This document shows positions 1 through 64,000 of a stretch of DNA of 64,000 bases, one piece after another. A program made the position numbers and the translations under genes. Location: contig CAYOEG010000002.1 of NCBI GenBank assembly GCA_964403155.1, forward strand, positions 8,147-72,146. Reading direction: 5' to 3'. The DNA comes from an uncultured Candidatus Saccharibacteria bacterium (lineage in GTDB: Bacteria > Patescibacteriota > Dojkabacteria > SC72). The notes below the pieces were generated by a model. The model did no database searches and had not been told where the DNA came from. It saw nothing but the letters and a program-made list of their open reading frames with translations. Positions within the stretch are counted from its first letter, which is position 1. Each line of letters opens with the position of its first letter.

Positions 1-931
1 TTTCTTCCTCAGGTGAGAAGTCTCCAGTATCTTTACTTTCTACTCCTGCTTTGGCTAATTTTTCTTTAGCTTCTGCGACTGTTAAATATGGGAAATCTCC
101 TTCCGGTACTTTGATGTCTACATCAAATACTTCCTTTATCTTCTCTCCATATTTTGTTTTAACCTCAGCAAGCATTTTCTTAAGCATTTCTTGTTCGTAA
201 TGACATATATCCTTATACGAATCTATATATGCCATCTCTACATCGAAGCTTGTGTATTCTGTTAAGTGTCGTGTAGTAAATGATTTCTCTGCTCTAAATA
301 CAGGTCCCATGTTGAATACTCTTTCTAAGTCTGATGCCATTCCCATCTGTTTATGGAATTGTGGGGACTGTGCTAGGTATGCTTTTCTATCAAAATATTT
401 TACCTCAAATACACTTGCACCTGATTCACTTGCGGCACTGATTACTCTTGGGGCTTGTATTTCTACAAATCCGTTGTCTACACAATATTGTCTGAATGAT
501 GCTCCCATTGTTGTAGCTACATCCATCATTAGTTGGTTTCGCTTACTTCTTAGATCTATCCATCTGTAGTCTAATCTTTTGTCTAATGCACTTACGTTAT
601 CTACGTGTTCTCCTTCTATGGATATTGGAAGTGGTGTTTTAGATAGTGAGTCTATTTTTAGTGTTTTTATTCCTATTTCATATCCACATGCGACTTGTTT
701 TGCTTCTTTTACTTCTCCTGTTATGTCTACAATTGATTCAGCGGTTAGTGATTTTGCAGTTTTGAATACTTCTTCGTCTCCATACCATGCTACGGTTTGT
801 ACTATTCCACTTCTGTCTCTAACCATTATGAATATGATTTTTCCTTGATCTCTTATGGTATCTACTCTTCCTCTTATTCTTACTTCTTTTCCTATGTTTT
901 GGGAGAGTTCTCCAATATGTGTTCTTTCCAT
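1..931 (-). CDS. class II aminoacyl-tRNA synthetase, archaeal-type AspRS/AsnRS family (C-terminus lies beyond window start)
   Basis: Minus-strand translation from ATG (plus-strand CAT 929-931) reads MERTHIGELSQNIGKEVRIRGRV.. with an OB-fold anticodon-binding N-domain and a KRLDYRWIDLR motif. It is paralogous to the complete gene at 19997-21316. The listed + ORFs 252-569, 579-848 and 797-982 are antisense shadows of this gene. Confidence 0.7.
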   Translation of the reverse strand, partial: MERTHIGELSQNIGKEVRIRGRVDTIRDQGKIIFIMVRDRSGIVQTVAWYGDEEVFKTAKSLTAESIVDITGEVKEAKQVACGYEIGIKTLKIDSLSKTPLPISIEGEHVDNVSALDKRLDYRWIDLRSKRNQLMMDVATTMGASFRQYCVDNGFVEIQAPRVISAASESGASVFEVKYFDRKAYLAQSPQFHKQMGMASDLERVFNMGPVFRAEKSFTTRHLTEYTSFDVEMAYIDSYKDICHYEQEMLKKMLAEVKTKYGEKIKEVFDVDIKVPEGDFPYLTVAEAKEKLAKAGVESKDTGDFSPEEE

Positions 932-994
932 ATGTGTTATATAGATATTAATAATGGGAATTATAGCATAATTATATCGTGATATAATTAAATT

Positions 995-1447
995 ATGAAT
1001 GATTACAAATATACTCAACTAGCAATTGAAATGGCGAAGAAGTCTTTCGATGAGGGCGCTTTCCCTGCTGGTGCAGTAATTGTCAGAAATGATGAAGTTG
1101 TAGCTCAGAATACCTCTGCTAAATATCCACAAATCAACTTCCATGCAGAATCAAAAACTATTGATGAAGCAATTAACAAATTGAATTCACAGCTTACAGA
1201 TTGTACCTTATATTGTTCTATGCAACCTTGTTTAATGTGCCTTTCAAGAGCATATTGGGCTGGTATTAGAAGAATAGTATATGTAGTTGAGAAAGAAAAA
1301 GTAGATACTAAGCTCTGCTATGAGAGTCCATTAGATCATGAAAATATAGCCAGTAATTTCAATGAGAAGATCGAGATTATACATTTGCCAGACTTAGAAG
1401 ATGAAGCGATGGAAACATATAATAAGTGGGTGCAAGCAAATTCCTAA
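995..1447 (+). CDS. CMP/dCMP-type zinc-dependent nucleoside/nucleotide deaminase (TadA-like)
   Basis: HAE ... PCLMC zinc-binding motifs of the cytidine-deaminase fold; the 150-aa size fits TadA or guanine deaminase. Confidence 0.55.
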   Translation: MNDYKYTQLAIEMAKKSFDEGAFPAGAVIVRNDEVVAQNTSAKYPQINFHAESKTIDEAINKLNSQLTDCTLYCSMQPCLMCLSRAYWAGIRRIVYVVEKEKVDTKLCYESPLDHENIASNFNEKIEIIHLPDLEDEAMETYNKWVQANS

Positions 1448-1448
1448 G

Positions 1449-2534
1449 CTATTTCTTCCCCAACTCCTCCCACAACTGCTTCTCTCTCCTGTCTAACTTC
1501 GTAGGGACATCCAAATTTACTCTCACATAATGATCACCCCTCTTACCATCACCATTAAGAATATATGCACCCTTACCCTTTATTCTAAAAATAGTACCTG
1601 ATTGAGTACCCCTAGGAATCTTTAACTTAACACTCCCTGCAACAGTCTCTACCTCAATGCTACCCCCTAACACAGCCATAGGAATATCAATACCAACCTC
1701 AGAATAGATATCATTACCTCTTCTCTCAAAAATATCTGAAGCCTCAACCTCAATCTCAACATACAAATCACCAGAAGGAGTACCATTCCTACCCGCATTA
1801 CCACCACCTCTAAATCTTAAAACCATACCATCATACGAACCCGCAGGAAACTTAACACTAACCTTCTCAGAATCACTCTTAACACCAGAACCACCACAAC
1901 TACCACAAGGGGACTTAATAGTCTTACCAGTACCATGACACTTAGAACAAACACCCATAACCGCCATCTGGCCTAAAATAGTATTTCGAACCTGCCTCTC
2001 CTGGCCAGTACCATGACACACAGGACACTCCTCAACCTTACCATCCTTACTACCAGTACCATCACACACATCACAAACTACATCCCTCTGGACATTAATC
2101 TTGTATTCACCACCCTCCATAGCCTCCATGAAATCTAGCTTCACTCTGTAACGAATATCACCCCCTCTCTCTTCTCTAGTTCTTTGATTACCACCAAATC
2201 CAAAATCAAACCCACTATTTCCTCCACCAAAGAAAGAATTAAAAATATCACCCATATCAAAAGGAGTACCACCACTAAAATCTGAATATCCACCACCACC
2301 AGGATTAAAACCAGCAGTACCTGCGAAACCATACTGATCATATGCAGACCTCTTAGTCTCATCCGAAAGCACTTCGTATGCTTCCTGTACCTCCTTGAAT
2401 TTATCCTCAGCACCATCATCCTTATTCACATCAGGATGATATTTCTTAACTAGCTTTCTGTAAGCCTTCTTAAGTTGATCTTGTGTAGCTTTTTTCTCTA
2501 CACCCAATACTTCATAGTAATCTCTTTTTTCCAT
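1449..2534 (-). CDS. dnaJ: chaperone DnaJ (Hsp40)
   Basis: N-terminal J domain with HPD, Gly/Phe-rich linker, four CxxCxGxG zinc-finger repeats, C-terminal substrate-binding domains. Confidence 0.95.
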
Positions 2535-2545
2535 AGCTCATCATT

Positions 2546-2579
2546 TTAGCAAACGTCTTTTTAATTTGCTAGTGAATAC
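2546..2579 (-). promoter_or_regulatory. CIRCE-like inverted repeat (TTAGCAAAC-N9-ATTTGCTAG) abutting a putative extended -10 (TGgTATTCA) upstream of dnaJ
   Basis: 7-bp perfect inverted repeat TAGCAAA/TTTGCTA with a 9-11 nt spacer, 12 bp upstream of the dnaJ start. It has the same architecture as the sites before groES and hrcA. Confidence 0.5.
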
Positions 2580-2607
2580 CACACAAATATTTGTTGAAGT
2601 TAACAAT

Positions 2608-2889
2608 CTACCCCTGCTTACTTCTTTTCTTAATTGTGTTTTTTACCCATTCCTCAGGATCTATACCCATCTTGTTACAAAATGCGAATATTAATGTAAG
2701 TAAATCTCCTACTTCTTCTGGGATTGGATCTGTGTCTCCAATACTTTTCTTGTATCCAGGATGCTCTGCTAAGAATCTTGCACTAATTTCTCCCAGCTCT
2801 TCTTGCATAGCAATAAGAAGAAGCTCTGGTGCAGTATCCCAACCATTATTCTTGTACATCTCCTTAACTTTCTGCTGTAATTCTTTCAT
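2608..2889 (-). CDS. MazG-like nucleotide pyrophosphohydrolase (small all-alpha NTP-PPase)
   Basis: EELGEISARF and EEVGDLLTLIF motifs typical of MazG-type NTP pyrophosphatases; 93 aa. Confidence 0.55.
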   Translation of the reverse strand: MKELQQKVKEMYKNNGWDTAPELLLIAMQEELGEISARFLAEHPGYKKSIGDTDPIPEEVGDLLTLIFAFCNKMGIDPEEWVKNTIKKRSKQG

Positions 2890-2959
2890 ATATTCTAAGA
2901 TTCATTTTAATACATACAGTATACCGCACAATTGTTAAGAAATCTGGTAATATATCACT

Positions 2960-3757
2960 ATGGAAAATCCCCAATGGAACATACAAACCGAAGACCAAAA
3001 CAAAATTAAAAAAACTAGGATATGGATATCTGCCATATTTGCAGGCATAGGGATAATCATTATAGCGAGCCAAGTAGTACCACTAGCTAAATCTTACATA
3101 GACGGATTAATAGAACAAACCAGAGCAAACTCCAAAGTAGAACCAGTACCCGAATCATACAAAACATATATAGAATCACAATTAGCCTACTATGATCCAG
3201 GCAAAAGCTACTTCGCTAATCTCACATCACAGCTAGGAGTATTAGGAGTTTCAACAGAATATTACGATGTAACCACACAAACAGAGAAAGCAATTATCAT
3301 AGACAAGGATTATGCAACAAACATGGCCATCAATATTCCAAGCATAGGAATATCAAACATCAACATAACCCCAAACGTAGATAGCTACAATGAAGAAACA
3401 TACAACAAATACCTCAAACTAGGATTAGCACATTTCAGAGGAACTCCCTTGCCAGGAGATGGAGGTAACTCCTTCATATATGGTCACAGTGCAGTAGAAA
3501 CCTTCTTCAGTACACACCAAAACCTACCAGAGACAATCTTCTCAAGATTGAGTAATATAGAGGTGGGAGAAGAAGTAGATATAACTAAGGATGAAAAAGT
3601 ACTAAAGTATATCGTAAGAAGTAAAAAGATTGTCTCCCCTGATGACTTTTCCATACTAGAATCTCAAAATGGGAAAGAAACCTTAACCATGATGACTTGT
3701 TGGCCACTTGGCATAGGAACTAAAAGATTAATAGTAATAGCTGAAAGAACAATTTAA
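2960..3757 (+). CDS. sortase (membrane-anchored transpeptidase)
   Basis: N-terminal TM anchor; catalytic His (IYGHSAVE), TLTMMTCWP catalytic Cys motif (TLxTC) and downstream Arg (GTKRLIV), in the canonical H-C-R order. Confidence 0.7.
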   Translation: MENPQWNIQTEDQNKIKKTRIWISAIFAGIGIIIIASQVVPLAKSYIDGLIEQTRANSKVEPVPESYKTYIESQLAYYDPGKSYFANLTSQLGVLGVSTEYYDVTTQTEKAIIIDKDYATNMAINIPSIGISNINITPNVDSYNEETYNKYLKLGLAHFRGTPLPGDGGNSFIYGHSAVETFFSTHQNLPETIFSRLSNIEVGEEVDITKDEKVLKYIVRSKKIVSPDDFSILESQNGKETLTMMTCWPLGIGTKRLIVIAERTI

Positions 3758-3774
3758 AATATTAAAAAGAAGAT

Positions 3775-5112
3775 ATGACACTAGATCCGAAGAAGAAGAA
3801 ATTTGTATTAATTGGAAGTATTGCGTTGGGAATAATGGTTATACTTGCGGTAATACTTTTACTCGTTAAAACGAACTCTAACAAAAACGAGGAAGATGAG
3901 CTTGGTACCGCAGAGCTAGTATATTGGGGTCTGTGGGAACCATCATCTGTAATGCAACCACTCATAGATCAGTACGAATCAATGCATAATGGGATAACGA
4001 TTCTTTACTCTCAACAAACATATACTAACTACGAAAGCAGGTTGTATACAAGACTTCAGCAATCTACAACATCCTCAGAACCTGCACCTGATATCTTCAG
4101 AGTACACAGTACTTGGACTCCAAAATATTACAAATATCTCTACCCACTCCCAGCATCTACAATGTCCGCGAGTACGTATGCCAGCACTTTCTACCCTACT
4201 GCAGTTTCAGATTTTACAGCCAAAGATGGAAATATCTATGCAATGCCATTAGAAATCGATGGGTTAGTTGTGTATTACAACAAGCAAATTTTGGCAAAAG
4301 CTGGTGTTACAGAAGTCCCAACAGATTGGGATTCTTTCGTAGAATTAGCACAGAAGTTAACAATCAAAACATCTGCCGGGAAAATCACACAATCAGGATT
4401 AGCCATAGGGACCTCCTCAAATGTCACTAATTCTGCAGATATTCTCTCATTCCTAATGCTACAACAAGGAGTATCAATAATAGATGATGCTAGAACTACC
4501 GTTACTCTTAATACTACCAAGGTAAAAAGTGTTGTCGATACATACACAAGTTTTGCCGTCGGAGATGATGCCATATGGGATTCAAGTTTGGGATCTGATC
4601 TCAATATGTTCTACCAAGGAAAACTTGCAATGATGATAGCTCCAAGTTGGACAGCGTTTGATATCTTACAATCTGCTACTACAATTGAATTCGGGATGGC
4701 TAAATTACCACAATTAGGTGCAAATGAAGATGCCGTCTACTACTCTACCTACTGGGGAGAAGCTGTAAGCAAAAATTGTAGTAATCCTAAAGCTGCATGG
4801 GATTTCATAAACTTTTTAGCACAGAAAGAACAACAGAAAACGCTATTCTCTAATGCTGCAAAGATACGAGCATTCGGAGAGCCATATTCATTAGTTGAGC
4901 TTAACAGTACGCTTGGGGAGAATACATACCTCACCGCAATTGCAGAATCTGCACCTCAGATGAAATCTTGGCCAATGGGAGATGAATCATTTGTAAAAGC
5001 AACATTAAACGAAATGATTACGAGTATTGTAGAAGATGGAACTAACACACAAGTTGCATTAAAAGCAGCAGAAGAAGAAATCAATACACAACTTGCAGAA
5101 ACTAATAAATAA
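3775..5112 (+). CDS. extracellular solute-binding protein, ABC-transporter family 1-like (membrane-anchored); no cognate permease or ATPase nearby
   Basis: N-terminal TM anchor followed by LVYWGLWEP ... PDIFRVHSTW, resembling sugar-type SBP_bac_1 proteins; about 445 aa. Confidence 0.5.
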   Translation: MTLDPKKKKFVLIGSIALGIMVILAVILLLVKTNSNKNEEDELGTAELVYWGLWEPSSVMQPLIDQYESMHNGITILYSQQTYTNYESRLYTRLQQSTTSSEPAPDIFRVHSTWTPKYYKYLYPLPASTMSASTYASTFYPTAVSDFTAKDGNIYAMPLEIDGLVVYYNKQILAKAGVTEVPTDWDSFVELAQKLTIKTSAGKITQSGLAIGTSSNVTNSADILSFLMLQQGVSIIDDARTTVTLNTTKVKSVVDTYTSFAVGDDAIWDSSLGSDLNMFYQGKLAMMIAPSWTAFDILQSATTIEFGMAKLPQLGANEDAVYYSTYWGEAVSKNCSNPKAAWDFINFLAQKEQQKTLFSNAAKIRAFGEPYSLVELNSTLGENTYLTAIAESAPQMKSWPMGDESFVKATLNEMITSIVEDGTNTQVALKAAEEEINTQLAETNK

Positions 5113-5129
5113 TCGCTATTATATACTTA

Positions 5130-7271
5130 ATGAAATTTCGAAATGCCCCAAGAAAATCCAAAAAGTTTTTAACCATATATCTGACTTTTTTCCTTCTGTT
5201 ATCAATCCCACTTGTAACGTGGGGAGTTGTTACAGGATCCTTTGATTTAAGAAATTTCGCCTTCGATGATCTTGTCGTTAGTGATGAGAATCCCTGTATA
5301 ATTTCACTCCCAAATGTTAATCCATACACCCTTGAGGTTGGTAAAAGTATAACGGTACAGGTAGATGCAGAAATTAAGGATTCGGGCATTGCAGAATTAA
5401 GAATAGTAGATTCAAAGGGGAATGCAATTCATACAGAAACATTTGATGATGCACCAATAACTCTAGCAACTAGTTTCAAATTCACACCTATGTCCTCAGG
5501 AATAGTTGATATGTTGGGAATGATAAAAAAGGTTGGAGGTGGAAGTGTCGCTTGTAAAATTAGTAGCGCATATGATGTATTAGGATTAAAAGCTTTAGCA
5601 AATAATAGTGCACCAGAATTTACAACCGTACCTGCTGGCTCCAAACCATCACAGGATATTACAACAGAAACTACATACGAATATACACTTGAGGCTAAGG
5701 ATGTTGATGGGGATCGTATAAACTACTCATATTCTTTTACAAAAGGTAATGCTTGGCTCAAGCCAACAGTTATTGAAGATGGATCAAATGGGAGTCTAAC
5801 CATAAAGTTCCAAGGTTCAACAGATGTGGCAGGAAGCTATCTCGCCAACGTATTCATCCACGATGGATACAGTAAGCATCTTGATGGGCAAGCATGGGTT
5901 ATAAGTGTAAGCCCAAGTCAAAACGATGTTCCACTAGTCAGGATTATTACACCATACTCTGCAACCTCGGTTAATCAGGGTTCCCCTATAAGCATCTCAT
6001 GGGAAGCATCTGATTTAAATCTAATTACAAAATATTCCATCTCTTTAGCAGAGAATCCCGCAGATGAAGATAGTTGGATACCTGTAAACACAAGTATTTC
6101 TGCACAAACAAATTCATATTTAATAAATACTTCAAATATCCCAAGCGGAGTATATAAGATTGTCGTAAGAGCTACAGATAATCAGACACCTGCATTAACA
6201 GGGACTACCGTATCCGCTCCCATCACAATCATCGGATCATCGAACCCCAATGAAGAAGATGATGTAGCCATAATTGCAGATCCACAAGTCACCAACATGA
6301 CCCCTACTACATCAGATACCATCTTTAACAAGCAGGTAACTATAAAAGCAACTTTAATTGCTGGAACAAATGCCAAAATAAAGGATGATACTGTTGCTAT
6401 CAAGTTAGACGATAAGAACATTACTGAAGAGGTTAGTATTAACAAGATATCTGATACAGAGCATACGATAATATATCAGACAGAAGAGGATCTCACAGTT
6501 GGGTTACATAAGGTCGAGGCTACTTTTGAAGATACAAATGGAAATACTGTAGAAAAGGATTGGACATTTACTATTCTCGAGGATGAGACACAAGTTGCAG
6601 AGGGCTATGTAAAGCTTTTTGGATACCAGGTAAGTCAAAGGACATTGATAATAATCGGGATTGGTATTTTAGTGGTAATAATCGCCATAGTAGCCCCAAT
6701 AATTATTTTCTCAGTATGGAAAGAGGAGCAGAAAAAGAAAGATTCTGAACCTGAAGATAAAGGATATCTCCCAAATATTCCTTCAGAACCAGTACCTACA
6801 GCAGATGTAAGTATTAATGATGTTAGAAATCTTGTGCAAACAGAACCTGAGGTAAAAGAAGAAGAAAAGAAACAAGATGTATGGGATAACTATGCAGCAC
6901 CAACTCCAATAAAAACACCTAAAGAAACAATTGTCATACCCGAACCTGAAGTAGAGATTCCAGCACCCATTGTAGAACCAGAACCAAAGGTAGAGGAAGT
7001 CATTCTAGAATCTGTGCAAACAACTACTCCTACTCCAGTAATCGAGCCAGAAGTAGTTCAACCAACAGTACCTGAGGTTGTGGAGGAGAAGACTCCTGAA
7101 CCAGAGCCAATAGTTACAGAAGTTCCACAACCAACAACGGAAGAAGCTCCTATGCCTACCCCACCTGAGCCAGATCTCTCACAAGACTTGGATCAAACAG
7201 ATGAATTAATGGCAATATATGAACAGATCCAACAGTCAAATCAAGAGGAAACTCCAAAGAATAGCCAATAG
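5130..7271 (+). CDS. type I membrane surface protein with Ig-like/He_PIG (cadherin-like) ectodomains and a Pro/Glu-rich tail
   Basis: Signal/anchor sequence; He_PIG-like motif TTETTYEYTLEAKDVDGDRINYSYSF; TM helix IIIGIGILVVIIAIVAPIIIFSVW; about 200 aa of PEPEV-type low-complexity C-terminus. Confidence 0.6.
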   Translation: MKFRNAPRKSKKFLTIYLTFFLLLSIPLVTWGVVTGSFDLRNFAFDDLVVSDENPCIISLPNVNPYTLEVGKSITVQVDAEIKDSGIAELRIVDSKGNAIHTETFDDAPITLATSFKFTPMSSGIVDMLGMIKKVGGGSVACKISSAYDVLGLKALANNSAPEFTTVPAGSKPSQDITTETTYEYTLEAKDVDGDRINYSYSFTKGNAWLKPTVIEDGSNGSLTIKFQGSTDVAGSYLANVFIHDGYSKHLDGQAWVISVSPSQNDVPLVRIITPYSATSVNQGSPISISWEASDLNLITKYSISLAENPADEDSWIPVNTSISAQTNSYLINTSNIPSGVYKIVVRATDNQTPALTGTTVSAPITIIGSSNPNEEDDVAIIADPQVTNMTPTTSDTIFNKQVTIKATLIAGTNAKIKDDTVAIKLDDKNITEEVSINKISDTEHTIIYQTEEDLTVGLHKVEATFEDTNGNTVEKDWTFTILEDETQVAEGYVKLFGYQVSQRTLIIIGIGILVVIIAIVAPIIIFSVWKEEQKKKDSEPEDKGYLPNIPSEPVPTADVSINDVRNLVQTEPEVKEEEKKQDVWDNYAAPTPIKTPKETIVIPEPEVEIPAPIVEPEPKVEEVILESVQTTTPTPVIEPEVVQPTVPEVVEEKTPEPEPIVTEVPQPTTEEAPMPTPPEPDLSQDLDQTDELMAIYEQIQQSNQEETPKNSQ
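6700..7200 (+). repeat. low-complexity Pro/Glu/Val-rich coding repeat (gaacc(a/t)gaa units) inside the 5130-7271 CDS
   Basis: Repeated PEPE/PEVE/PTPV peptide units visible in the translation and as reiterated gaaccagaa/cctgaa DNA motifs. Confidence 0.4.
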
Positions 7272-7297
7272 CATACAGAATTGATATAATCTGGACT

Positions 7298-9097
7298 ATG
7301 AAAAACCTTACATACAAAGAGATTAGAGATCGATATATAGAATTTTTCAAAAAGAACGGACATACAGAAATCCCAAGTGCTCCACTCGTACCAGAAAACG
7401 ATCCATCGGTACTCTTTGTTAATGCAGGTATGTTCCCATTGGTGCCCTTTTTGCAAGGAGAGAAACATCCTAATGGAACAAGATTGGTCGATTCACAAAG
7501 ATGTGTAAGAACAGGAGATATAGAAGAAGTAGGAGACACATACCATTACACAACTTTTGAAATGCTTGGGAACTGGTCACTCAATGACTACTTCAAGAAA
7601 GATGCAATATCTATGACTCTAAAGTTTTTTATTGAAAAGTTAGGATTTGATATTAATAAAGTATATGCAACTGTTTTTAAAGGAGATGATACTGCTCCAA
7701 AGGATACTGAATCTATCGAGGTTTGGACGAATCTTTTCAAAGAGTATGGCATTGATGCAAGGGCAGAAAACAAAATAATAGAGAATGGAAAGGAAGACAA
7801 CTGGTGGGAACTAGCTACTGGTGGTCCATGTGGTCCAGATTCTGAAATATTCTATGAAATAGGTGGGAAACTTGTAGAGGTTGGTAATAATGTCTTTATG
7901 GAATATCTCAAGGTGGGCAATGAATACAAGCCATTGGGAAGGCATAATGTAGACTTTGGCGGAGGATTGGATAGATTAGCTTCAATATGCCAAGGGGTTA
8001 ATGGTGCATATGAGACAGATATTTACAGACCCGTATTTGATGCGGTAAAGAAGCTATCCAAGAATGATATTCTAGAATCCCAAAGAGTCATAACTGACCA
8101 TATTAAGGCTGCTACGTGGATAATTATGGATGGTGTAGAACCAAGTAAGACAGAACAAGGTTATATCCTTAGACGTTTAATTAGAAGAGCAGTAAGACAT
8201 GGTAAAAAGCTTGGCATTGATGGATTATTTACTAGAAAGATTGGAGAGATAGCTATTAATCAATTCTCCCCTATATGGAACAAATTAGAGACAGACAGAG
8301 AAAGAATTTTAAATACATTGGAAGAGGAAGAGAAGAAATTTAGTAAAACATTAGACAATGGTTTAAAAATGTTTAAACAGTATTATCCTGATACAACAGA
8401 AAATGGGATGATAAAAACCACAAAAATTAATACCGAGATGAGTTTTGGTGAAGCGGCTTTTTATTTTTACGAAACATATGGTTTTCCATTAGAGTTATTC
8501 ATTGAAGAACTGACCCCTTGGTTGAGAAAACAGAATCTTTCTACACATGAAGAAGAAATTCGTATTCAATTCGAAGAAGAGCAGAAAAAGCATCAAGAAC
8601 TTTCGAGAACGTCATCTGCAGGACTCTTTAAAGGAGGCCTCGCAGACACATCAGAAATATCTACAAAATATCACACTACAACCCACCTACTCCTTGCAAC
8701 ACTAAGAAAAATACTCGGAGACCAGGTATATCAAAAAGGAAGTAATATTACTCCTGAAAGATTAAGATTTGACTATCCAGCAGATACAAAACTAACACCA
8801 GAACAAGTAAAACAAATAGAAGAAATGATAAATGAACAAATACAAAAAGGATTACCAGTAACATACGAAGAATTCCCCAAAGAAGAAGCATTAAAACTAG
8901 TACCATATGCAGCATTCTCTGAAAAATATGGCGATATCGTAAAAGTATATACCATAGGAGATAAATCAAACCCCTACTCCATAGAAATCTGCAATGGGCC
9001 ACACGTACAAAACACATCAGAACTAGGCAAATTCAGAATAGCTAAACAAGAAAATGTGGCAGCAGGTGTAAAAAGAATTAAAGCTGTATTAGAATAG
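7298..9097 (+). CDS. alaS: alanyl-tRNA synthetase, short form lacking the C-terminal C-Ala domain
   Basis: Class II AlaRS catalytic core (FVNAGMFP, RCVRTGDIEEVG, GNWSLNDYF); editing-domain HxxxH (HTTTHLL) and CxxxH (CNGPHV) motifs; 599 aa versus about 875 in typical bacteria. Confidence 0.85.
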   Translation: MKNLTYKEIRDRYIEFFKKNGHTEIPSAPLVPENDPSVLFVNAGMFPLVPFLQGEKHPNGTRLVDSQRCVRTGDIEEVGDTYHYTTFEMLGNWSLNDYFKKDAISMTLKFFIEKLGFDINKVYATVFKGDDTAPKDTESIEVWTNLFKEYGIDARAENKIIENGKEDNWWELATGGPCGPDSEIFYEIGGKLVEVGNNVFMEYLKVGNEYKPLGRHNVDFGGGLDRLASICQGVNGAYETDIYRPVFDAVKKLSKNDILESQRVITDHIKAATWIIMDGVEPSKTEQGYILRRLIRRAVRHGKKLGIDGLFTRKIGEIAINQFSPIWNKLETDRERILNTLEEEEKKFSKTLDNGLKMFKQYYPDTTENGMIKTTKINTEMSFGEAAFYFYETYGFPLELFIEELTPWLRKQNLSTHEEEIRIQFEEEQKKHQELSRTSSAGLFKGGLADTSEISTKYHTTTHLLLATLRKILGDQVYQKGSNITPERLRFDYPADTKLTPEQVKQIEEMINEQIQKGLPVTYEEFPKEEALKLVPYAAFSEKYGDIVKVYTIGDKSNPYSIEICNGPHVQNTSELGKFRIAKQENVAAGVKRIKAVLE

Positions 9098-9100
9098 ATC

Positions 9101-9532
9101 ATGGTAAAGTACCCAATATTAGCAATAGATTACGGTAAAAAGCACTTTGGATTAGCAATATCAGATTCAAAAGGAATCATTGCATCACCATTAGAAGTAC
9201 TCTCCATAACCGAACACCAAGGAAAAGATGAAATCATTCAAAATATAGTTGCCATATGTGAAGAATACAAAATCCAAACAATACTACTTGGATATCCCCA
9301 AGCATTTGTAGATAATCACAAAACCACTCAGAAAAATATTTCAAGATTCGAATACAAACTCAAAGAAAAGCTTACCCTACCTATCATTCTCTACGACGAG
9401 AGCTTTTCTACAACTTCTGCAGAAAATATGCTAATATCTTCTGGACAAAATACGAAGGGGTTTAGGACTAAAATAGACAAAGTGTCGGCAGCAGTATTTT
9501 TGCAAGAATTTTTAAATTCAAACAACAAGTAA
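9101..9532 (+). CDS. ruvX: Holliday-junction resolvase-like RNase H-fold protein YqgF/RuvX
   Basis: ILAIDYGKKHFGLAISD N-terminus and VSAAVFLQEFL C-terminus typical of YqgF. Confidence 0.8.
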   Translation: MVKYPILAIDYGKKHFGLAISDSKGIIASPLEVLSITEHQGKDEIIQNIVAICEEYKIQTILLGYPQAFVDNHKTTQKNISRFEYKLKEKLTLPIILYDESFSTTSAENMLISSGQNTKGFRTKIDKVSAAVFLQEFLNSNNK

Positions 9533-9534
9533 AA

Positions 9535-10536
9535 ATGTCAAAACCTTTAAGAAGTATCATTAGGATTTTTTTCTTTGCCCTATTAACTGTAATCGTAGCA
9601 GGAGTAATAATAAAGCTTGATTATTCTAACGCACTCAAAACATCCAATAGTGATAATACAGACAAAGTCACAGTTGAAATACAGTCTGGGGAAACAGTAG
9701 AGCAGATAATACAGTCATTGATTGACCAAGGCTTACTTAAAGAGAAGTGGGCAAACTATGTAAAAATATACGTAAGGCTTAACGATTTAGCATCTAAGCT
9801 TCAAGCTGGTACATACAATATCCCACAGAATTTAAACATAGTTGAACTAATACAAACTTTACAGATGGGTAAAAATCCAGAAACATGGGTTACTGTTTTA
9901 GAAGGATTACGAAAAGATGAGATAGCAGACAAGTTAGTAGCAGAGATAGGTGGAAACTTCTCAAAGGAAACATTCCTAACACTCACAACGGACAAAACTC
10001 TAATCTCTTCTTTTGGTTTAAACGCAGAAATTAAAGATTTGGAAGGCTATCTATTCCCAGACAAGTATGCATTTGGGCAAAACGTAACAGAGGAAGATGC
10101 TATAAAAACCATGGTAGAGAATTTCAAAACGAAGGTTGGTACAACTGACAGCTATCAAACTATTAAGTTAGCGAGTTTAGTTGAGAAGGAAGGTAGAAAG
10201 GCAGAAGACCGTGCCCTAATTGCAGGAATATTTTTAAAAAGATATGAAGAAGGTTGGACACTGGGTGCAGATACAACAATTATGTATTACTTAAAGACAT
10301 GGAAAGAGGCAGACATAACCGCAGCGGACTTAGCAGATAGTAACCCTTACAATACTAGGATTGTCACAGGCTTCCCTCCTACTCCAATCTGCAACCCTGG
10401 ACTCGAATCAATCAACGCTGCTCGTAATCCCGTATCCTCAGACTACTATTACTTCATTAGTGACAAAGAAGGTAATATGCATTATGCTAAAACAGCCGCT
10501 GAGCATCAAAACAATGTCAGTACCTATCTTTATTAG
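9535..10536 (+). CDS. mltG: endolytic murein transglycosylase MltG (YceG-like)
   Basis: Single N-terminal TM and YceG-family motifs (LEGYLFPDKYAF, VEKEG). Confidence 0.8.
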   Translation: MSKPLRSIIRIFFFALLTVIVAGVIIKLDYSNALKTSNSDNTDKVTVEIQSGETVEQIIQSLIDQGLLKEKWANYVKIYVRLNDLASKLQAGTYNIPQNLNIVELIQTLQMGKNPETWVTVLEGLRKDEIADKLVAEIGGNFSKETFLTLTTDKTLISSFGLNAEIKDLEGYLFPDKYAFGQNVTEEDAIKTMVENFKTKVGTTDSYQTIKLASLVEKEGRKAEDRALIAGIFLKRYEEGWTLGADTTIMYYLKTWKEADITAADLADSNPYNTRIVTGFPPTPICNPGLESINAARNPVSSDYYYFISDKEGNMHYAKTAAEHQNNVSTYLY

Positions 10537-10557
10537 TTAAATTAAGACGCTGCCCGA

Positions 10558-12024
10558 ATGACTCTTGATATGCAAATAACAGATACAAGTAAAACAGAAA
10601 TGCCACTTGTAGAGATCCCAGAAAAAGAAACTTCCATTGTCGAGACCAGGACTCCAGACAAACCAAAGAAAAAAAGAAAATTGGGATGGTTAATAGCATT
10701 AATCATAGTCCTAATAATTGGTGGTGTAATAGGATTCGCAGTATGGAAAGGTGTATCAATATTTCAAAAGATAGGGTTAAAAATAGATGCAGGCTCATTA
10801 TCAATCACAAATCAGGAGCCAGAATTACAAAAAGATTCATCTGGTAAATATACAAATGCGCTAATAATTGGCATCGATACAAGAGAAAATAGTGGTGGGT
10901 TAAATACAGACACCTTAATAGTATCCTCTTACAACTACGAAACAAACAATATTACAATGATCTCCATACCAAGAGATCTCACTGTAGAGATCGGCGAAGA
11001 TTCTGATTGGTACAACAAGATAAATGCCGTATATGCCTTTACTAAAGAAGATGATGACGAAGAGAAAGGTATCTTAGAGCTCAAAAGAACAATTGAAGAG
11101 CTTACAGGAATGGAGATTCAATACTACGCAATGGTTAACTTTGAAGCATTCACACAAATTGTCGATGCTGTGGGAGGAGTAGATATCAATGTAGAGAATA
11201 GCTTCACGGACTATCAATATCCTTTAGGTAACGGATATCAAACAATCTCTTTCAAAGCTGGAGTTCAAATAATGAACGGAGAAACTGCATTGAAATATGC
11301 AAGATCAAGACATTCATCAGACAACGGAGAAGGTTCTGACTTCATGAGAGCAAGAAGACAACAAAAAGTTATAATGGCAGTAAAAGATAAGATATTAAGC
11401 TCTGAAACTCTTACAAATCCAAAAGCCGTAATGGGAATATTCTCAGCCGTAGCTGATAATATCAAGATTTCCGCATTTACAATTAGTGATATAGAGGCAG
11501 CTTTAAATCTTGCAGAAGATTTTAATGAAAACAATGGAATGTCATACTCTTTTGTACTAGATCCTTCTGCAGGAAATAGTCAATTAGTCGCAAATCTCTC
11601 TACATACAATGCAGATGGCTCCCTCGCATCCTATGTAATCGGTCCAAAACTAGGATTAGGGAAATACACAAATATCAATGAATATGTTGATCATATTCTT
11701 GTAAAGCCCGGGATATACTCAGACGATGCAAATATCTACGTTTACAATACAGGTCTAGGCTCACAAGAAGTCACAGATTTAGTGAAAACATTAAAAGCAG
11801 ACTACCCATACATAAACATCATAAACAAGGGAACTCTCTATTCTGACAAGGAAGGTACATACATCTATTCACATACTGAAAATGAATTTACTGCTACCGT
11901 GGATGAACTTGCAACAAGGTTAGAAATTACTAACAAAGTAAAACCAGAATATGTAACAAACAATTTAAATGGAGAAGATGTTACAATATTACTTGGTAAA
12001 GAAGTTCAGTTAGTAACGGAGTAA
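10558..12024 (+). CDS. LytR-CpsA-Psr (LCP) family cell-wall polymer transferase
   Basis: TM anchor followed by NALIIGIDTRENSGGLNTDTLIV ... ISIPRDL, the LCP signature. Confidence 0.8.
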   Translation: MTLDMQITDTSKTEMPLVEIPEKETSIVETRTPDKPKKKRKLGWLIALIIVLIIGGVIGFAVWKGVSIFQKIGLKIDAGSLSITNQEPELQKDSSGKYTNALIIGIDTRENSGGLNTDTLIVSSYNYETNNITMISIPRDLTVEIGEDSDWYNKINAVYAFTKEDDDEEKGILELKRTIEELTGMEIQYYAMVNFEAFTQIVDAVGGVDINVENSFTDYQYPLGNGYQTISFKAGVQIMNGETALKYARSRHSSDNGEGSDFMRARRQQKVIMAVKDKILSSETLTNPKAVMGIFSAVADNIKISAFTISDIEAALNLAEDFNENNGMSYSFVLDPSAGNSQLVANLSTYNADGSLASYVIGPKLGLGKYTNINEYVDHILVKPGIYSDDANIYVYNTGLGSQEVTDLVKTLKADYPYINIINKGTLYSDKEGTYIYSHTENEFTATVDELATRLEITNKVKPEYVTNNLNGEDVTILLGKEVQLVTE

Positions 12025-12028
12025 AGAA

Positions 12029-12937
12029 GTGATATACAAACTGTATCATGGTTCATCGCCATATCTGTCCCTTAGGGCTTTAAAACAAGATATTACGAAT
12101 TTTACTGATATTAAATTTCAGGTAATTAATGCAGAAATTCGTGACTCTCAAGAAATATATGACCAGGTTGGAAGTAAATCACTTTTTGAAGCACAGAGAG
12201 GAATAATCATTAAAAGGCTTTACAAAAACAAAGACAAAGATCGACTGATTGAGAGCATCTTAGCCATTATCGAGAAAAACCAATCTCAGGACATAATATA
12301 TTTTTGGGAAGAGGAGAAGATCAGAGTAAATACTAAATATCTAAAGTTTTTCAGCAAAAACTCTGCAGTTGAAGAGTTTGATGAATTAAATAAAAGATCA
12401 TTTGCGACATGGTTAAAAGAAGAACTTGATAACAACGGATTAAAGATGGACCTCCCTCTACAAAAGCTTCTCGCAGAGAAAACTAATTACGATCCTGAAA
12501 GATGTATTAATGAAATAAAGAAACTAAAATTAGATCCAGAATCAGATCTTCGCTATGTTACAGATACTCTAGAAAGAGATATTTGGGCATTGATAGATGC
12601 AATAAATCACAAAGATAGGGCTCAAAGCATGAACATATTAGAAAATCTATACAAACAGAACAACGACCCTAATTACATACTCTCTATGCTTGCAAGAAAT
12701 CTAAGAATCATGACCCTTGCAAAATACCTAAACGAGCAAGGTAAGTCCTTCAAAGAAATTTGTTCAATCCTCAGAATTCCACCATTCACCCTCCCCTCCA
12801 TACTGGATAGTTCTAAAGGCTATGAATGGAAAAATATCCAACAGATATACAAGAAATTGGCCAATCTAGATCAACAAATTAAAACAGGAAAAATTGATGG
12901 GAATCTCGGTTTAACTCTCATATGTCCATACCTATAA
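12029..12937 (+). CDS. holA: DNA polymerase III delta subunit
   Basis: GTG start; pattern matches HolA (IWALIDAINHKDRAQSMNILENLY..., SMLARNLRIM, KSFKEICSILRIPPF); 302 aa. Confidence 0.55.
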   Translation: MIYKLYHGSSPYLSLRALKQDITNFTDIKFQVINAEIRDSQEIYDQVGSKSLFEAQRGIIIKRLYKNKDKDRLIESILAIIEKNQSQDIIYFWEEEKIRVNTKYLKFFSKNSAVEEFDELNKRSFATWLKEELDNNGLKMDLPLQKLLAEKTNYDPERCINEIKKLKLDPESDLRYVTDTLERDIWALIDAINHKDRAQSMNILENLYKQNNDPNYILSMLARNLRIMTLAKYLNEQGKSFKEICSILRIPPFTLPSILDSSKGYEWKNIQQIYKKLANLDQQIKTGKIDGNLGLTLICPYL

Positions 12938-12942
12938 ATCAT

Positions 12943-12971
12943 TTGACACCATTATATTATTAACTTAAACT
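12943..12971 (+). promoter_or_regulatory. putative sigma70-type promoter (TTGACA-17-TAAACT) for the 13003 surface-protein gene
   Basis: TTGACA at 12943-12948, 17-nt spacer, TAAACT at 12966-12971, about 30 nt upstream of the start codon. Confidence 0.3.
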
Positions 12972-13002
12972 GAATAGTGAATATTCATTTACACCTGCCC
13001 TA

Positions 13003-14754
13003 ATGGAAGAAGGAATACGAGTCACGCAAGTGAAAGCAAAATCTAAGAAACTCCAGACGGTCCTTCTTGTCATAACAGGGATTTTAGGACTTGCACTTGT
13101 CGGTACAGCAATCTATTTCTACACCATCAAAGATACCTCTTCTAATACTGACGACTCCCGTACCATAACCTGTGGCTGTTATTATATAGATCCAAAAGTT
13201 AGTACCGAGTGTGGAGATCCAAGAAGAACTTTCAAATTTGAGCTTTCTACAGGCACTAGTACTGATACATGTAAAACAACTTGCTCCACAAGCAATATCT
13301 CTACTAATGATTTAAACAGTAGCACCGAACAAGATCTCTATCAAATATGTCAACTACAAAGTATCGCAGATACAAGCTGTCAATCAATGACAATTAAAGA
13401 TAAGAATGGAAAGATTGTTACGGGCGAAGTAACTTCAGCAGACGAATTAACTATAGAGGCGACATTTGACAAAGAATACACCGATTACAAATTCATCATA
13501 AATAACGAATCTGTAGATCCAGATGTAATAACACCCAATAAGCTAACAATACAAAAGGCTATTAGTGACCTCAGCTCCTCAACTGCTATAAACATAGTTG
13601 CGACTGGTACAACAGAGGATGGGGAGCAGATAAATACCCCTATCTGTAGAAGATTAATAGAGGTAACACAATCAAGTGAAGCAAATGTTACTAATCTCCA
13701 ATTGACATCAAGGCTTGCTAGTGGCGTTACCAAAATTTCTAGCGCCAGGATCGCAACAGGAGAACTCTCCTCAACTTCAGATATATCAGTCAAATTTACA
13801 TTCAGTGATACAGTCTCTGTGCTAACAATGACCAAGGGATTCACCGTAGATAGTACCGCAGGGACAATAGAGATTATAGAGCAAGATCTATACAACACAG
13901 CAAACTTCTCCGAAGGCAGAAGTTTCTCTGATCTTGATACATACAAGAGTAGTATGACAATACAATCCGAAGTCTTCGTTTCTGCTACCTCTATTGGCAA
14001 AGCTTCCACAAGTGTAGACTTCTCAACAACCGAGGAAAAAGAAGACAATGATACAGAAACAACACTATCTAGCTTCTCTGTAACAAATAGTGCTAACCTA
14101 CAATGTGTAGAAAGAGTATCCCCTTCCAATGCAATACAGTACACGATTGTAGTAACGAACAAGAGCACTACATCACAAAAGATCACCAATATAACTGACA
14201 AATTACCTCTTGGATTTGCATATACTGCAAATAGTACAAAAATTAATAGTGTCACAATAACAGATTCTGGATATGTCGCCACAGCTAATGTCGGAGATAC
14301 ACAACAAATAGTATTTGCGAAAACAGATGGGTGGACACTAAGTGCCAATCAATCCCTTACCATAGTATTTGGAGCCACAGCCGGCTCGGAAACACTCTCT
14401 GGAGCAAATAACAACGAAGTTGTTGTTACACCGGAACAAGTTCCTGCGGATCCATCAACACTACGAACATCCAAGAACGTTACCGTTGCCCAAGACTGTG
14501 ACAATGTAACAGAAGAGGAAGAAGAAACACCTAGCACAGGGATGTTCGATAGCATAGTCGCAAAGGTTTTGATAGGTTTAATTATAGTTCTAGCAGGATG
14601 GTTCGTATACAACAAGCCACAAGGGAAGATACTTGTCGAGAAGTTTGTAGATTCTGATCTATACAAAGACACAGAACTTAACACTTGGAAAATATTCAAA
14701 CCAAAGAAATACTTCGAAGAGATTGTCGTTAGAAAAACGCAAAAGAGAAATTAA
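13003..14754 (+). CDS. Cys- and Ser/Thr-rich surface protein with DUF11-like repeat domain and C-terminal TM anchor
   Basis: N-terminal TM; Cys-rich segment (TITCGCYYIDPKVSTECGDP...TCKTTCSTS); DUF11-like block (TIVVTNKSTTSQKITNITDKLPLGFAYT); C-terminal EEEEETPSTG + hydrophobic helix + KPQGK resembling a sorting signal, followed by an extra 50-aa tail. Confidence 0.5.
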   Translation: MEEGIRVTQVKAKSKKLQTVLLVITGILGLALVGTAIYFYTIKDTSSNTDDSRTITCGCYYIDPKVSTECGDPRRTFKFELSTGTSTDTCKTTCSTSNISTNDLNSSTEQDLYQICQLQSIADTSCQSMTIKDKNGKIVTGEVTSADELTIEATFDKEYTDYKFIINNESVDPDVITPNKLTIQKAISDLSSSTAINIVATGTTEDGEQINTPICRRLIEVTQSSEANVTNLQLTSRLASGVTKISSARIATGELSSTSDISVKFTFSDTVSVLTMTKGFTVDSTAGTIEIIEQDLYNTANFSEGRSFSDLDTYKSSMTIQSEVFVSATSIGKASTSVDFSTTEEKEDNDTETTLSSFSVTNSANLQCVERVSPSNAIQYTIVVTNKSTTSQKITNITDKLPLGFAYTANSTKINSVTITDSGYVATANVGDTQQIVFAKTDGWTLSANQSLTIVFGATAGSETLSGANNNEVVVTPEQVPADPSTLRTSKNVTVAQDCDNVTEEEEETPSTGMFDSIVAKVLIGLIIVLAGWFVYNKPQGKILVEKFVDSDLYKDTELNTWKIFKPKKYFEEIVVRKTQKRN

Positions 14755-15161
14755 AGATCCGCAAGTGAGAAATCTAATGCTTTACCATTGTATCCATACG
14801 TTACCTCATCTGAATTTATGAGAAGATAATATCGTTGAGTTGTCAAAAGTTTTTCCAACTTTACCTCGTGTGTTTTTGATCTTACCTTATTAGTCTGATC
14901 CACTCCTACCATTACCAAATTATCCCTATTATCACCATACTGGACAAAACCAACACACTCCTTTTTGGTACTCCATTTAACAATCGCAGTGTATTCCTGC
15001 TCTCCTTTTTCGATAAAAATATTGTAAGGTACACAATCTCGTTTCAAAGAAGCAAAGATATTCGAACCAAAAGTATTTTTTACAAACAATAAAGAGAGGG
15101 AAAGCCCCACTATGAAAATACCAAAAAAACCTGTTATTAAAAAAATCTTAGTTCGCTTCAT
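14751..15161 (-). CDS. hypothetical membrane-anchored protein (Fn3-like beta domain?)
   Basis: N-terminal TM then about 100 aa predicted extracytoplasmic; overlaps the upstream gene by 14 nt, so likely an operon. Confidence 0.4.
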   Translation of the reverse strand: MKRTKIFLITGFFGIFIVGLSLSLLFVKNTFGSNIFASLKRDCVPYNIFIEKGEQEYTAIVKWSTKKECVGFVQYGDNRDNLVMVGVDQTNKVRSKTHEVKLEKLLTTQRYYLLINSDEVTYGYNGKALDFSLADL

Positions 15162-15564
15162 TACTCTCGATCAAAATATAACTTTCTTTTATAGACGAAT
15201 GCTCTCCATCTGATACACGAATCTTTAACTTGTACTGCCCTTCACTCCCAACAGAAGGGACTCCGTATACTTTTTTTCCATCAACAGACATCCAACTAGG
15301 AGCATTAATCAAAGTAAGTGCCAAATCCTCATCAGAAGTATCACCATCTGAGCACTCCGCAATATATGCGTACTCTTCCCCTACAACACCCACAGCTGTA
15401 GGAGAATTTACAATGTATGGGACATCTACAATGTTACTTTTCCCTAACACTGTCTCTGTATCACTAGTATCCTTGTTTCTCTCCATCAGAATAATTCCTA
15501 CTGTACCAATTATCAAAACAACAAAAACACTGAGAACAACTTTAGCTTTTCTACTAGCATCCAT
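15148..15564 (-). CDS. membrane-anchored protein with He_PIG/cadherin-like domain
   Basis: N-terminal TM; PTAVGVVGEEYAYIAECSDGDTSDEDLALTLINAPSWMSVDG matches the putative-Ig (He_PIG) consensus. Confidence 0.45.
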   Translation of the reverse strand: MDASRKAKVVLSVFVVLIIGTVGIILMERNKDTSDTETVLGKSNIVDVPYIVNSPTAVGVVGEEYAYIAECSDGDTSDEDLALTLINAPSWMSVDGKKVYGVPSVGSEGQYKLKIRVSDGEHSSIKESYILIESNEAN

Positions 15565-15659
15565 AATACGAGTTTAACACAAAAAAATATGTTTACAAAC
15601 AATAGATTTACATATATAATACTCCTAGTTTAAGCAGTTTATATTATCCATTGTAGGAA

Positions 15660-15956
15660 ATGCCAAATTTAAAAACATCAATAAAAGATTTAAGAAAGAA
15701 CAAAAGAAGAGAAGTTGTTAATGACAGATTAAGAGAAAGATCTAAAAAATCTGTTAAGAAATTTAACACACTTCTTTCTGATAACAATATTGATGAAGCA
15801 AAGGCTACATTGAAGCATATATATAAAGTCCTTGACAAAGCAGCTAAGAAAAATGTTATAAAAGATGGTAAGGCAGACAGATTAAAAGGTCGTCTTACTA
15901 AAAAATTAAACACTATTGCCCAAAATAATGTCAAAGCTGCTAACAAGAGCGCTTAA
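15660..15956 (+). CDS. rpsT: 30S ribosomal protein S20
   Basis: Highly basic 98-aa protein, PNLKTSIKDLRKNKRRE N-terminus and helical KA-rich body typical of S20. Confidence 0.75.
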   Translation: MPNLKTSIKDLRKNKRREVVNDRLRERSKKSVKKFNTLLSDNNIDEAKATLKHIYKVLDKAAKKNVIKDGKADRLKGRLTKKLNTIAQNNVKAANKSA

Positions 15957-16479
15957 AATATCTCTAGCACCAGCAATATTGCTAATTGCGGGGAAATTTC
16001 TTGGTATTTTAGGAACAAGTCTCGCATACAATCTTAATTTTCAAATCAGTAATGATCTTGGAACGAATTTTTCGGTCCAGATATTCTTTCCAGATGCTTC
16101 AATGACTCTCTTTGTAAACTCAATTTCCAATATTGCCATGATTGCCTTCATAGCAATCCCATTAGCGATATTCATAACTAAAACATATCTCTACAATACC
16201 GTTGCTAAGAACCCACGAACCATTATTAAAATGACTCGCTTCAACATACTCAAATGGATAACTAGCAAGGATACCTCTTTTCTTAAAATATTCATCTGGT
16301 GTGCATTCCTTTGGATAGCATGCGGCATAACTATCGCACATACACTACAAGGAAATACATATGAATGGGTCGGAATAATAGCTGGAAGTCTAGCACTCCT
16401 AGCATCTCTGTTTACAATCAAGACATTTGAGATTGAAACTGATAATATATATCCAACAGAACATAACAGATATTACTAA
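15916..16479 (+). CDS. hypothetical polytopic membrane protein (start uncertain: TTG at 15916 or ATG at 15928/16102)
   Basis: Four or more predicted TM helices; the ORF overlaps the rpsT 3' end, so the true start is probably downstream. Confidence 0.35.
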   Translation: MPKIMSKLLTRALKISLAPAILLIAGKFLGILGTSLAYNLNFQISNDLGTNFSVQIFFPDASMTLFVNSISNIAMIAFIAIPLAIFITKTYLYNTVAKNPRTIIKMTRFNILKWITSKDTSFLKIFIWCAFLWIACGITIAHTLQGNTYEWVGIIAGSLALLASLFTIKTFEIETDNIYPTEHNRYY

Positions 16480-16480
16480 G

Positions 16481-17050
16481 ATGGTAAAAGAGAGAACACA
16501 AAAAGCAAAGAATTTCTTTTCTGTAATTGTAGAACCTTTTGCAATGGGCTTACTTGCCCTACTCTTCATAATCCCCACAATCACAGTGATGAATCTTTCT
16601 CCAATTACTAAAAAATTGGAGCAATTAAATGTTTTGGGTGTAAATACTGCATCTTCTGTCTCTGTCACATTGGTTGGTGGTAAACATGAGGTGTTTTCAG
16701 AAGAAGATCTTGTTAAAGTATCGAGCTCAGAATACAACTATGCTGTAAGATTAAGTAAAAGAGCAGCAGACAGTTACTCAAAACCGATATTAGAAATCGA
16801 AAATAAAACATCTGAGGTGCAAGAGATCTCTTTCCTGGGTCAAACAAAAACTTCTACTCAGTCAAATATAAGCCTTCAGATTGATCAAAAAGCATATAGA
16901 CTAGAGGATGACAAAGGATTCACATACCCACATAGTATTTTCTTAGCTCCTACTGAGAAGGTAATTGTATTCCTCTCTGTTGAAAATCTCACAGGTATTC
17001 AGTTCTCAGAAACTTTCGATCTTCAAGTTAAGGTTGTAGAAAACCTTTAA
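16481..17050 (+). CDS. hypothetical membrane-anchored protein
   Basis: ATG at 16481 directly follows the upstream stop (TAA 16477-16479); N-terminal TM (FAMGLLALLFIIPTITVM); the listed ORF from 16427 is a 5' over-extension. Confidence 0.4.
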   Translation: MVKERTQKAKNFFSVIVEPFAMGLLALLFIIPTITVMNLSPITKKLEQLNVLGVNTASSVSVTLVGGKHEVFSEEDLVKVSSSEYNYAVRLSKRAADSYSKPILEIENKTSEVQEISFLGQTKTSTQSNISLQIDQKAYRLEDDKGFTYPHSIFLAPTEKVIVFLSVENLTGIQFSETFDLQVKVVENL

Positions 17051-17089
17051 AATCTACAAAAATCCCAAGGTATAAGATATAATGCACCT

Positions 17090-18901
17090 ATGCTTGATAA
17101 AATTCGTAACTTTTCAATAATTGCACACATAGATCATGGTAAGTCTACCTTGGCAGATAGGATGCTTGAGGCAACACATACCGATCTTACACATGAGAAG
17201 CGAAAAGAGAGAGTTTTAGATAGATTAGAACTTGAGCAAGAAAAAGGTATAACCATAAAACTTCAGGCATGTACGATGCATTGGAAAGGCTATCAATTAA
17301 ACCTCATTGATACACCAGGGCATGTAGATTTCTCATACGAGGTATCAAGATCATTAGCTGCATGCGAGGCTGCTATTTTACTGGTAGATGCAAGTCAGGG
17401 GATTCAAGCTCAAACACTCTCTAACGCTAGGAAAGCAATAGACTTGGGACTGAAATTAATCCCTGTTTTAAACAAGATAGATCTACCAGGAGTGCATGTA
17501 GAAGAAAGAGAAAATGAAATTGTTGACCTGCTCGGATTTAACAAAGATGAGATCATAAAAGTATCTGGGAAAACAGGAGAGAACGTAGGCAAATTACTAG
17601 ATTCAATAATTGAACACGTCCCTACCCCACAAGGCGATAGCAATACTCCCCTTAAAGCATTAATCTTCGATTCTTTCTACGACGAACACAGAGGAGTTGT
17701 TGTAGCAGTGAGAATTTTCGAGGGACACGTTAAACACGTTCATGGGAAAGCTATATCTTTAAATATTCTTCAAAGACAAGAGAAATTCAAACCTACAGAA
17801 GTGGGAATATTCTCACCAGATTTAGAAGAAACAGGGGTATTAAACACTGGCGAAGTTGGATATATAGCCACTGGATTGAAAGATATCAGCTACTTTACTG
17901 TCGGAGATACTATCTCTGATAAAGATGACACCTCCCCACTCCCTGGCTACAAAGCACCAAAACCAAATATCTTTGCAACATTCTTTCCAATTGATTCAGA
18001 AGACTATGATAACCTTAAAACTGGATTAGCAAAACTTGCGCTTAACGATGCATCACTGACATACACAGATCAGAGATCTAACTTACTTGGATCAGGGTTT
18101 AGATGTGGCTTTCTAGGCCTCCTACATATGGATATCATTCAAGAAAGACTTGAGCGTGAGTATGACGTCAACTTAATAATTACAGCCCCTACAGTTGAGT
18201 ACCAAGTAACAAAGATGACTGGTGAGGAGATAGAGATACAAACTCCACAAGAGATGCCAGACCCATCGTTGATAAAAGAGATTAGAGAACCTTGGGTAAG
18301 GATAGAGCTTCTAACACCAGCACAATATATGGGAGATTTAATGAAGCTATGTCAGTTTCGAAGAGGTCAGTATGTAAATACTAAGTATCTTACACATAGT
18401 AAGAGTGATATGCAGATGAAGGATCAGTACATTGTATTGGAATATGATATGCCATTGGCATCATTGATCTCTAATTTCTTCGATCAGATGAAAAATATAT
18501 CCAGTGGATATGCCTCTATGGAATATGAATTCATTGATTTCTTTCCTGCAGATATTGTCAAAGTTTCAGTATTGGTTAACCATGAGGAGATACCTGCACT
18601 AAGTTTCCTTGATACTAGAGATGGTGCAAGAGCTAAGGCCGTAAAACTTCTCGAAGAGATGAAGAAAGTAATTCCACGACAACAGTTCCCTATTCCACTT
18701 CAAGCAGCAGTAAATTCAAAAGTACTTGCAAGAGAAGATATTAGTGCATTTAGAAAGGATGTTACCTCAAAACTCTACGGTGGAGACTATACAAGAAAAT
18801 TGAAACTACTCCAGAAGCAGAAAAAGGGGAAAGCTAGATTAAAACAGATTGGAAAAGTAAATATACCTCAGGAGGCATTTTTAGCTATACTTAAGACATA
18901 A
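17090..18901 (+). CDS. lepA: translation elongation factor 4 (LepA)
   Basis: IRNFSIIAHIDHGKSTLADR G1 motif, DTPGHVDF, NKIDLP and the LepA-specific C-terminal domain; 603 aa. Confidence 0.95.
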   Translation: MLDKIRNFSIIAHIDHGKSTLADRMLEATHTDLTHEKRKERVLDRLELEQEKGITIKLQACTMHWKGYQLNLIDTPGHVDFSYEVSRSLAACEAAILLVDASQGIQAQTLSNARKAIDLGLKLIPVLNKIDLPGVHVEERENEIVDLLGFNKDEIIKVSGKTGENVGKLLDSIIEHVPTPQGDSNTPLKALIFDSFYDEHRGVVVAVRIFEGHVKHVHGKAISLNILQRQEKFKPTEVGIFSPDLEETGVLNTGEVGYIATGLKDISYFTVGDTISDKDDTSPLPGYKAPKPNIFATFFPIDSEDYDNLKTGLAKLALNDASLTYTDQRSNLLGSGFRCGFLGLLHMDIIQERLEREYDVNLIITAPTVEYQVTKMTGEEIEIQTPQEMPDPSLIKEIREPWVRIELLTPAQYMGDLMKLCQFRRGQYVNTKYLTHSKSDMQMKDQYIVLEYDMPLASLISNFFDQMKNISSGYASMEYEFIDFFPADIVKVSVLVNHEEIPALSFLDTRDGARAKAVKLLEEMKKVIPRQQFPIPLQAAVNSKVLAREDISAFRKDVTSKLYGGDYTRKLKLLQKQKKGKARLKQIGKVNIPQEAFLAILKT

Positions 18902-19938
18902 TGATCAAGAGTATAAAGTTAACCAATTTCAGAAGATTCAAAGATTTAAATATTGAGATATCTAAGGATATTGTTGTATTACACGGGGATAACGCGAAAG
19001 GAAAAAGCACAGTTCTGGAAGCTTTACATCTAGTTACTAATGGTGATTCTCCATGGGCATCTTCTGACGAATTTGTAAGTAATGATCAAGGAGAAGAAGA
19101 TAGGTATGCAAGAGTAGAGATTACGACAGATGAACACACATATGCGTTTTTCAAAAATCATGATAGAAGGATTTGTAAGATTGATAACCAGAACACCACT
19201 CCTAAGAAATTTTTCCAGAGTAATGCTTCTACAATTTTTAATCCTGAACAGATTGAGATTTTAATGATTTCTCCATCACATAGGAGAGATTTTCTTGATG
19301 AAGTTATATGTAAGATCGATTATGAATACAATGATACTTTGGCAAAATTCAGAAAGGTGTTAAGACAGAGGAATGCATATTTAAAGAAGCTAGCTAAGAA
19401 ATTCTATGATCAGGGGATTATTGCACGTAATGATACTCAACTTAATTTCTGGACTAATGAGTTTGTAGAATTAGCAAAGGTTATTCAAAAAAAGAGACTT
19501 GAGTTAATTGAGAAGCTTTCTGATGGGGATTTTAGTATTGAATATGTTAAATCAAATAAGGAAGATATGGATGTTGCAGTAGAAGAAGCGAAGAAGAAGG
19601 ATATTGTTACTGGGTGTTCTAATGTGGGTCCTCAGAGGGATGATTGGGATATTATTGTTGAAAAGAATATTAAGAAGTTTGGGTCTAGGGGTGAGAAGAG
19701 GTTGGCTATCGGTAATTTGATTTTCAGGATTCAGGATGTTTTGAATAATGAGTTAGGGTTCTACCCTATTCTTTTGTTAGATGATATTGCTTCGGAGTTG
19801 GATAAACAGAATACTGGGAAGATTTTTGGCGAGAGGCATATTAGTAAGCAACAGACGTTTATAACGATTGTTAATTATAAAGAATTACCTAAAGAGATTG
19901 TTGAAAAAGCACAGTTGATTGATTTGAATAAGATCTAA
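18901..19938 (+). CDS. recF: DNA replication and repair protein RecF (SMC-like ATPase)
   Basis: LTNFRRF..., Walker A GDNAKGKST, Walker B ILLLDDIASELD; 345 aa; start overlaps the lepA stop (TAATG). Confidence 0.75.
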   Translation: MIKSIKLTNFRRFKDLNIEISKDIVVLHGDNAKGKSTVLEALHLVTNGDSPWASSDEFVSNDQGEEDRYARVEITTDEHTYAFFKNHDRRICKIDNQNTTPKKFFQSNASTIFNPEQIEILMISPSHRRDFLDEVICKIDYEYNDTLAKFRKVLRQRNAYLKKLAKKFYDQGIIARNDTQLNFWTNEFVELAKVIQKKRLELIEKLSDGDFSIEYVKSNKEDMDVAVEEAKKKDIVTGCSNVGPQRDDWDIIVEKNIKKFGSRGEKRLAIGNLIFRIQDVLNNELGFYPILLLDDIASELDKQNTGKIFGERHISKQQTFITIVNYKELPKEIVEKAQLIDLNKI

Positions 19939-19952
19939 GTAATCGAGCACAC

Positions 19953-19987
19953 ATCCATACATGGGCTTTATTCTCCCATGTATGGAT
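19953..19987. terminator. bidirectional intrinsic terminator between convergent recF and aspS/asnS
   Basis: Perfect 13-bp inverted repeat ATCCATACATGGG-ctttattct-CCCATGTATGGAT followed by TATTTGGGG. Confidence 0.6.
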
Positions 19988-19996
19988 TATTTGGGG

Positions 19997-21316
19997 CTAT
20001 GGAGTCAATCGCTTCACTCCTCTATAAATATATGTAACCTCTCTAACATTCTTAACCTCAAGAAGTTGCATTAATATTCTTGTCGGGCCAGGGGCAAAAC
20101 CCCCATGAGGAGGACATCCATATTCAAAGAATTTTAGATAACTTCCAAAATCCTCTAGCTTGAATCCCTTTTCCAGAATTTGTGCTTTAAGAACCTCGTA
20201 TCTATGTTCCCTGATAGCACCACTAGTAATCTCTAACCCCTTATACAGCAAGTCGAAGCTTTTAGTAAATTGAGGCCTACCCTCATATCTCATACTGTAA
20301 AATGCTCTCGAAGAAGTTGGATAATCATAGATGAAAACGAATCCATGAGAATACTTCTCTTGAATGTATTGACCTAAGGCCCTTTCCTCTTCTGGGGATA
20401 TATCATCAACCTTTTCACTCTTAACTCCAAGCTTTTTCAGAAGACTTTTTGCCTGTGTGAAAGACATTCTTTGGAAAGGCATCTTCGGGATCTTTACTTT
20501 CACCTTGTACTCTTCTTGTATCTCCTTTGAATGGCTATGCTTAATCTCCTTTAGCATTTTTACAATCATTTTTTCTTCTTCCTGCAAAAGCTCTTCAACG
20601 GATTCTACGAACGATAGCTCAACATCGTACATTGTAAACTCGGTATCGTGCCTTGAGGTAAAAGATGGGTTTGCTCTAAATACAGGACCTACCTCAAAAA
20701 CTTTTTCTAGCCCAGAAGCCATCGCCATTTGCTTGTATAGTTGAGGAGATTGAGCAAGAAAAGCTTTCCTTCCGAAGTATTTTATCTCGAAAAGTTCTGA
20801 ACCAGACTCTGTTGATGTAACAGATGTCTTAGGAGAGTGTATCTCAATATATCCCTCTTCTATACAATGCCTTCTGAAGGCACTTTCCATTGTAGTCCAA
20901 ATCTTAAACACCAAACTACTTCTAGGTTTCCTCAGATCTAACCATCTGTAATCCAATCTTTTGGAGAGTGTTGTTTTACCATCAGATTTTTCAACTACTG
21001 GAATAGGTAGAGACGCCATTGGTTCCGAAAGGATTTTTACCGATTCTACTTCTATCTCATATCCCGATGGAGCTTGTTTTTCCTGTTTTACTAAGCCCGT
21101 AAGTTCTACTACAGATTCTATCTTTATCTGCTTCAAACTCTTAACAAGTTCTTTTTTCAGGACAACACACTGGATCGCTCCCGTAATATCTCTGATAATT
21201 AGAAATCCTATTGCGCCTTGCATTCTTACTGTTTGTACCCAGCCCTTAAGCAATATTCTTTCTCCAATCTTTTCTTTCATTTCTTTTGTATATGTTCTTT
21301 TCATTTTTATATTCAT
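19997..21316 (-). CDS. archaeal-type aspartyl/asparaginyl-tRNA synthetase (class IIb)
   Basis: OB-fold N-domain; KRLDYRWLDLR; class II motifs FRANPSFTSRHDTEF and GGFAPGPTRILM; 439 aa. Confidence 0.85.
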   Translation of the reverse strand: MNIKMKRTYTKEMKEKIGERILLKGWVQTVRMQGAIGFLIIRDITGAIQCVVLKKELVKSLKQIKIESVVELTGLVKQEKQAPSGYEIEVESVKILSEPMASLPIPVVEKSDGKTTLSKRLDYRWLDLRKPRSSLVFKIWTTMESAFRRHCIEEGYIEIHSPKTSVTSTESGSELFEIKYFGRKAFLAQSPQLYKQMAMASGLEKVFEVGPVFRANPSFTSRHDTEFTMYDVELSFVESVEELLQEEEKMIVKMLKEIKHSHSKEIQEEYKVKVKIPKMPFQRMSFTQAKSLLKKLGVKSEKVDDISPEEERALGQYIQEKYSHGFVFIYDYPTSSRAFYSMRYEGRPQFTKSFDLLYKGLEITSGAIREHRYEVLKAQILEKGFKLEDFGSYLKFFEYGCPPHGGFAPGPTRILMQLLEVKNVREVTYIYRGVKRLTP

Positions 21317-21319
21317 AAA

Positions 21320-21640
21320 ATATTAATTAGTAAATTTGTAAGTTGATAATATGTCCTCCTGTCGGAGGATTATTTTTTCTATTATTTAAATTGTGTATAT
21401 AACAAAAAACACCCATGTACTAAAATCATTAAATAATTTCAGTACAAGGGTGTTTAGATACACGGTGCCACCTTGTTTTAGATAAATATTACTATCTATC
21501 TCTTACAAACCTACTCTTGGTGAAGATATAGGTTTAGAGCTATTACAGGCTCACCTGTGAGGTTCTACTTACTTTCGCTTTCTTCCTCAAGCTCATCTGT
21601 GTTTGCAGAATCATTGCTGTATATAAAGATTATACTACTT
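21320..21640 (-). promoter_or_regulatory. T-box riboswitch leader of the aspS/asnS gene (promoter TATAAT about 21628, T-box sequence 21461-21477, terminator 21401-21455)
   Basis: Minus strand reads AAACAAGGUGGCACCGUG, matching the T-box consensus AAUUAGGGUGGNACCGCG. It sits immediately 5' of a long imperfect hairpin (AACACCCuUGUACUgAAA...UUUaGUACAuGGGUGUU) followed by UUUUUUGUU, about 85 nt upstream of the ATG. GGUG of the T-box can pair with CACC of the terminator 5' arm to form the antiterminator. Confidence 0.6.
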
Positions 21641-21686
21641 TTATTAAGAAACTGAAAATAAAGGACTATTTAAAAGTGAATCTCAA

Positions 21687-22736
21687 CTACGAGTTTTTCT
21701 TTGCATTGATAATTTTTATTGGTGCATGAAGCATCATACAACGTATACTACCCTGCCTAATTAATGGATAATACAACATTGGAATCTGTGTCGTGTAAAC
21801 TTGATCTTCCCCAACTATTTCATTTAAAAGATCAAGAAGTATTTCATCTCCACTTGTAACAATAACACTACCATTTGCAAATTGCTCAAAATTTAGGGCA
21901 CAGGGAAGGGATTGATGCTCTCTTTGTACTATGATCGGGATAACATCAATCTTATCACATGCTTCCTTTATAACTTCCAAATATTTCCCATATGGGGGTT
22001 TATTTGTAGAAACATAATTCTCATCCAAGAGGAGATAGTCCCGCCTATCTTTTCCCCTAATAAAAGCTGATACTCTGTCTAGATGATCCGTCTGGAAATA
22101 TTTTTCCGTACCAGATTGGATATCAATTTCCGCCGTCAATGGTGCTGGAAGGTAAGCAAAGTCAAATCTATCAGACAAGTTTTTAATATCATTAATATAA
22201 CTTTCTCTTGATTCACAAAACCATCTTGGATCCGTAGTTAGCACTTTCTTTCCTACTCTTAAAACTCTCCCCCCTTCTCCGAGTGGAGATCTTTTGCATG
22301 ATAAATCCGGAATGGACAAATTAGATTCAGAGCTAATATAGACATCATCATCAAAATTGACAAACATATCTCTAGGAAAGAATACTCCTCCTATATCATC
22401 GTCTAGTGCAACACCACGAATCTCCATACTTTTCATAATTCTGATAACAAGCTGTTCATCCATCCATTCTTTATGAGAGATAATTATTCGAAAAGGTATA
22501 TCCATCCGTTTCATCGTGTATAAAATAGAAGTGTATTCCATTAAAAACTTTTCTGCCAAAAAATCCCTATCCATAGAAACTTCAGACAGAGCGGTTACCC
22601 ATTGTTCCGATCCAACAGGTACGATAAATACATCCTTCTTGCTCTCCTCTTTTACAGGTTCTTTAAAGATTGGGGCGGAAAATAATATAACTTCATTGTT
22701 TGGAACAGGATCCTTTGAGTCTAGCGGTTCTCCCAT
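21687..22736 (-). CDS. hypothetical protein, possible pentein-fold (amidinotransferase/arginine-deiminase-like) hydrolase
   Basis: C-terminal GSIRCMMLHAPI resembles the catalytic-Cys motif (GGxRCMSxP) at the C-terminus of pentein enzymes. The N-terminal region has no recognisable motifs. Confidence 0.3.
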   Translation of the reverse strand: MGEPLDSKDPVPNNEVILFSAPIFKEPVKEESKKDVFIVPVGSEQWVTALSEVSMDRDFLAEKFLMEYTSILYTMKRMDIPFRIIISHKEWMDEQLVIRIMKSMEIRGVALDDDIGGVFFPRDMFVNFDDDVYISSESNLSIPDLSCKRSPLGEGGRVLRVGKKVLTTDPRWFCESRESYINDIKNLSDRFDFAYLPAPLTAEIDIQSGTEKYFQTDHLDRVSAFIRGKDRRDYLLLDENYVSTNKPPYGKYLEVIKEACDKIDVIPIIVQREHQSLPCALNFEQFANGSVIVTSGDEILLDLLNEIVGEDQVYTTQIPMLYYPLIRQGSIRCMMLHAPIKIINAKKNS

Positions 22737-22777
22737 AGTACTACAGTATAAGTCACAGGAGTCTTAAATACAATATC

Positions 22778-23119
22778 TCACAACCTTTTACAGAAGGCCT
22801 CATCATACACCCTATACATCTTCTGTATACCATTCTCTAATTTGTAATAATGGAATATATAGAATACCTCTACAATAAATATTATTCCTGTAAATACTAC
22901 CATTACCCAAGAGAAATATATCAATATAATAATAAATCCAAACATTAATAACATTGCAAATAACATAGTAACTAAAAGATGTATTAATCTCTCATGTTGC
23001 ATAAATTGAATATGGGAGAGAAAATCAGATCTATACGTTTCTAAATCACTTTTACTCAAATCCTTATTAGATAGTTTAGATTTAATATATTCTAAATAGG
23101 TATTCATATAGTCGATCAT
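22778..23119 (-). CDS. hypothetical small membrane protein (2 TM)
   Basis: Hydrophobic C-terminal half (LLVTMLFAMLLMFGFIIILIYFSWVMVVFTGIIFIV). Confidence 0.4.
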   Translation of the reverse strand: MIDYMNTYLEYIKSKLSNKDLSKSDLETYRSDFLSHIQFMQHERLIHLLVTMLFAMLLMFGFIIILIYFSWVMVVFTGIIFIVEVFYIFHYYKLENGIQKMYRVYDEAFCKRL

Positions 23120-23241
23120 AGAAATGCAGATTAAGATTATTTACCATTATACCTTTAAATATTATTCAGAGGTTATTGCAAAGCCCTATAATTATTCTAT
23201 AATAAATAAACTCCCCAAGAATAATTTATCTATTTAACACC

Positions 23242-23703
23242 ATGCATTTAGATAATAATACTCTCGAAAGGGAATATACTCCAAACCTCCAATCTATCTC
23301 TTTCGGAATGATAAATAAAACTGAGGAGATACAACATTTAAATGAACTTGAGCTATATTTCGTACTTGAATCCTGTAATCGTGAGATGTGGTTTACACTT
23401 TGTTCTCAAGGAGAGCCCAAATCCGAAGATGATATAGAAAGAATTATCAACGAAATAGTCAGTCTTAATAATATTAAACAGGTATGTCTTTTACAAACTG
23501 CAATGTTTGGAACTGATGCACACAAATCAGAAACCGGCGTAACCGTAGAAACAGGTCCCTTATTTGCGAAATGGTATGCTTTCTATAATAACCATTGCAA
23601 AGACACATTCGAGAATGTACAACCATACATTGAAGCCAAGAAATCTGGCAAAGATATATCTCAATATTTACCCGAAGGAGACTGGAAAGATTACGTGGTC
23701 TAA
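23242..23703 (+). CDS. hypothetical protein
   Basis: 153-aa ORF with no recognisable motif; convergent with the NTase gene. Confidence 0.35.
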   Translation: MHLDNNTLEREYTPNLQSISFGMINKTEEIQHLNELELYFVLESCNREMWFTLCSQGEPKSEDDIERIINEIVSLNNIKQVCLLQTAMFGTDAHKSETGVTVETGPLFAKWYAFYNNHCKDTFENVQPYIEAKKSGKDISQYLPEGDWKDYVV

Positions 23704-24462
23704 CTACCCTATTATCTTCTTTCTAAAATCCCCATCAAAGAACTCAATTTTCCCTCTCTTGTTATTATTCCATAACCTCGCTATCTCAGGTCTATGTAAA
23801 GATATAATCATAAACAAAAGTTGAAGAATGAAGAATTTGAAATTAACAATCTTGAGAAACCAATTACTCCTCTTAGAAACAAATACCCTACTCACTAACA
23901 ACTCACCCTTAACACCATATACCTTCCTTAACCAATCATTCTGAGAATAGATATAGTTAAGATATTTTTCATTGTATATCGGAATCAAATACATCAACTC
24001 ATGAAAATTAAAAATATCACTCTCAAACACCAAATCTCTTTCCTCGCAAATCAAATTGACACAAAACTTATCCTTAACCACATCCCCATTTCTAATCCTC
24101 CTAATCCTATGATGAAAAAGATTTTTTAATGTAATAATTCCACGATATATCCAAGAAGTATAGTTCTTAACAACAACAAACACATCAATATCATCCTCTT
24201 CCTTTGCAAAACCTGCACCCACAGAACCAGAAATACCAACAAACTTTAATAACCCAAAAGCCTTAAGATATTTAATACCATTCTTCGCAATATCAACCTT
24301 CCTTACAACCTCAACATTCTTAACCTCTTCATCGAAAGATTGATCATTACTCTTAACAAAACCTTTTCCCCAGATATATTTAGCCTGTTCTCTTGAAACT
24401 CCTAATCCCATCCTCAATCTAAACTTCCCTAGTTCTAACAATGCTTTTGTTTCTACTCCCAT
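23704..24462 (-). CDS. Pol-beta-superfamily nucleotidyltransferase domain protein
   Basis: GISGSVGAGFAKEEDDIDVFVVV fits the hG[GS]x9-13Dh[DE]h NTase motif; 252 aa with a helical/hydrophobic C-terminal half. Size and layout are reminiscent of ANT(4')-type or minimal NTases. Confidence 0.5.
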   Translation of the reverse strand: MGVETKALLELGKFRLRMGLGVSREQAKYIWGKGFVKSNDQSFDEEVKNVEVVRKVDIAKNGIKYLKAFGLLKFVGISGSVGAGFAKEEDDIDVFVVVKNYTSWIYRGIITLKNLFHHRIRRIRNGDVVKDKFCVNLICEERDLVFESDIFNFHELMYLIPIYNEKYLNYIYSQNDWLRKVYGVKGELLVSRVFVSKRSNWFLKIVNFKFFILQLLFMIISLHRPEIARLWNNNKRGKIEFFDGDFRKKIIG

Positions 24463-24537
24463 AGAATATTATACCATCTAATAATTTTCTTAATATTCTG
24501 CTAAACTTTAGGTTAGAAAAATAGTAAAATCTGCCTT

Positions 24538-25329
24538 ATGAGACAACATCCAATACCACAAAATATATTAGATGTAGAGTTCAAACTCTTTACAAAGTTT
24601 ACACTTAAAGAATTCGCATACCTTGCCATTGGTTTAGGAATCGGAGGAGTATTGGTATACCTAATGGTAGGACACACAATTCCAGTAATAGTTGGGATCC
24701 CTGGCCTCATACTCTCTGCAGGTGCAGGAATATTCCTGGGATTAGTACCAATAAATGATCAAGATGCAGATGTATTCATAAAAAACTATGTAAATGCAAT
24801 AACTACACCAACACAAAGAGTCTGGTTAAGTAAAGAGATGCAGGAAGACAGAAACAAGCCTTCTGTAAAACCAGGTGCAGACGGGAAATTAGTACAAAAA
24901 AGCTTTAAAGATAAAGTGACCGAGATAATTGGTGGAAATAAGCAAATAGTAGTAGAAGAGACAGCTCCAACGATACCTGCAAATAATACCCCCGTATCAT
25001 TATCTGAGTTAACAATATCAGACAGTAACAGAAACAAATATGAATTTAGTATCCAGAACTTAGAAAAATTACCTGGGAATATCAATATCTGGCTCTATAC
25101 CGGAGAAATGACCCCATCCCCAAATGTCATAACCTATATGAAGGATGAGAATGGTAAAATACTCTACGCAAACAGAACAGGGAACAGTGGCTATTTCCTA
25201 ACTAACAAGATATGGCCAAAGGGGATATATCAATTAGAGTTTGTGCATCCTCAGTTCAGATTCCCAAAGGTAAAGATCATAATCGAGGAAGAAAGTCATA
25301 AATTACCGATTAAAATAAAGAACATTTAA
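24538..25329 (+). CDS. VirB3/PrgI-like two-TM membrane protein with a C-terminal extracytoplasmic domain (T4SS-like module)
   Basis: Two adjacent TM helices (FAYLAIGLGIGGVLVYLMV / IVGIPGLILSAGAGIFLGLV) at the N-terminus; immediately precedes and is translationally coupled to the VirB4-like genes. Confidence 0.45.
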   Translation: MRQHPIPQNILDVEFKLFTKFTLKEFAYLAIGLGIGGVLVYLMVGHTIPVIVGIPGLILSAGAGIFLGLVPINDQDADVFIKNYVNAITTPTQRVWLSKEMQEDRNKPSVKPGADGKLVQKSFKDKVTEIIGGNKQIVVEETAPTIPANNTPVSLSELTISDSNRNKYEFSIQNLEKLPGNINIWLYTGEMTPSPNVITYMKDENGKILYANRTGNSGYFLTNKIWPKGIYQLEFVHPQFRFPKVKIIIEEESHKLPIKIKNI

Positions 25330-25330
25330 A

Positions 25331-25981
25331 GTGGATCAAAATACAAGGGCAAGAGCTATTGCCTCAACACAAGATGCATTAGAAGTTAGAGATATCCGAG
25401 AGGATCTTGTTGTAACTAAAAGCGGAAGTGTGGCAATAGTAATTCAAACGTCCGCCATTAACTTTGACCTTCTAGCCGAGTATGAACAGGATAACAAAAT
25501 ATATGCCTTTGCAGGACTTCTAAATTCACTCAATTTCCCCATTCAAATCTTGATCCGAACAAAGCGAATAGATATCACTTCATATGTTGACTATCTTAAA
25601 TCACAAAACGAAAGAGAGATGAGCGAAGGGTTAAGAAAACAATTAGAAATCTACACCCTATTTATACAAAACCTCATCGTACAGAATGATGTCTTAGACA
25701 AAAATTTCTTCATAGTAGTACCTTACAACCCTGGGCTTACTTTAAACGATGTAGGTTTCCTAAAAAAGAACAGTAAAAAAACAAAAGAAGAGGAAGAAAA
25801 ATATCAGAACATGGAGATAGACCAATTAGTGGAGAAAGGTAAAATATACCTCTATCCTAAGAGAGATCATATACTCAAACAACTCTCAAGAATGGGATTA
25901 TTTGGTCATCAATTAAACAATACTGAATTACTTTCTGAATTCTATACAATATATAACCCCGAGGAAGAAGAAAATGCCTGA
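25331..25981 (+). CDS. VirB4 N-terminal-domain-like protein (separate ORF, translationally coupled)
   Basis: GTG start 1 nt after the upstream stop. LVVTKSGSVAIVIQTSAINFDLLAEYEQDNKIYAFAGLLNSLNFPIQILIRTKRIDI matches the N-terminal segment of Gram-positive-type VirB4 (PrgJ/TcpF/Orf16 family). Overlaps the next ORF by ATGCCTGA. Confidence 0.45.
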   Translation: MDQNTRARAIASTQDALEVRDIREDLVVTKSGSVAIVIQTSAINFDLLAEYEQDNKIYAFAGLLNSLNFPIQILIRTKRIDITSYVDYLKSQNEREMSEGLRKQLEIYTLFIQNLIVQNDVLDKNFFIVVPYNPGLTLNDVGFLKKNSKKTKEEEEKYQNMEIDQLVEKGKIYLYPKRDHILKQLSRMGLFGHQLNNTELLSEFYTIYNPEEEENA

Positions 25982-28403
25982 AGAACTAAACAACTACAAC
26001 CGAACACTTGATAGCAAAATCTCGCAAGAGCTTAAATCTCAGACTGAGAAACTACAGTCCGTCGGAGAGAAATATCAAACATTCAGACAAGAACTAAAGA
26101 AAGAGATGGAGAATGGCAAAGCGAAAGAGGAAAAAGATAAATTCAATGACCCCCTGAAAACAGATGAAGAACCAAAACCAAAGAAGAATCCAATTTTGAA
26201 GCTCCTAGATAAGCTAGCTGAAAAAATAAATGGAAAAAAATCTCTTGAAGAAACAACTACTTCGGGAAACAAGATTGAAGATGATGATATAACAATGCTG
26301 GATAAAAATATGTCCATCAAAGATATCATTGCACCACTGGATATGGAACTCGACTTTAACGACATGCAGATGGGGGACTATTTCTTCAGAGTATTTAAAG
26401 TCTCTGGTTACCCTCGTATCGTTGGACCAAATTGGTTATCACCAATTATAAATTTTGAGCATTCCTTACGTATTAGTACCTTTTACTACCCAGTTGAATC
26501 TAAAGTCATTCTCGAAAAACTTAAGCGAAAAATCGGAGAGATGGAAGCCACACTCTACTCTCAAATAGAGGATCGAAAAGTTGTAGATCCTACACTTAAA
26601 GTTGCGCTCTCTGATGCACAACAGTTGCAAGACTCAATTGCAGAAGGTTCAGAGAAATACTTCCACTACGGAATGTACATCACAATATATGCACCTAACA
26701 AGGATCTATTAGAGAAATATTCTAGAAATGTAACTTCGACCCTAGCTGCGATGAATGTGGTTGCCATACCAGCAATTTTGCAACAAAATGAAGGATTTCT
26801 GAGTACACAACCTTTGGGATTAGACAAACTATACTTCACTAGGAACATGGATACCACCTCCCTTGCCACAACCTTCCCATTCGTGACTTCAGAGTTAACA
26901 ATGGAGAAGGGAATTATGTATGGCGTAAACATGCATAACAAAAGCCTGGTCATATTTGATAGATTCCAGTTAGAGAATGCAAACACCGTAGTATTTGCAA
27001 AAGCAGGTGCAGGTAAAAGCTATTTTGTAAAACTAGAAATTCTTAGGAGTCTAATGCTGGGAACCGAGATCATCATTATAGACCCAGAAAGGGAATATGA
27101 CGAACTTTCCAAAGCAGTAAACGGACTTTACATCTCATTCTCACAGGACAAAGGAAGCAAGATGAATCCATTTGAACTCTCAGGAATTAAAGACGAGGGT
27201 GATGACGAGCTAAGAATGAAACTACTTGCATTACATGGTTTCTTCAAAATACTTTTCGGGGGACTTACTAATGTTGAAGAATCCATTTTAGACAAAGCAT
27301 TAATACTCACTTACAGAGAGAAAGGTATTACCTTTGACCCTGCAACACAGACGAAACAGCCTCCTCTACTTGAAGATATGTACAAAGTACTTAAGGGTAT
27401 GGCCGAGAATGAAGCTCATGATTTAGCCAGAAGAATGGAGAAATATATAATCGGTAGTGGTGCAGGAATATTCAACGAAGCAAGTAATTTTGAAATTAAT
27501 AATCCATTTACAGTATTCAGCATCAGAGACTTACAAGAAGAACTAAAACCTCTCGCTATGTACCTAATGCTTGATTTCATATGGACAAAAATTCGAAAAG
27601 ATCAGAAGAGGAGAATCCTTGTTGTAGATGAAGCTTGGTATATGATGCAAAGTTTGGACTCCGCAAATTTCATGTATTCAATAGCTAAACGTGCAAGAAA
27701 GTATTATCTCGGCTTAACAACAATTACTCAGGATGTCGCAGATTTCCTAAATAATGATATGGGGAAGGCGATTATATCTAACTCTTCAATGCAGGTGCTT
27801 ATGAAACAAAGCCCCTCTGCTGTAGATAAGCTACAAGCAGTATTTAATCTGTCTGATGGAGAGAAGAATTTCTTACTAAGTTGCGATAAAGGACAAGGAC
27901 TGTTCTTTGCAGGGTCAAACCATGTAGGCATACAAGTTATATCTAGCCAAGCAGAACACGAGCTTATAACCACAGATCCTAAAGAACTAGAGCAACGCCG
28001 TGCAAGGTCTGGCATGACTGAGACAAGAACCATAGAAGAATTAGCCCAGATATTTGAACCTCCAGCAGAGCAACAACCTATGAGAGATGGGAACTCCTTG
28101 GAAAGGCAACAACAGGTAATACGGGGAGCAATATACAAACGAAGAGATGATCAGGTACAGATTGAAAAAGAAAGAGAACAGTATCAAAAAGAATTAGAAG
28201 AAAGATTAAGACAACAGGAGCTTGAACTTAACCCAGAAAAGAGAATATCCCAACAAACTTTTCTTGATAGTTTAAAAGAGAATACTGTTTCTGGGCAAGT
28301 TATAAAATCAAGGGAAGATATACAAAAGGGTCGAACACATATAACTCCACAAGGCCCAGTTTCAAGCTATACAAATAATGGGACAGGCAACAACCAACAA
28401 TAA
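25974..28403 (+). CDS. VirB4/TraC/TrbE-family T4SS ATPase
   Basis: Walker A AKAGAGKSYFV, Walker B RILVVDEAWYM, conserved N-domain segment YFFRVFKVSGYPRIVGPNWLSPI; a KE-rich low-complexity insert of about 110 aa at the N-terminus; 809 aa. Confidence 0.8.
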   Translation: MPEELNNYNRTLDSKISQELKSQTEKLQSVGEKYQTFRQELKKEMENGKAKEEKDKFNDPLKTDEEPKPKKNPILKLLDKLAEKINGKKSLEETTTSGNKIEDDDITMLDKNMSIKDIIAPLDMELDFNDMQMGDYFFRVFKVSGYPRIVGPNWLSPIINFEHSLRISTFYYPVESKVILEKLKRKIGEMEATLYSQIEDRKVVDPTLKVALSDAQQLQDSIAEGSEKYFHYGMYITIYAPNKDLLEKYSRNVTSTLAAMNVVAIPAILQQNEGFLSTQPLGLDKLYFTRNMDTTSLATTFPFVTSELTMEKGIMYGVNMHNKSLVIFDRFQLENANTVVFAKAGAGKSYFVKLEILRSLMLGTEIIIIDPEREYDELSKAVNGLYISFSQDKGSKMNPFELSGIKDEGDDELRMKLLALHGFFKILFGGLTNVEESILDKALILTYREKGITFDPATQTKQPPLLEDMYKVLKGMAENEAHDLARRMEKYIIGSGAGIFNEASNFEINNPFTVFSIRDLQEELKPLAMYLMLDFIWTKIRKDQKRRILVVDEAWYMMQSLDSANFMYSIAKRARKYYLGLTTITQDVADFLNNDMGKAIISNSSMQVLMKQSPSAVDKLQAVFNLSDGEKNFLLSCDKGQGLFFAGSNHVGIQVISSQAEHELITTDPKELEQRRARSGMTETRTIEELAQIFEPPAEQQPMRDGNSLERQQQVIRGAIYKRRDDQVQIEKEREQYQKELEERLRQQELELNPEKRISQQTFLDSLKENTVSGQVIKSREDIQKGRTHITPQGPVSSYTNNGTGNNQQ

Positions 28404-28616
28404 CAATTTAAATCTATTAGAAGAATCAAACTACTTGGTTACAAAAGCAGTTTCAACTTCTAGTATCCCTCAACAAAGAGTCTCTTCTGATTTAGAAATG
28501 TTAGAGAAAGCCGAGAAGAAAAGTCTGTATAGAGCTAACATAGCAAAAGGTAAAAAAGACCCACAGGTATATATTGCACTTAGTGCATTAAGACTTTCTA
28601 ATCCATTTAAAGGATA

Positions 28617-29795
28617 CTAACTCAATGGACCCTGATCTTGTGGAAGATAATGCTTTAAATTATCCGCCGTTATAATTATTGGAAGCGTTGCTCCCTCTAC
28701 AACATCTCTAGCAACAGCTCTAACCATACCTGCGATATTACGTTCCAACTGCCTAATACCAGCGTCAAAACCTACAGGACGAATAATCATTGGCCAGATC
28801 GTATCATCAATTCTAATAAGTTCTTCTGAAAGATTAAGCCCCTTAAGAACCCTTGGAAATATATATCTCTTCGCAATAACCGTCTTCTCCTCATCTGTAT
28901 AACTAGTAAATCTAATCACCTCCACCCTATCCAATAAAGCCGCAGAAAGACCCCCAAGATTATTTGCTGTACATATGAAGAAAATATTAGAGAGATCAAC
29001 TGGGAAATCTAAATAATGATCCCGGAATGCTCTGTTTTGTTCAGGATCAAGGATTTCTAATAATGCTGCCATAACATCATTAAGTAATCCCGCATTACCA
29101 CTTGCTTTTTCAATTTCATCAAGAAGAACAACTGGGTTCATAGTCCCACTTCTCATCAATGCCTTAATAATTTGCCCAGGCTCCGGATCCACAGCATAAC
29201 GAGGAGTACCACGCAAAGTTCTTACGTCCCCTATTGCACCAAGGGAGATTCTTACAAATTTTCTTCCCATGGCTTGTGCAATAGATTTGGCAATGGAAGT
29301 CTTACCCACACCCTGAAGTCCTACAAAAAGAAATACTGGTGATTTAGAGAAATTATTTTGTGAGGGTATTATCATTTCCGGTCTTTCCGATAAAGAACCA
29401 ACCGAAGAAGGCATAGCAACATATTGATTGAGATTCTGCCTACTCTCGAGCTGCATCGCTGCAAGATAGTCAAGAATAGCGTTCTTAATACCATCCATAC
29501 CATAATGAGTAGAATCCATTATCTCCTTAGCATTCTTAATATCAAGATTGTCCTTGGATAACACTCCCCAAGGAATAGAAACTACGTAATTTACATATTT
29601 GCTTACATTCTCATACTCTGAGCTATACACTCCCTTCTTTGCTATCCTTTCTAATCTCTCAATACTCGAAAGAACTTCATTTTTGAGATCAATCGGGGCA
29701 TTAGAATTTACAAGCTTGTTCTTAAGTAACAAGATGTCTGAGACATTATCATCCATAGTAATATCTTGTGGTATGGGCGTATTAATATAATCCAT
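28617..29795 (-). CDS. Lon-like AAA+ ATPase module lacking the N-terminal substrate domain and the C-terminal protease domain
   Basis: Near-canonical Lon AAA+ sequence: LFVGLQGVGKTSIAKSIAQAMGRKFVRISLG, LLDEIEKAS, LEILDPEQNRAFRDHYLDFPVDLS, TANNLGGLSAALLDRVEVIRFTSYTDEEK. It ends at ITADNLKHYLPQDQ, exactly where Lon proteins begin the protease domain. No Ser-Lys protease domain adjacent. Confidence 0.75.
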   Translation of the reverse strand: MDYINTPIPQDITMDDNVSDILLLKNKLVNSNAPIDLKNEVLSSIERLERIAKKGVYSSEYENVSKYVNYVVSIPWGVLSKDNLDIKNAKEIMDSTHYGMDGIKNAILDYLAAMQLESRQNLNQYVAMPSSVGSLSERPEMIIPSQNNFSKSPVFLFVGLQGVGKTSIAKSIAQAMGRKFVRISLGAIGDVRTLRGTPRYAVDPEPGQIIKALMRSGTMNPVVLLDEIEKASGNAGLLNDVMAALLEILDPEQNRAFRDHYLDFPVDLSNIFFICTANNLGGLSAALLDRVEVIRFTSYTDEEKTVIAKRYIFPRVLKGLNLSEELIRIDDTIWPMIIRPVGFDAGIRQLERNIAGMVRAVARDVVEGATLPIIITADNLKHYLPQDQGPLS

Positions 29796-29900
29796 ATGGG
29801 CAGTAAATATATATGTAGAGTGTATATGCTAGATTAAATTATTGCAAATAAATTTGCTCCGTGATAGCCTTAATATGAATAATATTAAACTGTCCATGAG

Positions 29901-30662
29901 ATGAAAAAATCATTCCCAATATTCCTATCTTTGTTAACTATCTTGTTACTACCATTTAGAGTTTTTGCTGCAGATTTAACTACAATCCAAGAAACTGTAT
30001 CTGATTACCTTCCGTATATTTTAATAGGCGGTGCTGTGATTCTTTTAATAAGTATCATTGGTATCTTGTTAGGAAAGAAGAAAAACAAAAATACAACGTC
30101 AGAACCGATCGAGATTGCACAACCTGCAACACCACAACCTATTGCAACAGAGGAAGTAAAAACTCCTGTGATGGAAGAAACTCCTGAAGTTACTCCTGCT
30201 GTCAATATGGATACGATCTCAAATAATTTGTACTCACCAACACCAGAAGAATTACCAGAGAGACCCCCTATTCAAGAGACCCTTGGAGCTACACCACAAC
30301 CCGTACCAGAAACTAGTGATCAAAGTTCCGATCTTCAAGCAATTTTACAACAAGAATCTTCATCCGAACCTATGACACCTGTGACAGATCAGGCCTTTAA
30401 TTCTGTACCAACTCCTGAAGTAAAACAATCTCCTTTGCCAGAATCTTCCACAATATCTCCTATGGATAACACCTTGTCTACTATGCCAGAGCAATCTCCA
30501 GTTCCACCTATCGATACTACTACAAGTACTACTCCTGATTTACAACAGTTTGTGAATAATCAAGTTGCAGAAGTTCCACCAATGGCGGCTCCAGTAGCAG
30601 AAACACCTGCTTCAACAGATACAACAACACCAGCTCCAACGGGAACTCCTAGTATTGTTTAA
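29901..30662 (+). CDS. membrane protein with signal peptide, TM helix and Pro/Thr/Glu-rich disordered tail
   Basis: MKKSFPIFLSLLTILLLPFRVFAA signal; TM ILIGGAVILLISIIGILLG; then about 190 aa of PT/PE-rich low complexity. Confidence 0.5.
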   Translation: MKKSFPIFLSLLTILLLPFRVFAADLTTIQETVSDYLPYILIGGAVILLISIIGILLGKKKNKNTTSEPIEIAQPATPQPIATEEVKTPVMEETPEVTPAVNMDTISNNLYSPTPEELPERPPIQETLGATPQPVPETSDQSSDLQAILQQESSSEPMTPVTDQAFNSVPTPEVKQSPLPESSTISPMDNTLSTMPEQSPVPPIDTTTSTTPDLQQFVNNQVAEVPPMAAPVAETPASTDTTTPAPTGTPSIV

Positions 30663-31945
30663 TAGCTAGCAAGAACAGCTTCTTTTAGCAATCGTGCAAA
30701 AGTTTCAACCTCTTGTTTAGTATTGTATATTCCAAAACTTGCTCTCATGGTTGGACCGACCTTGAATCTATCATGGAGTGGTTCTGCACAGTGGTAACCT
30801 TCACGTACACAGATACCCTTCCTACTTATATATTCAACAATTCCATCTCCCTCTTTGTTCTCAATCCTTTTTTCTTTACATCCTTTAAAACTAAATCCTT
30901 CTATATTGAATGTTAAACAACCATACCTATCTGTTGCATCTGTTTTTCCAAATGGCTTAAACCATTCAATACCATCAAAGGCATCTAACAACGTTTTCAT
31001 AAGTTCTTGCTCGTGCTCGATAAGTTTTTCATAACCACCAAACTCTTGGATGGTTTTAGAAGACCATTTCAATGTCTCTCCTAATACAATTCCACTCTCG
31101 ATATCTGGCGTACCTGCTTCAAATCTCCAAGGTAAATCATTCAATTCGAACCCTTCTCTTGAGACACTCATTATCATTTCCCCCCCACCCATAAATGGTG
31201 GTAATTTCTCTAGAATTTTCTCTTTACAATACAATACACCGCTCCCAGTTGGCCCATACGCCTTGTGCCCAGAGAACACAAAAGCATCACAATCAATATC
31301 TCTCACATCTACCTTAATATGTGGAACACTCTGAGCACCATCAACAATGACAAATGCTCCAACCCTATGTGCAATCTCTACTATCTTCTTCGCAGGGTTA
31401 AGTGTTCCTAAAACATTCGAGATATGGGCAATGGATACTATCTTTACTTTTTCACCTTCTGTTTTGATCAACTCTTCAAACCAATCAAGATCTAAATCAT
31501 ACCTATAATTCACAGGGATATATTTGATTTCAAATCCTATCTCCTTCTGCAACATCTGCCAAGGAACAATATTACTGTGATGTTCCATCTCTGAAATCAC
31601 AACAATATCTCCAGACTTAAGATTTTGCCTACCATAACTATTGGCAAGTAGATTTAACCCCTCTGTTGCGTTCCTAGTAAACACAATCTCTCTGTAACTG
31701 TTTGCGCTGATAAATTGAGCGACTATCTCATGAGCTTCTTTCCATAATTCTGTGGCTTTGCTAGCTAAAACATGTGAGCTCCTATGAATATTCGCATTGT
31801 ACTCTGTGTAATATTCATTAATTGCATCCAATACAGCTTGAGGTTTCTGAGTAGTAGCTGCATTGTCAAGGTATACCAGAGGATTACCATTAACCTTAGT
31901 CTTCAATATCGGGAATTGTTCTCTAATATCATTAATCATCATCAA
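30659..31945 (-). CDS. sufS: cysteine desulfurase (class V aminotransferase, SufS/CsdA-type)
   Basis: PLVYLDNAATTQKP, PLP-lysine motif SGHKAYGPTGSGVLY, catalytic Cys in REGYHCAEPL. Confidence 0.85.
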   Translation of the reverse strand: MMMINDIREQFPILKTKVNGNPLVYLDNAATTQKPQAVLDAINEYYTEYNANIHRSSHVLASKATELWKEAHEIVAQFISANSYREIVFTRNATEGLNLLANSYGRQNLKSGDIVVISEMEHHSNIVPWQMLQKEIGFEIKYIPVNYRYDLDLDWFEELIKTEGEKVKIVSIAHISNVLGTLNPAKKIVEIAHRVGAFVIVDGAQSVPHIKVDVRDIDCDAFVFSGHKAYGPTGSGVLYCKEKILEKLPPFMGGGEMIMSVSREGFELNDLPWRFEAGTPDIESGIVLGETLKWSSKTIQEFGGYEKLIEHEQELMKTLLDAFDGIEWFKPFGKTDATDRYGCLTFNIEGFSFKGCKEKRIENKEGDGIVEYISRKGICVREGYHCAEPLHDRFKVGPTMRASFGIYNTKQEVETFARLLKEAVLASY

Positions 31946-31950
31946 TTATA

Positions 31951-32526
31951 CTACATTAATCCATTCTTAAAGTTTTTCCAGTATTCACTACCCTTCACAG
32001 TCATCGTGCCAACATACTTATTACCCAAACCATCAGTACCATACTTCCTATCACATTCCTGATCCAAAAGCTCAAAAATTATCTGGGCAATCTTCATCCC
32101 TGGATATATCTTGATTGGCAAAGGGGAAAGATTAATCAAATGCAATGTTAATCTTAGAGAATTACCTGGGTCAAGAAAACCAGCGGTAACATGAATCGCA
32201 AGCCCTAATCTTCCAAGAGAACTTTTACCCTCTAACCTTGCAATGTGTTTTCCATCAACACCTGTAATTTCTTTAACATTTGCTAAAACAAATTCGCCTG
32301 GGTTTAAGGTATAACCTTCTTCTTCATCTACTTCAACATTTTGCATAAGGTTATCGATCGGTTTTTTAACATCAATAACCCTATCCTTCTCTTTACTGAA
32401 AATTAGAAAATGACTATCTAAGTGTAAATCATATGATGCAGGTTGAAGATATTTTTCATCAAAAGGTTCTATCTTTATCTCACCTGTCTTTAATTTCTCT
32501 CGTATCGTTTTATCTGCTAGTATCAT
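31951..32526 (-). CDS. dcd: dCTP deaminase
   Basis: MILADKTIREKL N-terminus; dUTPase-like fold motif GFLDPGNSLRLTLHLIN; 191 aa. Confidence 0.8.
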   Translation of the reverse strand: MILADKTIREKLKTGEIKIEPFDEKYLQPASYDLHLDSHFLIFSKEKDRVIDVKKPIDNLMQNVEVDEEEGYTLNPGEFVLANVKEITGVDGKHIARLEGKSSLGRLGLAIHVTAGFLDPGNSLRLTLHLINLSPLPIKIYPGMKIAQIIFELLDQECDRKYGTDGLGNKYVGTMTVKGSEYWKNFKNGLM

Positions 32527-33746
32527 ATTCCTGGAATTGGGTAATTTTTTGCGAATTCTTTTATTTCAGCTTTTATTTTTTCCAAATTATCATCATTAGG
32601 ATTTTTTAATGCCCTATCAATAAACTGAGCTACTGTTTCCATTTCATCTTCTTTCATTCCTCTAGTAGTTAATGCTGGGGTACCTATTCTAATACCTGAT
32701 GGATCCCATGGTTTTCTTTGATCGTTCGGGATTGCATTTTTATTTACTGATATATTTGCTTTTTCAAGAAGATCCGAAGCTTCACTACCAGAGAGATTGA
32801 CACTTTTAACTGTATCTACAAGGAAAAGATGATTATCTGTCCCACCAGATATCACCGAATATCCTAGCTCTCTCATTCCGTTTGATAGTGTTTTTGCATT
32901 TAAAACTATCTGCTTTGAATATTCTTTGAATTCAGGTTTCAATGCCTCTCCCAATGCGACTGCTATCCCTGCGATTGTATTATTGTGTGGGCCTCCTTGA
33001 AGTCCTGGGAATACTGCTTTGTCTATCCTCTCTCCTAGTTCCTCTTTGCACATTACGATAGCTCCTCGTGGCCCTCGTAGTGTCTTATGGGTAGTTGTGG
33101 TCACCACGTCGGCAATACCAACAGGGTTAGGATATTCTCCCGTAGCAACTAGCCCTGCAACATGAGAGATATCAGCTGCAAAATACGCCCCTACTTCATC
33201 TGCTATTTTTCTAAATTCATTCCAATCTATGATTCTAGAATATGCCGAGAACCCTGCCCATATTAATTTAGGTTTATGTTCTCGTGCTAGTTTTCTAACT
33301 TCTTCATAATCTATGTATCCATCCTCTTTAACATCATAGTTAACCGAATTGTAGTACTTCCCAGAAAAAGAAATCTTGTACCCATGGGTTAGATGTCCAC
33401 CAGCATCTAATGCCATTCCCATAACAGTATCTCCTGGATTTACTAGTGCCATGTATACGGCATGATTTGCAGGAGAACCTGAATATGGTTGAACATTTAC
33501 ATGTTCTGCTCCAAACAGCTCTTTTGCTCTAGCTATAGCTTCGTTCTCTATTTCATCAATATATTGATTTCCACAGTAGTAACGCTTCCCTGGGTATCCC
33601 TCAGAATATTTATTCGTCAGAATAGAACCAATAGATTCTAATACAGATTCACTAACATAGTTCTCAGATGCTATTAATTCAATTCCTTCTATTTGTCGTT
33701 TCTTTTCTAGATCAAGTATGGACGAGATTTTACTATCTTCTATCAT
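32523..33746 (-). CDS. glyA: serine hydroxymethyltransferase
   Basis: LIASENYVS, YSEGYPGKRYYCG, TTTTHKTLRGPRGA motifs. Confidence 0.95.
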   Translation of the reverse strand: MIEDSKISSILDLEKKRQIEGIELIASENYVSESVLESIGSILTNKYSEGYPGKRYYCGNQYIDEIENEAIARAKELFGAEHVNVQPYSGSPANHAVYMALVNPGDTVMGMALDAGGHLTHGYKISFSGKYYNSVNYDVKEDGYIDYEEVRKLAREHKPKLIWAGFSAYSRIIDWNEFRKIADEVGAYFAADISHVAGLVATGEYPNPVGIADVVTTTTHKTLRGPRGAIVMCKEELGERIDKAVFPGLQGGPHNNTIAGIAVALGEALKPEFKEYSKQIVLNAKTLSNGMRELGYSVISGGTDNHLFLVDTVKSVNLSGSEASDLLEKANISVNKNAIPNDQRKPWDPSGIRIGTPALTTRGMKEDEMETVAQFIDRALKNPNDDNLEKIKAEIKEFAKNYPIPGI

Positions 33747-34599
33747 TCTTTTTGTAACAGGTCATTAAATTAGACATTAGAGAAGCAATTGTCATTGGCC
33801 CTACACCTCCTGGCACTGGAGTTATATATGAGGGGATTCCTTGTATTGAATCCCAATCAACATCCCCAACTAGTTTTCCAGTTTCGGGATGCCTATTTGA
33901 ACCAACATCTACTACAACACAATCTTCTTTTAGGAAACCTCTATTTACAAGCAATGGGACACCAGTAGCAGATATTAAAATATCTGCAGTTTGTGCAATA
34001 TCTTGTATATTCGTAGTATGAACATTGCATAGAGTTACAGTCGCGTTCTTTTCTAGAAGAATTGCTTCCAAGGGGATACCTACAATTGAGCTTGCTCCAA
34101 GTATAACTACATGCTTACCGAACAGCTTTATATTGTATGCTTCAAAAAGTTTTAAAATCCCCAATGGCGTTGCTGGTACAATTGCAGCTGGATCTTTCTG
34201 AAAAAGTTTTCCCAAATTGATTGGAGAAAGACCATCAACATCTTTTCTAGGATCAATCGCATCTAAAACTAAATTCGTATTAATCTGATCAGGTAGTGGA
34301 AGTTGAACCATATATCCATCCACATCAGAATCTTTATCCAATCCATCAATGAGATTTACAACGTCTAAGGTATTTACCATCGGGTCTAATCTATGGACTA
34401 CGACATTTATTCCAACATCTTTTCCAACCTTCTCCTTCATACTCACATATTTCTCACTACCATAGTCATTACCGACAAGGATAATATCTAATCGAGGGAT
34501 TTTTTCCCCATATTTTGTTATTTGAGAGATTTCGTCAGAAATTCCATCCAAAATTGTATCGGAAACAAGTTTCCCATCAAGTATCTTCATGAGATACAT
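33733..34599 (-). CDS. folD: bifunctional methylene-THF dehydrogenase/methenyl-THF cyclohydrolase
   Basis: ILDGK..., Rossmann GxSxxVG (ILGASSIVGIP) and PVPGGVGPMTIA motifs. Confidence 0.9.
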   Translation of the reverse strand: MYLMKILDGKLVSDTILDGISDEISQITKYGEKIPRLDIILVGNDYGSEKYVSMKEKVGKDVGINVVVHRLDPMVNTLDVVNLIDGLDKDSDVDGYMVQLPLPDQINTNLVLDAIDPRKDVDGLSPINLGKLFQKDPAAIVPATPLGILKLFEAYNIKLFGKHVVILGASSIVGIPLEAILLEKNATVTLCNVHTTNIQDIAQTADILISATGVPLLVNRGFLKEDCVVVDVGSNRHPETGKLVGDVDWDSIQGIPSYITPVPGGVGPMTIASLMSNLMTCYKKNDRR

Positions 34600-34610
34600 T
34601 CTACACTTTC

Positions 34611-36416
34611 CTAATTCTCTTTTACAATCTTGTAGAATTTACCTTTTTTCTTCGTCAATTCATCCCAACTTCCAGATTCTACTATTTTGCCATTTTCAAA
34701 GAAGTAGATCTTATCAAACATTTCTAAGTTCTCGATACTTCTAGTTATATATATTAACGTTTTTTCCTCACCTATGAAGTCCAAAATATTATTAAGAATA
34801 GTGTCTTTGGATTCTGAATCTATGAATGTAAATGCTTCGTCCATCACGAAAATCTTTCTGTTACGATACAACATTCTTGAAATTGCAAGTCTTTGCCAGT
34901 ATCCCCATGGAAGTTCTTTTCCACCCGGGAAGGTTTTACCTAGGATTCTTTCATCGTCTATCCCTTCTTTCACCAAAAGATCTTTTACCAGGCCAATTTT
35001 AGACACAGATTCATACAATTTTTTATCAATATTTTTCCTTTCTCCAGATATAACAACATTCTCCCTCACGCTAAAGTTGTAATTAATGAAATCCTGGAAA
35101 GTGACGGCTATTTTCTTTTTCAGTTGTCCTCTATCCAGATCTTTGACAGAGATATCATCTAATAGATAGTCACCTTTTTTAATCTGATACAAACCAGAGA
35201 GTATCTTCACCATCGTACTTTTGCCAGAACCATCCCCTCCAAAGAATGCAACCTTCTCACCAGGTTTTACTACTAAATCAATATGCTTTAGGACCATTGT
35301 TTTAGGATCATCTGGGTATGAAAAACTTAAATTCTTAAACTCAATTTCAGGCGTACCTTTCTTCAATTTCAGAGTGCCATGTTCATGATCGCCAAATCCT
35401 TCGTAATTCATTAGTTCAAAGAATTTCTCATCATATCCCAAAAGTGCAGATATATATGACATGGAATCAAATATGTTGTACACACTCGTATAGGTCATAT
35501 CGATATAGTCATACAAAGCTTTAAAAGTACCCAAAGAGTGTTTTCTTACAATTGCCACAGAGAGCATGTATATCACATACATAAACTTTAGACATTGACC
35601 AAAGATATTTACAATTGTTCTATCTCGGTACATATTTGCATCCGTCTTCAAATACCCCTTCAGAAACTCGTCATATTCTTCTACGTATCTTCTCTTAAGA
35701 TATGCAAAGGTATCATTGACCCTTAATTCAAGGAAGTTAGATATCTGGAGTGTCACATTTAAAAGATAGTTCAGATATTTAAGTTTACTTACATTTTCAT
35801 CCTGATATCCACGGATTTTCTTTCTCCTGATATGAACAACTACAATTTGCGGCAGTACAAAAAGGATCAAGAATAGCACAGACCAACTCATTGTCTCGAA
35901 TATTATAATTGCAGTGCTGATGATTTTAACTGCATTACCAACAATTCCAGAGAAGCTATCATACGTAAGTATCATCCTGTCTATTGAATATGCAGGTGCG
36001 TAGGTGAGTAAATCTTGGAATTTCTCCTGCTCAACATCTTGCAGGTTGGATTGAGATACTTTTGCCACCATCATATACCTAGCATCCTCCCAAACTTTTT
36101 CATAGATAACTGTGTACAAATGTAATCTTGCTTGATTACATGCCTGTAGAATTGACCATAGTACAAAGATCATGGCTATATACATAAATGCATCTGAGCT
36201 CCAAAATAGGTCCAAAGAAAATGAATTCCAATTTAAAAGGATTTTAGCTACTTCATCGATGAATTTTCCCAAGACCGTTATGCTATATACCTCTGAAAAA
36301 GTACCTAATACAAATAGGATATCTCTCGCAATTACCGTAAATGTATATCGCCCATACATAAATTTGAGTACATTTCCCAAAGTAATGAGTTTTTGTCGAT
36401 ATTTTTGTAGAATCAT
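34611..36416 (-). CDS. ABC exporter, fused TMD-NBD (type I exporter-like) with degenerate signature and H-loop motifs
   Basis: Six-TM domain then NBD with Walker A GGDGSGKST, Walker B IFVMDEAFTFID, but signature ELPWGYWQRL instead of LSGGQRQR and ITRSIEN instead of the H-loop. Start placed at internal ATG (MILQKY...) because the longer ORF to 36500 would overlap the divergent gene starting at 36431. Confidence 0.7.
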   Translation of the reverse strand: MILQKYRQKLITLGNVLKFMYGRYTFTVIARDILFVLGTFSEVYSITVLGKFIDEVAKILLNWNSFSLDLFWSSDAFMYIAMIFVLWSILQACNQARLHLYTVIYEKVWEDARYMMVAKVSQSNLQDVEQEKFQDLLTYAPAYSIDRMILTYDSFSGIVGNAVKIISTAIIIFETMSWSVLFLILFVLPQIVVVHIRRKKIRGYQDENVSKLKYLNYLLNVTLQISNFLELRVNDTFAYLKRRYVEEYDEFLKGYLKTDANMYRDRTIVNIFGQCLKFMYVIYMLSVAIVRKHSLGTFKALYDYIDMTYTSVYNIFDSMSYISALLGYDEKFFELMNYEGFGDHEHGTLKLKKGTPEIEFKNLSFSYPDDPKTMVLKHIDLVVKPGEKVAFFGGDGSGKSTMVKILSGLYQIKKGDYLLDDISVKDLDRGQLKKKIAVTFQDFINYNFSVRENVVISGERKNIDKKLYESVSKIGLVKDLLVKEGIDDERILGKTFPGGKELPWGYWQRLAISRMLYRNRKIFVMDEAFTFIDSESKDTILNNILDFIGEEKTLIYITRSIENLEMFDKIYFFENGKIVESGSWDELTKKKGKFYKIVKEN

Positions 36417-36430
36417 TAGAATATAATAAC

Positions 36431-36904
36431 ATGAGAGATAGAAAATATTTAGAAAATTTAATGTATGAACTTTGGGAAAATCATTTTTGCGATATCCCAA
36501 GGAAGAATATGGTGTTGATAAAGTTTGGGAAGTATTCTAAGAGACAGCTTGGTAGTATAAAGCTTGCTAATGAATATACTAAGATCAAGAGTTTGATGAA
36601 GAAGAATGAGAAAGAATACGAGATGCAAGATGATGGAAGAGTTACAGTCATAACTATGACAAAATATTTTCAAAATGAAATTGTTCCAGAATTTGTCGTA
36701 AGAGCAACGATCGCACATGAGCTATGTCATTACGCACATGGTTTTAGTTCTCCTTTGGATAAACAATTTGATAAACCGCACCAAGGGAATGTCATAAATA
36801 AGGAATTGGCTAGGAGAGAGTTGTTAGATGAGCAGAAGCTTGCAGACAAGTGGTTGAAAGACAACTGGGTCTCAATTGTGTATCCATTGAGCAAGTCTTT
36901 TTAA
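36431..36904 (+). CDS. small HExxH zinc-metallopeptidase-like protein (ImmA/IrrE- or SprT/DUF45-like)
   Basis: IAHELCHYAHG HExxH motif in a 157-aa protein; located directly upstream of an XRE-family regulator. Confidence 0.5.
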   Translation: MRDRKYLENLMYELWENHFCDIPRKNMVLIKFGKYSKRQLGSIKLANEYTKIKSLMKKNEKEYEMQDDGRVTVITMTKYFQNEIVPEFVVRATIAHELCHYAHGFSSPLDKQFDKPHQGNVINKELARRELLDEQKLADKWLKDNWVSIVYPLSKSF

Positions 36905-37025
36905 TATTCTAATATCGTTTATATTTGCTTTCTTCCTATTTTTTATTCTTTTGTAAAGAATTTCGAATTGTTGATATATTCCCATCCTTCTATTATCACA
37001 TTTTATTCTTTCATTTTCTTTTCAG

Positions 37026-37046
37026 ATATGACGCCAAGCGTCTTTT
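37026..37046 (+). terminator. putative intrinsic terminator after the HExxH gene
   Basis: GACGC-caa-GCGTC stem followed by TTTTAAAC. Confidence 0.35.
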
Positions 37047-37102
37047 AAACGACATGCCGTTCTATTCTTTATTCTTTTTAATGTAACTACAATTCTATAT
37101 AT

Positions 37103-37621
37103 ATGAACAATAATTATATTGGTGAGAACATTAAGATATATCGGGAGCGACAGAAGCTTACACAACAGCAATTAGCTGACAAAATTGGTAAGACATGGGA
37201 AATGATTTCTAGATATGAGAGAGGTGTGAGTTCCCCATTAAACCAACTAGATCCTTTAGCTAAGGCTTTAAATACTACCCCTTCTGATTTGTTGAATGAT
37301 ATTACTGAAAAGAATATTAAATTGAATTTTAATAGGGCTCCATTTTTTACAAATGATTCTAAAGACTTTAAAAAAGAAGATACCTACCTTTTCTACAATA
37401 CTCCAGATTGGATTTTGAGTTTGGATCCTAATGTTTTTGCCATTGATATGAAAATCGTTGATGGAACAAATGGTGTTGCTTTTATCTCTCCTAATTCAGA
37501 AATTAATATGAATGACATGGTTTTGATTAGAGAGGAAAACCAACTAAGGATTGTTATACTTAAGTCATTTAATAATATTGAGATTATTGGGAAGGTATTA
37601 GCGCAAGAGGTTAGATTCTAG
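37103..37621 (+). CDS. XRE-family HTH transcriptional regulator with cI/LexA-like (S24-like, probably non-catalytic) C-terminal domain
   Basis: N-terminal Cro/C1 HTH (IKIYRERQKLTQQQLADKIGKTWEMISRYERG). C-terminal beta domain AIDMKIVDGTNGVAFISP...NDMVLIRE...RIVILK aligns with the LexA/cI fold, but the GDSM serine is replaced (AIDM). Confidence 0.6.
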   Translation: MNNNYIGENIKIYRERQKLTQQQLADKIGKTWEMISRYERGVSSPLNQLDPLAKALNTTPSDLLNDITEKNIKLNFNRAPFFTNDSKDFKKEDTYLFYNTPDWILSLDPNVFAIDMKIVDGTNGVAFISPNSEINMNDMVLIREENQLRIVILKSFNNIEIIGKVLAQEVRF

Positions 37622-37640
37622 GTGTGATATAATTTGCATT

Positions 37641-38318
37641 ATGATAGAAGAATTCCCGAATACAACAGATGCTCATTCCAATAGTTATATTGAGAAATCC
37701 TCTTCAAATAGTTACTATGATCCCATAAACGAATCAGTAGATTATGCAAGATTTGTAGAAGATATAAGGACTTCCGTGGGTGTTGATCGTGATAAAGTAG
37801 TGCAATACCTTTCAAATGATTTGCTCTCTATACAAAAAGATTCCCCACTCCCTATTTCATACTCAGATACCAGTGATGATAATGTTAGACTTATGCAAGA
37901 GAAGCTTGCGGATTTAGGTTCGTCAGAAACACCTCTTAGAAACCAAAGCTTTCTTTCAGCACGTTCACTTACAATTTCCACATTCAGAGCATTACAGATT
38001 ATGCTTCCAGTTGTAAAAGGTTTTAGGTTAAGGGTACAGAATCCAGAGGAAATACTAGAAACGATTGTTAGCGACCAGTTATTGAAGCAGACTACTAAGA
38101 AGACTGATACTTTTGATGAAAGCGATATGAGAGAACCTGTAATGAATACAAATAATGTCCTCATATCATCCTCTTTAGATGCTTTTGCAAGAGAGAATAA
38201 GATACCTGTAAATGAGAATGGAAAAGTAACTTCAAAAGAGATTGGCACAATTGTTCTACCAACTGTCAGAAAGCTTATTATGAACATAGCAAGGAGAACA
38301 CCTGCGTTTAAAAAATAA
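37641..38318 (+). CDS. hypothetical protein (third gene of the HExxH-XRE cluster)
   Basis: 225-aa ORF, no recognisable motifs; 20 nt downstream of the XRE gene. Confidence 0.4.
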   Translation: MIEEFPNTTDAHSNSYIEKSSSNSYYDPINESVDYARFVEDIRTSVGVDRDKVVQYLSNDLLSIQKDSPLPISYSDTSDDNVRLMQEKLADLGSSETPLRNQSFLSARSLTISTFRALQIMLPVVKGFRLRVQNPEEILETIVSDQLLKQTTKKTDTFDESDMREPVMNTNNVLISSSLDAFARENKIPVNENGKVTSKEIGTIVLPTVRKLIMNIARRTPAFKK

Positions 38319-38320
38319 CA

Positions 38321-38346
38321 AAAGAGGAGGTTTTCACCTCCTCTTC
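38321..38346. terminator. bidirectional intrinsic terminator between the 37641 gene and groEL
   Basis: AGAGGAGG-ttttca-CCTCCTCT perfect 8-bp stem, with A-run on one side and T-rich on the other. Confidence 0.6.
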
Positions 38347-38357
38347 ATTAACGAAGA

Positions 38358-39980
38358 TTACATCATCCCACCCATTCCCATATCAGGTGCCATAGGTGCT
38401 TTATCCTTCTCTTCTGGTAAATCTGCGACTACTGCCTCCGTAGTAATCAACATAGTACCTACAGAAGCTGCATTAACCAACGCTAACCTAGTAACCTTAA
38501 CAGGATCTATAATACCAGTCTTAATCATATCCACATATTCACCAGTCTTTGCATTATACCCAGTATTATCATGACAATTAGCAGCCACCACAGCACCATC
38601 TTCTCCAGCATTCTCTGCAATCTGTTTCAATGGTTCACTTAATACAGTCTTGAGTATTTCTATACCCATCTGCTCATCAACATCATCTAGCTTAATATCA
38701 TTTAAAACAGCTTTAGCATTATGAAGTGCTAAACCACCACCAACAACAATTCCTTCCTCTATCGCAGCACGAGTAGCATGGATAGCATCTTCAATCCTCG
38801 CTTTCTTCTCCTTAGCTTCAGACTCGGAAGCAGCACCTACCATGATCACTGCCACACCACCATTAAGTTTAGCTAGTCTTTCCTGTAATTTCTCTCTATC
38901 ATAGTCAGAAGTTGTCTTTTCAATCTGTGCTTTGATCTCCTTTGCTCTCTCTTTAACATCAGATGCTAAGCCCTTCCCTTCCACAATGATTGTACTCTCT
39001 TTAGAAATCACAACCTTCTTTGCAGAACCTAGGTCTGCAAGTTCTACAGCTTCTAAAGTATTACCTAATTCCTCAGATACAAACTTTGCACCTGTTAATA
39101 CTGCGATATCTTTAAGCATCTCCTTCTTTCTATCACCAAACCCTGGAGCCTTAACTGCTACAACATCCAATGTACCTCTTAATTTATTAACTACTAAAGT
39201 TGCTAATGCTTGATTCTCAATATCATCAGCAATAATGACCAATGGTCTATCTGCAGCACTTAACACTTTCTCTGCAATAGCTTGAATATCTTGAAGATTT
39301 GAAAGCTTCTTATCTGTTACAAAGATATATGGATTCTCCATACTTGCTTCCAATGTCTCTCTATCTGTAACAAAATATGCACTTACATAACCATTATCAA
39401 ATTCCATACCCTCAGTATATTCAACCTCATCTGCAAAACCCTTTGCTTCCTCAACTGTTATTACTCCATCTTTACCCACCTTATCAAATACACCACCAAT
39501 CATATCCCCCAATTCCTTGTCATTATTTGTAGAGATCGTTGCAACCTGAGAAATCTCTTCCTTCTTAGAAATCTTTTTTGCAGATTTTCTTAATTCTTTT
39601 TCAACTAATTCCACACCCTTATCTATACCCCTCTTAATTGCAATTGGATTTGCACCTGCAGATACATTTCTAAAACCTGCATTTGCTATAGCTTGTGCCA
39701 ATACAGCAACTGTTGTGGTTCCATCACCTGCGAGATCATTTACTCTGTTAGATGCTTCTTTGATCATTTCAACTCCAACATTTTTAAATGGATCCTTGTC
39801 AGAAATCTCTTTTGCAACTGTTACACCATCTTTGGTAATAACTTGGGAACCAAATGATTTTGCAATTGCGACATTTCTTCCTTTGGGGCCTAATGTAGTT
39901 TTAACAACATTAGAGATAGTATCTACACCTGATTTTAAAGCTTTTCTTGCTTCTTCATTGTAAATTATTCCTTTTGACAT
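38358..39980 (-). CDS. groL: chaperonin GroEL (Hsp60)
   Basis: AAVEEGIVVGGG, DGTTTVAVLAQAI, C-terminal GGMGGMM tail; 540 aa. Confidence 0.97.
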   Translation of the reverse strand: MSKGIIYNEEARKALKSGVDTISNVVKTTLGPKGRNVAIAKSFGSQVITKDGVTVAKEISDKDPFKNVGVEMIKEASNRVNDLAGDGTTTVAVLAQAIANAGFRNVSAGANPIAIKRGIDKGVELVEKELRKSAKKISKKEEISQVATISTNNDKELGDMIGGVFDKVGKDGVITVEEAKGFADEVEYTEGMEFDNGYVSAYFVTDRETLEASMENPYIFVTDKKLSNLQDIQAIAEKVLSAADRPLVIIADDIENQALATLVVNKLRGTLDVVAVKAPGFGDRKKEMLKDIAVLTGAKFVSEELGNTLEAVELADLGSAKKVVISKESTIIVEGKGLASDVKERAKEIKAQIEKTTSDYDREKLQERLAKLNGGVAVIMVGAASESEAKEKKARIEDAIHATRAAIEEGIVVGGGLALHNAKAVLNDIKLDDVDEQMGIEILKTVLSEPLKQIAENAGEDGAVVAANCHDNTGYNAKTGEYVDMIKTGIIDPVKVTRLALVNAASVGTMLITTEAVVADLPEEKDKAPMAPDMGMGGMM

Positions 39981-40005
39981 AGTAGTACTGGTTTAAGAAT
40001 TTAAA

Positions 40006-40308
40006 TTATTTTATGACTGCTAGGATATCTTCAACATCTAAAAGAAGATATTTTTTATTTTCAATTTCGATTTCTTCTGGAGAATACTTTTTGAAATATA
40101 TTTTGTCTCCAATTTTAACGTCAAACACTAATGTTTTTCCGTCGTTATCCTTACCACTACCAAGAGTTAAAATTGTTCCAGTTGCAGGTCTTTTGTCATC
40201 ACTCGCACTTGGGGGTAAAACTAAGCCACCTTTGGTCACCTGTTCTACTTCATCAGGCTGTACTAATACTCGTTTTCCTAGAGGCTGTATATTTGTTTTT
40301 GAGGACAT
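40006..40308 (-). CDS. groS: co-chaperonin GroES (Hsp10)
   Basis: 100-aa protein, IQPLGKRVLVQP ... GLVLP..., located immediately upstream of groEL. Confidence 0.95.
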   Translation of the reverse strand: MSSKTNIQPLGKRVLVQPDEVEQVTKGGLVLPPSASDDKRPATGTILTLGSGKDNDGKTLVFDVKIGDKIYFKKYSPEEIEIENKKYLLLDVEDILAVIK

Positions 40309-40313
40309 AATAG

Positions 40314-40369
40314 TTAGCAGATAAATTTAACGATTGCTAGAATTCTATCACGGCGGAAGACTTTGTCAA
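40314..40369 (-). promoter_or_regulatory. groES-groEL promoter (TTGACA-16-TAGAAT) with adjacent CIRCE-like operator (TTAGCAGAT-N9-GATTGCTAG)
   Basis: On the minus strand: TTGACA (40364-40369), TAGAAT (40342-40347), then 1 nt and the CIRCE-like inverted repeat at 40314-40340, ending 5 nt before the groES ATG. Confidence 0.6.
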
Positions 40370-40371
40370 GC

Positions 40372-40956
40372 CTAAATAGTACCTTTTACCACTATTTTCT
40401 CTTCGAGAAGTTCTATATTCGTAATTGTTCTTCCAAGGAAGTTATTTTCACTAACAAGGATCAGGGCATCACTTATTCCCTTATTTATCTGTGTCTTAAG
40501 AGAACTTACAATTTTTTCTGGAATTAATTGATTTCCAACATAGATATTGGATACGTAGAGCTGAGCAGATTCTATGGAATCTTTTGATACATCAAGTCGA
40601 ATCCATGGAAGAGAAATATCTTGAAGATTGACCTTCACTAAGACATTCCAAACATCATCGTGCGGCATAACACAGACGTTCTCTATCATACCACCGTTGA
40701 TGATATTGGTATTTCCAAGTAGTAAAGCTGTTTCATCTGGATTAAGTTCTACAAAAGTAACATCCTCTTCTGAAAGCACGAAATCCTTAAATTTCTGGTC
40801 TAAGGATATGTCCGCAGAGAGATTACTTTTACAATGAAGCTGGGCCATCTCTTTTTGCAAATTACCTTGCCAAACAAAGTAAGAAATCACTGGGATGGAA
40901 ACTAAGCCAATTATCAAAAAGAATATTACTAACAAAACATTAAGCACTTTCTTCAT
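40372..40956 (-). CDS. hypothetical membrane-anchored protein (operonic with murJ)
   Basis: N-terminal TM LNVLLVIFFLIIGLVSIPVISYFVW; start overlaps the murJ 3' end. Confidence 0.4.
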   Translation of the reverse strand: MKKVLNVLLVIFFLIIGLVSIPVISYFVWQGNLQKEMAQLHCKSNLSADISLDQKFKDFVLSEEDVTFVELNPDETALLLGNTNIINGGMIENVCVMPHDDVWNVLVKVNLQDISLPWIRLDVSKDSIESAQLYVSNIYVGNQLIPEKIVSSLKTQINKGISDALILVSENNFLGRTITNIELLEEKIVVKGTI

Positions 40957-42733
40957 CTCCCTTTCCTCTAAAAATTTTAGCCAGCATTCTCTTTATCCAT
41001 TTCTCGAATATATATACCTCTTCAATCTTAAACACCCTCGAACCTATCCAATATGATAACACTCCATACCCAGATGTTAAGGCTGTCAAAACTATGACAT
41101 ACATAGTTCTTGAAGTATCTAATTTGAAATCAAACAACTTAAATAGCAGGTACATCCCAATACCCATTAAAATAGTATTTAAGAATTTCACAAAGAAAGG
41201 TTTTACTGTGTTGTTGAATGTAATCATTTTAGTCTTTGCATTTAACAAAATGTACAGGATGAGAACTTCAACAATATATGAAATACCAAGGCCCAAAGAC
41301 AATCCACCAACTGCCATATCAGAATCACCCCTGTTTGTACACCATCTTGCGAAATCTTGGAAGAATGATTTGAATACTTCCCAGAAACCAGCACCGTCAG
41401 CTACAGAAATTTGTGAAAGCATCTGTTGCAATATTGGTCTCCAGTCATAGTAATGACTAAAGAAATTAGTAAGGAAATACGCCACTGCAATGTTCACTAT
41501 GATACTGATACCAATCCCTATGAGAGGTAGCCATGTTTCTTTTAATGCGTAGAATGCCCTTAGGATTATCTGATCTATTGTCTGCCCTAGTATGGAGAAA
41601 GACAGTAAGATTAAACACCAAGAGGTAAGGATTGTTGCTCTCCAGTCGAATGCACCAGAACCATATATCAATCTAACGATTGGAAGTCTTAAAACTACAA
41701 ATATTGCAATCATTGGCAACACAAGATACAAAGCAAATTGGATAGACGAATTAAATATTTTTTTAAATTTTTCTCTATGCTCAGGATCGCTATATTGTGC
41801 CAAATCTGGCAATGCTAATTGTGCTACTGCACTCCCGATAATATTGATTGGGAATTGATGAAGACTCAATGCATATTTGTATGAGCTAAGAGCTCCAGAT
41901 GCCAATGAGAAACTAATTAGAGTATTAACCACAGTATTAATCTGTTCCCCAATGATACTGATGGTTCTAGGTATTGCTAATCTTACCGCCTTGGTAACCT
42001 TCGAGTCTTTTATAGCTTCTTTGAATGTTTTAAAGGAGATTGAATATTTTTGTTTGTAATCGGAGAAGAAACTTGGAAGTTGCACAACCAAATGCAGTAA
42101 AGAACCTAACACTGCAGAGATAGCAATTCCTTCTACTCCCATCTTTCCAAATGCTACAAAGATTACTGGACCAATAATTAATGCCAAATTGTAGAAAAGT
42201 GGTGCAAGGGAAGTTACAAAGAATTGTTTCTTAACCTGTAGATAACCCGTAATAATACTGCTGAATCCCAAAAGTATTGGGGATAGCAGAGTTATTCTAG
42301 TGATAGTTACAAATAGATCGACATCTTCACTGTTTATCCTCTGTGTAAAATTCAAAGCTTTTTGTAAAAACTCTGAGCTTATTATTCCATTTGTTATCTG
42401 GGGTGTGAATATGAAAAATATACCTGCTAATACAATACATAAGACAGAGAGAAGGAGGCTGAGATGATTAAAGAATCTGTCTAATCTCTCTTTTCCATCT
42501 TTATACAGTACCTCAGAGAAGATTGGAATTATTGCTGCATTCAAAGAACCAGCTACTATGATTGTGAACAACATATCAGGTATGGTAAATGCCGCCCAAA
42601 AGATATCTAATTCGTGGGATACACCAAACAGTTGAGCAATGGTTCTTAATTTTATGAATCCCAATATCTTTGTAACGAGTAAAAGACTCATCACAATAAA
42701 TATTCCATTTCTATTCAGTCCTAACTTTCTCAT
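40940..42733 (-). CDS. murJ: lipid II flippase MurJ (MviN) with extended C-terminus
   Basis: Polytopic (about 14 TM) protein; FGVSHELDIFWAAFTIPDMLFTIIVAGSLNAAIIPIFSEV typical of MurJ N-terminus; 597 aa. Confidence 0.8.
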   Translation of the reverse strand: MRKLGLNRNGIFIVMSLLLVTKILGFIKLRTIAQLFGVSHELDIFWAAFTIPDMLFTIIVAGSLNAAIIPIFSEVLYKDGKERLDRFFNHLSLLLSVLCIVLAGIFFIFTPQITNGIISSEFLQKALNFTQRINSEDVDLFVTITRITLLSPILLGFSSIITGYLQVKKQFFVTSLAPLFYNLALIIGPVIFVAFGKMGVEGIAISAVLGSLLHLVVQLPSFFSDYKQKYSISFKTFKEAIKDSKVTKAVRLAIPRTISIIGEQINTVVNTLISFSLASGALSSYKYALSLHQFPINIIGSAVAQLALPDLAQYSDPEHREKFKKIFNSSIQFALYLVLPMIAIFVVLRLPIVRLIYGSGAFDWRATILTSWCLILLSFSILGQTIDQIILRAFYALKETWLPLIGIGISIIVNIAVAYFLTNFFSHYYDWRPILQQMLSQISVADGAGFWEVFKSFFQDFARWCTNRGDSDMAVGGLSLGLGISYIVEVLILYILLNAKTKMITFNNTVKPFFVKFLNTILMGIGMYLLFKLFDFKLDTSRTMYVIVLTALTSGYGVLSYWIGSRVFKIEEVYIFEKWIKRMLAKIFRGKGDEESA

Positions 42734-42810
42734 GTTTCAAAAGTGGAGTTTATGCGACTAATATCATAATTTAAACTTTACTATTTATCAATTCATATTA
42801 TTTTAACTCT

Positions 42811-43575
42811 TTGATAATACAATTTGGTATGTTTGAACATATTATTGATTTTGTCTATCCCCAATATTGTTCTGTATGCCATCGGCATGGTGATTATCTT
42901 TGCGATAGATGTAGAAAGAATTTTAAAAGAAACCTTCCAGAATGTTATGTCTGCAGGAGGTTGTCTCCGAGCTATCTAACCCACACAAGTTGCAAAAAAA
43001 TCTCTTCTTTAAACCGGGTTTTTGTTGCTTGGGAATATAATAATGTTTCTTCAAAAATCCTCAAATTATACAAATACAGAGATGTTAAAGACATTTCCCA
43101 TCAATTAACTCACCTACTTATTGAAGAGTTACTCCGTTGTGGATTCAGTAGATATTTTGGAGATACGTTATTTATACCCGTACCAATCTCAAGCAAGAGA
43201 AAAATTGAACGAGGATTTAATCAGACAGATCAGATAGCTTTAGGTCTTGCTAGAAAATTTAGCCAAGATGTTTTATTAGACTTAGTTATGAGCAAAGATG
43301 TTAAGAATCATCGTGCTGGACAAAATATTGCACAAAGATATTTGAATAACGTCAATCCTTTTTATGTGCGTAATGGTCTTGAGTTATCGAAATACACCAG
43401 TATCACAATCATAGATGATGTAATAACAACAGGCATTACACTTGAGAATGTTGCCACTAAATTAAGACAGACCTACAATGCTAAGCTTGAAATAAATGCG
43501 ATCTGCCTTTTTAGAGGAAAACCATATTATTCTGATTCAACTGAGAGCTTGTTCAATTCTTCAACTATTGTCTGA
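42811..43575 (+). CDS. comF: ComF-family protein (double zinc-ribbon + phosphoribosyltransferase domain)
   Basis: CSVCHRHGDYLCDRCRKNF...CYVCRR zinc ribbons; PRTase motif ITIIDDVITTGITL. Confidence 0.75.
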   Translation: MIIQFGMFEHIIDFVYPQYCSVCHRHGDYLCDRCRKNFKRNLPECYVCRRLSPSYLTHTSCKKISSLNRVFVAWEYNNVSSKILKLYKYRDVKDISHQLTHLLIEELLRCGFSRYFGDTLFIPVPISSKRKIERGFNQTDQIALGLARKFSQDVLLDLVMSKDVKNHRAGQNIAQRYLNNVNPFYVRNGLELSKYTSITIIDDVITTGITLENVATKLRQTYNAKLEINAICLFRGKPYYSDSTESLFNSSTIV

Positions 43576-45776
43576 TACACCTCTGTACCAGTTTGACTAT
43601 TGGTTTCAAGTATCTTTTTCGCAGCTTTTAGGTATGATTCATATACATCCATGTTCCCCTTTTGCTTATTAACCTCAGCAGCCAACATTATGGATGGGAT
43701 ATGCTGTGCATTTATACCAAGAGCTTTTGTAAGTGCTGATAATGCATTATCCTTATCACTATTTAAAACATAGACCTGCGCCTCGTTGTAATATATTGCA
43801 TAGTTTAAAGGATTAAGTTCTACCGCTTTCTCGAGAGAGTACAATGCATCTGTGGCATAGTCATTGAAACCCATTCCTACCAATCCTAGATATATTCCTG
43901 ATCTCGCTTCCCAGTTTGCATATACATCATTCGATATATCTATCGATTTTCTGGTGTAATCTAATGCGTAATTTTTCCACTTCCCAACATTTGTTATTAA
44001 TTCCGTATCTTCTTCTGTTCCGTCTTTTGAATACTTCTCTGCTGCAAGTCCAACTAATTCTAAATACATAGAACCTGTCTTTCTGTTAATCAATGGATTG
44101 TTTCCATCAAACTTCGCAGCTGTTGCATAGTAATAGGTCATAGAATTAACAAATGTTTGTCTTTGCTCCATCGTCGGTTCAACATCAGCATATTTTGCAT
44201 TTTGTTCGACATAGAATGATTCTGCTTTTAGCAAATATGCACTAGCAACAAATTTTGACCCCCAGAGAAGTAGTAAACCGAATCCAACACATGTTAGAAA
44301 TACTGTTAATACAATATTTAAATTGTATGACATCTTACCATTCTCACCATCAGGTCTTAGATTGGCTGTCCAAAGTTTAATAACAAATTTCTCTTCTGTG
44401 TTTTTACTTAGAATATCGAGCAATATGCATCTTAAGGCAATAAATACTAAGAGTAAGAGAAGAACCAATACTCCGTATACAGCGAAAAATGATCCCAAGA
44501 AAATGTAAAGGATTAACAAATCTAGCGAGAGAAGCATTAGACTCTTTCCAACCTCTTCTTTGTAAATCTTTACCCTACCCAGATCTCTTTTGATAATTTT
44601 TATTATCAAGAATCCAAATACTCCCCATGCAATTAACCAAAGCAATCCGTTGTTTGTAAACTGCGTGAATAGTTCACTTGCACCATAGTAGAAATTCACA
44701 TCGTTGTACTGCAGAAGATTTTGGCTAAGTGGTTTATAAAGGTTGTAAGAAATAGGATATGTATCCATACCCATACCGAAGAGTCCTCGTACGAAAGAAG
44801 AAACAAATACTGAAGCAGCGACAATCCATGACACATCTGAACCTAAGGAGACTTGGGCAACAATGTTAATACTATCAGGAATTATTACTTCTCTTAAAGA
44901 AGGTATTTGTAAAACTATCGTTGGAATTAAAACTCCCAATAAAACGCCTATTGTTGCGAAGAGGATATTCTTTTTGACCGCAGAGATAATTTTTAATCTT
45001 CGAATGCCAAACACCCACATTGCAATTGAAAGCAATATGAAGAGGATTATCAATCCGATCCCCTGATTTATTGAAAATATCCAGATATTTATCGCAGACA
45101 AGATCATAGAGATTATTGTAATTGTGAGTACAGTACTCTTTCCTGTTCGTTCTATTATGTAGTCGCTTAAAAATCCTAGATTGATTAGCATCAATATGAA
45201 ATTAGCAAACAGATGACTCTTTGCGGACCTAAGTAGTGGCAAACCATCTTGTGCAAGATCCTTGTATACAGGTATAAAACCCCATATATTAATACCCAAA
45301 AACGAAAGAATACTTAGTATATTCGTGATACTAAATCCAACAACGAAAGCTAATAATGCGATCTCAATCTCCTTGGTTGTTTTTATAAATGTCCTAGCAG
45401 AAAGAGATACTAGTAAGATACATACAAATGCTATGATTCCAGTTCCCAATTTCCCATCCATCCCCCATATACTGCTGCTTAAATCTTTGGAAAAAAGAGT
45501 TGAGAATATTAGAGACAGGAATATTAGCATAATTCCTCCGTCCAAAGCTCCTTTTAATAGGGTTAATTTCCCATCCCATACAAGCTTAACAATTTCTAAT
45601 GTAATAATGATTGTGCCAAGGAATAGCACTAACAAGCCAATTCCTCTCTCAGTCCAATCCCATGGGAAAGGAATAATTGATAATGGTGCTAAAAAAAGAA
45701 TTAGATAAAACAAGTATCTTTGTATCAATGGGATACTAAGCTTCTTTTTTTCTACAGTTTTTGATTCGGTCAGCAT
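43527..45776 (-). CDS. O-antigen-ligase (Wzy_C)-like polytopic membrane protein fused to C-terminal TPR repeats
   Basis: More than 12 TM helices over about 480 aa, then TPR-like repeats (AIYYNEAQVYVLNSDKDNALSALTKALGIN...). Confidence 0.6.
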   Translation of the reverse strand: MLTESKTVEKKKLSIPLIQRYLFYLILFLAPLSIIPFPWDWTERGIGLLVLFLGTIIITLEIVKLVWDGKLTLLKGALDGGIMLIFLSLIFSTLFSKDLSSSIWGMDGKLGTGIIAFVCILLVSLSARTFIKTTKEIEIALLAFVVGFSITNILSILSFLGINIWGFIPVYKDLAQDGLPLLRSAKSHLFANFILMLINLGFLSDYIIERTGKSTVLTITIISMILSAINIWIFSINQGIGLIILFILLSIAMWVFGIRRLKIISAVKKNILFATIGVLLGVLIPTIVLQIPSLREVIIPDSINIVAQVSLGSDVSWIVAASVFVSSFVRGLFGMGMDTYPISYNLYKPLSQNLLQYNDVNFYYGASELFTQFTNNGLLWLIAWGVFGFLIIKIIKRDLGRVKIYKEEVGKSLMLLSLDLLILYIFLGSFFAVYGVLVLLLLLVFIALRCILLDILSKNTEEKFVIKLWTANLRPDGENGKMSYNLNIVLTVFLTCVGFGLLLLWGSKFVASAYLLKAESFYVEQNAKYADVEPTMEQRQTFVNSMTYYYATAAKFDGNNPLINRKTGSMYLELVGLAAEKYSKDGTEEDTELITNVGKWKNYALDYTRKSIDISNDVYANWEARSGIYLGLVGMGFNDYATDALYSLEKAVELNPLNYAIYYNEAQVYVLNSDKDNALSALTKALGINAQHIPSIMLAAEVNKQKGNMDVYESYLKAAKKILETNSQTGTEVYQTIVEELNKLSVESE

Positions 45777-45814
45777 ATCAGGCAGTTTGGATATTTTAGT
45801 TCATAAATCCTACC

Positions 45815-45850
45815 ATAAAAAAAAGAGGAGACCAACAGCCTCCTCTTCTT
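45815..45850 (-). terminator. intrinsic terminator downstream of dnaK
   Basis: On the minus strand: AAGAGGAG-gcuguuggu-CUCCUCUU followed by UUUUUUU. Confidence 0.55.
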
Positions 45851-45867
45851 TCAGAATCTAACAAGAA

Positions 45868-47769
45868 TTATTCTACAACCTCACCTTCTTGTGCTTTTTC
45901 TTCATCTTTTTTCTTTGATGAATCATCTACTTTTGGTTCTTCCTTAGGAGCTTCTTTTGCAGCTTTTTCATACATCTTTTTACCGACTTCTTGCATTGCA
46001 TTCATAAGCTCTTCAGTCTTTTTTTCTACCTCTACCTGATCAAAATCATCTTTCTCGATTAATTTCTTCAATTCATCGGATTTCTCAGTTAAATTCTTTT
46101 TATCCCCTTCCTCAATCTTGTCTCCATTTTCCTTAATAAGCTTCTCAACACTGAAGCAAAGAGTATCTGCTTCATTTTTCTTTTCAACTCTCTCCTTTTT
46201 CTTCTTGTCTTCCTCAGCATGTTTTGCCGCTTCATCTACCATCTTCTCAATTTCTTCATCTTTCAACCCTGTAGATGCAGTTATTGTAATCTTCTGTTCT
46301 TTCTTTGTAGCCATATCCAATGCTTTTACATTTAGAATACCGTTGGCATCGATAGAGAACATGACTTCAATCTGAGGAACTCCTCTTGGTGCAGCTGGGA
46401 TACCATCAAGTATGAATCTACCCAATGTTTTGTTATCTGCGGCCATTTCTCTTTCTCCTTGAAGAATATGGATTTCAACAGCAGGTTGATTATCAGCCGC
46501 AGTCGAGAAGACCTGTTTCTTCTCTACAGGGATTGTTGTGTTTCTTTCGATAAGCTTGGTCATAACTCCACCCAATGTCTCCAATCCTAATGATAATGGT
46601 GTGACATCCAACAAGGTGATATCTTTAACATCACCACCTAATACACCACCTTGGATTGCAGCACCAACACCTACAACCTCATCAGGGTTTACACCTTTGT
46701 TTGGTTCTTTGCCGAATATCTCAACAACCTTCTTCATTACAGCTGGCATTCTTGTCATACCACCCACCAGTAATACCTGATCAACCTCATTAGCTTTCAA
46801 ACCAGCATCTTTAAGAGCCTTCTTACATGGCTCCTCTGTAGAATCAATCAAGTCAGCTACTAACTTCTCTAATTGAGCTCTAGTTAATGTTTCCTTCAAA
46901 TGCTTTGGTCCACTTGAAGTTGCAGTAATGTATGGGATATTGATCTCGGTCTGTTCAGAACTAGATAGTTCAACCTTTGCTTTTTCTGCGAATTCCTTCA
47001 ATCTCTGAAGTGCGGTTCTATCATCCCTAAGATCCATGCCTTCTTTCTTCTTAAATTCATCTGCTAGGTAATCAATTATTCTCTGGTCAAAGTCATCACC
47101 ACCTAGGTGTGTATTACCATTTGTAGAAAGCACTTCAAATACTCCATCTCCGATTTCAAGAATGGATACATCAAATGTACCCCCACCTAAGTCAAAGACT
47201 ACGACTTTTTCATCTTTTCCCTTGTCCACACCATATGCAAGTGCAGCAGCAGTTGGTTCGTTTACAATTCTCTTAACATCCAAGCCTGCAATCTTACCTG
47301 CATCTTTTGTAGCTTGTCTTTGAGAGTCATCGAAATATGCTGGGACTGTGATGACTGCTTCTGTAACTTTCTCTCCAAGGAATGCTTCTGCATCTTCCTT
47401 CATCTTTGCAAGAATCTTTGCAGAGATTTCTTGTGGTGTATACCACTTATCTCTCATCTTAACCTCAACTCCGCCATTGGATGATTTTCTCATCTCAAAT
47501 GGAAGAAGTTTGATATCTTTCTGTACCTCTTGATCATCCCATGATCTACCTATTAACCTCTTTACAGAGTAGATTGTTCCCTCTGGATTTGTAACTGCTT
47601 GATTCTTAGCTAATACACCAACAAGTGTTTCGCCTTTATCATCTGCAGCTACAACAGATGGTATTAATCTTCCACCCTGTGCACTTGGTATTACATTAGG
47701 TTTTCCACCTTCCATGTAAGCCATTACGGAGTTTGTAGTTCCTAGGTCTATTCCTATTATTTTTGACAT
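45868..47769 (-). CDS. dnaK: chaperone DnaK (Hsp70)
   Basis: [25 protein letters not shown], canonical Hsp70 throughout; 633 aa. Confidence 0.97.
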
Positions 47770-47794
47770 ATTATTTGTATTAAAAAATTATTTA

Positions 47795-48319
47795 CTATTT
47801 AGATACAACAACACGAGCTGGTCTAATAACTGTGCTGTCTAATATATAGCCTGGTTGTATCAGGTCATATATTTCACCACTGTTACCTTGTTCGATTGTT
47901 GTTACCGCTTCATGTACATTAGGATCAAATTTCTCTCCCTTTTCTGGCAGGTACTGTTTTAATCCAAATTCTTCCAATGATTTATTCAATGAGCTAAACA
48001 ATGAATCTGCTCCAGACATCCAGGCTTGTGCTTGTTCCTCTAGTTTCAAATCTTTACCGGACTTAATTGCCATACTTAAAGAATCCAATGTTGGGATTAT
48101 GGAATCACATAATCTCTTTCTAGATTGGAAGAGCATAATACTCATTCTTTTCTCAGAGCTATCTGCAAGATTATGATAATCGGCTAATGCTTTTTTAAGC
48201 TGATTGGTTAGAATAAGCTTTTCATCTTCCACTTTGTCGATATTAAGAGCTAATTCTTGTATCTGCTTTTCTAACTTCTCGCATTCTTTGCATTTGATAT
48301 TTTTCTCTTCTTTCTTCAT
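47795..48319 (-). CDS. grpE: nucleotide exchange factor GrpE
   Basis: Coiled-coil N-terminus, C-terminal GYILDSTVIRPARVVVSK; position between hrcA and dnaK. Confidence 0.75.
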   Translation of the reverse strand: MKKEEKNIKCKECEKLEKQIQELALNIDKVEDEKLILTNQLKKALADYHNLADSSEKRMSIMLFQSRKRLCDSIIPTLDSLSMAIKSGKDLKLEEQAQAWMSGADSLFSSLNKSLEEFGLKQYLPEKGEKFDPNVHEAVTTIEQGNSGEIYDLIQPGYILDSTVIRPARVVVSK

Positions 48320-48337
48320 GGTTCTAGTTTTCTAATG

Positions 48338-49063
48338 TTATCTCCATCCTGACATGGATGACTCTAATGTGGTTTTAACCTCTTTCAATGCAGGGATTAC
48401 TTTCGAATAATCCATTCGTTTTGATCCTAATATTCCAACATACCCTGTCTCTCTTCCCCAAAATGGGATTTTGGTAAATGCCATTGCACAGTCTGCAAGT
48501 GTTCCAACTCCAGACTCGCCACCAATTAAAAGTGAGACTCCTGAGCCTGAGTATTTTTCCGTTATGTTTTTTAGAAACACATCATCTTCCAATATGTTCA
48601 CAATATTTCTTATTTTTTCTATTGATTGGAATTCTTCAAAGGTTAGTAATGTGGAAAGGCCAAAATATCTTATATCTTCATCTAAGATCAGGAAAACTAC
48701 AGAATCGGTTTCTTTAGACAAAATATGAAGCATTGATTTGATAACTATATCTTTTGAGAATCTATCTCTAAATATTCCTTGTCTAATTTCTATACACATA
48801 AGCGGATTAACGCTGTTTCTACCTAGTAAATCACTAACATACAATCTTAATGCTTGATCTGTTGGTAGTCTTCCTGAAGAGGAATGTGTCTTTTCTAGTA
48901 ATCCTAAATTCATTAGCTTGACCATTTCGTTTCGAATTGTTGCGGAGCTTACACCTAAATCATATTTTTCTACCAAAGATAGTGATCCCACTTCTTCAGC
49001 GTCTCCCATGAACTCTTTAATTATGGCCATTAGTATGGCTTTTTGTCTTTCCGTTATATCCAC
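48338..49063 (-). CDS. hrcA: heat-inducible transcription repressor HrcA (short form)
   Basis: N-terminal winged helix VSSATIRNEMVKLMNLGLLEKTHSSSGRLPT; 241 aa; first gene of the hrcA-grpE-dnaK operon. Confidence 0.8.
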   Translation of the reverse strand: MDITERQKAILMAIIKEFMGDAEEVGSLSLVEKYDLGVSSATIRNEMVKLMNLGLLEKTHSSSGRLPTDQALRLYVSDLLGRNSVNPLMCIEIRQGIFRDRFSKDIVIKSMLHILSKETDSVVFLILDEDIRYFGLSTLLTFEEFQSIEKIRNIVNILEDDVFLKNITEKYSGSGVSLLIGGESGVGTLADCAMAFTKIPFWGRETGYVGILGSKRMDYSKVIPALKEVKTTLESSMSGWR

Positions 49064-49064
49064 G

Positions 49065-49119
49065 TTAGCAGATACTAAGATTAGGTGCTAAAGTATATGG
49101 TAGAAAATATGGAGAGTCA
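49065..49119 (-). promoter_or_regulatory. hrcA operon promoter (TTGACT-16-TATACT) with adjacent CIRCE-like operator (TTAGCAGAT-N9-AGGTGCTAA)
   Basis: On the minus strand: TTGACT (49114-49119), TATACT (49092-49097), then 1 nt and the CIRCE-like inverted repeat at 49065-49091, directly abutting the hrcA start codon. Confidence 0.55.
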
Positions 49120-49126
49120 ATACCTC

Positions 49127-49332
49127 AGGCCTGGCTAAGGCCTGGCTTTGGTTCATAGGTTGTTCATAACTACGAAACCCCTTATTGTGTAAAGCCTTCT
49201 CGTGCATAGAATATTTAATAGTTTGTTCATATTCGATAACCAGTAGGTTGGTCTATTAGAAAACAACAGTGGTGCAAGCGAAGAGGTACATTAAGTAGTT
49301 ATGAATGTAGGCCTGGCAATAGCCAGGCTTGG
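49127..49332. repeat. GC-rich short repeats (AGGCCTGGCT x2 direct; GCCTGGC-aata-GCCAGGC hairpin) flanking about 160 bp upstream of rplY
   Basis: The motif GGCCTGGC occurs three times within 200 bp of otherwise AT-rich intergenic DNA: 49127-49150 and 49308-49332. Confidence 0.35.
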
Positions 49333-49350
49333 TCAGAGGCAACAAGATTA

Positions 49351-49379
49351 TTGTCAAAACCCATATTCTTTGATATACT
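49351..49379 (+). promoter_or_regulatory. rplY promoter TTGTCA-17-TATACT
   Basis: TTGTCA 49351-49356, 17-nt spacer, TATACT 49374-49379, 10 nt before the ATG at 49390. Confidence 0.45.
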
Positions 49380-49389
49380 CCTACTCATC

Positions 49390-50037
49390 ATGGAAACAAT
49401 TACATTACAAAAGAGAGATGTTCTGGGCAAAAAGAGTAAAAACCTACTCGCACAAGGACTTGTACCAGCAGTTATGTATAACGCAAAGGGTGATTCTACA
49501 AATCTTGAATTAGATTCATCCATTGCAAAACAAATTCTAAAAATTGCCACATCAACAACAATCTTTGATGTAACACTAGATGGAAAAACATCCAAGGTAT
49601 TGGTTAAAGATATTGATTTAAATCCTGTTACAGAAGAGATTCAACATATTTCATTCTTTGAAATTGATGAAAGTAAAAAGATGGTATTCACTATTCCTTT
49701 CGAAATTGTTGGAATATCTCCAGCAGTTAAGAATAACCTTGGTACATTGGTTAAGGTATTACCTTCCATAGATGTAAGATGTACCTTAGCAGAACTCAAG
49801 CCAAATATCGTTATCGACATCTCTGGCTTAGAGCATCCAGGTCAAATAATTGGTGTACATGATATTCAACTTCCAGAAGGTATGGAATTGATTAACAAAG
49901 AGATGGAGCAAGCAACAATCATTACCATCACAGAACTTCAGAAGGAAGAAGTCGTTGAAACACCTACAGAAGGTACAGAGGCAGTTGCCACAGATGCTAC
50001 AGCACCTGCTGCTGAAGAAGAAGTTAAGGCTGAATAG
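49390..50037 (+). CDS. rplY: 50S ribosomal protein L25 / general stress protein Ctc
   Basis: METITLQKRDVLGKKSKNLLAQGLVPAVMYN N-terminus typical of L25; acidic C-terminal tail. The ORF-track start at 49351 overlaps the promoter, so the start is taken at 49390. Confidence 0.8.
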   Translation: METITLQKRDVLGKKSKNLLAQGLVPAVMYNAKGDSTNLELDSSIAKQILKIATSTTIFDVTLDGKTSKVLVKDIDLNPVTEEIQHISFFEIDESKKMVFTIPFEIVGISPAVKNNLGTLVKVLPSIDVRCTLAELKPNIVIDISGLEHPGQIIGVHDIQLPEGMELINKEMEQATIITITELQKEEVVETPTEGTEAVATDATAPAAEEEVKAE

Positions 50038-50075
50038 CACCTTTCTCAATATCAATAAAACAGATATAATGGTCT

Positions 50076-51017
50076 ATGATTAGCGTAATTATTACCTCGC
50101 TTAAAGAACCAAAAACTATTGGGAAATGCATCAAATGTATCGCAGACAGGAAGTATTCTGGTATATCTACCCCATTCGAAATTATCCAGGTATCCCCTGA
50201 CGAGTTAACGCTAAAGGCAGGCAAGAAAGCTGCAAATGAGCTTAAGCTATCAAAAAAAGAGTACAAACATATCATAGACCCTTACAAAGGTAAGCCTACA
50301 GCCCTTAAGATGGCTTTAGAGAAGGCCAATGGAGATATCATAGTTCTAACAGATGGAGATACATTTTTTGAGAAGAACGCAGTTGCAGAATTATTAAAAC
50401 CATTTGAAGACAAACAGATAGGTGGTGTAAGTGGTAGGCCTGTTTCCCAAGATAGCATGGACAACGCTTTTGGGTATTGGGGACATCTTCTGTCTGATGC
50501 CGCCGATCACAGGAGATCTAATACTATGCAGAAAGTTGAAGAAACAGATTATTACGTCAGCGGCAAGACATTCTTCCCTATGAGTGGATATATAATGGCT
50601 ATTAGAAATATGAATTTAGAGATTCCAAAGAATGTACTATCTGATGATGCATACATTTCCTACAGCATCAGGAACAAGGGGTTGGAGATAGCATACGCTC
50701 CAAAGGCGATCTGCTATGTTAAATTCCCAACAAATCTTAGGGATTACTTCAAACAAAAAGTTAGGTCTTTAGGAGGGTTCAAACAGTTAGAAAAATTTAA
50801 TGTGTTTAAGAAAGACAAACAAAGTAGAAGTTTCTTTATCGAGCTTCCCTATGCTTTTTATGTTTTTAAATATCCAAAGAACCTCAGAGAATTCTTCTGG
50901 TCATTAGAGCTATTCCCCATAAGGTTAATTACTTGGATTAGGATATATTGGGAGAGAGTTATTTTGAGAAAAGGTATGCCTGAAAAAGGTTGGGAAAGGA
51001 TAGAGAGTACAAAATAA
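50076..51017 (+). CDS. family 2 glycosyltransferase
   Basis: ISVIITSLKEP N-terminus, DGD (VLTDGDTFF) motif, GT-A fold pattern. Confidence 0.7.
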   Translation: MISVIITSLKEPKTIGKCIKCIADRKYSGISTPFEIIQVSPDELTLKAGKKAANELKLSKKEYKHIIDPYKGKPTALKMALEKANGDIIVLTDGDTFFEKNAVAELLKPFEDKQIGGVSGRPVSQDSMDNAFGYWGHLLSDAADHRRSNTMQKVEETDYYVSGKTFFPMSGYIMAIRNMNLEIPKNVLSDDAYISYSIRNKGLEIAYAPKAICYVKFPTNLRDYFKQKVRSLGGFKQLEKFNVFKKDKQSRSFFIELPYAFYVFKYPKNLREFFWSLELFPIRLITWIRIYWERVILRKGMPEKGWERIESTK

Positions 51018-51019
51018 TT

Positions 51020-51580
51020 TTACCACTTTCCATAGACATCATATATTACCACCTCTTGGATTTTCTTCAAATCTGGCTCTGCTATTTCCTCAAGGTCAAC
51101 ATTTAAAACTTTTAGAAGATTTTCCAGATTATCTCCAATCAAAGCAAGGTCGTTAGATTCCTCAAGATCAGCCATGATCTTCTTGAATCTTCCATGCATA
51201 TCATAACTGCATCTTTGATCTCCATCACATTTCAATAAAAAATCTAATTCTTCTATACCATTTGTTGTAACATTGACTTCAATATCTTCCCAATTTGAAT
51301 AATCTATTACTGTTGTATTAAGCTCTGAAGACAAAACCTTCGAATCTGCTCTACTCAAAGTATTTCTGGATGTTTTCAAATCAACAACAATAACATCGTT
51401 TATTTTATACATCATATGATGTCCTTGTGATAAGGCTTCTTGAAGATAGTCGGATTTGAATTCTTTATAGCATTCTTCCCTTGGAATAATAGTTCCTTTC
51501 CAAGTGTCCCTGTATAGGGAATAGACGGCTTTTAGATCCGCATTCATTATGTATTGTTGCTCAATGCAATGCAAAGACAT
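51020..51580 (-). CDS. hypothetical protein (occupies the position where fusA usually follows rpsG)
   Basis: 186-aa ORF, no recognisable motifs. Confidence 0.4.
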   Translation of the reverse strand: MSLHCIEQQYIMNADLKAVYSLYRDTWKGTIIPREECYKEFKSDYLQEALSQGHHMMYKINDVIVVDLKTSRNTLSRADSKVLSSELNTTVIDYSNWEDIEVNVTTNGIEELDFLLKCDGDQRCSYDMHGRFKKIMADLEESNDLALIGDNLENLLKVLNVDLEEIAEPDLKKIQEVVIYDVYGKW

Positions 51581-51697
51581 TCTTACCCTAATGATTCAAT
51601 TAACTTCCAGATTATACAATATTTTCAACACAAGACCTTAGTACAAAATAAAAGAGGGCTTACGCCCCCTTTCCATTTCAAAACTTGTTCAGTGATA

Positions 51698-52168
51698 TTA
51701 CCATCTAAAATGTGCAAATGCTCTATTAGCCTCTGCCATTCTTTCGGTATCAATCTTCTTTTTAACAGCATCACCCTCACCAGAATATGCAGCTACTAAT
51801 TCATCCATAAGAATAGTATCAAATGCCTTTCCAGATTTCTTTCTAGCGCTATCTACAATCCATCTCACTGCCAATGTCTCCTGTCTTCTTGGAGATACAG
51901 GCATAGGAACTGAATAATTAGCACCACCTACTCTTCTAGCTTTGATTTCTAAAGCAGGCCTAACATTATCAACAGCCTTGTTGAAGAAAGTATTAACATC
52001 ATCTGCTTTGACTTTTTTAGCTCCCTCTTCAATAGCAGAATATACCAAATCCTGTGCTAAGGATTTTTTACCATCCTGCATTACCTTGTTTATCAATCTA
52101 GAGATAATGGTATTACCATATTTAATATCTCCAACTTGTGATTTTCTTTTTGCTCTTTTTCCTCTCAT
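51698..52168 (-). CDS. rpsG: 30S ribosomal protein S7
   Basis: Canonical S7 sequence (VMQDGKKSLAQ, ALEIKARRVGGANYSVP). Confidence 0.95.
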   Translation of the reverse strand: MRGKRAKRKSQVGDIKYGNTIISRLINKVMQDGKKSLAQDLVYSAIEEGAKKVKADDVNTFFNKAVDNVRPALEIKARRVGGANYSVPMPVSPRRQETLAVRWIVDSARKKSGKAFDTILMDELVAAYSGEGDAVKKKIDTERMAEANRAFAHFRW

Positions 52169-52189
52169 ATCTATATTTCTTAATTAAAA

Positions 52190-52609
52190 CTATTCGGAAT
52201 CTTTACTTCCTTTTGCACCATATTTAGATCTAGCTTTCTTTCTACCTTGAACTCCAGCTGTATCATACTTACCTCTTACAACGATGTATTTAACACCTGG
52301 GAGATCTCTCTTTCTTCCTGCTTTTACCAAGACGACGGAGTGTTCCTGTAAGTTATGTCCTTCTCCTGGGATGTAAGCTGTTACTTCCATTCCGTTAGAG
52401 AGTCTAACCTTAGTTACCTTACGCAAAGCAGAGTTAGGTTTCTTAGGTGTCATTGTTTTAACCTGTAAACATACTCCTCTTTTAAAAGGATTCTTCTCTT
52501 TTGAATATCTATTCTTAAGAGGATTGAAGTTTCTTGCCAAAGCAATATACTTCGTTTTCTTAGTTTTAGATTTTCTAGGTTTTCTTATTAATTGGTTAAT
52601 AGTTGGCAT
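52190..52609 (-). CDS. rpsL: 30S ribosomal protein S12
   Basis: [13 protein letters not shown] ..., [11 protein letters not shown] motif. Confidence 0.95.
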
Positions 52610-52634
52610 GGTCGGTATTATATAACAAATTCAA

Positions 52635-55600
52635 TTAAAAATTAAGCTCTGGGACATCTTTTATTTCTTTTACTTCTGCTTCGTCTCCTGCAGGTATTAA
52701 TCTACCAATGATTACGTTCTCCTTCATACCTCTGAGGAAGTCTGTCTTACCAAGAATTGCGTTACTTGTTAAGACTCTAACTTGCTCTTGGAATGATACC
52801 GCAGACAAGAAGCTTTCAGTATTCAAAGATGATGTTTTGATTCCCAAAAGTCTTGGTACTACAAGTGCTTTGTTCTTACCTTCCTCTGCAACTAAGCCAT
52901 TCTTTGCATCGGCTAAGAATCTATTCACTAATGATCCTACTAAGTAATCAGTATCTCCAGAATCCATAACTTTTCCAAGTCTTGCCATCTGTCTTAAGAT
53001 TATTTCAATATGGATATCATCAATTGAGACACCTTGCTCATTAAAGACCTTCTGTACTCCATCAAGAATGTATTTCTGTGCAGTAAGGATATCAGATGCA
53101 TCTGCAAGCTTCTTAGGATCTACAGATCCTTCTGTAAGCTGCTGTCCTGCTCTTACGCTATCTCCATCTTGAACAAGGATAGTTATTCCTGGTAATACAG
53201 TTACTACTTCCTCCGCCTTCGCCTTACCTTCAAATCTTAAGATTCCACTATCTATAAATACCTTCCCATCATATGGAGCCTGCTTCTCTACCTCTTCAGA
53301 ATCAATGAACATCAATTGTCCAGCCTTAACTTCCTGCCCATCTTCTACAACAACCTTAGTTGCTTTAGATATGACATAGAGTCTTGGTAATTTCTTCTCA
53401 CCAACAATAGTTATTGTTGCAGATTCATCCTCTGCAATATCAACATGAACCTTACCGGTCAATGAAGATATATCAGCCTCTGCCTTTGGTGTTCTAGCTT
53501 CAAACAACTCCTCAATTCTTGGAAGACCTTGAGTGATATCGACTTTAGCAACACCTCCCTTATGGAATGTCTGCATAGTCATCTGTGTACCTGGTTCTCC
53601 AATTGATTGTGCTGCTATGACACCAACTGCTTTACCCATCTCAACCTCTACACCATTCTCAAGATTTAATCCGTAGCATTTCTTACACATACCCAATGGT
53701 GATTTACAAAGCATTGGTGATCTTACAAAAACTTCCTCCAATTTTGATGCATCTATTAATTTTGCAATCTCCTTAGTTATGGATTCATTCTCTTTAGCAA
53801 TTACCTTACCCTCAATCTTTAGATCCTGAGCAAGAGTTCTACCGAATAGTCTATCAATGTATGAGATTCTTCTATCATCTTCTCTTCTCATTGCTAAGCC
53901 TTCACCCTCGTAACCACAATCATCTTCTCTAACGATAACGTCATGAGCTACTTCTACCAATTTTCTAGTTAAGTAACCAGAAGAAGAAGTCTTAAGTGAT
54001 CTATCTGCAATACCTTTTCTACCACCATTTGCAGCAACAAAGTATTCAAATGCACCAAGACCATCACGATAGTTACTCTTAATTGGCATTGGGACCCAGT
54101 TACCTCTTGAATCTCTAACAACACCCTTGATAGTCAAAACCTGTCTTGCCTGGATCTTACCACCATTTGCACCAGATTCGACCATCTCATATACGGAGTT
54201 ATGTTTGTCTAACTTCTTCCATGCTTCTTCTGCTAATTCATTTGCAAAATCATCCCACATGTTTGTAGAGATATTTATCTTTTCGTTCTTGGTCATCAAA
54301 CCTTGTAGGTAGTTCTCCTGCAACTGCTCATCTTTTTCCTCCATCTTCTTAATTTCATTTCTCATGTCGAAGTCTAAATTACAATCTTCCATAGCGAATG
54401 AGAACCCTAGATCTGTTGCGTACTTGAATCCTAAGAGCTTCATGTTGTCTAACAATACAACAACATCATCCATTGTCTTAGAGTTCTTAATATCATCAAT
54501 GATATTGTTTACAACCTTGTTATTTACTCTCTCGTTTATGAACTTGTAATCCTCTGGTAAGATTGTGTTGAATATTACTCTACCAACACATGTTTTAACA
54601 CTTTCTCCTTTAATTCTTACGATGATCTCTTCATTGATACCAATAACTTCTCTCTCATATGCTCTAATTGCTTCTTCTGCACTTGAGAATACCTTAGGTT
54701 TCTTTGATTCCTCAAGATCTGTCATTAAGTAGAAACCTAAAAGCATATCTTTTGCAGGACTTGCCAAAATCTGGCCATTAGAGATATTGATAATGTTCTT
54801 TGATGACATCATCTCTCTCTCTGCTTCTTTTCTAGCCTCTTCTGTTAAAAGAATATGAACAGCCATCTGGTCTCCATCGAAGTCTGCATTGAATGCTTTA
54901 CATACCAATGGGTGGATTCTGATAGCTTCACCTTCTACAAGTCTAGGATAGAATGCCTGCACACTATATTTATGTAGTGTTGGGGCACGATTTAGTAATA
55001 CTGGCTTGTTCTTGATAACCTCTTCTAATAGGTCCCAGATTATGTCTTCCTGCTCTTCTATCATTTCCTTTGCAATTCTAATGTTTGGAGCTATTTCTTT
55101 AGTCAAAAGTCTCTCAATAACGAAAGGTTTGAACATTTCCAATGCAATAGATTTTGGTAAACCACACTGATCAAATTTCAAGCTTGGGTCACCATCGATA
55201 ACTGCGCGGCCAGAGTAATCAACACGTTTACCCAAAAGATTCTTTCTGAAGAGACCTTTCTTTCCTCTCAAATCATCAGTCAATGACTGATATGGAAGTC
55301 TCTTATTATTCATCATAGCCTTTGATGGTCTATGTGAATTATCAACCAATGCGTCTACAGATTCCTGAAGCATTCTCTTCTCATTTCTCAAGATAACATC
55401 AGGTGCACCGATTTCGATCAATCTTCTTAAACGATTATTTCTGTTGATAATTCTTCTGTACAAATCATTCAAATCAGAAGTTGCGAATTTACCTCCGGAT
55501 AGAGGGATAATTGGTCTTAACTCCGGTGGTAATACTGGAAGAATATCAACGATCATCCAACTTGGATCAATCATATTCTTCTTAAATCCTTCTAGGTACT

Positions 55601-56531
55601 GAATTCTTACAATTGTCGCAGCCTTCTTCTCGCCTTTTTCCTTCTCAACTGCATTTCTAAGCTTCTTAATCTCTTTATCCAAATCCATATTCTGAAGCAT
55701 CTGCTTTACAGCTTCTGCACCCATCATTGCCTTGAAGAAGATCAAATCTCTCTCTTCAATATTCATATATTCGTCTTCACTCAATACCGTTCCAACTTTC
55801 AACTTGTCGATTGTCTGGAAGATCTTTGAGTAGAAGGCATCTAACTGTTCTTCTTTTTCAGCATAATCTTTTCTAACCTTTGCCAAAGCTTGATTTCTCT
55901 TGTGCTCTAGTTGGCTAATCTTCAATTCGTTTGCTTTTGCCTTCTTAGCAGCTTTGATATCCTCTGCGAACATCTCCTCTGTAAGTTTTAATTCTCCTTC
56001 TAATTCACTCTGTAAATCTTCTGCTTCTTGCTTCTGAAGTGTCTCTGCTTTTGATACTATTTCTGCCTTTTTATCCTTCTCTACATCAACAACCATATAC
56101 CTTGTGTAGTATATGACAGAAAGTAATTTCTTGTGAGAAATATTCAAGACAATGGACATCTTGTTAGGAATACCGTATGCAAACCAAACATGTGCTACTG
56201 GTACTGCTAATTCTATATGACCCATTCTCTCTCTTCTTACATCAGATGTTGTGACTTCTACCCCGCACTTATCACAAACAATCCCCTTATACCTGATCTT
56301 CTTGTACTTACCACAGTAACATTCATAGTTCTTAGTAGGACCAAAGATCTTCTCACAGAAGAGTCCATCTGGTTCTGCCCTAAAAGTTCTGTAATTGATG
56401 GTCTCAGCCTTTGTGACTTCACCATATGACCAATCCAAGATTTGATCTGGAGAAGCTAATGTTAGCTTCAATACATCAAAATCTTTCAAGTTCTGTTTGT
56501 TATTTAACTTCTTCATTTGATACCTCCTCAA
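52635..56531 (-). CDS. rpoC: DNA-directed RNA polymerase subunit beta'
   Basis: Zn-finger CxxC pairs; NADFDGDQMAVH catalytic motif; 1298 aa. Confidence 0.98.
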   Translation of the reverse strand: MRRYQMKKLNNKQNLKDFDVLKLTLASPDQILDWSYGEVTKAETINYRTFRAEPDGLFCEKIFGPTKNYECYCGKYKKIRYKGIVCDKCGVEVTTSDVRRERMGHIELAVPVAHVWFAYGIPNKMSIVLNISHKKLLSVIYYTRYMVVDVEKDKKAEIVSKAETLQKQEAEDLQSELEGELKLTEEMFAEDIKAAKKAKANELKISQLEHKRNQALAKVRKDYAEKEEQLDAFYSKIFQTIDKLKVGTVLSEDEYMNIEERDLIFFKAMMGAEAVKQMLQNMDLDKEIKKLRNAVEKEKGEKKAATIVRIQYLEGFKKNMIDPSWMIVDILPVLPPELRPIIPLSGGKFATSDLNDLYRRIINRNNRLRRLIEIGAPDVILRNEKRMLQESVDALVDNSHRPSKAMMNNKRLPYQSLTDDLRGKKGLFRKNLLGKRVDYSGRAVIDGDPSLKFDQCGLPKSIALEMFKPFVIERLLTKEIAPNIRIAKEMIEEQEDIIWDLLEEVIKNKPVLLNRAPTLHKYSVQAFYPRLVEGEAIRIHPLVCKAFNADFDGDQMAVHILLTEEARKEAEREMMSSKNIINISNGQILASPAKDMLLGFYLMTDLEESKKPKVFSSAEEAIRAYEREVIGINEEIIVRIKGESVKTCVGRVIFNTILPEDYKFINERVNNKVVNNIIDDIKNSKTMDDVVVLLDNMKLLGFKYATDLGFSFAMEDCNLDFDMRNEIKKMEEKDEQLQENYLQGLMTKNEKINISTNMWDDFANELAEEAWKKLDKHNSVYEMVESGANGGKIQARQVLTIKGVVRDSRGNWVPMPIKSNYRDGLGAFEYFVAANGGRKGIADRSLKTSSSGYLTRKLVEVAHDVIVREDDCGYEGEGLAMRREDDRRISYIDRLFGRTLAQDLKIEGKVIAKENESITKEIAKLIDASKLEEVFVRSPMLCKSPLGMCKKCYGLNLENGVEVEMGKAVGVIAAQSIGEPGTQMTMQTFHKGGVAKVDITQGLPRIEELFEARTPKAEADISSLTGKVHVDIAEDESATITIVGEKKLPRLYVISKATKVVVEDGQEVKAGQLMFIDSEEVEKQAPYDGKVFIDSGILRFEGKAKAEEVVTVLPGITILVQDGDSVRAGQQLTEGSVDPKKLADASDILTAQKYILDGVQKVFNEQGVSIDDIHIEIILRQMARLGKVMDSGDTDYLVGSLVNRFLADAKNGLVAEEGKNKALVVPRLLGIKTSSLNTESFLSAVSFQEQVRVLTSNAILGKTDFLRGMKENVIIGRLIPAGDEAEVKEIKDVPELNF

Positions 56532-59500
56532 CTTCCTCTACTGAAGATTTGTTTGAAATTAAATCTAAATTCAAGCAAAGCGCATTCAATTCTTTTATCA
56601 ATACTTTGAATGACTCTGGTATGTTTACTGCTTCTATCTTGTCTCCATGAATAATTGCCTTGTAAGCTGCAGATCTACCTTTGATATCATCAGATTTGAT
56701 AGTCAACATTTCCTGCAAAGCATATGGAGAGCTATGTGCTTCTAATGCCCAGACTTCCATTTCTCCAAATCTTTGACCACCCATCTGTGCTTTACCACCC
56801 AATGGCTGTTGAGAAACGGCTGTGTATGGTCCCGTAGATCTAGCATGTACTTTTTCGTCTGCAATGTGATGTAACTTCAATACATACTTGATACCAACAG
56901 TTATCTTGTTAGGGAACTTCTTACCTGTTCTACCATCATACAAGTCTACCTTTTGTGATACATCTCCCTTTGCTTTCTCAATTTCATTCTTCAACCATTC
57001 AAAGTTCTCGCCCTCAAAGATTGGGAATGCTAACTTCTGGTTAAGCATCTTTGCATATCTACCGAAGTGGACCTCTGCTGCCTGACCCATGTTCATTCTC
57101 TTTAGGAATGTTGGTGTCAAAACAATATCAACAGGTTCTCCATCTTCTGTAAATGGCATATCTTCAATAGGTCTAATAGCTGCAATTGTATTTTTGTCTC
57201 CGTGTCTTCCTGCCAATTTGTCTCCATAGTCAACTTTCTTTGTATCTGCAACCCAAACCTTGACCTCATACAATACACCTGGTTGTAATTTATCACCTTT
57301 ATTCGCTGCAAGTATCTGACTTCTAACGACAATACCTTCTTCTCCATGAGGCATTCTCAATGAGTTATCTCTAACATCGCTTGCGGATTCTCCGAAGATT
57401 GCTCTAAGAAGTCTCTCTTCTGCTGTTAATTCTTTTTCACCTCTAGGTGCAACAACGCCAACAAGAATGTCTCCTGCCTTAACTTTTACTCCTGTTCTAA
57501 CGATACCTTGTGCATCTAACTTGTGTAATATTCTGTCATTTACGTGAGGAATATCTGCAGTAATTGTCTCTGGGCCTAATTCTGTATCTCTAATCTGTAT
57601 TGGATATTCTCTAACATGTACAGAGGTAAGAAGGTCATCTCTTACGATTCTTTCTGAAATGATTACTGAATCCTCATAGTTATACCCTTCGTAGAACATC
57701 AATGCGGCTTTCAAGTTTGTACCCAATGAAAGTTCTCCATTTACTACTGTTGGACCATCTACCAATGCATCACCTTTCTTAAATTTGTCTCCAACATTGC
57801 TTAATACAGGTTTCTGAGTAAAGCATGTATTATCATTACTTCTGTAGAATGAGATCAATTCATAGTCTTTAACTCCTGCTTTCTTATATTTAACAGAAAG
57901 TCTTTTAGCATCAACATAGAGAATTTCTCCATCATCTTCAGCATATACACCCCATGAGGATTGTCTTGCGACTACCTCTTCCATACCTGTACCTACTAAT
58001 GGGCTCTCTTGTTTAATCAAAGGAACTGCCTGTCTTTGCTGGTTTGCACCAGTCAATGCTCTCATTGCGTCATTATGTGAGACAAATGGAACTAGGGCCA
58101 TACCCAAACCTGCTTGCTGACCTGCTAATACATCTACGAAATCAACAGCATTGACATCCTCAAGTACAAAGTCCCCTTTATGCCTTACTGGTACAAGATT
58201 ATCTACAATATTTCCTCTCTCATCTGTATTAACTGTTGCAGAAGAGATGTAGAACTTTTCTTCATCCATAGCATCAAAGTAGACAACCTCGTCTGAGATA
58301 AATGGTCTTACATTTACTTCTTTAATTTCTTTTTCAGCAGCTATCTTTCCTGCAATCTCTTCTGTTATTATCTCGCCTGCTTTTGCTAATGTTTTCTTCC
58401 CAGATTTAAGATCTTCTATTAGAGCTCTACCCTCTAAAGCCGCTTTGTTATTCTTCACAGCCTTAGAAACTTTTCTGTATGGAGCTTCTAAGAATCCAAA
58501 CTCGTTGATTCTAGCTAACATTGCTAACTGAGTAACGACACCGATATTTGCACTCTCTGGACTGGTTACAGGGTCAAACTTTGAGTAATGTGAGTTATGG
58601 ACTTCACGAATGGAGAATGTAGCTCTTTCTTTTGTAATACCACCTGGTCCACCTGCAGTTACTTTTCTTTTATTCTCTAATTCTGAAAGAATATTGGTCT
58701 GATCCATGAAGCTAGACAATGCGTTTGCACCAAAGAATGATTGAATAGACGCTGCAATTGGTTTGGTACCAACAAGCATAGAAGGTGTAACCTTCGCATC
58801 CTGCCCATACAAACTCATCTTGTCCTTGATATTTTTCTCTAATCTTGCGATTCCAGCAACTAGCTGTCTCTCAAGAATTTCTCCTACACTTCTGATTCTT
58901 CTATTACATAGATGGTCAATATCATCAGCAGGAATAACTCCATTATTTGTTTGAATCAATCTCTTAACCACCAATACGATATCCTTAGGATACAAAAGGA
59001 CCTCCTCTGGATTATCTATATTGTATGAAGTTCCAAGTTTTCTGTTTAATTGGTATCTACCAATCTTACCAAGATTAAACTTTCTTGCGTTGAAGAAGTT
59101 GCTCTTGATATATTTCTCTGCGCTATCTATGGTGACAGACTCATCTGGTCTCAACTTGTTGTAAATACTGATAACTGCTTCTTCCTTACTCTTAGTAAAG
59201 TCTCTTGCCAATGTAGCTTCTATGAATTTGTTCTCTGCATCTGTATCTACATCTGCAAATAATTTTCTAATTTCGTCATCTGTCTCCCATCCAAATACTC
59301 TCAAAAGCTCTGTTATCAAAACCTTAGGTCTCTTAGGAAGGATTCTCATTGAAATGACATTGTGCTTGTTAGTATCAATCTCGTACCATGGGCCCATACT
59401 TGGCATAAGTCTAACTTTGTGCAAGTTTCTGGTAGGTAATTTCTCACTAACTTCATATAAAACACCCTCTGCTCTTACGATCTGATGTGTAACGACTCTT

Positions 59501-59889
59501 CTAACTCCATTGAATACGAAGACTCCATCTTCGGTCATGATTGGAAGATCTGCAATGAAGATTTCCTGCTCTTTAATTTCTCCTGTCTTATTATTCAAAA
59601 GCTGAACTTTTGCATATACAGGAACTTCGTATGATAGTCCCTTTGCGATAGCTTCTTCTACAGATCTATATGGCTTACCATATCTAAAATCTTTGAACTC
59701 CAAAGTCCACATCTTCTCCATAGTATCCTTAACAGGATTAATCTTGGAGAAAAGCCTTTGGAAGCCACTCGCATAGAAATCATTAAACGAAGCATTCTGT
59801 GCTTCAATTAGACTTGGGAAGTCAAAATTGGAGGAGTATCCTAGTCCCAAATCTATTCTACCGGACCTATTACATTGAGGTTTGATCAT
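56500..59889 (-). CDS. rpoB: DNA-directed RNA polymerase subunit beta
   Basis: Canonical beta-subunit motifs throughout; 1129 aa. Confidence 0.98.
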   Translation of the reverse strand: MIKPQCNRSGRIDLGLGYSSNFDFPSLIEAQNASFNDFYASGFQRLFSKINPVKDTMEKMWTLEFKDFRYGKPYRSVEEAIAKGLSYEVPVYAKVQLLNNKTGEIKEQEIFIADLPIMTEDGVFVFNGVRRVVTHQIVRAEGVLYEVSEKLPTRNLHKVRLMPSMGPWYEIDTNKHNVISMRILPKRPKVLITELLRVFGWETDDEIRKLFADVDTDAENKFIEATLARDFTKSKEEAVISIYNKLRPDESVTIDSAEKYIKSNFFNARKFNLGKIGRYQLNRKLGTSYNIDNPEEVLLYPKDIVLVVKRLIQTNNGVIPADDIDHLCNRRIRSVGEILERQLVAGIARLEKNIKDKMSLYGQDAKVTPSMLVGTKPIAASIQSFFGANALSSFMDQTNILSELENKRKVTAGGPGGITKERATFSIREVHNSHYSKFDPVTSPESANIGVVTQLAMLARINEFGFLEAPYRKVSKAVKNNKAALEGRALIEDLKSGKKTLAKAGEIITEEIAGKIAAEKEIKEVNVRPFISDEVVYFDAMDEEKFYISSATVNTDERGNIVDNLVPVRHKGDFVLEDVNAVDFVDVLAGQQAGLGMALVPFVSHNDAMRALTGANQQRQAVPLIKQESPLVGTGMEEVVARQSSWGVYAEDDGEILYVDAKRLSVKYKKAGVKDYELISFYRSNDNTCFTQKPVLSNVGDKFKKGDALVDGPTVVNGELSLGTNLKAALMFYEGYNYEDSVIISERIVRDDLLTSVHVREYPIQIRDTELGPETITADIPHVNDRILHKLDAQGIVRTGVKVKAGDILVGVVAPRGEKELTAEERLLRAIFGESASDVRDNSLRMPHGEEGIVVRSQILAANKGDKLQPGVLYEVKVWVADTKKVDYGDKLAGRHGDKNTIAAIRPIEDMPFTEDGEPVDIVLTPTFLKRMNMGQAAEVHFGRYAKMLNQKLAFPIFEGENFEWLKNEIEKAKGDVSQKVDLYDGRTGKKFPNKITVGIKYVLKLHHIADEKVHARSTGPYTAVSQQPLGGKAQMGGQRFGEMEVWALEAHSSPYALQEMLTIKSDDIKGRSAAYKAIIHGDKIEAVNIPESFKVLIKELNALCLNLDLISNKSSVEEVEEVSNEEVK

Positions 59890-60004
59890 AAGACGATATT
59901 TTAGTAATGTTATAACATATTACTCTTGCATTCAAGCGGTGAATGATTCCTGCGAACCATTAAAAAGTACCGCGTTGTAAAGCAAAAACATAGGAACTCG
60001 AAGG

Positions 60005-60033
60005 ATATTATCATATTTAGCGGTATTAGTCAA
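60005..60033 (-). promoter_or_regulatory. rpoB promoter TTGACT-17-TAATAT
   Basis: On the minus strand: TTGACT (60028-60033), 17-nt spacer, TAATAT (60005-60010), about 115 nt upstream of the rpoB ATG. Confidence 0.5.
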
Positions 60034-60136
60034 AGGTTTTTTGCGCCTTTTTTACTATTCACTTAAAGTGGTAAGTATTGTATGGTATATGTGTACTTTG
60101 TAAAAATCCTTAATCTGTTTTATCATATACTACAAA

Positions 60137-62383
60137 ATGCCCAGGAAAAAGAAAAAAGAGCCAATCACAATCAAAAGTAACGAACTAAAAATCTTGTTCG
60201 GGATTGTATTGTTTGTACTTGGAATTACAATCACATTAGCACCATTCATACCACAAGATTCGGTGCTTTTTGACACTATCACTTTACAATTAGGATATTC
60301 TGCTATCTCTTGGGGACTTTTACTCATATACATATCATTCTTTTTGCTTACCAAAGGAAAGAGGTTTAAATCTCTTAGACAAGTAATCGGGCTGTTATTA
60401 TTCTCAGCATGTCTCAGTACATTGCTTTCATTCTGGCAGACTCCAGAACAACTTGGTAGTAGTGAAGCTCTTCGAGGAGCCGGAGGAGAGATTGGGAAAT
60501 TCTTCCATATGACTCTAAATGGGACATTTGGGAATTTGATAGAGATAATAATAGTATTAGTACTTCTAGTGGTAGCATTCTCCTTGATTACTGGAACTAC
60601 ACTTGAGCAGATAATGGAATTCGTAGAGTCCCCAATGAAAAAAGATGGCGAAAAAGAGAAATTTAGCCTAGGAGGATTATTCTCTGGTATCAAGATTCAG
60701 GGTGGAGAAGACGGAGAGAAAGAAGCAAGACTTACAGTCCCTATGGAAGAATTAGGTAAAGAACCAGAGATTAGAATGTACGGAGAAGATAGTAAGAAAG
60801 ATGAGGATGTATACCAAGAGCCACAGATCAAGACTGTAAATGAGGATAATTTTCCCGAGAATATTCCTGATGACCAAACCAGGGCAGATGAACTTGGGGA
60901 ACCTTCAAGACCAAAATACACTAATTGGACATTCCCAAACATTGACTTACTACAAGAAGGCGAGGTTCGAAAACAAGACGAGAAACTTTACAGAACTAAA
61001 GCGGAAGTTATTCAGAGCACACTTAAGAACTTTGGAATAGAGGCAAAGGTTGTAGAAATTGCTGTAGGACCAACTGTTTTAAGATTCTCTCTAGCTATTA
61101 CAGTTGGAACAAAAGTATCTAGAATTAAAAATCTTAGCAATGATTTAGCCTTAGCATTGGCATCCCAGACATCTTCAGTAAGGGTTGAGGCCCCTATTCC
61201 GGGAACATCATATGTCGGCGTTGAGATTCCAAATCCAATTCCTAACTATGTGTATACAAGAGATATGGTAAAGAAATTAAGACAAGAAGCAGAAAGATAT
61301 GAACTACCTTTGATACTAGGAAAAGATATCACTGGGAAGACAGCAATTCGAGATCTTAACAAGATTCCACATCTGTTAGTAGCAGGAGCAACAGGTACTG
61401 GAAAATCTGTAGCTATAAACTCCTTGATATTAGGCCTTTTGATGACAAAAACTCCTGACGAAGTTAAATTCATAATGATCGATCCTAAGATGGGTGTTGA
61501 GATGGCTGCATACAATGGTATCCCTCATCTCCTAACCCCAGTTATCACTGATATGGAACTTGTTGTTAATGCTCTTCAGTGGGTTATTAACGAAATGATG
61601 AAGAGATACAGACAACTCAAACAGATGCATGTTAAGAAATTAACAGAATACAACAAGGCACTTGGATATACTGCCATGCCATACGTTGTAGTCGTCATCG
61701 ATGAAATGGCAGATCTAATGCTCACATCTGGAGTTGATGTTGAAGGTAAAATTCAAAGACTTGCCCAGATGGGTAGAGCCGTTGGTATACATCTGATTCT
61801 TGCTACACAAAGACCTACTGTAAACGTAATCACAGGATTAATCAAAGCGAATGTCCCAGGAAGAATGGCGTTTGCAGTTGCTACAGCTATGGACTCAAGA
61901 GTTATTTTGGACGATACTGGTGCAGAAACACTTCTTGGTAATGGTGATATGTTGTTTAAAGACCAAAGCACTCCAAAAGCAATTAGAATCCAAGGCACAT
62001 TTACGTCAACAGAAGATAGTGAAAATATCATTAATGCAATCAAGGAACAAGTCGCAGAAGAAGAAGTTGAATATTCAGAAGATCTTCTCAATGCCATTGA
62101 GAAAGGTAGCAATGACAGTACAGGAGTAAACAAGGGAGGTTCTGAAAGAGATCCAGATTTCCCATTAGCTCTAGAAATTGTCATATCGAATCAGAAAGCA
62201 TCTTCCTCATTCCTTCAAAGAAAGATGAAAATCGGTTACAACAAGGCAGCAAGATTAATAGATGAGCTTTATGAAGCAGGTGCTATTGGCCCTCAAGATG
62301 GTAGCAAACCAAGACAAGTATTGGTATCTTCTCCCAATCAAATATTAAAAACTGGCGATGATGGTGACGTACAGAGTGAATAA
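60137..62383 (+). CDS. ftsK: DNA translocase FtsK/SpoIIIE
   Basis: N-terminal 4-TM domain, linker, motor domain with Walker A AGATGTGKS, C-terminal gamma (KOPS-binding) winged helix LQRKMKIGYNKAARLIDEL. Confidence 0.9.
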   Translation: MPRKKKKEPITIKSNELKILFGIVLFVLGITITLAPFIPQDSVLFDTITLQLGYSAISWGLLLIYISFFLLTKGKRFKSLRQVIGLLLFSACLSTLLSFWQTPEQLGSSEALRGAGGEIGKFFHMTLNGTFGNLIEIIIVLVLLVVAFSLITGTTLEQIMEFVESPMKKDGEKEKFSLGGLFSGIKIQGGEDGEKEARLTVPMEELGKEPEIRMYGEDSKKDEDVYQEPQIKTVNEDNFPENIPDDQTRADELGEPSRPKYTNWTFPNIDLLQEGEVRKQDEKLYRTKAEVIQSTLKNFGIEAKVVEIAVGPTVLRFSLAITVGTKVSRIKNLSNDLALALASQTSSVRVEAPIPGTSYVGVEIPNPIPNYVYTRDMVKKLRQEAERYELPLILGKDITGKTAIRDLNKIPHLLVAGATGTGKSVAINSLILGLLMTKTPDEVKFIMIDPKMGVEMAAYNGIPHLLTPVITDMELVVNALQWVINEMMKRYRQLKQMHVKKLTEYNKALGYTAMPYVVVVIDEMADLMLTSGVDVEGKIQRLAQMGRAVGIHLILATQRPTVNVITGLIKANVPGRMAFAVATAMDSRVILDDTGAETLLGNGDMLFKDQSTPKAIRIQGTFTSTEDSENIINAIKEQVAEEEVEYSEDLLNAIEKGSNDSTGVNKGGSERDPDFPLALEIVISNQKASSSFLQRKMKIGYNKAARLIDELYEAGAIGPQDGSKPRQVLVSSPNQILKTGDDGDVQSE

Positions 62384-62400
62384 GTAGTACAATTGGCGAT

Positions 62401-63336
62401 ATGATAACAGCAGGAGAAGTATTAAAGAAAAAAAGAAATTCCCTTGGGAGATCGCTTGATATATCATCCCAAGATACACGAATACAGAAAAGATTCCTTT
62501 CGTATATTGAGAATAACGAATTTGATAAGTTTGATTCTGAAGTTTTCCTTACAGGATTCATAAAGATATATTCACAATATTTGGGATTAGATACAGAGAA
62601 GGTTCTAGCACTTTACAGACGAAGCGTACCTAAAAAGAAGGTAAAAAAGAATAAAGGAAAAGAACCAAATATTTCAAAATTTAAGAAATCAATACTTACA
62701 CCAAAAGCTTTAGTGACAACGCTCTCCGTGTTATTCTTTTTAATTGTTTTTGGATATATTGGACTTCAGATATATAAATTTCAGAGTCCACCAACACTTA
62801 CAATTAGCAATCCAATAGATGAAGGTACTACAGATCAACCCAGCACTGTTGTTCAAGGAAATACACAACCAGGCGTAATACTCGAAATAAACGGATCTAT
62901 TGTCAACATCGATACTAAAGGCAATTTCTCACAAGAGATAACGTTAAATGAGGGTGTAAATATCATAACTATAAAAGCTAGAAAAAATGCTAACAATATA
63001 TTAGAGACTTCAGAAGTTAGAAAAATCACATATACAAAACCAACAGAACAGGCTGCATCAGAGCCAACTGTAAAAAAATTCAAATTGAAAATAGAAATCA
63101 GCGGAGCAAGTTCGTGGATAAAACTCGATGTTGATGGATCTAATAAAGTTGCAAAAGTTGTAGAACCTTCAACTACAGAATATTCTCTAACCAATGGTTT
63201 CTACATCATTACCGGCCGTTCCGCAAACACAAAGGTATATGTAAATGACGAAATAATAGCTTGGAAAACAAATAATTCTACAGGTGTCGCAGAAATTACA
63301 TGCAACATTTCAGACCAATCATTAATGTGTGAATAA
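62401..63336 (+). CDS. rodZ: RodZ-like cytoskeleton protein (HTH_XRE + TM + C-terminal beta domain)
   Basis: N-terminal GEVLKKKRNSLGRSLDISSQDTRIQKRFLSYIENNEFDKF...FIKIYSQYLGLD matches the RodZ HTH region; single TM in the middle. Confidence 0.55.
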   Translation: MITAGEVLKKKRNSLGRSLDISSQDTRIQKRFLSYIENNEFDKFDSEVFLTGFIKIYSQYLGLDTEKVLALYRRSVPKKKVKKNKGKEPNISKFKKSILTPKALVTTLSVLFFLIVFGYIGLQIYKFQSPPTLTISNPIDEGTTDQPSTVVQGNTQPGVILEINGSIVNIDTKGNFSQEITLNEGVNIITIKARKNANNILETSEVRKITYTKPTEQAASEPTVKKFKLKIEISGASSWIKLDVDGSNKVAKVVEPSTTEYSLTNGFYIITGRSANTKVYVNDEIIAWKTNNSTGVAEITCNISDQSLMCE

Positions 63337-63373
63337 AAGAAACTGCCCCTAGTAAAATGCTATAATTATCTAC

Positions 63374-64000
63374 ATGGATAATGATTCTAACCAAATAGAA
63401 GAGATAAAGAGTCGATTAGATATCGTACAGATTATCGAGAAATATGTACCGCTAAAACAAGCTGGTAAAAATTACTCAGGATTGTGTCCATTTCATCATG
63501 AGAAAACTCCCTCGTTCATTGTCAGTCCAGATATACAGAGATATAAATGTTTTGGTTGTGGAGAATCTGGTGATATGTTCAATTTTATTCAAAAAATTGA
63601 GAATCTCGATTTCCCAGAAACGCTACAAAAACTTGCAAAAGATGCTGGTGTGGAGTTGAAGCAATTTCAAAGTAATCCAAAATACTCCCGATTAGAGGAT
63701 ATTAACTATTTAGCCACTAAATATTACTACAATCAACTAAAAACCAACAAAATTGCCTTAGACTATATCTCTAAGAAAAGGAATTTTTCACATGATTCAA
63801 TAAAGCAATTTGGCATTGGCTATGCCCCAAAATACCCCAAATTGTTGGAGTATATTGGGAAAAACAAATTTAAAACACAGGAACTGATAGACTCGGGATT
63901 GTTTGTACTGAAAGATGGGAAAATGAAAGAGAAATTTTACGATAGAATCATGTTTCCGATACGATCATCCAGAGGAAAAGTTATTGGATTTTCTGGAAGA
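63374..64000 (+). CDS. dnaG: DNA primase DnaG (N-terminal part; continues beyond window)
   Basis: CHC2 zinc finger GLCPFHHEKTPSF...YKCFGCGESGD and start of the TOPRIM region. Confidence 0.85.
   Translation, partial: MDNDSNQIEEIKSRLDIVQIIEKYVPLKQAGKNYSGLCPFHHEKTPSFIVSPDIQRYKCFGCGESGDMFNFIQKIENLDFPETLQKLAKDAGVELKQFQSNPKYSRLEDINYLATKYYYNQLKTNKIALDYISKKRNFSHDSIKQFGIGYAPKYPKLLEYIGKNKFKTQELIDSGLFVLKDGKMKEKFYDRIMFPIRSSRGKVIGFSGR

Follow-up and report, generated by a model that had tools for sequence, protein, structure and literature searches.

Our analysis supports the view that the leader upstream of the archaeal-type aspartyl-tRNA synthetase (AspRS) gene in the window, by which we mean the whole 64,000-nucleotide stretch of DNA analyzed, is a genuine T-box, in a stripped-down form and joined to a transcription terminator. 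In its predicted architecture, an actinobacterial-style ultrashort decoding module is combined with a Firmicutes-style terminator, and we consider it likely that this T-box, specific for tRNA-Asn, controls an archaeal-type AspRS, predicted to be non-discriminating, through transcription attenuation. The core claim of the initial annotation, namely that a T-box leader with alternative antiterminator and terminator structures precedes just one of the two archaeal-type AspRS paralogues, stands. Moreover, the leader class is common to dozens of related uncultured bacteria, in which it is missed by the standard Rfam threshold.

Organization of the leader

The leader lies on the minus strand in an intergenic spacer of 370 bp (21317 to 21686), the length originally given for it, which in the minus-strand reading is flanked by an open reading frame (ORF) of 349 amino acids on one side and by the aaRS gene on the other. 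A promoter-like site (21629 to 21658, minus strand) is composed of the -35 box TTTTCA (21658 to 21653), a spacer of 18 nt, and the -10 box TATAAT (21634 to 21629), with 10 matches out of 12; the -10 box is the one that had already been indicated, and in the relatives it occurs at an equal distance from the K-turn. By itself, the promoter scan is not significant (3 sites versus 2.7 expected). As for the possibility, considered at the outset, that the gene has no 5' leader, the sequence scan found a promoter-like site of the leader's own, and transcription probably starts near 21622, a few nucleotides before Stem I.

Stem I (21590 to 21618, minus strand) is predicted to be ultrashort: above the basal helix AGC/GCU and a K-turn, the helix UCUG/CAGA has 4 bp and is capped by the apical loop CAAACA of 6 nt (21605 to 21600). 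The K-turn follows the arrangement AGC-AAU-GA ... GA-GCU, in which AAU is the bulge and the tandem G.A pairs come from the GA dinucleotides at 21612-21611 and 21594-21593. These dinucleotides do not vary among 34 leaders, and the helices on either side covary, which is evidence at the sequence level; in the Stem I helices, 95 to 98% of the alignment cells are paired and compensatory changes occur at 4 of 7 pairs. A distal domain, sought in 39 leaders, is present in none of them, and Stem I of the window is devoid of the AG bulge, the distal loop, and the double T-loop platform. The initial annotation had made its reading depend on a stable Stem I and specifier structure: such a structure is indeed conserved and covarying, but it is not canonical, its whole distal half being absent.

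Downstream of Stem I, the predicted Stem II (21558 to 21589, minus strand) presents a 5-bp lower helix UGAGG/CCUCA, the S-turn strands AAGAAA (21584 to 21579) and AAGUAGAA (21570 to 21563), and a short capped upper helix. Compensatory changes affect 5 of the 5 pairs of the lower helix, where 98.8% of the cells are paired, and the UAGAA sequence of Stem II is invariant (34 of 34 leaders). The following Stem IIA/B pseudoknot (21537 to 21557, minus strand) consists of the IIA helix CAG/CUG and of the loop GAGC (21552 to 21549), which pairs with GCUC (21540 to 21537); it holds an F-box-like GUAAUAG, and compensatory changes were noticed at 3 of the 4 IIB pairs (GUUC/GAAC, GAGC/GCUC, AAGC/GCUU, and GUAC/GUAC). 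The position of Stem III is occupied by a variable region (21480 to 21536, minus strand), for which the MFE fold gives two hairpins (21536 to 21506 and 21501 to 21480) and then a purine-rich AAAA leading into the antiterminator helix A1; one or two hairpins are found at this position in the relatives, among which the region varies too much to be aligned.

Antiterminator and expression platform

The T-box sequence AAACAAGGUGGCACCGUG is found at 21478 to 21461 (minus strand), where the initial annotation had placed it, with AAGGUGGCACCGUG at 21474 to 21461. The putative antiterminator (21444 to 21476, minus strand) is formed by the helix A1 (ACAAGG/CCUUGU), the 7-nt bulge UGGCACC (21470 to 21464), and the helix A2 (GUGU/ACAC), so that the GGUG/CACC pairing at first proposed gives way to CAAGG/CCUUG in A1 and GUGU/ACAC in A2. 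In these two helices 98 to 99% of the cells are paired, with compensatory changes at 6 of 10 pairs, and the antiterminator alone is weak (-8.1 kcal/mol). The bulge contains UGGC in 29 of the 34 leaders and UGGU in the other 5, and UGGC would pair with the 3' end GCCA of the tRNA.

The long terminator is also located as had been claimed. This intrinsic terminator (21401 to 21455, minus strand) includes the hairpin from 21455 to 21407, followed by UUUUUUGUU, with the U6 at 21409 to 21404. The hairpin counts 22 bp and reaches -26.7 kcal/mol (z = -7.8, with 0 of 200 shuffles as stable), and its 5' arm (21455 to 21444) corresponds to the 3' strands of A2 and A1, so that terminator and antiterminator are mutually exclusive. 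The U6 ends about 100 nt ahead of the start codon. In 35 of 38 related leaders, the antiterminator is likewise overlapped by a strong hairpin (-18 to -43 kcal/mol) that begins 13 to 45 nt past GGUGG and ends at a U-run. Furthermore, in the 11 relatives that use a Shine-Dalgarno (SD) sequence, its position is past the U-run and not within the hairpin; in the genome of the window an SD sequence is used by 7 of 50 genes, and none precedes the regulated AspRS. On sequence grounds, the expression platform is a transcription attenuator. Among the related leaders, the U-run is interrupted at loci L104 and L109, and the AUG follows the U-run by 1 to 6 nt at L086, L091, and L099; in these five relatives, where the AUG adjoins the hairpin or the U-run is broken, there may be an effect on translation.

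Between the terminator and the start codon lies a conserved hairpin UCCUCC-GACA-GGAGGA (21354 to 21369, minus strand; -10.3 kcal/mol, z = -3.9), found in the Dojkabacteria subgroup only (L001, L083, and L084) and with a terminator-like score on the plus strand. It is unlikely to represent a sequestered SD sequence, the GGAGG notwithstanding, since the genome of the window hardly uses SD sequences; a short upstream ORF with an AUU start at the same place is also unlikely, the ORF length not being conserved. A weak promoter-like site was observed just past the terminator (21397 to 21369).

Conservation of the leader and detection by covariance models

A metagenome scan yielded 80 loci with an AspRS at 45 to 77% identity; a scan of genome contigs gave, among the matches listed, mostly distant AspRS loci, the best one at 59% identity. 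The sequence GGUGGNAC is present 60 to 170 nt upstream of the gene in about 40 of the 80 metagenome loci. The leaders share a common layout, which comprises in the 5' part the K-turn, a 4-bp helix, an apical loop of 5 to 7 nt, and Stem II with the AAGAAA/AGUAGAA S-turn strands, and in the 3' part the IIA/B pseudoknot, one or two variable hairpins, the antiterminator with its UGGC (or UGGU) bulge, and a long hairpin with a U-run. This truncated layout is kept in 38 of 81 loci, with AspRS identities spanning 54 to 77%.

Covariation was counted on 34 distinct aligned leaders over 31 proposed pairs, which cover Stem I, Stem II, the antiterminator, and also the IIA/B pseudoknot. Standard pairing occurs in 97.2% of the cells, versus 83% after shuffling and 31 to 43% with slid partners; compensatory changes are found at 21 of the 31 pairs, and none of 500 shuffles was as good on any measure. 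Every one of these helices covaries. The consensus fold of the leader alignment returned just the structure supplied to the model, and we did not count it as independent evidence.

The Rfam T-box model RF00230, the use of which the initial annotation had suggested, aligns end to end with 21623 to 21443 (minus strand) with a significant E value of 9.6e-10 (501 nt searched; about 1e-7 when rescaled by us to the whole window), but with a score of 48.7 bits, below the gathering score of 93. In the alignment 2 nt stand in place of 72 Stem I consensus positions, and it is because these 72 model positions are missing that the gathering score is not reached. A default Rfam scan of the whole window returned zero matches, the site appearing in E-value mode only. 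Similarly, 0 of 16 related CPR leaders tested reached the RF00230 gathering score, owing to the absence of the whole distal Stem I, and canonical T-boxes of Firmicutes and Mollicutes on the same enzyme family pass it (L056 with 102 bits and L054 with 95 bits). The other Rfam matches in the spacer, consisting of miRNA precursors on the terminator hairpin, Hammerhead_3 (E = 0.07), and Aar (E = 0.2), were dismissed as chance hairpin matches. A dedicated covariance model, R1, built from the 34-leader alignment with the window sequence included in the seed, recovered this site alone in the 64-kb window, with 138 bits. Among the 81 CPR loci, R1 identified 38 full-length copies, each directly upstream of AspRS, and one more copy was detected in L003, a metagenome-assembled genome (MAG) labeled Dehalococcoidales.

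Specifier codon

The loop triplet across 39 distinct homologous leaders is AAC in 21 cases, GAC in 17, and GAU in 1; the count joins the 34 aligned leaders (AAC 19, GAC 14, GAU 1) and five more (AAC 2, GAC 3). Since the homologous triplets are only AAC, GAC, or GAU, we assign the specifier of the window to the AAC (Asn) at 21603 to 21601 (minus strand), in the apical loop of Stem I, with the conserved purine A at 21600 next to it. In the 34 aligned leaders the triplet is followed by A 30 times and by G and C twice each, hence by a purine in 32, and the codon ends in C in 38 of the 39 leaders. Very close relatives alternate between the two codons, L087 and L092 carrying AAC and L088 and L103 carrying GAC. 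No codons occur at this position in the leaders but those of tRNA-Asn and tRNA-Asp, the two tRNAs on which a non-discriminating AspRS acts.

The two specifier candidates that had been put forward earlier both turned out to be structural elements in the leader alignment. In the GAU of CAGAUGAGC, the G and the A lie in the upper helix of Stem I, on its 3' strand, and the U in a non-canonical pair of the K-turn, and the same site reads GCC, GAG, or GUC in relatives. The AAC of UAGAACC is part of the invariant S-turn strand of Stem II, which is unchanged in the leaders with a GAC specifier. Genes for tRNA-Asn and tRNA-Asp were sought in the window and in 60 loci and none was found; for this reason, anticodon and discriminator pairing is predicted from the general rule that tRNA-Asn and tRNA-Asp both carry G73.

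The regulated AspRS and its paralogue

The gene downstream of the leader (19997 to 21304, minus strand) is an archaeal-type AspRS, not an asparaginyl-tRNA synthetase (AsnRS). It encodes 435 amino acids from the ATG at 21304 (439 from the in-frame ATG at 21316), and the former is probably the start, because a database protein of 100% identity is 435 amino acids long. The protein matches the model NF003483, "aspartate--tRNA(Asn) ligase," with 500.6 bits (cutoff, 353) and TIGR00458 with 410 bits (cutoff, 368), and it scores far under the cutoffs of both asnS models. Its best PDB relatives are the archaeal AspRS of Thermococcus kodakarensis (3nel/1b8a; E = 1e-102) and AspRS2 of Thermus thermophilus (1n9w). 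It has no GAD insertion and presents the QSPQ motif, with QSPQLYKQ conserved. The nearest named relative, at 77%, is from "Candidatus Dojkabacteria," the CPR lineage formerly known as candidate division WS6, followed at about 60 to 65% by Collierbacteria and other CPR. The gene is monocistronic, the next gene, recF, being convergent, with a hairpin (19953 to 19987) in between.

A second archaeal-type AspRS paralogue (1 to 931, minus strand), cut by the window edge, is 44% identical to the regulated gene. As previously described, it is separated by 63 bp from the divergent gene at 995 and has no leader: R1 does not match it, and its spacer contains promoter-like boxes only. It is 74% identical to proteins of Saccharibacteria MAGs in L021 and L026, both likewise without a leader.

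With regard to substrate specificity, the position aligned with K85 of T. kodakarensis is occupied by Pro in 40 of 40 leader-bearing enzymes, versus 17 of 33 leaderless relatives, and the position aligned with W26 by Gln or His in 35 of the 40 leader-bearing enzymes. The counterpart of K85 is Pro79 in the regulated AspRS; the paralogue at 1 to 931 has Asp and Ala at the W26- and K85-equivalent residues, respectively, and FRAE in motif 2, and is predicted to be discriminating. We take it that either K85P or W26H turns the T. kodakarensis AspRS non-discriminating. The Pro residue and the Asn or Asp specifiers of the orthologous leaders lend indirect support to the prediction that the regulated AspRS charges tRNA-Asn as well as tRNA-Asp, and an Asn specifier on an archaeal-type AspRS follows the logic expected of a non-discriminating enzyme. 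It had been anticipated that the specifier would tell whether the enzyme is AspRS or AsnRS, which proved to be a false dichotomy, as an archaeal-type AspRS stands under an Asn specifier. The enzyme presumably produces Asp-tRNA-Asn for later amidation. No gatCAB, asnS, or asparagine synthetase (asnA/asnB) gene was found among the 25 ORFs scanned in the window, and we assume a tRNA-dependent Asn pathway in the host.

Proposed mechanism and alternative explanations

From the elements described above, we infer that the leader binds tRNA and allows readthrough. With transcription starting near 21622, the K-turn and the 4-bp stem of the nascent leader would display AAC-A in the apical loop, and the S-turn of Stem II, placed by the K-turn and the IIA/B pseudoknot, would clamp the duplex between the codon and the anticodon GUU of tRNA-Asn, a clamp that would substitute for the absent contact with the tRNA elbow. 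The 3' GCCA of an uncharged tRNA would pair with the bulge UGGC, and the antiterminator, weak by itself (-8 kcal/mol), would thereby be stabilized against a terminator of -27 kcal/mol, so that RNA polymerase would read on into the AspRS gene; a charged tRNA would be unable to dock, the terminator would form, and transcription would stop at the U-run at 21409 to 21404.

A different expression platform can be imagined, in which the T-box acts on translation, alone or alongside transcription, as in the actinobacterial ileS leaders with an ultrashort Stem I, and the terminator hairpin is instead a sequestrator of the initiation region. An ultrashort Stem I has so far been linked with translational control (PMC7583486), and in TBDB a truncated Stem I denotes class II; moreover, an AUG lies 1 to 12 nt past the hairpin in L086, L091, L099, L126, and L135, and the U-runs of L104 and L109 are interrupted. 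Against this, the hairpin of the window is about 100 nt from the start codon with a U6 directly after it, the combination of hairpin and U-run recurs in 35 of 38 leaders, and the SD sequence lies outside the hairpin in the 11 SD-using relatives and is used by just 7 of 50 genes in the genome of the window. We consider a translational platform in the window unlikely. Far less probable is a reading of the loop CAAACA in another frame, as ACA (Thr), or as two overlapping codons, AAA (Lys) and AAC. In 38 of the 39 leaders the variable first base is succeeded by ACN (ACA, ACC, or ACG), which would suit the shifted frame; AAAC occurs in the window, L087, L090, L098, and L106, and a two-codon T-box has a precedent in the NT-box of Clostridium acetobutylicum (PMC4052509). 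However, the GAUG of L115 gives Asp in the NAC/NAU frame and Met if shifted, a shifted codon would have the stem's paired C on its 3' side in place of a free purine, and a Thr frame makes no biological sense for an AspRS gene. AAA is missing from most leaders, including those of the closest relatives L001, L083, and L084, whereas the restriction of the first position to A or G gives exactly Asn or Asp and fits the regulated enzyme.

We also weighed the possibility that the leader is not a functional T-box at all. It might be a decayed relic of a canonical T-box that has lost the distal Stem I, the gene being constitutive or transcribed from a second promoter past the terminator, as the sub-threshold Rfam score, the 72 model positions that are gone, and the weak promoter-like site at 21397 to 21369 could indicate. 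The truncated layout is nevertheless maintained in 38 of 81 loci, with compensatory changes in every helix and with the K-turn, the S-turn, the T-box bulge, and the specifier position all conserved; a relic would not covary, and we consider this explanation highly improbable. A chance likeness to the T-box consensus next to an ordinary terminator, which an AT-rich genome (36% GC) and the empty default Rfam scan might suggest, is the least credible of all and is already refuted by the comparative data, given the RF00230 E value of 9.6e-10 and the dozens of relatives in which the leader is conserved, covaries, and in each case immediately precedes the orthologous gene.

Comparison with known T-boxes

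The closest resemblance of the predicted tRNA-sensing leader of the window is to the actinobacterial ileS T-boxes with an ultrashort Stem I, which PMC7583486 describes for Mycobacterium smegmatis, Mycobacterium tuberculosis, and Nocardia farcinica (Sherwood et al. 2015; structures 6UFG and 6UFM). In both, Stem I is limited to a K-turn and a short helix, the specifier is in the apical loop with a purine next to it, the double T-loop elbow platform is lacking, and the codon ends in C. If the numbering is set to 1 at 21618, where the first pair of Stem I is formed, the register equals that of the N. farcinica ileS leader, with the specifier at nt 16 to 18, the purine A19, and the S-turn G37-A38-A39, the 3' strand of the S-turn in the window being G-U-A-G-A. 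Given this identity of register, the decoding module appears to be nucleotide for nucleotide of the actinobacterial type, apart from the upper Stem II, which is 16 nt shorter in the window. It has been reported that the K-turn, the S-turn, and the pseudoknot become essential once the elbow platform is missing and that the S-turn of Stem II imposes a C at the third codon position, the "C rule" (PMC7583486). Different from the window, the actinobacterial ileS leaders have an SD sequestrator, act on translation, and use Ile codons, while the leader described here has a terminator and a U-run, belongs to an archaeal-type AspRS gene of CPR bacteria, and has an Asn specifier, where relatives may have Asp; an SD sequestrator platform is not found in the window, which has a hairpin with U6 and no SD sequence. 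In the view of the field, a transcriptional T-box must capture tRNA fast and needs the long Stem I platform to do so (PMC7583486), which makes a terminator-coupled ultrashort Stem I mechanistically unexpected, and in TBDB a truncated Stem I leads to class II, that is, translational (PMC7778990).

Like the canonical class I T-boxes of RF00230, the leader stands upstream of an aaRS gene and carries a T-box sequence with a UGGN bulge, an antiterminator and a terminator that exclude each other, a K-turn, and the Stem II and IIA/B elements. T-boxes of Firmicutes and Mollicutes are found on the same enzyme family (L056, L054, and L067, the last with the specifier GAC-A). In contrast to canonical class I, the leader of the window lacks an internal loop, with S-turn, for the specifier, as well as the AG bulge and distal loop, which stack on the tRNA elbow. 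The NT-box of C. acetobutylicum (Saad et al. 2012, 2013) reportedly has a long Stem I and two overlapping codons, Asn and Glu, and heads an operon that includes an amidotransferase, whereas the leader of the window has a single apical-loop codon and precedes a monocistronic AspRS. According to PMC4052509 and PMC4206432, the likeness between the two lies in an Asn-codon T-box that serves the tRNA-dependent route to Asn-tRNA-Asn and not an AsnRS. In a literature search, in which Sherwood 2015 and Saad 2012 and 2013 were known through reviews only, we found no report of a T-box for CPR/Patescibacteria. The components are all known; we could not find any earlier description of an intrinsic terminator joined to an ultrashort decoding module, of this host lineage, or of the toggling between Asn and Asp on an AspRS predicted to be non-discriminating.

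Implications

It is possible to hypothesize, although only tentatively and with somewhat less than even confidence, that CPR hold widespread, unannotated terminating T-boxes without an elbow platform and that the apical-loop specifier has flipped between Asn and Asp repeatedly on orthologous genes for non-discriminating AspRS. If this is true, the elbow contact is not required for co-transcriptional tRNA sensing, and, where two archaeal-type AspRS paralogues are present, as in this genome, the copy with the T-box would be the one dedicated to tRNA-dependent asparagine synthesis. With about 215 nt, the leader would be a minimal tRNA sensor at the level of transcription, and a conserved family joining an ultrashort Stem I to a terminator is a natural test of the view that relates long Stem I to kinetics, in which a short Stem I goes with reversible translational control (PMC7583486). 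As it scores about half of the Rfam gathering threshold, the class escapes standard pipelines; it would be recovered with the model R1.

The specifier may serve as a built-in functional label of the enzyme. In particular, the occurrence of Asn and Asp codons on orthologous leaders argues that the archaeal-type enzymes serve both tRNAs, which would point to tRNA-dependent Asn synthesis in organisms of very reduced biosynthesis and would help to explain why AspRS paralogues recur in pairs.

Paired AspRS Paralogues and Their Class II Motif 2

Several CPR relatives have another archaeal-type AspRS gene directly downstream of the T-box-regulated copy (from position 2898 in locus L106, 2806 in L162, 1314 in L121 and 2738 in L122). 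These second copies are 34-38% identical and score 451-510 bits against NF003483, the NCBIfam model for aspartate--tRNA(Asn) ligase (cutoff, 353 bits). It follows that genomes with two archaeal-type AspRS genes recur in CPR; the two members of the pair are in tandem in these relatives and 19 kb apart in the window.

In alignment A1, class II motif 2, for which FRAE is the usual sequence, is FRANPS (Asn or Asp) throughout the CPR clade of the regulated AspRS, both with and without a leader. In particular, the motif corresponds to residues 209 to 214 of the AspRS encoded at 19997-21304 (- strand), whereas FRAE is retained in the second paralogue of the window and in the T. kodakarensis enzyme.

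Variation of the Leader and Flanking Elements

Two leaders with the Asn specifier AAC, those of L106 (1229-1300) and L162 (1306-1370), carry an extra hairpin in the 3' strand of the Stem I base (K-turn region), an insertion that lowers their score under covariance model R1 to 57-65 bits. In the Dojkabacteria locus L001 (77% identical), a tRNA-Lys(UUU) gene (2588-2663) adjoins the leader promoter on its upstream side; different from L001, the window has in its place a 349-aa ORF (21687-22736) without an NCBIfam match.

Downstream of the terminator and ahead of the start codon, we could notice a perfect hairpin, UCCUCC-GNNA-GGAGGA (window 21354-21369, - strand; L001 2936-2951; also L083 and L084), which is kept in the four Dojkabacteria leaders only. 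Since an A-run precedes it, the + strand reading scores as an intrinsic terminator, and a weak promoter-like site (21397-21369) is located just upstream. The hairpin might stabilize the 5' end of a second transcript, terminate antisense transcription or act as a protein site. The recF and AspRS genes converge on a 58-bp gap, which holds a further perfect hairpin, of 13 bp (ATCCATACATGGG ... CCCATGTATGGAT; 19953-19987), probably a bidirectional terminator.

Gene Context and Translation Starts

On the + strand, the window also encodes a VirB4-like conjugal-transfer ATPase (25974-28403; NF045971, 381 bits, over the model cutoff) as well as an FtsK/TraB-like DNA translocase (60137-62383). The two may be parts of an apparatus for type IV secretion or DNA uptake.

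An SD-like motif within positions -18 to -6 is present in only 7 of the 50 genes in the window, and in many a TATAAT-like box lies 6-9 nt 5' of the ATG, as exemplified by the starts at 995(+), 2960(+), 7298(+), 17090(+), 24462(-), 37641(+), 50076(+) and 52609(-). This pattern suggests that most mRNAs of this genome are normally leaderless. The T-box AspRS gene, whose AUG has very AU-rich surroundings and no SD, would then be one of a small number of genes with a long 5' UTR. The short-form alanyl-tRNA synthetase gene (7298-9097, + strand; 599 aa; NF002436) has no leader, its promoter box lying 8 nt 5' of the ATG; thus, T-box control is not general for the aaRS genes of this genome.

Follow-up and report, generated by a model that had tools for sequence, protein, structure and literature searches.

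A 9-kb interval in a Dojkabacteria genome read as a conserved type IV secretion core beside a strain-specific insertion

Does the stretch between aspS and sufS in this genome form one accessory island? The source organism belongs to the Dojkabacteria (candidate division WS6, Patescibacteria), and the interval, positions 21687-30662 of the 64-kb window (the whole stretch of DNA analysed), holds ten ORFs, all present at the coordinates and on the strands given in a first-pass annotation. That annotation had read them as a 9-kb block bounded by housekeeping genes, accessory and possibly mobile-derived. We find, with a probability of roughly 85%, that the interval is made up of two unrelated parts: a conserved block at 23704-30662, which includes a known type IV secretion system (T4SS) core, and an insertion at 19940-23733. 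Rather than a single accessory island, it combines an ordinary representative of a known system with a small insertion hot spot. The only strain-specific piece is 3.8 kb at the left edge, and it includes aspS, the supposed boundary gene; the right-hand 7 kb is conserved in the lineage.

The insertion lies between recF and an NTase-like gene. By blastn, the nearest relatives (L005 and L010) align colinearly along the window at about 80-83% nucleotide identity, except that they have just 32 bp in place of positions 19940-23733; their recF|NTase junctions are empty. The same junction holds only a 113-aa gene in L011, and 2.2-4.3 kb of other cargo in L012-L014 and L007 (GT1, a 747-aa protein, an NTase paralog and an alpha/beta hydrolase). 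In the closest clade, cargo is gained and lost at this spot. For a wider view of synteny, we used tblastn to place the window proteins on 80 related loci from GTDB species representatives, 56 of which span recF to the gene for a Lon-derived ATPase (LonAAA). The aspS, 349-aa and 153-aa genes occur in none of the 56 spanning loci and the 113-aa gene in 4; over all 80 loci, the 349-aa and 153-aa genes are found nowhere and aspS is absent from this junction in every case. Accessory status therefore stands for three of the ten genes (349, 113 and 153 aa; 21687-23703), which are variable cargo, and the variable segment reaches further left than first drawn, taking in aspS and its T-box leader. The composition of 21687-23703 is mildly atypical, with a GC content of 0.336 against 0.363 for the window and a tetranucleotide distance at the 93rd percentile.

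Since none of the 80 related loci has this insertion and its composition departs mildly from that of the window, it might be an assembly chimera. This explanation is barely credible here, as a contig assembled independently from another sequencing run (L173) is 100% identical to window positions 19843-24166 and covers both junctions, and assemblies from two further runs (L174, L175) carry the same aspS protein adjoining a 349-aa gene. The same aspS protein is thus found in three independent assemblies, with the base-by-base comparison made for L173.

The aspS gene (19997-21316, minus strand) encodes a second non-discriminating AspRS (aspartate--tRNA(Asn) ligase), which scores 500.6 bits with NCBIfam model NF003483 (cutoff 353) and is 44% identical to its paralog at window positions 1-1018 on the minus strand. 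Its best non-self homolog is 77% identical, whereas VirB4 from the conserved block has relatives at 88-90%. From these database matches we infer that aspS is an extra, sporadically distributed copy that is missing from the closest relatives, the genomes compared being incomplete MAGs. The T-box leader upstream (21400-21623, minus strand) had been called from the letters alone and is real, although its score against Rfam RF00230 in a local search (48.7 bits, E 1.2e-9) is below the gathering score of 93. In place of 72 Stem I model positions it has 2 nt, leaving an ultrashort Stem I, whose terminal loop carries an AAC (Asn) triplet; a terminator hairpin is also present. The same leader is found at 30 homologous loci, with AAC in the loop at 15 and GAC or GAT at the other 15, and the alignment contains 13 covarying helices. 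The aspS T-box appears to read tRNA-Asn.

The 349-aa gene next to it (21687-22736, minus strand) has no Pfam, NCBIfam, PADLOC or PHROG match, and only 11 homologs among 5.8 billion proteins, in unrelated gene contexts. The family has invariant motifs (FPRD at residues 120-123, H218-L-D220-R and G-x-I-R-C333). An AlphaFold2 model (pLDDT 76.5, pTM 0.81) matches five pentein enzymes, namely the amidinotransferases SxtG and HsvA, agmatine deiminase, DDAH and ArgZ, with probability 1.0 and TM scores of 0.41-0.50. The protein shares with them the predicted fold and the invariant Asp, His and C-terminal Cys motifs; unlike them, it fits no sequence family model, and it is 9-16% identical to the solved members. 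The pentein-like part of its initial label, 'pentein-like hydrolase', is borne out by the predicted fold. We predict an orphan pentein-fold enzyme of the guanidino-group-modifying type.

Two smaller genes complete the cargo. The 113-aa ORF (p113; 22778-23119, minus strand) has a hydrophobic core, in agreement with its description as a small membrane protein, and is found at 70-88% identity only within the closest clade (L007/L008 and L011-L014), always between recF and the NTase-like gene. The 153-aa ORFan (p153; 23242-23703, plus strand) was called as a gene in the independent assembly L173; it has no homolog in any fetched locus and no family match in Pfam, NCBIfam, PADLOC or PHROG.

Like genomic islands and integrative elements, 19940-23733 is present here and missing from the closest relatives, and the cargo differs at the junction in sister species. 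It differs from them in having no integrase, tRNA/tmRNA target or direct repeats, in its mild compositional shift, and in carrying an aminoacyl-tRNA synthetase with its own riboswitch. The insertion would have brought a T-box-controlled extra AspRS, the orphan pentein-fold enzyme and an ORFan to a site beside p113, already present in sister species. Because there are no recombinase genes, repeats or tRNA target, entry by illegitimate or homologous recombination within the population would be the default explanation.

The remainder of the interval, 23704-30662, is a chromosomal block that Dojkabacteria inherit vertically and generally carry at the same site. In the species representatives it is flanked by recF on one side and sufS/dcd on the other with its internal order kept, giving recF-NTase-PrgI-TrsD-VirB4-small ORF-LonAAA-(PT protein)-sufS/dcd-glyA-folD; the same order is seen in nine metagenomic or MAG loci, and colinearity across the class extends over about 25 kb. 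PrgI, TrsD and VirB4 are each present in 56 of the 56 spanning loci. Across representatives with the shared order, VirB4 is 57-90% identical to the window protein; the best 120 of 7516 VirB4 matches are 69-91% identical, and many of these 120 are labelled WS6/Dojkabacteria by their sources. VirB4 and TrsD have median identities of 69.7% and 70.0%; the housekeeping genes lepA, glyA and recF reach 74.9%, 71.6% and 57.9%. Ratios of dN/dS are 0.005-0.065 for TrsD, VirB4, p80 (the small ORF), LonAAA and PrgI and 0.024-0.049 for lepA, recF and glyA, values that are approximate because dS exceeded 1 in these comparisons. The tetranucleotide distance of the block is at the 5th percentile, among the most typical in the window; that of the whole interval, 21687-30662, is at the 58th.

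These data bear directly on the idea that the whole of 21.7-30.7 kb, with its secretion/uptake ATPase, NTase and unfoldase, is an accessory and possibly mobile-derived island. Mixed orientations, many unannotated genes and a VirB4 family that arose in conjugative elements, according to the accessible text of PMC12102498, speak for it, as do the three truly variable genes at the left end. It is nevertheless very improbable. Order is conserved in all 56 spanning loci and composition is typical; therefore the observations that the first-pass annotation had itself named as arguing for core status hold for the T4SS, NTase and unfoldase genes, and low dN/dS adds strong purifying selection. The annotation had also reported no marks of mobility, and we agree: there is no tRNA gene in the 64-kb window, a profile search found no integrase or transposase domain among the ORFs of the region, and nothing meaningful in the way of flanking repeats surrounds it. 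Searches of the region against defence-system (PADLOC) and phage (PHROG) models gave no meaningful matches; T4SS models matched PrgI and VirB4 above their cutoffs and TrsD below.

Within the block, prgI, trsD, virB4 and p80 are tightly packed, two of the neighbouring pairs overlapping by 8 and 26 nt. PrgI (24538-25329, plus strand), a PrgI/VirB3-like membrane anchor, matches PF12666 over residues 5-95 at 29.4 bits against a cutoff of 27, upholding the VirB3-like call; two or three hydrophobic segments lie within residues 26-72, and a C-terminal extension of about 150 aa follows. VirB4 (25974-28403, plus strand), the ATPase of the secretion core, scores 381 bits with NCBIfam NF045971 (curated cutoff 325) and matches PF19044 at E 7e-28; among solved structures, its profile finds VirB4 4ag5 (E 4.7e-54). 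The Walker A (AKAGAGKS, about residues 342-349) and Walker B (ILVVDE, 548-553) motifs are intact, and invariant in the orthologs. The 216-aa ORF between them (25331-25981, plus strand) had been taken for one of two VirB4 ORFs; it is TrsD-type, neither a second nor a split VirB4. It matches NCBIfam NF041427 (E 1.8e-7) and positions 102-267 of a VirB4 model (E 8e-6), both under the curated cutoffs, and its orthologs carry precomputed PF26593 TraC-like matches. Profile-profile comparison, a PDB profile search and structure prediction yielded no support. These sub-threshold profile matches suggest a remote homolog of the VirB4 N-terminal region, and the gene is kept in all 56 spanning loci with a median identity of 70% and a dN/dS, rough as above, of 0.005.

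The reading frame of p80 (80 aa; 28378-28620, plus strand) begins before the virB4 stop codon, and its product ends in the invariant sequence ...AL(R/K/Q)LxNPF(K/R)G(Y/V). By tblastn it is matched in 42 of the 56 loci spanning recF to LonAAA, and an ORF ending in NPF[KRE]Gx directly follows virB4 in 73 of the 74 species-representative loci with enough downstream sequence. Its dN/dS is near 0.025, and profile and PHROG searches returned no family match.

The three genes prgI-trsD-virB4 are the T4SS core already described for Patescibacteria (PMC12102498, 2025). According to its accessible text, the module lies on the chromosome, lacks a relaxase and was detected in 2417 of 3035 genomes, its Patescibacteria members making up one monophyletic clade; the dataset includes Dojkabacteria genomes. 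The window agrees in having adjacent PrgI/VirB3, TrsD and VirB4 genes on a chromosome without a relaxase nearby; among the matches listed, the closest VirB4 relatives all belong to the same class. It differs in having no recognisable VirB6, VirB2-like pilin array, VirB1 or VirB8 near virB4, in the extra C-terminal 150 aa or so of PrgI, and in the NPFKG(Y/V)-tailed protein that follows virB4 in 73/74 Dojkabacteria loci, of which we found no mention in the accessible text of PMC12102498. Among the MPF-FATA conjugation systems on plasmids of Gram-positive bacteria (pCF10 PrgI/PrgJ; pGO1 TrsC/TrsD/TrsE), likewise, a VirB3-like gene stands immediately upstream of virB4 and pGO1 has a TrsD-type protein; with the CD1110-family model the window VirB4 scores above the curated cutoff. 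In contrast to those systems, the window genes lie outside any plasmid or ICE, their neighbourhood lacks a relaxase, coupling protein, adhesin and cell-wall hydrolase, and their position in a housekeeping region is fixed class-wide.

Could the three genes be non-functional leftovers of a decaying integrated conjugative element? They are the only recognisable T4SS genes in the 64-kb window, where no VirB6, VirB8, VirB1, VirB2-like pilin, coupling protein or relaxase was recognised. However, the ATPase motifs are intact and invariant, dN/dS is 0.005-0.065, and the chromosomal position is the same throughout the class; neither frequent virB4 frameshifts or losses in Dojkabacteria nor dN/dS near 1 was seen. 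Moreover, sequence searches commonly fail to detect such missing components in several Patescibacteria classes, as PMC12102498 states in its accessible part, and the homologous system is reported, as summarised in PMC12857230, to be essential in the cultivated saccharibacterium Southlakia epibionticum. Decay is hardly tenable in the light of these observations, and by analogy with other Patescibacteria the conserved core probably belongs to a working secretion machine.

Three further genes belong to the block. The 252-aa NTase-like protein, a conserved neighbour of prgI (23704-24462, minus strand), has the Pol-beta fold motif GS-x11-DxD intact at residues 79-93, as its Pol-beta NTase label implied, although the family match falls just below cutoff (PF01909, NTP_transf_2, E 5e-4, 20.8 bits against 21; PF18765, E 1.3e-3). 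It is present in 45 of the 56 loci spanning recF to LonAAA, one subclade having lost it, and its rough dN/dS is 0.136. The PT-rich protein (29901-30662, plus strand) was correctly described as a membrane protein: it is predicted to have a signal peptide, a single membrane helix and a disordered tail, with hydrophobic segments at residues 5-23 and 40-58. It evolves fast (dN/dS about 0.173) and gives a tblastn match in 16 of 56 loci; many of the others have a gene-sized gap of 1-1.6 kb there.

LonAAA (28617-29795, minus strand) matches positions 249-567 of the 795 in the TIGR00763 lon model at E 8e-95 and occurs at 71 of the 80 related loci. As with LonA proteases (E. coli Lon; PDB 6n2i, 6u5z), the helical bundle and AAA+ module align (E 2.6e-67 to 6n2i) and the ATPase motifs are complete: Walker A (159), Walker B (222), sensor-1 TAN (276), LLDR (287) and GIRQLER (346). 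In contrast to them, the N-terminal substrate-binding domain and the entire Ser-Lys protease domain are missing, the C-terminus lying 30 residues past the lid, which bears out the truncated Lon AAA+ module of the first reading. LonAAA groups with other short Lon-like ATPases (340-510 aa), which score 300-470 bits in comparison with it, more than the roughly 250 bits of canonical Lon.

LonAAA and p80 might be dedicated parts of the secretion machine, with LonAAA unfolding or handing over substrates in place of the missing coupling protein and possibly recognising the NPFKG(Y/V) tail. LonAAA is convergent to virB4-p80 in 65 related loci with a VirB4-to-LonAAA gap below 400 bp, p80 overlaps the virB4 stop and recurs in 73/74 loci, the AAA+ motifs are all intact, and the window has no coupling protein. 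Even so, we consider this unlikely. As the region of about 25 kb is colinear class-wide, adjacency of the NTase-like gene, p80, LonAAA and the PT gene to virB4 is not proof of joint work; an ABC-type gene stands between p80 and LonAAA in deep Dojkabacteria branches; and protease-less Lon homologs (47-48% identity) in two other lineages have rplY/pilM/groESL and alaS/UDG as neighbours. Because the Lon-like ATPase is not beside virB4 there, a functional LonAAA-VirB4 link is unsupported. The NTase-like gene, LonAAA and the PT-rich protein are long-standing neighbours, not demonstrably machine parts.

In VirB3/VirB4 families, a hexameric VirB4 ATPase, held at the membrane by a VirB3-like protein, powers assembly and/or transport. 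The prgI-trsD-virB4-p80 string is the Patescibacteria form of a monoderm (MPF-FATA-related) type IV secretion core, in which a VirB4 hexamer tethered by PrgI may, on this pattern, power assembly of the channel, transport through it, or both. Its probable partners, inherited along with it, are p80 and TrsD, a separate protein that resembles the N-terminal part of VirB4. Because no relaxase or coupling protein lies nearby and the homologous Saccharibacteria system is reported to be essential, the channel would serve interaction with a host cell and not conjugation.

The ten ORFs between aspS and sufS (21687-30662) had been read by the first-pass annotation as a single accessory island of about 9 kb, possibly derived from a mobile element. 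All ten exist where it placed them, and comparison with related genomes divides them into two parts of different character. We found one common gene order in nine loci whose VirB4 homologs are 69-90% identical: holA, a 583-aa gene, two small genes, rpsT, two further genes, lepA and recF on the left side; the NTase-like gene (minus strand), PrgI, TrsD, VirB4, a small ORF, LonAAA (a Lon-derived AAA+ ATPase, minus strand) and a PT-rich protein in the middle; and (sufS), dcd, (thyX), glyA, folD and an ABC gene on the right. We then scanned one genome per GTDB species, which gave 80 loci with VirB4 57-90% identical, and scored gene presence by tblastn with all window proteins as queries. Presence counts are based on the 56 loci that span recF to LonAAA.

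The segment 23704-30662 was kept in the same order in all 56 spanning loci. PrgI, TrsD and VirB4 were each present in 56 of 56, and the NTase-like gene in 45; the remaining 11 loci form one group in which recF abuts prgI across a gap of 53-185 bp. The small ORF, p80, was detectable by tblastn in 42 loci and the PT-rich protein (253 aa, 29901-30662) in 16, with a gene-sized gap at its place in many of the others. By the same measure aspS, the 349-aa gene and the 153-aa gene occurred in none of the spanning loci, and the 113-aa gene in four. The island is not a unit bounded by two housekeeping genes, since its supposed boundary gene aspS is itself part of the inserted cargo. The accessory reading fails for the seven genes on which it was built, and survives for a small strain-specific insertion whose position shifts to 19940-23733.

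Sequence divergence in the conserved part resembles that of its housekeeping neighbors. Median identities were 69.7% for VirB4, 70.0% for TrsD and 63.8% for LonAAA, compared with 74.9% for lepA, 71.6% for glyA and 57.9% for recF. Against the nearest relative, dN/dS was 0.005 for TrsD, 0.017 for VirB4, 0.025 for p80, 0.043 for LonAAA and 0.065 for PrgI, with 0.024, 0.045 and 0.049 for the reference genes lepA, recF and glyA, and more relaxed values for the NTase-like gene (0.136) and the PT-rich protein (0.173); because dS exceeds 1, these ratios are only rough. Composition likewise gives no sign of a foreign block. The GC profile is flat along the window, and among windows of the same length the tetranucleotide distance to the whole window falls at the 58th percentile for 21687-30662 and at the 5th for 23704-30662. 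The segment 21687-23703 is mildly atypical (93rd percentile, GC 0.336 versus 0.363), a deviation no greater than that over rpoBC. The other genes of the window are those of an ordinary chromosome: dnaJ, alaS, ruvX, mltG, holA, lepA, recF, sufS, dcd, glyA, folD, groESL, murJ, dnaK-grpE-hrcA, rpoBC, ftsK and rodZ. We also noted that many relatives, including the nearest (L005, 16535-18172), carry a 531-aa thyX between dcd and glyA, which is missing from that junction in the window (32522-32529) and in two further loci (L007/L008).

The middle of the conserved segment encodes the core of a type IV secretion system (T4SS). VirB4 (25974-28403) matches NF045971 at 381 bits (cutoff 325), PF19044 at E 7e-28 and 4ag5 at E 4.7e-54, and its Walker A and Walker B motifs are invariant among orthologs. 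It had 7516 database matches. Identity is 69-91% for the best 120 of these, all of them proteins of Patescibacteria/Dojkabacteria type, and for many the source is labeled candidate division WS6, Dojkabacteria or Patescibacteria. The PrgI/VirB3-like protein (24538-25329) matches PF12666 at 29.4 bits (cutoff 27) and has a hydrophobic hairpin at residues 26-72; its gene lies directly upstream of trsD and stops 1 nt short of it. The 216-aa product of trsD (25331-25981), earlier taken for a second VirB4, belongs instead with the TrsD family: it matches the NCBIfam TrsD model at E 1.8e-7, below the cutoff, and its orthologs have precomputed matches to PF26593 ('TraC-like'). It also aligns to the N-terminal region of a VirB4 model, again below the cutoff (E 8e-6). 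A comparison of TrsD with VirB4 by hhalign with shallow profiles gave no similarity, a PDB search with the TrsD profile had no match, and a single-sequence AlphaFold2 model had a pLDDT of 37. The NTase-like gene (23704-24462, minus strand) has a weak NTP_transf_2/Pol-beta match, and Pfam gave no match for the 349-, 113-, 153-, 216-, 80- and 253-aa proteins.

According to PMC12102498 (Quinonero-Coronel et al. 2025), 2417 of 3035 Patescibacteria genomes encode VirB4, Dojkabacteria being included in the dataset, and these proteins group as one monophyletic clade inside the monoderm MPF-FATA class. In the same paper, TrsD is the commonest associated component and PrgI/VirB3 is usually adjacent; VirB6, VirB2-like pilins, VirB1 and VirB8 are frequent near virB4 but not universal; relaxases are almost always absent; and exchange between classes is rare. 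The prgI-trsD-virB4 string is this system. Neither a relaxase nor a coupling protein turned up when the large ORFs of the 64-kb window were scanned with Pfam; the sole FtsK-like protein is a bona fide FtsK, gamma domain included. VirB6, VirB8, VirB1 and a VirB2-like pilin were not recognizable in the same window, and even with matches of E up to 1 admitted, Pfam gave no T4SS parts among the unannotated conserved neighbors. A homologous system is essential for growth of Southlakia epibionticum on its host (reviewed in PMC12857230). By analogy with the family, VirB4 hexamers would be anchored by VirB3/PrgI and would energize assembly and/or transport through a channel that may be used for host interaction, not conjugation; our own observations show that the genes are present, intact and conserved, and in which context they lie.

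In virtually all Dojkabacteria loci, rpsT is flanked by five conserved genes for which family searches were uninformative (window 13003-17050). They encode the 583-aa protein, with hydrophobic segments at its N- and C-terminus; two proteins of about 137 aa, each with an N-terminal helix and Ig/FN3-like domains; a 187-aa polytopic membrane protein; and a 207-aa protein. These could be envelope or secretion-related parts, and we found no tie between them and known T4SS families.

Directly 3' of virB4, 73 of the 74 Dojkabacteria species loci (L010-L089) have an ORF with the C-terminus NPF(K/R/E)G-x. In the window this is p80 (28378-28620), a small, hydrophilic protein that matched no known family, with a YLVT motif near its N-terminus and the invariant C-terminus AL(R/K/Q)LxNPF(K/R)G(Y/V). 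The ORF is real, a previously unremarked gene that follows virB4 in virtually all Dojkabacteria. Both p80 and the Lon-derived ATPase beyond it go further than the description of the system in the text of PMC12102498 available to us. The gap between virB4/p80 and LonAAA is a second variable junction within the block: deep Dojkabacteria branches (L074, L077, L079-L082) have an ABC-transporter-like gene of about 600 aa there, and one locus (L084) an epimerase-like gene.

LonAAA (28617-29795, minus strand) had been described as a Lon AAA+ module without its protease, and the profile alignments bear this out. It matches PF00004 (E 1e-19) and PF22667, the Lon lid (E 1e-7), aligns to positions 249-567 of the 795-position lon model and to the helical bundle and AAA+ module of Escherichia coli Lon at E 2.6e-67, and has all its ATPase motifs intact. 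It thus shares with LonA protease the AAA+ module with a Lon-type lid, but the LAN and Ser-Lys protease domains are absent. Specifically, nothing aligns to model positions 1-248 (the N-terminal LAN substrate-binding domain) or 568-795 (the protease domain), and there is no protease domain because the chain stops 30 residues past the lid, at residue 392. Short Lon-like ATPases of 340-510 aa (P0132-P0176) score 300-470 bits with LonAAA, while canonical Lon scores about 250 bits; as a set, these protease-less proteins resemble one another more than they resemble canonical Lon. Some proteins of 1000-1400 aa that came up in the search had four to six matched stretches, which suggests tandem Lon-AAA modules. 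A literature search found no paper on protease-less Lon.

It is tempting to see LonAAA as a partner of the secretion system, from which a coupling factor or unfoldase appears to be missing. The Dojkabacteria core would then have recruited both p80, co-transcribed with virB4, and the convergent LonAAA, the ATPase reading the NPFKG(Y/V) tail or substrates and serving as unfoldase or coupling factor. We consider this improbable. The adjacency to virB4 carries little weight because colinearity in Dojkabacteria extends over all 25 kb of the region, the ABC-type gene of the deep branches parts LonAAA from p80, and homologs 47-48% identical to LonAAA in two other lineages adjoin rplY/pilM/groESL and alaS/UDG, with no virB4 nearby. 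We therefore rejected LonAAA as a conserved VirB4 partner.

The variable part lies at the junction of recF and the NTase-like gene. In blastn alignments the window is colinear with its nearest relatives (L005/L010) at about 80-83% nucleotide identity, except that 19940-23733 corresponds to 32 bp there. Another relative (L011) has the 113-aa gene (22778-23119) alone at this place, so that the window has in addition 19938-22797, with aspS, the T-box and the 349-aa gene, and 23153-23719, with the 153-aa gene (23242-23703), whose product has no relative in anything we searched. Five further loci (L012-L014 and L007/L008) carry different cargo of 2.2-4.3 kb at the junction: a GT1 glycosyltransferase, a 747-aa protein, an NTase paralog and an alpha/beta hydrolase. 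Across the 60 loci with both recF and prgI, the two genes stand 53-185 bp apart in 11 cases, 799-1007 bp apart in 37 and over 1.1 kb apart in 12. An insertion found in one strain might be an assembly artifact, an explanation we reject: a contig from an independent sequencing run (L173) is 100% identical to window 19843-24166, and in contigs from two further runs a 349-aa gene again adjoins the gene for this same aspS protein. Among the repeats around the insertion, the only clean structure is a perfectly paired hairpin of 13 bp with a 9-nt loop (19953-19987), which lies between the convergent recF and aspS and coincides with the left edge of the insertion; it is probably a bidirectional terminator.

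The inserted aspS (19997-21316, minus strand) matches NF003483 at 500 bits and, judged by its sequence, is a bona fide non-discriminating aspartyl-tRNA synthetase (AspRS). It is one of two archaeal-type genes of this kind in the window, about 19 kb apart; the other (1-1018, minus strand) is cut by the window start, and the two are 44% identical. The best non-self homolog of aspS, 77% identical, is a Dojkabacteria protein encoded near gatCAB on a 792-kb contig. Since VirB4 has five clusters of relatives at 88-90%, the nearest relatives probably do not have the extra aspS. Among 80 metagenome loci and the 792-kb contig, no neighbor of aspS was shared with the window, and no donor site was identified.

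Only this second AspRS gene has a T-box. While an Rfam scan of the window gave no family at its gathering score, a local search found the leader upstream of aspS (21400-21623, minus strand) at 48.7 bits (E 1e-9), combined with a classic terminator. Its Stem I is ultrashort, with a K-turn, a 4-5 bp helix and a 6-7 nt terminal loop; 72 Rfam Stem I positions are replaced by 2 nt. In all 30 leaders of related aspS genes (L092-L171), the loop contains, at one fixed register, an Asn triplet (AAC, in 15 leaders including that of the window) or an Asp triplet (GAC/GAT, in the other 15), and the Stem I helix covaries, with 13 distinct versions. The triplet looks like a putative specifier codon that switches between the two tRNAs charged by a non-discriminating AspRS. 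Our literature search found no paper on T-box riboswitches together with the candidate phyla radiation.

The 349-aa gene (21687-22736) encodes an orphan. Only 11 homologs were found among 5.8 billion proteins, in unrelated contexts. The family has the invariant motifs FPRD, H-L-D-R and G-x-I-R-C, and in the alignment C333, H218, D220 and D123 are invariant over the 11 sequences; these are candidates for the C-terminal Cys, the His and the acidic residues of a pentein active site. There was no sequence match in Pfam, NCBIfam or the PDB, and the family profile gave no real match to PDB sequences. An AlphaFold2 model (pLDDT 76.5, pTM 0.81) matched pentein-superfamily structures in Foldseek with probability 1.0 and TM 0.41-0.50: the amidinotransferases SxtG and HsvA, agmatine deiminase, DDAH and ArgZ. 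The earlier pentein-like label therefore holds at the level of the predicted fold, and by sequence the protein belongs to none of the named families (ADI, agmatine deiminase, DDAH, amidinotransferase).

We agree with the first-pass annotation that marks of mobility are lacking. The ORFs of 19.9-30.7 kb include no integrase, transposase or relaxase, the 64-kb window has neither a tRNA nor a tmRNA gene, and direct repeats around the insertion are short and at chance level. For a defense origin, PADLOC returned just generic P-loop/AAA matches (mad8, DolB), and for a phage origin the PHROGs search had zero matches; we rejected both. A consensus scan for promoters and terminators found sites no more numerous than in shuffled sequence.

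The family of Lon-derived ATPases that lost the protease domain is a point for follow-up. Next to recF lies a spot of gene gain and loss, where this strain acquired a second AspRS under riboswitch control and a rare enzyme of pentein fold. For the annotation of candidate-phyla-radiation genomes, these results carry a correction: a VirB4 cluster there should not be taken for a mobile element. In Dojkabacteria the cluster is fixed and constrained like lepA or glyA, in agreement with the published view that the system is something these reduced bacteria depend on.

Follow-up and report, generated by a model that had tools for sequence, protein, structure and literature searches.

Does the gene cluster at 24538-28403 of this Dojkabacteria contig encode a functional part of a T4SS, and why is its VirB4 divided between two genes? 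We analysed the cluster within a 64-kb window, the whole stretch of DNA under study. Our preferred reading, to which we assign a probability of roughly 0.85, is that the operon is the VirB3-VirB4 energising core of a chromosomal Dojkabacteria T4SS, with a soluble 216-aa protein (ORF216) as a detached N-terminal subdomain of VirB4. We document the gene anatomy, the homology, the fold of ORF216, its colinearity with natural fusions and the conservation of the split, and propose by analogy a ternary complex of the PrgI-like protein, ORF216 and ORF809. The features of the locus are:

24538-25329, + strand: PrgI/VirB3-like inner-membrane protein, 263 aa, ATG start (Pfam PF12666 PrgI)
24610-24753, + strand: TM hairpin of the PrgI-like protein, residues 25-72 (hydropathy and AF2)
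25003-25326, + strand: transthyretin/CarboxypepD_reg-like β-sandwich, PrgI-like residues 156-263 (AF2, Foldseek)
25331-25981, + strand: TraC-like/TrsD-like protein, 216 aa (ORF216), GTG start (NCBIfam TrsD/TraD, VirB4_plasma, fold)
25961-25981, + strand: junction, in which the purine-rich, Shine-Dalgarno-like GAGGAAGAAGAAA precedes the ATGCCTGA stop/start overlap (sequence)
25974-28403, + strand: VirB4-family ATPase, 809 aa (ORF809), ATG start (NCBIfam conju_CD1110, Pfam)
25974-26327, + strand: K/E-rich N-terminal leader of VirB4, residues 1-118 (composition)
27006-27020, + strand: Walker A GAGKS, ORF809 residues 345-349 (motif)
27621-27638, + strand: Walker B VVDEAW, ORF809 residues 550-555 (motif)
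27969-28400, + strand: Q/E/R-rich conserved C-terminal tail of VirB4, residues ~666-809 (alignment to the L004 orthologue)
28378-28620, + strand: 80-aa ORF overlapping the 3' end of virB4 by 26 nt (same position in L003, L004 and L005)

The three plus-strand genes are tightly packed, as the earlier note on this DNA had proposed. A 1-nt spacer separates the PrgI-like gene from ORF216 (TAA-A-GTG), and the ORF coordinates give an 8-nt overlap between the end of ORF216 (...GAA AAT GCC TGA) and the start of ORF809 (ATG CCT GAA). In most of the 63 Dojkabacteria genomes compared, purine-rich runs of the GAGGA/GAAGA type occupy the same position 5' of virB4. From the sequence, the overlap and the internal purine-rich ribosome-binding site would couple translation of ORF216 and ORF809, and the two pieces would therefore be made together. 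The 80-aa ORF, which found no match in a Pfam search, aligns with its relatives in a manner indicating conservation at the protein level, and is probably a fourth gene of the operon. The three genes, or probably four, are likely to be transcribed as one unit.

We identified ORF809 as a VirB4 ATPase, matching the NCBIfam model NF045971 conju_CD1110 (MPF_FATA type) with 381.1 bits (cut-off 325; E 1e-113), the Pfam families P-loop_TraG, AAA_10, DUF87 and CagE_TrbE_VirB, and the VirB4 C-domain of PDB 4AG5 (E 4.3e-48). Both the Walker A and the Walker B motif of the RecA-like C-domain are intact, in agreement with the ATPase core initially described. The 110-aa KE-rich insert described with it is better defined as a leader of residues 1-118 (19% K, 14% E), which is partly conserved in L004. 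The conju_CD1110 match extends over profile positions 167-735 of 752, with the first ~166 absent, and a complete N-terminal domain was not found on the ORF809 polypeptide. This missing part would be supplied by ORF216, because ORF216 is homologous to the corresponding region of a mycoplasma ICE VirB4 (VirB4_plasma, profile positions 102-267 of 894, E 8.2e-6) and because a fused form, P0252, exists in nature.

The resemblance of the 216-aa ORF to the extreme N-terminus of VirB4, first noticed by eye, was borne out by several lines of evidence. ORF216 matched NCBIfam TrsD/TraD (NF041427) over residues 14-130 (E 1.8e-7), at 31.2 bits against a curated cut-off of 200; judged by its sequence, it is a distant relative of TrsD and not a member under that subfamily model. 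Full-length homology to bona fide TrsD was recovered with hhalign, in which the ORF216 family profile (A1) matched staphylococcal TrsD at 96% probability (E 4e-9, 182 columns). Precomputed annotation assigns PF26593 'TraC-like' to syntenic orthologues and to ORF216 homologues that reach 98% identity, and a local copy of Pfam, apparently without the PF26593 model, gave no match for either ORF216 or P0252. Like TrsD and TraC-like genes, ORF216 sits between a VirB3-like gene and virB4. In Foldseek searches of the PDB with the AF2 model (pLDDT 82.7), the top 11 matches, including all four at E<=0.001, were R388 TrwK/VirB4. These are chain-level matches over ~183 aligned columns, for which Foldseek does not specify the aligned TrwK residues, with a modest query-normalised TM-score (~0.4) and 10-13% identity. 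The profile matches and the predicted fold support the identification of ORF216 as the detached N-terminal module of VirB4, corresponding to the first subdomain of its N-domain.

Natural fusions provide clear evidence that TrsD-like proteins are a detachable first subdomain of VirB4. In the 787-aa P0252, residues 8-205 are 40% identical to ORF216, and residues 213-778 are 58% identical to ORF809 residues 119-678; the two proteins cover P0252 colinearly and without overlap, and an F-type TraC N-domain profile spans the corresponding junction within it. Among the 120 clusters closest to P0252, the N-module is fused in 43 and absent in 77, and in an Amesbacteria relative with the split form a TraC-like ORF lies directly upstream of VirB4. 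Even VirB4s sharing 78-88% identity vary between the fused and the split form. This frequent switching is apparently undescribed. The split point falls in a flexible linker able to belong to either gene.

Alternatively, ORF216 might act independently as an accessory factor, such as a substrate adaptor, chaperone or regulator; it would then have only its ancestry in common with the VirB4 N-terminus and would not structurally complete ORF809. TrsD carries no assigned function, the TrsD genes of Gracilibacteria lie mostly apart from virB4 (PMC12102498), and many relatives bear disordered tails of 100-500 aa in which the C-terminal motif LPP[IL][AP]EI is conserved, a hint of additional interactions. 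We nevertheless consider this unlikely: the fused/split alternation is most easily explained if the module occupies the same position in both forms, and ORF809 lacks exactly those profile positions that ORF216-like sequences supply.

The first gene of the operon encodes a member of the PrgI family, with a Pfam match just above the cut-off (29.4 bits against 27; residues 5-95, profile positions 1-90 of 91) and a two-TM hairpin, its helices placed at 25-49 and 51-72 by hydropathy and at 23-44 and 50-69 by AF2. The two-TM VirB3/PrgI-like protein of the earlier note was therefore correctly recognised, and the profile searches it had suggested placed PrgI above its cut-off and AAA_10 and CagE_TrbE_VirB on ORF809. 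The C-terminal domain of ~180 aa described for the PrgI-like protein, by contrast, resolves into a poorly modelled linker of variable length (pLDDT <50 over residues 120-154) and a β-sandwich of ~108 residues (pLDDT ~90 over 160-263). The β-sandwich matched transthyretin, carboxypeptidase D regulatory and CnaB domains in the PDB (Foldseek, E ~1e-4), with a weak Pfam match to EMC7_beta-sandw. We identified 434 homologues of the whole protein, one of which carries the name 'PrgI family protein'; the best 120 of the 434 are 262-291 aa long and occur in Dojkabacteria. The β-sandwich is kept across the alignment of these homologues (A3) and is also present on the PrgI-like proteins of L006 and L008. 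This domain is presumably cytoplasmic.

The preferred reading, in which the operon encodes the energising core, can be assembled from these parts. The operon would encode the portion of a conjugation-derived, MPF_FATA-like T4SS of Dojkabacteria (WS6) that lies at the cytoplasmic membrane. The PrgI/VirB3-like protein would be anchored by its helical hairpin, ORF216, as a separate polypeptide, would make up the first of the subdomains in the N-domain of VirB4, and ORF809 would provide the remaining N-domain (the CagE_TrbE_VirB part) and a RecA-like, predicted hexameric ATPase. By analogy with R388, the three proteins would assemble into one VirB3-VirB4 unit, powering both assembly of the T4SS and transport through it, with the remaining parts (VirB6, VirB2-like pilins) encoded elsewhere or too divergent to recognise.

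The locus contributes a further instance of a published arrangement, and its core of VirB3/PrgI, TrsD and VirB4 is not new. The same gene order is common in Patescibacteria, where T4SS genes are usually chromosomal and relaxases largely absent; of all T4SS components there, TrsD is found most often, it is remotely homologous to the N-terminus of VirB4, and 1,664 of its 2,272 copies adjoin virB4 (PMC12102498). The Patescibacteria-clade T4SS of Quiñonero-Coronel et al. 2025 (PMC12102498), in a dataset that includes Dojkabacteria genomes scored VirB4-positive, is likewise chromosomal, with TrsD and PrgI/VirB3 homologues beside virB4 and no relaxase nearby. All close homologues belong to MAGs of Dojkabacteria/WS6 or of other Patescibacteria. 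We found the same three-gene order on a staphylococcal TrsC-TrsD-TrsE plasmid and on a Pontibacillus megaplasmid. The staphylococcal pGO1/pSK41-type system (MPF_FATA, pGO1 subclass) shares the tight coupling, a two-TM VirB3-like protein, a TrsD of ~227 aa and a short VirB4 of 670 aa. It differs in being plasmid-borne, with its own relaxase, T4CP and further Trs genes, and in its very low sequence similarity (~22% identity); TrsC lacks the β-sandwich, and TrsE lacks a long leader or tail. Thus, the arrangement, initially thought atypical, is so only in comparison with textbook Gram-negative T4SSs, and is usual both in Patescibacteria and in Gram-positive systems of the pGO1/pSK41 type, where the small protein goes by the name TrsD.

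In R388 (TrwM/VirB3-TrwK/VirB4; PDB 7O41, 8RTB), TrwK is matched by the ORF216 fold and has a homologous ATPase core, and VirB3 wraps the VirB4 N-terminal domain (PMC9259494), which is the interaction that we infer for this locus. TrwK differs in being a single 823-aa chain, and its machine is that of a diderm and includes an outer-membrane core. The fused TraC-like-VirB4 proteins of Microgenomatia/Amesbacteria, such as P0252, also follow an extended PrgI-like gene with the β-sandwich; P0252 differs from this locus in that it is one continuous chain and lacks the 118-residue leader; its gene lies beside dnaA/dnaN and is followed by a Peptidase_M23 gene.

Pfam searches and a scan of small multi-TM ORFs detected no gene for VirB6, VirB8, VirB1, a T4CP, a relaxase or a pilin-like protein anywhere in the 64-kb window, in line with the earlier note, and nothing else T4SS-like lies from -24 to +36 kb of the locus. 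The search of the window for relaxases and T4CPs returned only a chromosomal FtsK (60137-62383). The cluster of Ca. Southlakia epibionticum (SEML1_0006-0019; Wang et al. 2023, PMC10633639) differs in also containing VirB6, peptidoglycan hydrolases and an array of VirB2-like pilins, all of them missing from this window. VirB6 and VirB2-like pilins were found in only a subset of the genomes surveyed in 2025 (PMC12102498).

Dojkabacteria might run a pared-down VirB4 machine without VirB6 or pilins, consisting of an extended PrgI, the TraC-like module, a VirB4 whose head and tail are specific to the lineage, and the 80-aa protein. We regard this as improbable; if true, it would make the β-sandwich and the 80-aa protein new lineage-specific functional parts, for example for docking substrates or partners. 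It is also improbable that these proteins form a self-sufficient minimal translocase, such as an importer of nucleic acids resembling the archaeal Ced system. The isolation of the locus, a weak CedB match (1.8e-14; 53 bits, where the cut-off is 700) and the reliance of Patescibacteria on host nucleotides (10.64898/2026.06.21.733656) would be consistent with it. However, Patescibacteria T4SS genes are often dispersed, with VirB6 and pilins divergent and hard to detect (PMC12102498), the operon contains no channel-forming polytopic protein, and the essentiality of the Southlakia T4SS is independent of ComEC-mediated DNA uptake (PMC12857230). The minimal DNA-uptake machine that had been suggested finds no evidence here.

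It is very unlikely that the locus is a decaying, non-working remnant of an integrated conjugative element, as might be proposed from the lack of relaxase, T4CP, VirB6 and pilin genes nearby and from the conjugative plasmids that carry its closest non-CPR relatives (of 462 plasmid matches, 366 are typed conjugative). Against this, the Walker motifs are intact, the proteins are strongly conserved, no integrase or tRNA was found flanking the locus, and base composition is even across the window. Housekeeping genes surround it (LepA, RecF, aminoacyl-tRNA synthetases, SHMT, FolD, GroEL, DnaK), and this synteny is kept across divergent Dojkabacteria: in L003, L004 and L005 the PrgI, TraC-like, VirB4 and small ORFs, with a convergent AAA gene, again lie amid housekeeping genes. 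Ca. Southlakia, moreover, requires the homologous system in order to grow epibiotically (PMC10633639).

The split itself is conserved. Among 63 species-level Dojkabacteria genomes with enough DNA at the junction, a stop follows the TraC-like ORF in 63/63 and virB4 is in a different frame from it in 62/63; virB4 starts from -86 to +19 nt relative to the stop (most commonly -1, TAATG), with 16 or more distinct spacings and with frame offsets of +1 as well as -1. ORF216 has 1,156 stand-alone homologues (clusters) from many samples and assemblers, of which the best 120 are 210-226 aa. A sequencing or assembly frameshift near 25975 that broke one virB4 or made it a pseudogene, conceivable from the different frames of the overlapping ORFs and from the fused versions of other lineages, is effectively refuted by this conserved stop, the variable junctions and the stand-alone homologues, and opposed also by the ATG of ORF809 after its own Shine-Dalgarno-like run, by its leader, absent from fusions, and by the split on cultured staphylococcal plasmids; the junction is genuine, as the earlier note had supposed.

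Among T4SSs, only that of Patescibacteria is known to be indispensable to the cell that encodes it, and it may be a conduit for material taken from the host; to this the locus contributes supporting detail only. The transthyretin-like β-sandwich at the PrgI C-terminus, which occurs in several Patescibacteria lineages, and the conserved 80-aa fourth ORF are apparently undescribed, and neither is mentioned in the 2025 survey (PMC12102498). The earlier note had passed over the fourth ORF (28378-28620) and the conserved tail of ORF809. This tail, of ~140 residues, lies outside all profile matches and aligns well to the L004 orthologue.

A gene cluster of the window encodes a probable core of a type IV secretion system (T4SS), together with a small downstream ORF:

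24538-25329, + strand, PrgI/VirB3-like protein (263 aa)
25331-25981, + strand, ORF216 (216 aa, GTG start)
25974-28403, + strand, ORF809, the VirB4 ATPase (809 aa)
28378-28620, 80-aa ORF overlapping the 3' end of virB4 by 26 nt

We consider the identity and architecture of the PrgI-ORF216-ORF809 core as VirB3-VirB4 type to be highly probable (about 0.85). The PrgI-like gene meets ORF216 at TAA-A-GTG, and ORF216 and ORF809 share an 8-nt ATGCCTGA overlap, with GAGGAAGAAGAAA just ahead of it. The C-tail of VirB4 shows conservation at the protein level, as does the hydrophilic 80-aa ORF in Dojkabacteria (relatives' loci L003 and L004); no family match was found for this ORF, which is probably the fourth gene of the operon.

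The first gene product is VirB3/PrgI-like, as an earlier note made from the sequence had proposed, since its residues 5-95 score 29.4 bits with Pfam PrgI (threshold 27) and it contains a hydrophobic hairpin of two helices. Its C-terminal end is a confidently modelled transthyretin/CarboxypepD_reg-like β-sandwich (window 25003-25326), preceded in PrgI-like proteins by a disordered linker. Given the two TM helices and VirB3 topology, the β-sandwich would lie on the cytoplasmic side. The β-sandwich is conserved in Dojkabacteria, is not mentioned in the 2025 Patescibacteria T4SS survey (PMC12102498), and is also present on the PrgI-like proteins of several other Patescibacteria lineages:

L006 (fused-VirB4 lineage), 6659-7480
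L008, 3-689
L009, 5005-5337

The annotation of L009 gives the CarboxypepD_reg domain an ORF of its own (110 aa). We did not accept this as a real split, since the proline linker in which the break falls is C-rich and the reading frame upstream of it remains open; the break may be an assembly frameshift.

For the third gene, its reading as a VirB4 ATPase with a Walker A/B core was borne out: ORF809 exceeds the NCBIfam CD1110 VirB4-like conjugal ATPase threshold (381 against 325 bits), retains both Walker motifs intact (A at residues 345-349, B at 550-555), contains P-loop_TraG, AAA_10, DUF87 and partial CagE_TrbE_VirB domains, and matches the solved VirB4 C-domain 4AG5. The HMM searches proposed in the earlier note gave a PrgI match on protein 1 and AAA_10 and partial CagE_TrbE_VirB matches on protein 3. 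The alignment of ORF809 to the CD1110 profile begins only at position 167 of 752, and its residues 1-118 form a flexible, K/E-rich and partly conserved segment. Intein/homing-endonuclease domains (PF14528, PF14890) were observed in some Microgenomatia VirB4 proteins of 1,158-1,215 aa (P0428, P0429, P0432, P0438, P0439, P0480, P0482, P0491, P0507).

ORF216 is very probably the missing VirB4 N-module, on four independent lines of evidence: fold, profile comparison, natural fusion and the alternation of fused and split forms. The suggested resemblance to the VirB4 N-region is upheld by TrsD/TraD and VirB4 profile matches, by the fold match to TrwK and by colinearity with a natural fusion. ORF216 matched NCBIfam TrsD/TraD at E 1.8e-7, with a score far under the cut-off of this model, and also matched a mycoplasma ICE VirB4 model over its positions 102-267; its family profile aligned end-to-end with genuine staphylococcal TrsD (hhalign 96%, E 4e-9). 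It had no Pfam match in a library copy without the PF26593 model, and PF26593 "TraC-like" is the precomputed Pfam label of its homologues. PDB sequence searches with ORF216 and its family profile returned nothing meaningful, and only the fold search pointed to VirB4. With an AlphaFold2 model built from 26 diverse homologues (pLDDT 82.7), the 11 best PDB matches were R388 VirB4 (TrwK) chains, including all 4 at E<=0.001; the fold match had a probability of about 1.0 over about 183 columns, with a TM-score of only about 0.4.

The natural fusion, P0252 (787 aa), comes from a Microgenomatia-type Patescibacterium and was found on contigs of different samples, where an extended PrgI gene lies upstream of it. 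Its residues 8-205 correspond to ORF216 (40% identity) and its residues 213-778 to ORF809 residues 119-678 (58% identity), in colinear alignments without overlap, and an F-type TraC N-domain profile spans the ORF216/ORF809 junction in this protein. Of the 120 clusters nearest to P0252, 43 have the N-module fused and 77 are without it, with 78-88% identity over the shared part; in an Amesbacteria example of the split form, a TraC-like ORF lies directly upstream of VirB4.

The split between ORF216 and ORF809 is not an artefact. A word-indexed search identified 1,156 ORF216 homologues, the best 120 of which are all 210-226 aa, and a scan of species-representative genomes identified 72 loci, nearly all from Dojkabacteria/WS6 MAGs. 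At the 63 of these 72 with enough DNA for junction analysis, a stop ends the small ORF in every case, the long virB4 ORF starts between -86 and +19 nt (complete copies are mostly about 790-830 aa), and the commonest junctions are TAATG (23 loci) and an 8-nt overlap (10 loci). The universal stop, the varied junctions and the number of homologues agree with the earlier view of the overlap as genuine, rather than a frameshift error. Programmed frameshifting into a fusion was also rejected, since Dojkabacteria genomes differ in their frame offset (+1 or -1), which argues against a conserved event of this kind.

An exhaustive representative search identified 1,678 TraC-like relatives, in which the domain is always N-terminal and is often followed by a Q/P/S/T-rich tail of 100-500 residues, many of these tails ending in LPP[IL][AP]EI. 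In the window, the flexible segment stands at the start of ORF809 rather than as a tail of ORF216; thus, the gene boundary falls at a linker that may form part of either gene. Disordered tails with a conserved terminal LPP[IL][AP]EI[TKE] were observed in TraC-like/TrsD-like proteins from other Patescibacteria (P0139, P0216, P0226, P0176 and many more, and L008 725-2842), and this motif may be a docking peptide. We rejected the conserved LPPIAEIT tail of the long TrsD-like proteins as a displaced "DIIAP" start of the second VirB4 subdomain, since the downstream VirB4 of L008 keeps its own DIIAPEAIEVDF.

From their spacing, the PrgI-like, ORF216 and ORF809 genes would be transcribed as one operon, with translation probably coupled through the overlaps and through a purine-rich site in the codons for ...YNPEEE, the conserved C-terminus of ORF216. 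In R388, the VirB4 N-terminal domain is wrapped by VirB3 (PMC9259494). By homology, PrgI would hold ORF216 and ORF809 as a unit at the membrane, and the VirB3-VirB4 protomer reconstituted in this way would hexamerise and hydrolyse ATP, presumably driving the T4SS. Promoter and terminator scans were uninformative, with fewer matches than in shuffled sequence.

A T4SS core of this kind is already known. In their survey of 3,035 Patescibacteria genomes, Quiñonero-Coronel et al. (2025) placed Patescibacteria VirB4 in a phylum-specific clade nested in MPF_FATA, with PrgI/VirB3 usually adjoining virB4; TrsD, remotely homologous to the N-terminus of VirB4, was found more often than any other component (2,272 copies, 1,664 next to virB4), relaxases were almost absent, and VirB6 and VirB2-like pilins were limited to subsets of genomes (PMC12102498). 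Dojkabacteria are included in this survey, with VirB4 recorded as present. Epibiotic growth of Ca. Southlakia requires the T4SS cluster (Wang et al. 2023, PMC10633639), and a 2025 review reports the same essentiality, independent of ComEC (PMC12857230). The observation of the earlier note thus holds, its interpretation is supported, and together they give an accurate account of a published system. Beyond the CPR, the three genes stand in this order on a Pontibacillus megaplasmid and, as TrsC-TrsD-TrsE, on staphylococcal pSK41/pGO1-type plasmids.

The locus lies among housekeeping genes (LepA, RecF-like, aminoacyl-tRNA synthetases, SufS, dCTP deaminase, SHMT, FolD, GroEL, DnaK/GrpE/HrcA, MurJ, FtsK, sortase and DnaJ) in a window of evenly AT-rich composition (33-39% GC). 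As the earlier note had stated for the immediate vicinity, we found no VirB6-like polytopic protein, VirD4-type coupling protein, relaxase or pilin-like small ORF, nor any integrase or tRNA gene, anywhere in the 64-kb window. Published T4SS genes of Patescibacteria are often near the origin, in agreement with the position of the core beside dnaA/dnaN in the fused-VirB4 lineage (L006 13515-16142) and in L008 (5130-6689); no dnaA was seen among the annotated genes of the window. Relatives with PrgI only 59% identical keep the order PrgI, TraC-like, VirB4, small ORF and convergent AAA/Lon-lid gene, again with LepA, RecF, SHMT and FolD around it; this synteny, too, speaks for a real split. The convergent gene (28617-29795, - strand) encodes an AAA+ ATPase with a Lon-lid domain; it follows the operon directly and keeps its position in L003, L004 and L005.

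We additionally observed a sortase gene at 2960-3757 and a predicted surface-protein cluster at 13003-15564, conserved in L003 and L004. The cluster encodes a 583-aa S/T-rich protein with TM segments at its N- and C-terminal ends and two N-anchored proteins of ~137 aa, with a faint He_PIG match in the L004 counterpart; these are possible adhesins of an epibiont.

Follow-up and report, generated by a model that had tools for sequence, protein, structure and literature searches.

A conserved, protease-less LonA paralog in Dojkabacteria, WWE3 and Microgenomates-group bacteria

The 64-kb stretch of DNA analysed here (the window) encodes a 392-aa protein that is almost certainly a conserved, functional LonA paralog without a protease. 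It belongs to a large, monophyletic and apparently undescribed family, whose members are spread over three branches of the ultra-small CPR/Patescibacteria: Dojkabacteria, WWE3 and Microgenomates. The best explanation for these proteins, and a probable one, is that they are functional, non-proteolytic AAA+ remodellers derived from LonA. In reviews and classifications of Lon (subfamilies A, B, C and BA), the fusion of ATPase and protease is a defining feature, and according to the published classifications no Lon is without either domain (PMC9569914). Natural variants that have dropped the ATPase are known, but no conserved clade that has dropped the protease was found in the literature searched, nor was any description of a short Lon-derived ATPase family. 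The family thus offers a natural experiment, a Lon motor with non-aromatic pore loops and without a degradation chamber. It bears on two long-running debates, the protease-independent chaperone activity of Lon and the need for the pore-loop aromatic residue. CPR bacteria have a very small toolkit for proteostasis and RNA turnover, to which the family adds a widespread, strongly conserved and as yet unnamed component.

Domain content of the Lon-AAA gene

The Lon-AAA gene runs from an ATG to a stop codon and encodes only the three-helix bundle, AAA+ alpha/beta domain and lid of LonA (Table 1). Its product has Pfam matches to AAA (E-value: 1.1e-19) and Lon_lid (E-value: 1.2e-07; 31.7 bits, cutoff 27). 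In the endopeptidase La model TIGR00763 it covers positions 249-567 of 795 (E-value: 8e-95); its score of 318.9 bits is below the equivalog whole-protein cutoff of 608 bits because half of the model is absent from the protein. The top matches among solved structures are LonA AAA+ modules throughout (E-values about 1e-66), with residues 14-384 aligning to E. coli Lon 235-584 (PDB 6n2i). The AlphaFold2 model has a mean pLDDT of 82, and its best 50 Foldseek matches are all LonA or LONP1 (6n2i TM-score of 0.87, normalised to the target). The C-terminal end lies 7 residues past the start of the LonA linker to the protease. Together, the Pfam, TIGR00763 and PDB matches and the position of this junction support the view taken in a preliminary description of this DNA, that the gene encodes a stand-alone Lon AAA+ module with clean boundaries. 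The Lon motifs quoted there are also present, except that the one given as EVLDPEQN reads EILDPEQN.

Table 1. Features of the Lon-AAA gene and its T4SS-like neighbours (window coordinates)
Feature	Residues	Position	Strand	Basis
Protease-less, N-domain-less LonA paralog, complete gene	392 aa	28617..29795	(-)	ORF; Pfam, NCBIfam and PDB matches; AlphaFold2 model; dN/dS
Helical bundle, the C-terminal three-helix part of LonA HI(CC) (E. coli Lon about 244-341)	16-123	29427..29750	(-)	Alignment to 6n2i 4-101 and 3m6a 8-102
Dojkabacteria-clade-specific insert between helical bundle and AAA+ domain	124-150	29346..29426	(-)	Alignment, pLDDT
Walker A GLQGVGKT (Lys165)	159-166	29298..29321	(-)	Alignment
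Pore-loop 1 RGTPRYAVDPEPG	195-207	29175..29213	(-)	Residue-by-residue alignment to E. coli Lon, column counts
Walker B VVLLDEI (Asp226 and Glu227 invariant)	222-228	29112..29132	(-)	Alignment
Pore-loop 2 region EKASGNAGLLND	229-240	29076..29111	(-)	Alignment
Sensor-1 Asn278 and trans-acting arginine finger Arg290	276-290	28926..28970	(-)	Alignment to E. coli Lon N473, R484
Lon-type lid (alpha-helical small subdomain), including sensor-2 Arg348	298-385	28641..28904	(-)	Pfam Lon_lid
T4SS-like operon: PrgI-like gene, TraC-like gene, VirB4-like ATPase (context, outside the Lon-AAA unit)		24538..28403	(+)	Pfam
PrgI-like gene		24538-25329	(+)	
TraC-like gene		25331-25981	(+)	
VirB4-like ATPase	809 aa	25974-28403	(+)	
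Conserved ORF, last of the convergent T4SS-like operon (context, outside the Lon-AAA unit)	80 aa	28378..28620	(+)	Conservation

Five helices are predicted in the bundle by AlphaFold2 (H16-29, H35-53, H60-73, H86-96 and H101-123; pLDDT 80-94). The insert that follows is predicted to be disordered (pLDDT <50 at residues 125-134 and 137-150) and is missing from the aligned full-length Lons and other short clades. Walker A retains an intact GxxGxGKT pattern with Leu-Gln where the canonical Pro-Pro sits; across the family this motif begins GLQG, GLVG or GLAG, whereas full-length Lons have GPPG. The spacing from Lys165 to Asp226 is 60 residues, which is LonA-type by the published criterion (60 residues from the Walker A Lys to the Walker B Asp; PMC9569914), and no insert lies between the Walker motifs. 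Among 22 divergent family members, G159, G162, G164, K165 and T166 are invariant, as are D226, E227, N278, R290 and R348. With the Walker A and B, sensor-1, arginine finger and sensor-2 residues for nucleotide binding and hydrolysis all kept, the ATPase should be competent. The features of the HCLR clade of the AAA+ superfamily are likewise all found (Walker A and B, sensor-1, a trans arginine finger and a lid with sensor-2), and an alpha/beta plus lid fold is predicted.

The two remaining LonA domains were not detected. The 392-aa protein has no Pfam match to Lon_C (PF05362, the S16 protease domain with a Ser-Lys dyad and PKDGPSAG motif) or to the LON N-terminal substrate-binding domain (PF02190), and the long coiled-coil part of HI(CC) is also absent. 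As first described, the flanking genes on both sides are on the opposite strand and neither missing domain is encoded adjacently. Three-frame translation downstream of the stop codon and upstream of the start codon gives no protease or N-domain remnant, only ~210 bp separate the stop codon from the convergent VirB4-like gene, and an N-domain HMM has no match in the window. A protease or N-domain hidden in another frame, or an assembly gap, is ruled out by this translation and by the absence of Ns in the window. Scans for promoters and terminators gave nothing exceeding chance. The CIRCE heat-shock operator has no match across the window, groEL and dnaK included, so that its absence upstream of the Lon-AAA gene says little about heat-shock control.

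Conservation of the family and its pore loops

Species-representative genomes of the Dojkabacteria, WWE3 and Microgenomates-group CPR bacteria contain at least 589 loci of this family. More than 120 clusters, with identities of 62-100%, were found, and each is 378-425 aa long. All 80 ORFs examined are 347-472 aa in length and end 0-7 residues past the AAA/protease junction. Domain fusions in the longer members were considered as a hint to function and rejected, as the extensions are only low-complexity tails, either Q/P-rich or S/N-rich. Database entries label family members as "AAA family ATPase" or, wrongly, as "ATP-dependent Lon protease". In a neighbour-joining tree of AAA modules, all 94 short proteins group in a single clade that excludes the 58 full-length Lons; the mean distance between short and full-length modules is 0.59, against 0.44 within each group.

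The dN/dS ratio of the Lon-AAA gene is 0.043 when compared to a 90%-identical relative, and those of its neighbours glyA and a SufS-like gene are 0.050 and 0.040. The gene is therefore under purifying selection as strong as that on housekeeping neighbours. A decaying lon remnant, or an artefact of assembly or gene calling, would account for the missing domains and for nothing more. This explanation is refuted, and retains practically no probability, given the low dN/dS, the invariant catalytic residues and the recurrence of the same architecture in 80/80 independent genomes, and given that the window has neither Ns nor frameshifted remnants. It had been argued earlier that an intact ORF speaks against decay; that argument is upheld by the dN/dS ratio and by the occurrence of the gene in at least 589 species-level genomes. 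Neither of the two findings that had been named as contrary to a stand-alone module, an assembly break and a protease missed in frame, was made.

The pore loops have been remodelled across the family. Pore-loop 1 is equal in length to that of LonA (RGHRRTYIGAMPG), with Tyr200 one position early, Ala201 at the canonical Tyr position and Asp203 and Glu205 as new residues. The E. coli Lon pair Y398-I399 (motif GHRRTY[IV]G) is replaced by Ala201-Val202. The canonical Tyr column is aromatic in 58/58 full-length Lons, but in only 25/94 short proteins. The short family has an acidic x-P-[DE]-A-E-P-G motif in place of TY[IV]GAMPG; Glu205 is found in 93/94 of the short proteins and Asp or Glu at position 203 in 80/94. 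Pore-loop 2 is three residues longer than in LonA and has lost the RGDP motif. Because an aromatic residue is retained at or beside the canonical pore position in 32/94 short proteins (including Tyr200 in the window protein), the short family may have kept some residual polypeptide translocation.

Genomic context and candidate partners

In the window, the Lon-AAA gene converges on a T4SS-like operon. The final ORF of this operon, encoding 80 aa, overlaps the Lon-AAA stop codon by 4 bp. It is 49-56% identical to its counterparts at three other loci (L001, L002 and L004), with an invariant C-terminal NPF[KR]GY motif and a dN/dS ratio of 0.025. The preliminary description proposed a link to this T4SS module, and the 392-aa protein could in principle be an accessory ATPase of the adjoining apparatus (PrgI-like, TraC-like and VirB4-like). 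The VirB4-like operon is indeed the immediate downstream neighbour in the window, and VirB4 adjoins the Lon-AAA gene in 13/13 loci of the Dojkabacteria clade. However, the same adjacency occurs in 0/65 loci of other clades, where pnp and rnj are the flanking genes. The T4SS genes and the Lon-AAA gene are not co-transcribed because they are convergent. The adjacency within the Dojkabacteria clade also carries little information, since gene order is conserved there across the whole region (groEL ... folD-glyA-thyX-dcd). The Lon-AAA protein has no match to the T4SS ATPase families VirB4, VirB11 and VirD4. A T4SS role is thus largely refuted by the family-wide context and is very unlikely.

Outside the Dojkabacteria clade, 30/65 loci have pnp at position -1 and 43/65 have rnj downstream, on the same strand in both cases; the median intergenic gaps are 53 bp (pnp side) and 27 bp (rnj side). 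Ancestrally, the family lies where a nusA-infB-rpsO-pnp cluster ends, with pnp (PNPase) on one side, rnj (RNase J) on the other and all three genes on the same strand. In the lineage of the window this arrangement is not kept; the gene has moved beside the T4SS-like operon, and their proximity is synteny, not partnership. The pnp/rnj order could itself be inherited synteny with no functional meaning. No universal partner gene is present at +1 or -1 across clades, although WWE3 has a lineage-specific zinc-ribbon membrane protein there. Membership of a defence island was rejected, the context consisting of core housekeeping genes.

The clean cut exactly at the AAA/protease junction and the intact ATPase are what would be expected of a split Lon, in which the short protein is the unfoldase half that feeds an S16 (or other) peptidase encoded elsewhere in the genome. 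Forty Lon protease domains were used to build an HMM, but it detected no S16 domain in the window or in 1.35 Mb around 88 family loci, and the search of the window gave no gene for any other peptidase either. The short family does not conserve the translocating Tyr, its pore loops being acidic and not aromatic-hydrophobic, and there is no conserved partner at +1 or -1 across clades. Furthermore, one contig (L068) carries a complete-looking canonical LonA (with an N-domain, GPPGVGKT, GHRRTYVG and RGDP) 8 kb from the short paralog. The split-Lon idea, which was also raised in the preliminary description, is weakened by these results, and we regard it as improbable. The overall interpretation given there holds in part, namely for the stand-alone module and its non-decay; the T4SS link does not stand. 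It did not contain three further points: the rebuilding of the pore loops, how large and phylogenetically broad the family is, and where in the genome the gene ancestrally lies.

The occurrence of canonical LonA bears on a further alternative, that the short protein is a modulatory subunit of LonA which, in mixed rings or as a cap, alters substrate choice or throttles degradation. Modulation would follow from the addition of an ATPase site with a different pore loop but with no protease and no N-domain. A CPR LonA protease-domain query gave at least 120 matches, mostly fragmentary; among those listed, the named ones belong to Woesebacteria, Pacebacteria, Collierbacteria and the Microgenomates group, with Dojkabacteria not represented. 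A CPR LonA N-domain query gave only 2 matches, as the word index is too insensitive for so divergent a domain. Woesebacteria, Collierbacteria and the Microgenomates group, from which canonical S16 Lons are named, also carry the short family. The proximity of the two genes on L068 and the retention of the inter-subunit arginine finger and Lon-type fold are also in keeping with mixed rings. However, direct co-occurrence is limited to this one locus, where the genes are neither adjacent nor co-oriented, and the interfaces may have diverged, because short and full-length AAA modules are far apart on average. A modulatory role is unlikely, if less so than a split Lon.

Proposed function and comparison to known systems

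The preferred reading remains a non-proteolytic remodeller, and its proposed origin and action are the following. A LonA-type gene would have lost the N-terminal substrate-binding domain and the C-terminal S16 protease, keeping the three-helix bundle, AAA+ domain and lid. The short protein would form rings, probably hexameric as in Lon, and hydrolyse ATP, as suggested by the purifying selection and by the invariant ATPase residues, including the trans arginine finger. In Lon, pore loops 1 and 2 grip and pull the polypeptide; their rebuilding suggests that clients would be remodelled and not threaded into a degradation chamber. The protein would then be an ATP-driven, non-degrading chaperone or remodeller, possibly for basic clients, and gene order hints that these may belong to the RNA-turnover or translation machinery. 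That the protein acts as such a remodeller on its own is quite possible, though slightly doubtful. Ring formation is assumed here to proceed without the protease and N-terminal regions, which largely hold LonA hexamers together (PMC8244335). The laboratory fragment E. coli Lon(235-584), with boundaries almost those of the 392-aa protein, packs in crystals as an open-ring hexamer with ADP bound (PMC6722904). By analogy, this lends some support to autonomous folding and packing of the equivalent natural fragment.

A broader and rather unlikely proposal is that the family is a fourth functional class of Lon, a "Lon chaperone" that has an acidic pore and degrades nothing. It would occur in all Microgenomates, WWE3 and Dojkabacteria and would serve only to remodel basic RNA-decay or ribosome clients (PNPase, RNase J, ribosomal or RNA-binding proteins). 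With such a chaperone, these minimal-genome bacteria would own an ATP-driven remodelling factor that is built on a protease scaffold and encoded beside RNA-decay genes.

LonA (endopeptidase La, MEROPS S16 subfamily A) shares with the 392-aa protein its fold, about 35-45% identity, the Lon-type lid, the Walker A-B spacing and the Walker, sensor-1, arginine finger and sensor-2 residues. It differs in having the N-terminal substrate-binding and S16 protease domains, and in its GPPG, pore-loop-1 Tyr, GAMPG and RGDP motifs, where the 392-aa protein has GLQG, an acidic DAEPG and a longer pore-loop 2 lacking RGDP; the short proteins also form a clade apart from full-length Lons. The other subfamilies were rejected. 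LonB has a transmembrane insert in the AAA+ domain and a protease, LonBA has an 82-residue Walker A-B spacing and a protease, and LonC has a degenerate ATPase and a protease, whereas the ATPase motifs here are intact, with LonA-type spacing, no insert and no protease. One of the two activities has likewise been given up in LonC and in further Lon-like proteases whose ATPase is degenerate or absent. They are, however, the mirror image of the present family, having kept the protease and lost or inactivated the ATPase (one example is described as "A Lon-like protease with no ATP-powered unfolding activity"; PMC3391209).

ClpB/Hsp104 and ClpX without ClpP (HCLR clade) are functional analogs, as ring ATPases that remodel without degrading. 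Rotanova et al. describe the helical region and AAA module of LonA as structurally akin to those of ClpB (PMC6722904). ClpB and ClpX differ from the short family in having aromatic GYVG-type pore loops and their own N-domains, M-domains or adaptor sites, and their similarity to the 392-aa protein is at the general AAA level only (E-values: 1e-5 to 1e-11). Anti-phage defence Lon-likes (such as BREX BrxL) were also rejected, as PADLOC gives generic AAA-level matches only (DolB, E-value: 1.4e-11, P-loop region). Tandem Lon-type AAA+ proteins, with two or three modules and with or without S16, carry Lon-type modules as well, some with no detectable S16 motif. These proteins differ in their GPPG Walker A, mostly GHxxT[YW] loops, length of 900-1700 aa and signal-peptide-like N-termini. 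They rank highly because module scores are summed, but their canonical motifs mark them as a different family.

Domain architecture of the Lon-AAA protein

The Lon-AAA gene encodes a LonA three-helix bundle, an AAA+ module and a lid. The protein matches Pfam AAA (E-value: 1.1e-19) and Lon_lid (above cutoff), as well as positions 249-567 of the 795-position model TIGR00763 (endopeptidase La; E-value: 8e-95). Its whole-protein score against this model (318.9 bits) is far below the cutoff of 608, as expected because both ends of the model are missing from the protein. The best matches among solved structures are all LonA AAA+ modules, and residues 14-384 align with E. coli Lon(235-584) (PDB 6n2i). 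In an AlphaFold2 model (mean pLDDT 82), disorder is limited to the termini and a Dojkabacteria-specific insert (residues 125-150). A Foldseek comparison of this model with the PDB gives LonA or LONP1 for every one of the top 50 matches, with a target-normalised TM-score of 0.87 for 6n2i.

Translation of the minus strand in all three frames, beyond the stop codon and ahead of the start, reveals neither a protease nor an N-domain remnant. The stop lies approximately 210 bp from a convergent gene for an 809-aa VirB4-like protein, and the window contains no Ns. The domain matches, empty flanks and gap-free sequence confirm the preliminary description of a stand-alone Lon AAA+ module; its sole slip was in a quoted motif (EVLDPEQN, actually EILDPEQN). 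The protein has the properties of a LonA-type AAA+ module and lacks those that define a Lon protease (S16 domain, N-domain, pore-loop Tyr and a score above the curated model cutoff), and it should not be annotated as 'ATP-dependent Lon protease'.

Features of the window and of related loci
Feature	Sequence	Coordinates	Strand	Remarks
Lon-AAA ORF	window	28617..29795	-	ATG to stop, 392 aa
80-aa ORF	window	28378-28620	+	after VirB4-like gene; 26-bp overlap with the end of that gene
253-aa protein gene	window	29901-30662	+	signal peptide or transmembrane segment; Pro/Thr/Glu-rich low-complexity region
glyA/dcd junction	window	31951-33746		genes directly abutting
groEL	window	38358-39980	-	heat shock
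dnaK	window	45868-47769	-	heat shock
hrcA	window	48338-49063	-	heat shock
Zinc-ribbon gene	L026	1921-2898		WWE3-type locus
Zinc-ribbon gene	L029	8932-9966		WWE3-type locus
Zinc-ribbon gene	L030	6902-7864		WWE3-type locus
Zinc-ribbon gene	L038	9094-10011		WWE3-type locus
Zinc-ribbon gene	L039	481-1455		WWE3-type locus

Extent and conservation of the short family

A database search with the Lon-AAA protein retrieved more than 120 clusters (62-100% identity, all 378-425 aa), the named ones being from Candidatus Dojkabacteria / WS6. An exhaustive representative search added short proteins with 43-60% identity that likewise end at the AAA/protease junction. Scanning one genome per species gave at least 589 short-family loci. 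The best 80 of these come from Dojkabacteria, WWE3, Gottesman-, Levy-, Woese-, Roizman- and Shapirobacteria and 'Microgenomates', and include one complete genome (CP011214.1). In all 80, the ORF is 347-472 aa long and stops 0-7 residues past the end of the match.

Compared with a 90%-identical relative (L090), the Lon-AAA gene has a dN/dS of 0.043 (glyA 0.050, SufS-like gene 0.040); this ratio is approximate as dS (~1.7) is near saturation, although strong purifying selection is evident nonetheless. The gene is real, intact and conserved, and a pseudogene, suggested earlier as a decaying gene, is the least likely of the explanations weighed here.

In a simple distance tree of the shared region (neighbour-joining, midpoint-rooted), 94 short proteins form one clade containing no full-length Lons. 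The mean distance is 0.59 between short and full-length proteins and 0.44 within each group. The family consists of LonA paralogs that have neither protease nor N-domain and whose pore loops are altered; it is widespread within one large branch of the CPR bacteria. Domain loss in AAA+ families has precedents; this architecture combined with the pore-loop change would be somewhat surprising for Lon specialists. Published classifications assign both ATPase and protease domains to all Lons (PMC9569914), and known exceptions to the fused architecture keep the protease (e.g., PMC3391209), making the short family their mirror image. A full-text literature search found no description of the family; subscription journals were mostly outside its reach and this absence is not proof.

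Some members (P0156, P0272, P0122, P0146 and P0152 at the N-terminus, P0145 and P0147 at the C-terminus) carry long low-complexity extensions in which no folded domain was detected. The N-terminal tails are Gln/Pro-rich (up to ~300 aa, with repeated QPQQPQVQPVQFGQQ units) and the C-terminal tails Ser/Asn-rich. Tandem Lon-type AAA+ proteins of 900-1700 aa, with two or three modules, canonical GPPG Walker A motifs and varied pore loops, were also observed. These have either three Walker A motifs (P0123, P0124, P0128, P0131, P0139) or two plus an S16 motif (P0125, P0126, P0130, P0132, P0135, P0137); many have signal-peptide or transmembrane-like N-termini, and some have no DGPSAG protease motif. 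Certain automated MAG records containing the short gene, many of them TPA-assembled, are titled 'uncultured Gammaproteobacteria', 'Pseudomonadales' or 'Candidatus Saccharibacteria' (L040, L044, L046, L047, L051, L064, L066, L068 and others). These labels are probably wrong because the CPR-specific gene lies there within typical Microgenomates / Dojkabacteria gene order.

ATPase site, pore loops and proposed function

Walker A (G159, G162, G164, K165 and T166), Walker B (D226 and E227), sensor-1 N278, arginine finger R290 and sensor-2 R348 are invariant across 22 divergent members. K165 and D226 are 60 residues apart, a spacing typical of LonA (82 in LonBA; PMC9569914). Within Walker A, GPPG is replaced by GLQG, GLVG or GLAG. 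The Lon-AAA protein has a LonA-type fold, and its ATP site is intact down to the arginine finger, which reaches the adjacent subunit.

Both flanking domains have been lost and the pore loops rebuilt with a conserved acidic motif. All 58 full-length Lons compared have GHR[RK]T[YF][IVL]G, with an aromatic residue at the position of E. coli Y398. Of the 94 short proteins, 25 have an aromatic residue there and 20 have His; the remainder carry Ser, Glu, Asn, Arg or Leu. Glu205 replaces Met/Leu/Ile in 93 of the 94, and Asp/Glu203 replaces Gly in 80. Pore-loop 1 of the window protein is RGTPRYAVDPEPG, with Tyr one position early and Ala at the canonical site. Pore-loop 2 of the family has lost RGDP and gained three residues.

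We infer the function of the family as follows. The invariant trans-acting arginine finger implies that the protein would be a ring-forming, oligomeric ATPase; in crystals, the corresponding fragment of E. coli Lon bound ADP and was packed into an open hexamer (PMC6722904). With protease and N-domain absent and the pore-loop aromatics relaxed, remodelling or holding of clients is a likelier activity than threading for degradation. Basic clients would be favoured if the pore is acidic, and gene order hints, as the weakest step, that the clients may belong to the RNA-decay or translation machinery.

The main rival to remodelling or holding is that the protein is a modulatory subunit of canonical LonA. 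A Lon N-domain HMM had one match in 1.35 Mb of CPR DNA: a canonical LonA (N-domain, GPPGVGKT, GHRRTYVG, RGDP), cut by the contig end, 8 kb from the short gene of L068, which shows that both forms can occur together. A search with the protease domain of a related CPR LonA (P0263) gave S16 proteins with the names Microgenomates group, Woesebacteria and Collierbacteria; none of the 120 matches listed, mostly fragments, is named Dojkabacteria, and such a list gives no firm indication for the lineage of the window. A split Lon, with its protease encoded elsewhere, would also fit a lone AAA+ module and is less likely: the window contains no peptidase gene, and a Lon protease-domain HMM had no matches in it or in any family locus examined.

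Genomic context and neighbouring genes

The window belongs to the core chromosome, with dnaJ, alaS, lepA, groEL, dnaK-grpE-hrcA, rpsL/G, ftsK and others. In the Dojkabacteria clade, the Lon-AAA gene is preceded by folD-glyA-thyX-dcd and then a SufS-like or another gene, and it faces a convergent T4SS-like operon (small ORF, VirB4-like, TraC-like and PrgI-like genes). This adjacency, which underlay the earlier suggestion of an unfoldase for the T4SS, is little informative because the whole region is syntenic there. Neighbouring genes were clustered across 78 species-level loci, 65 of them outside this clade. The same-strand order elsewhere is nusA - infB - DHH - rpsO - pnp - [Lon-AAA] - (udg) - rnj - ftsK - rodZ-like. 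Among the 65 loci, pnp is immediately upstream in 30 and at most four genes away in 42, rnj is downstream in 43 (median intergenic gaps: 53 bp for pnp, 27 bp for rnj), and VirB4 adjoins the short gene in none. The T4SS link is thus lineage synteny, and a T4SS accessory is less likely than a split Lon. Ancestrally, the family belongs at the end of the pnp operon, beside RNase J; in two deep Dojkabacteria-clade loci (L020, L021), udg is still directly downstream.

In WWE3-type loci, the gene immediately preceding the short gene encodes a ~320-aa protein whose N-terminus carries a zinc ribbon (CPxC...FCxxCG) and which probably has a transmembrane segment. The two genes are -8 to 15 bp apart, and their overlap in four of five loci suggests translational coupling in this lineage only.

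The 80-aa ORF is convergent with the Lon-AAA gene and shares 4 bp with it at the Lon-AAA stop codon. This conserved ORF has 49-56% identity to counterparts in L001, L002 and L004, an invariant C-terminal NPF[KR]GY and a dN/dS of 0.025, with no matches in Pfam or PADLOC. It probably represents a small, so far unannotated part of the T4SS-like operon of CPR bacteria. Relatives L001, L004 and L090 have a 531-aa thyX (Thy1) that separates glyA from dcd. These two genes abut in the window, and tblastn found no thyX in the whole 64 kb; the gene was either lost or relocated. The window contains no CIRCE operator (TTAGCACTC-N9-GAGTGCTAA, up to three mismatches), not even ahead of groEL and hrcA-grpE-dnaK, and the HrcA operator of this lineage may differ from canonical CIRCE. 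The 253-aa protein gene, without family matches, is an insertion between the SufS-like and Lon-AAA genes, in the opposite orientation to them, a position occupied by a different gene or none in related genomes. Its product is 74% identical to that of L090 (dN/dS 0.17) and is evolving faster than its neighbours.
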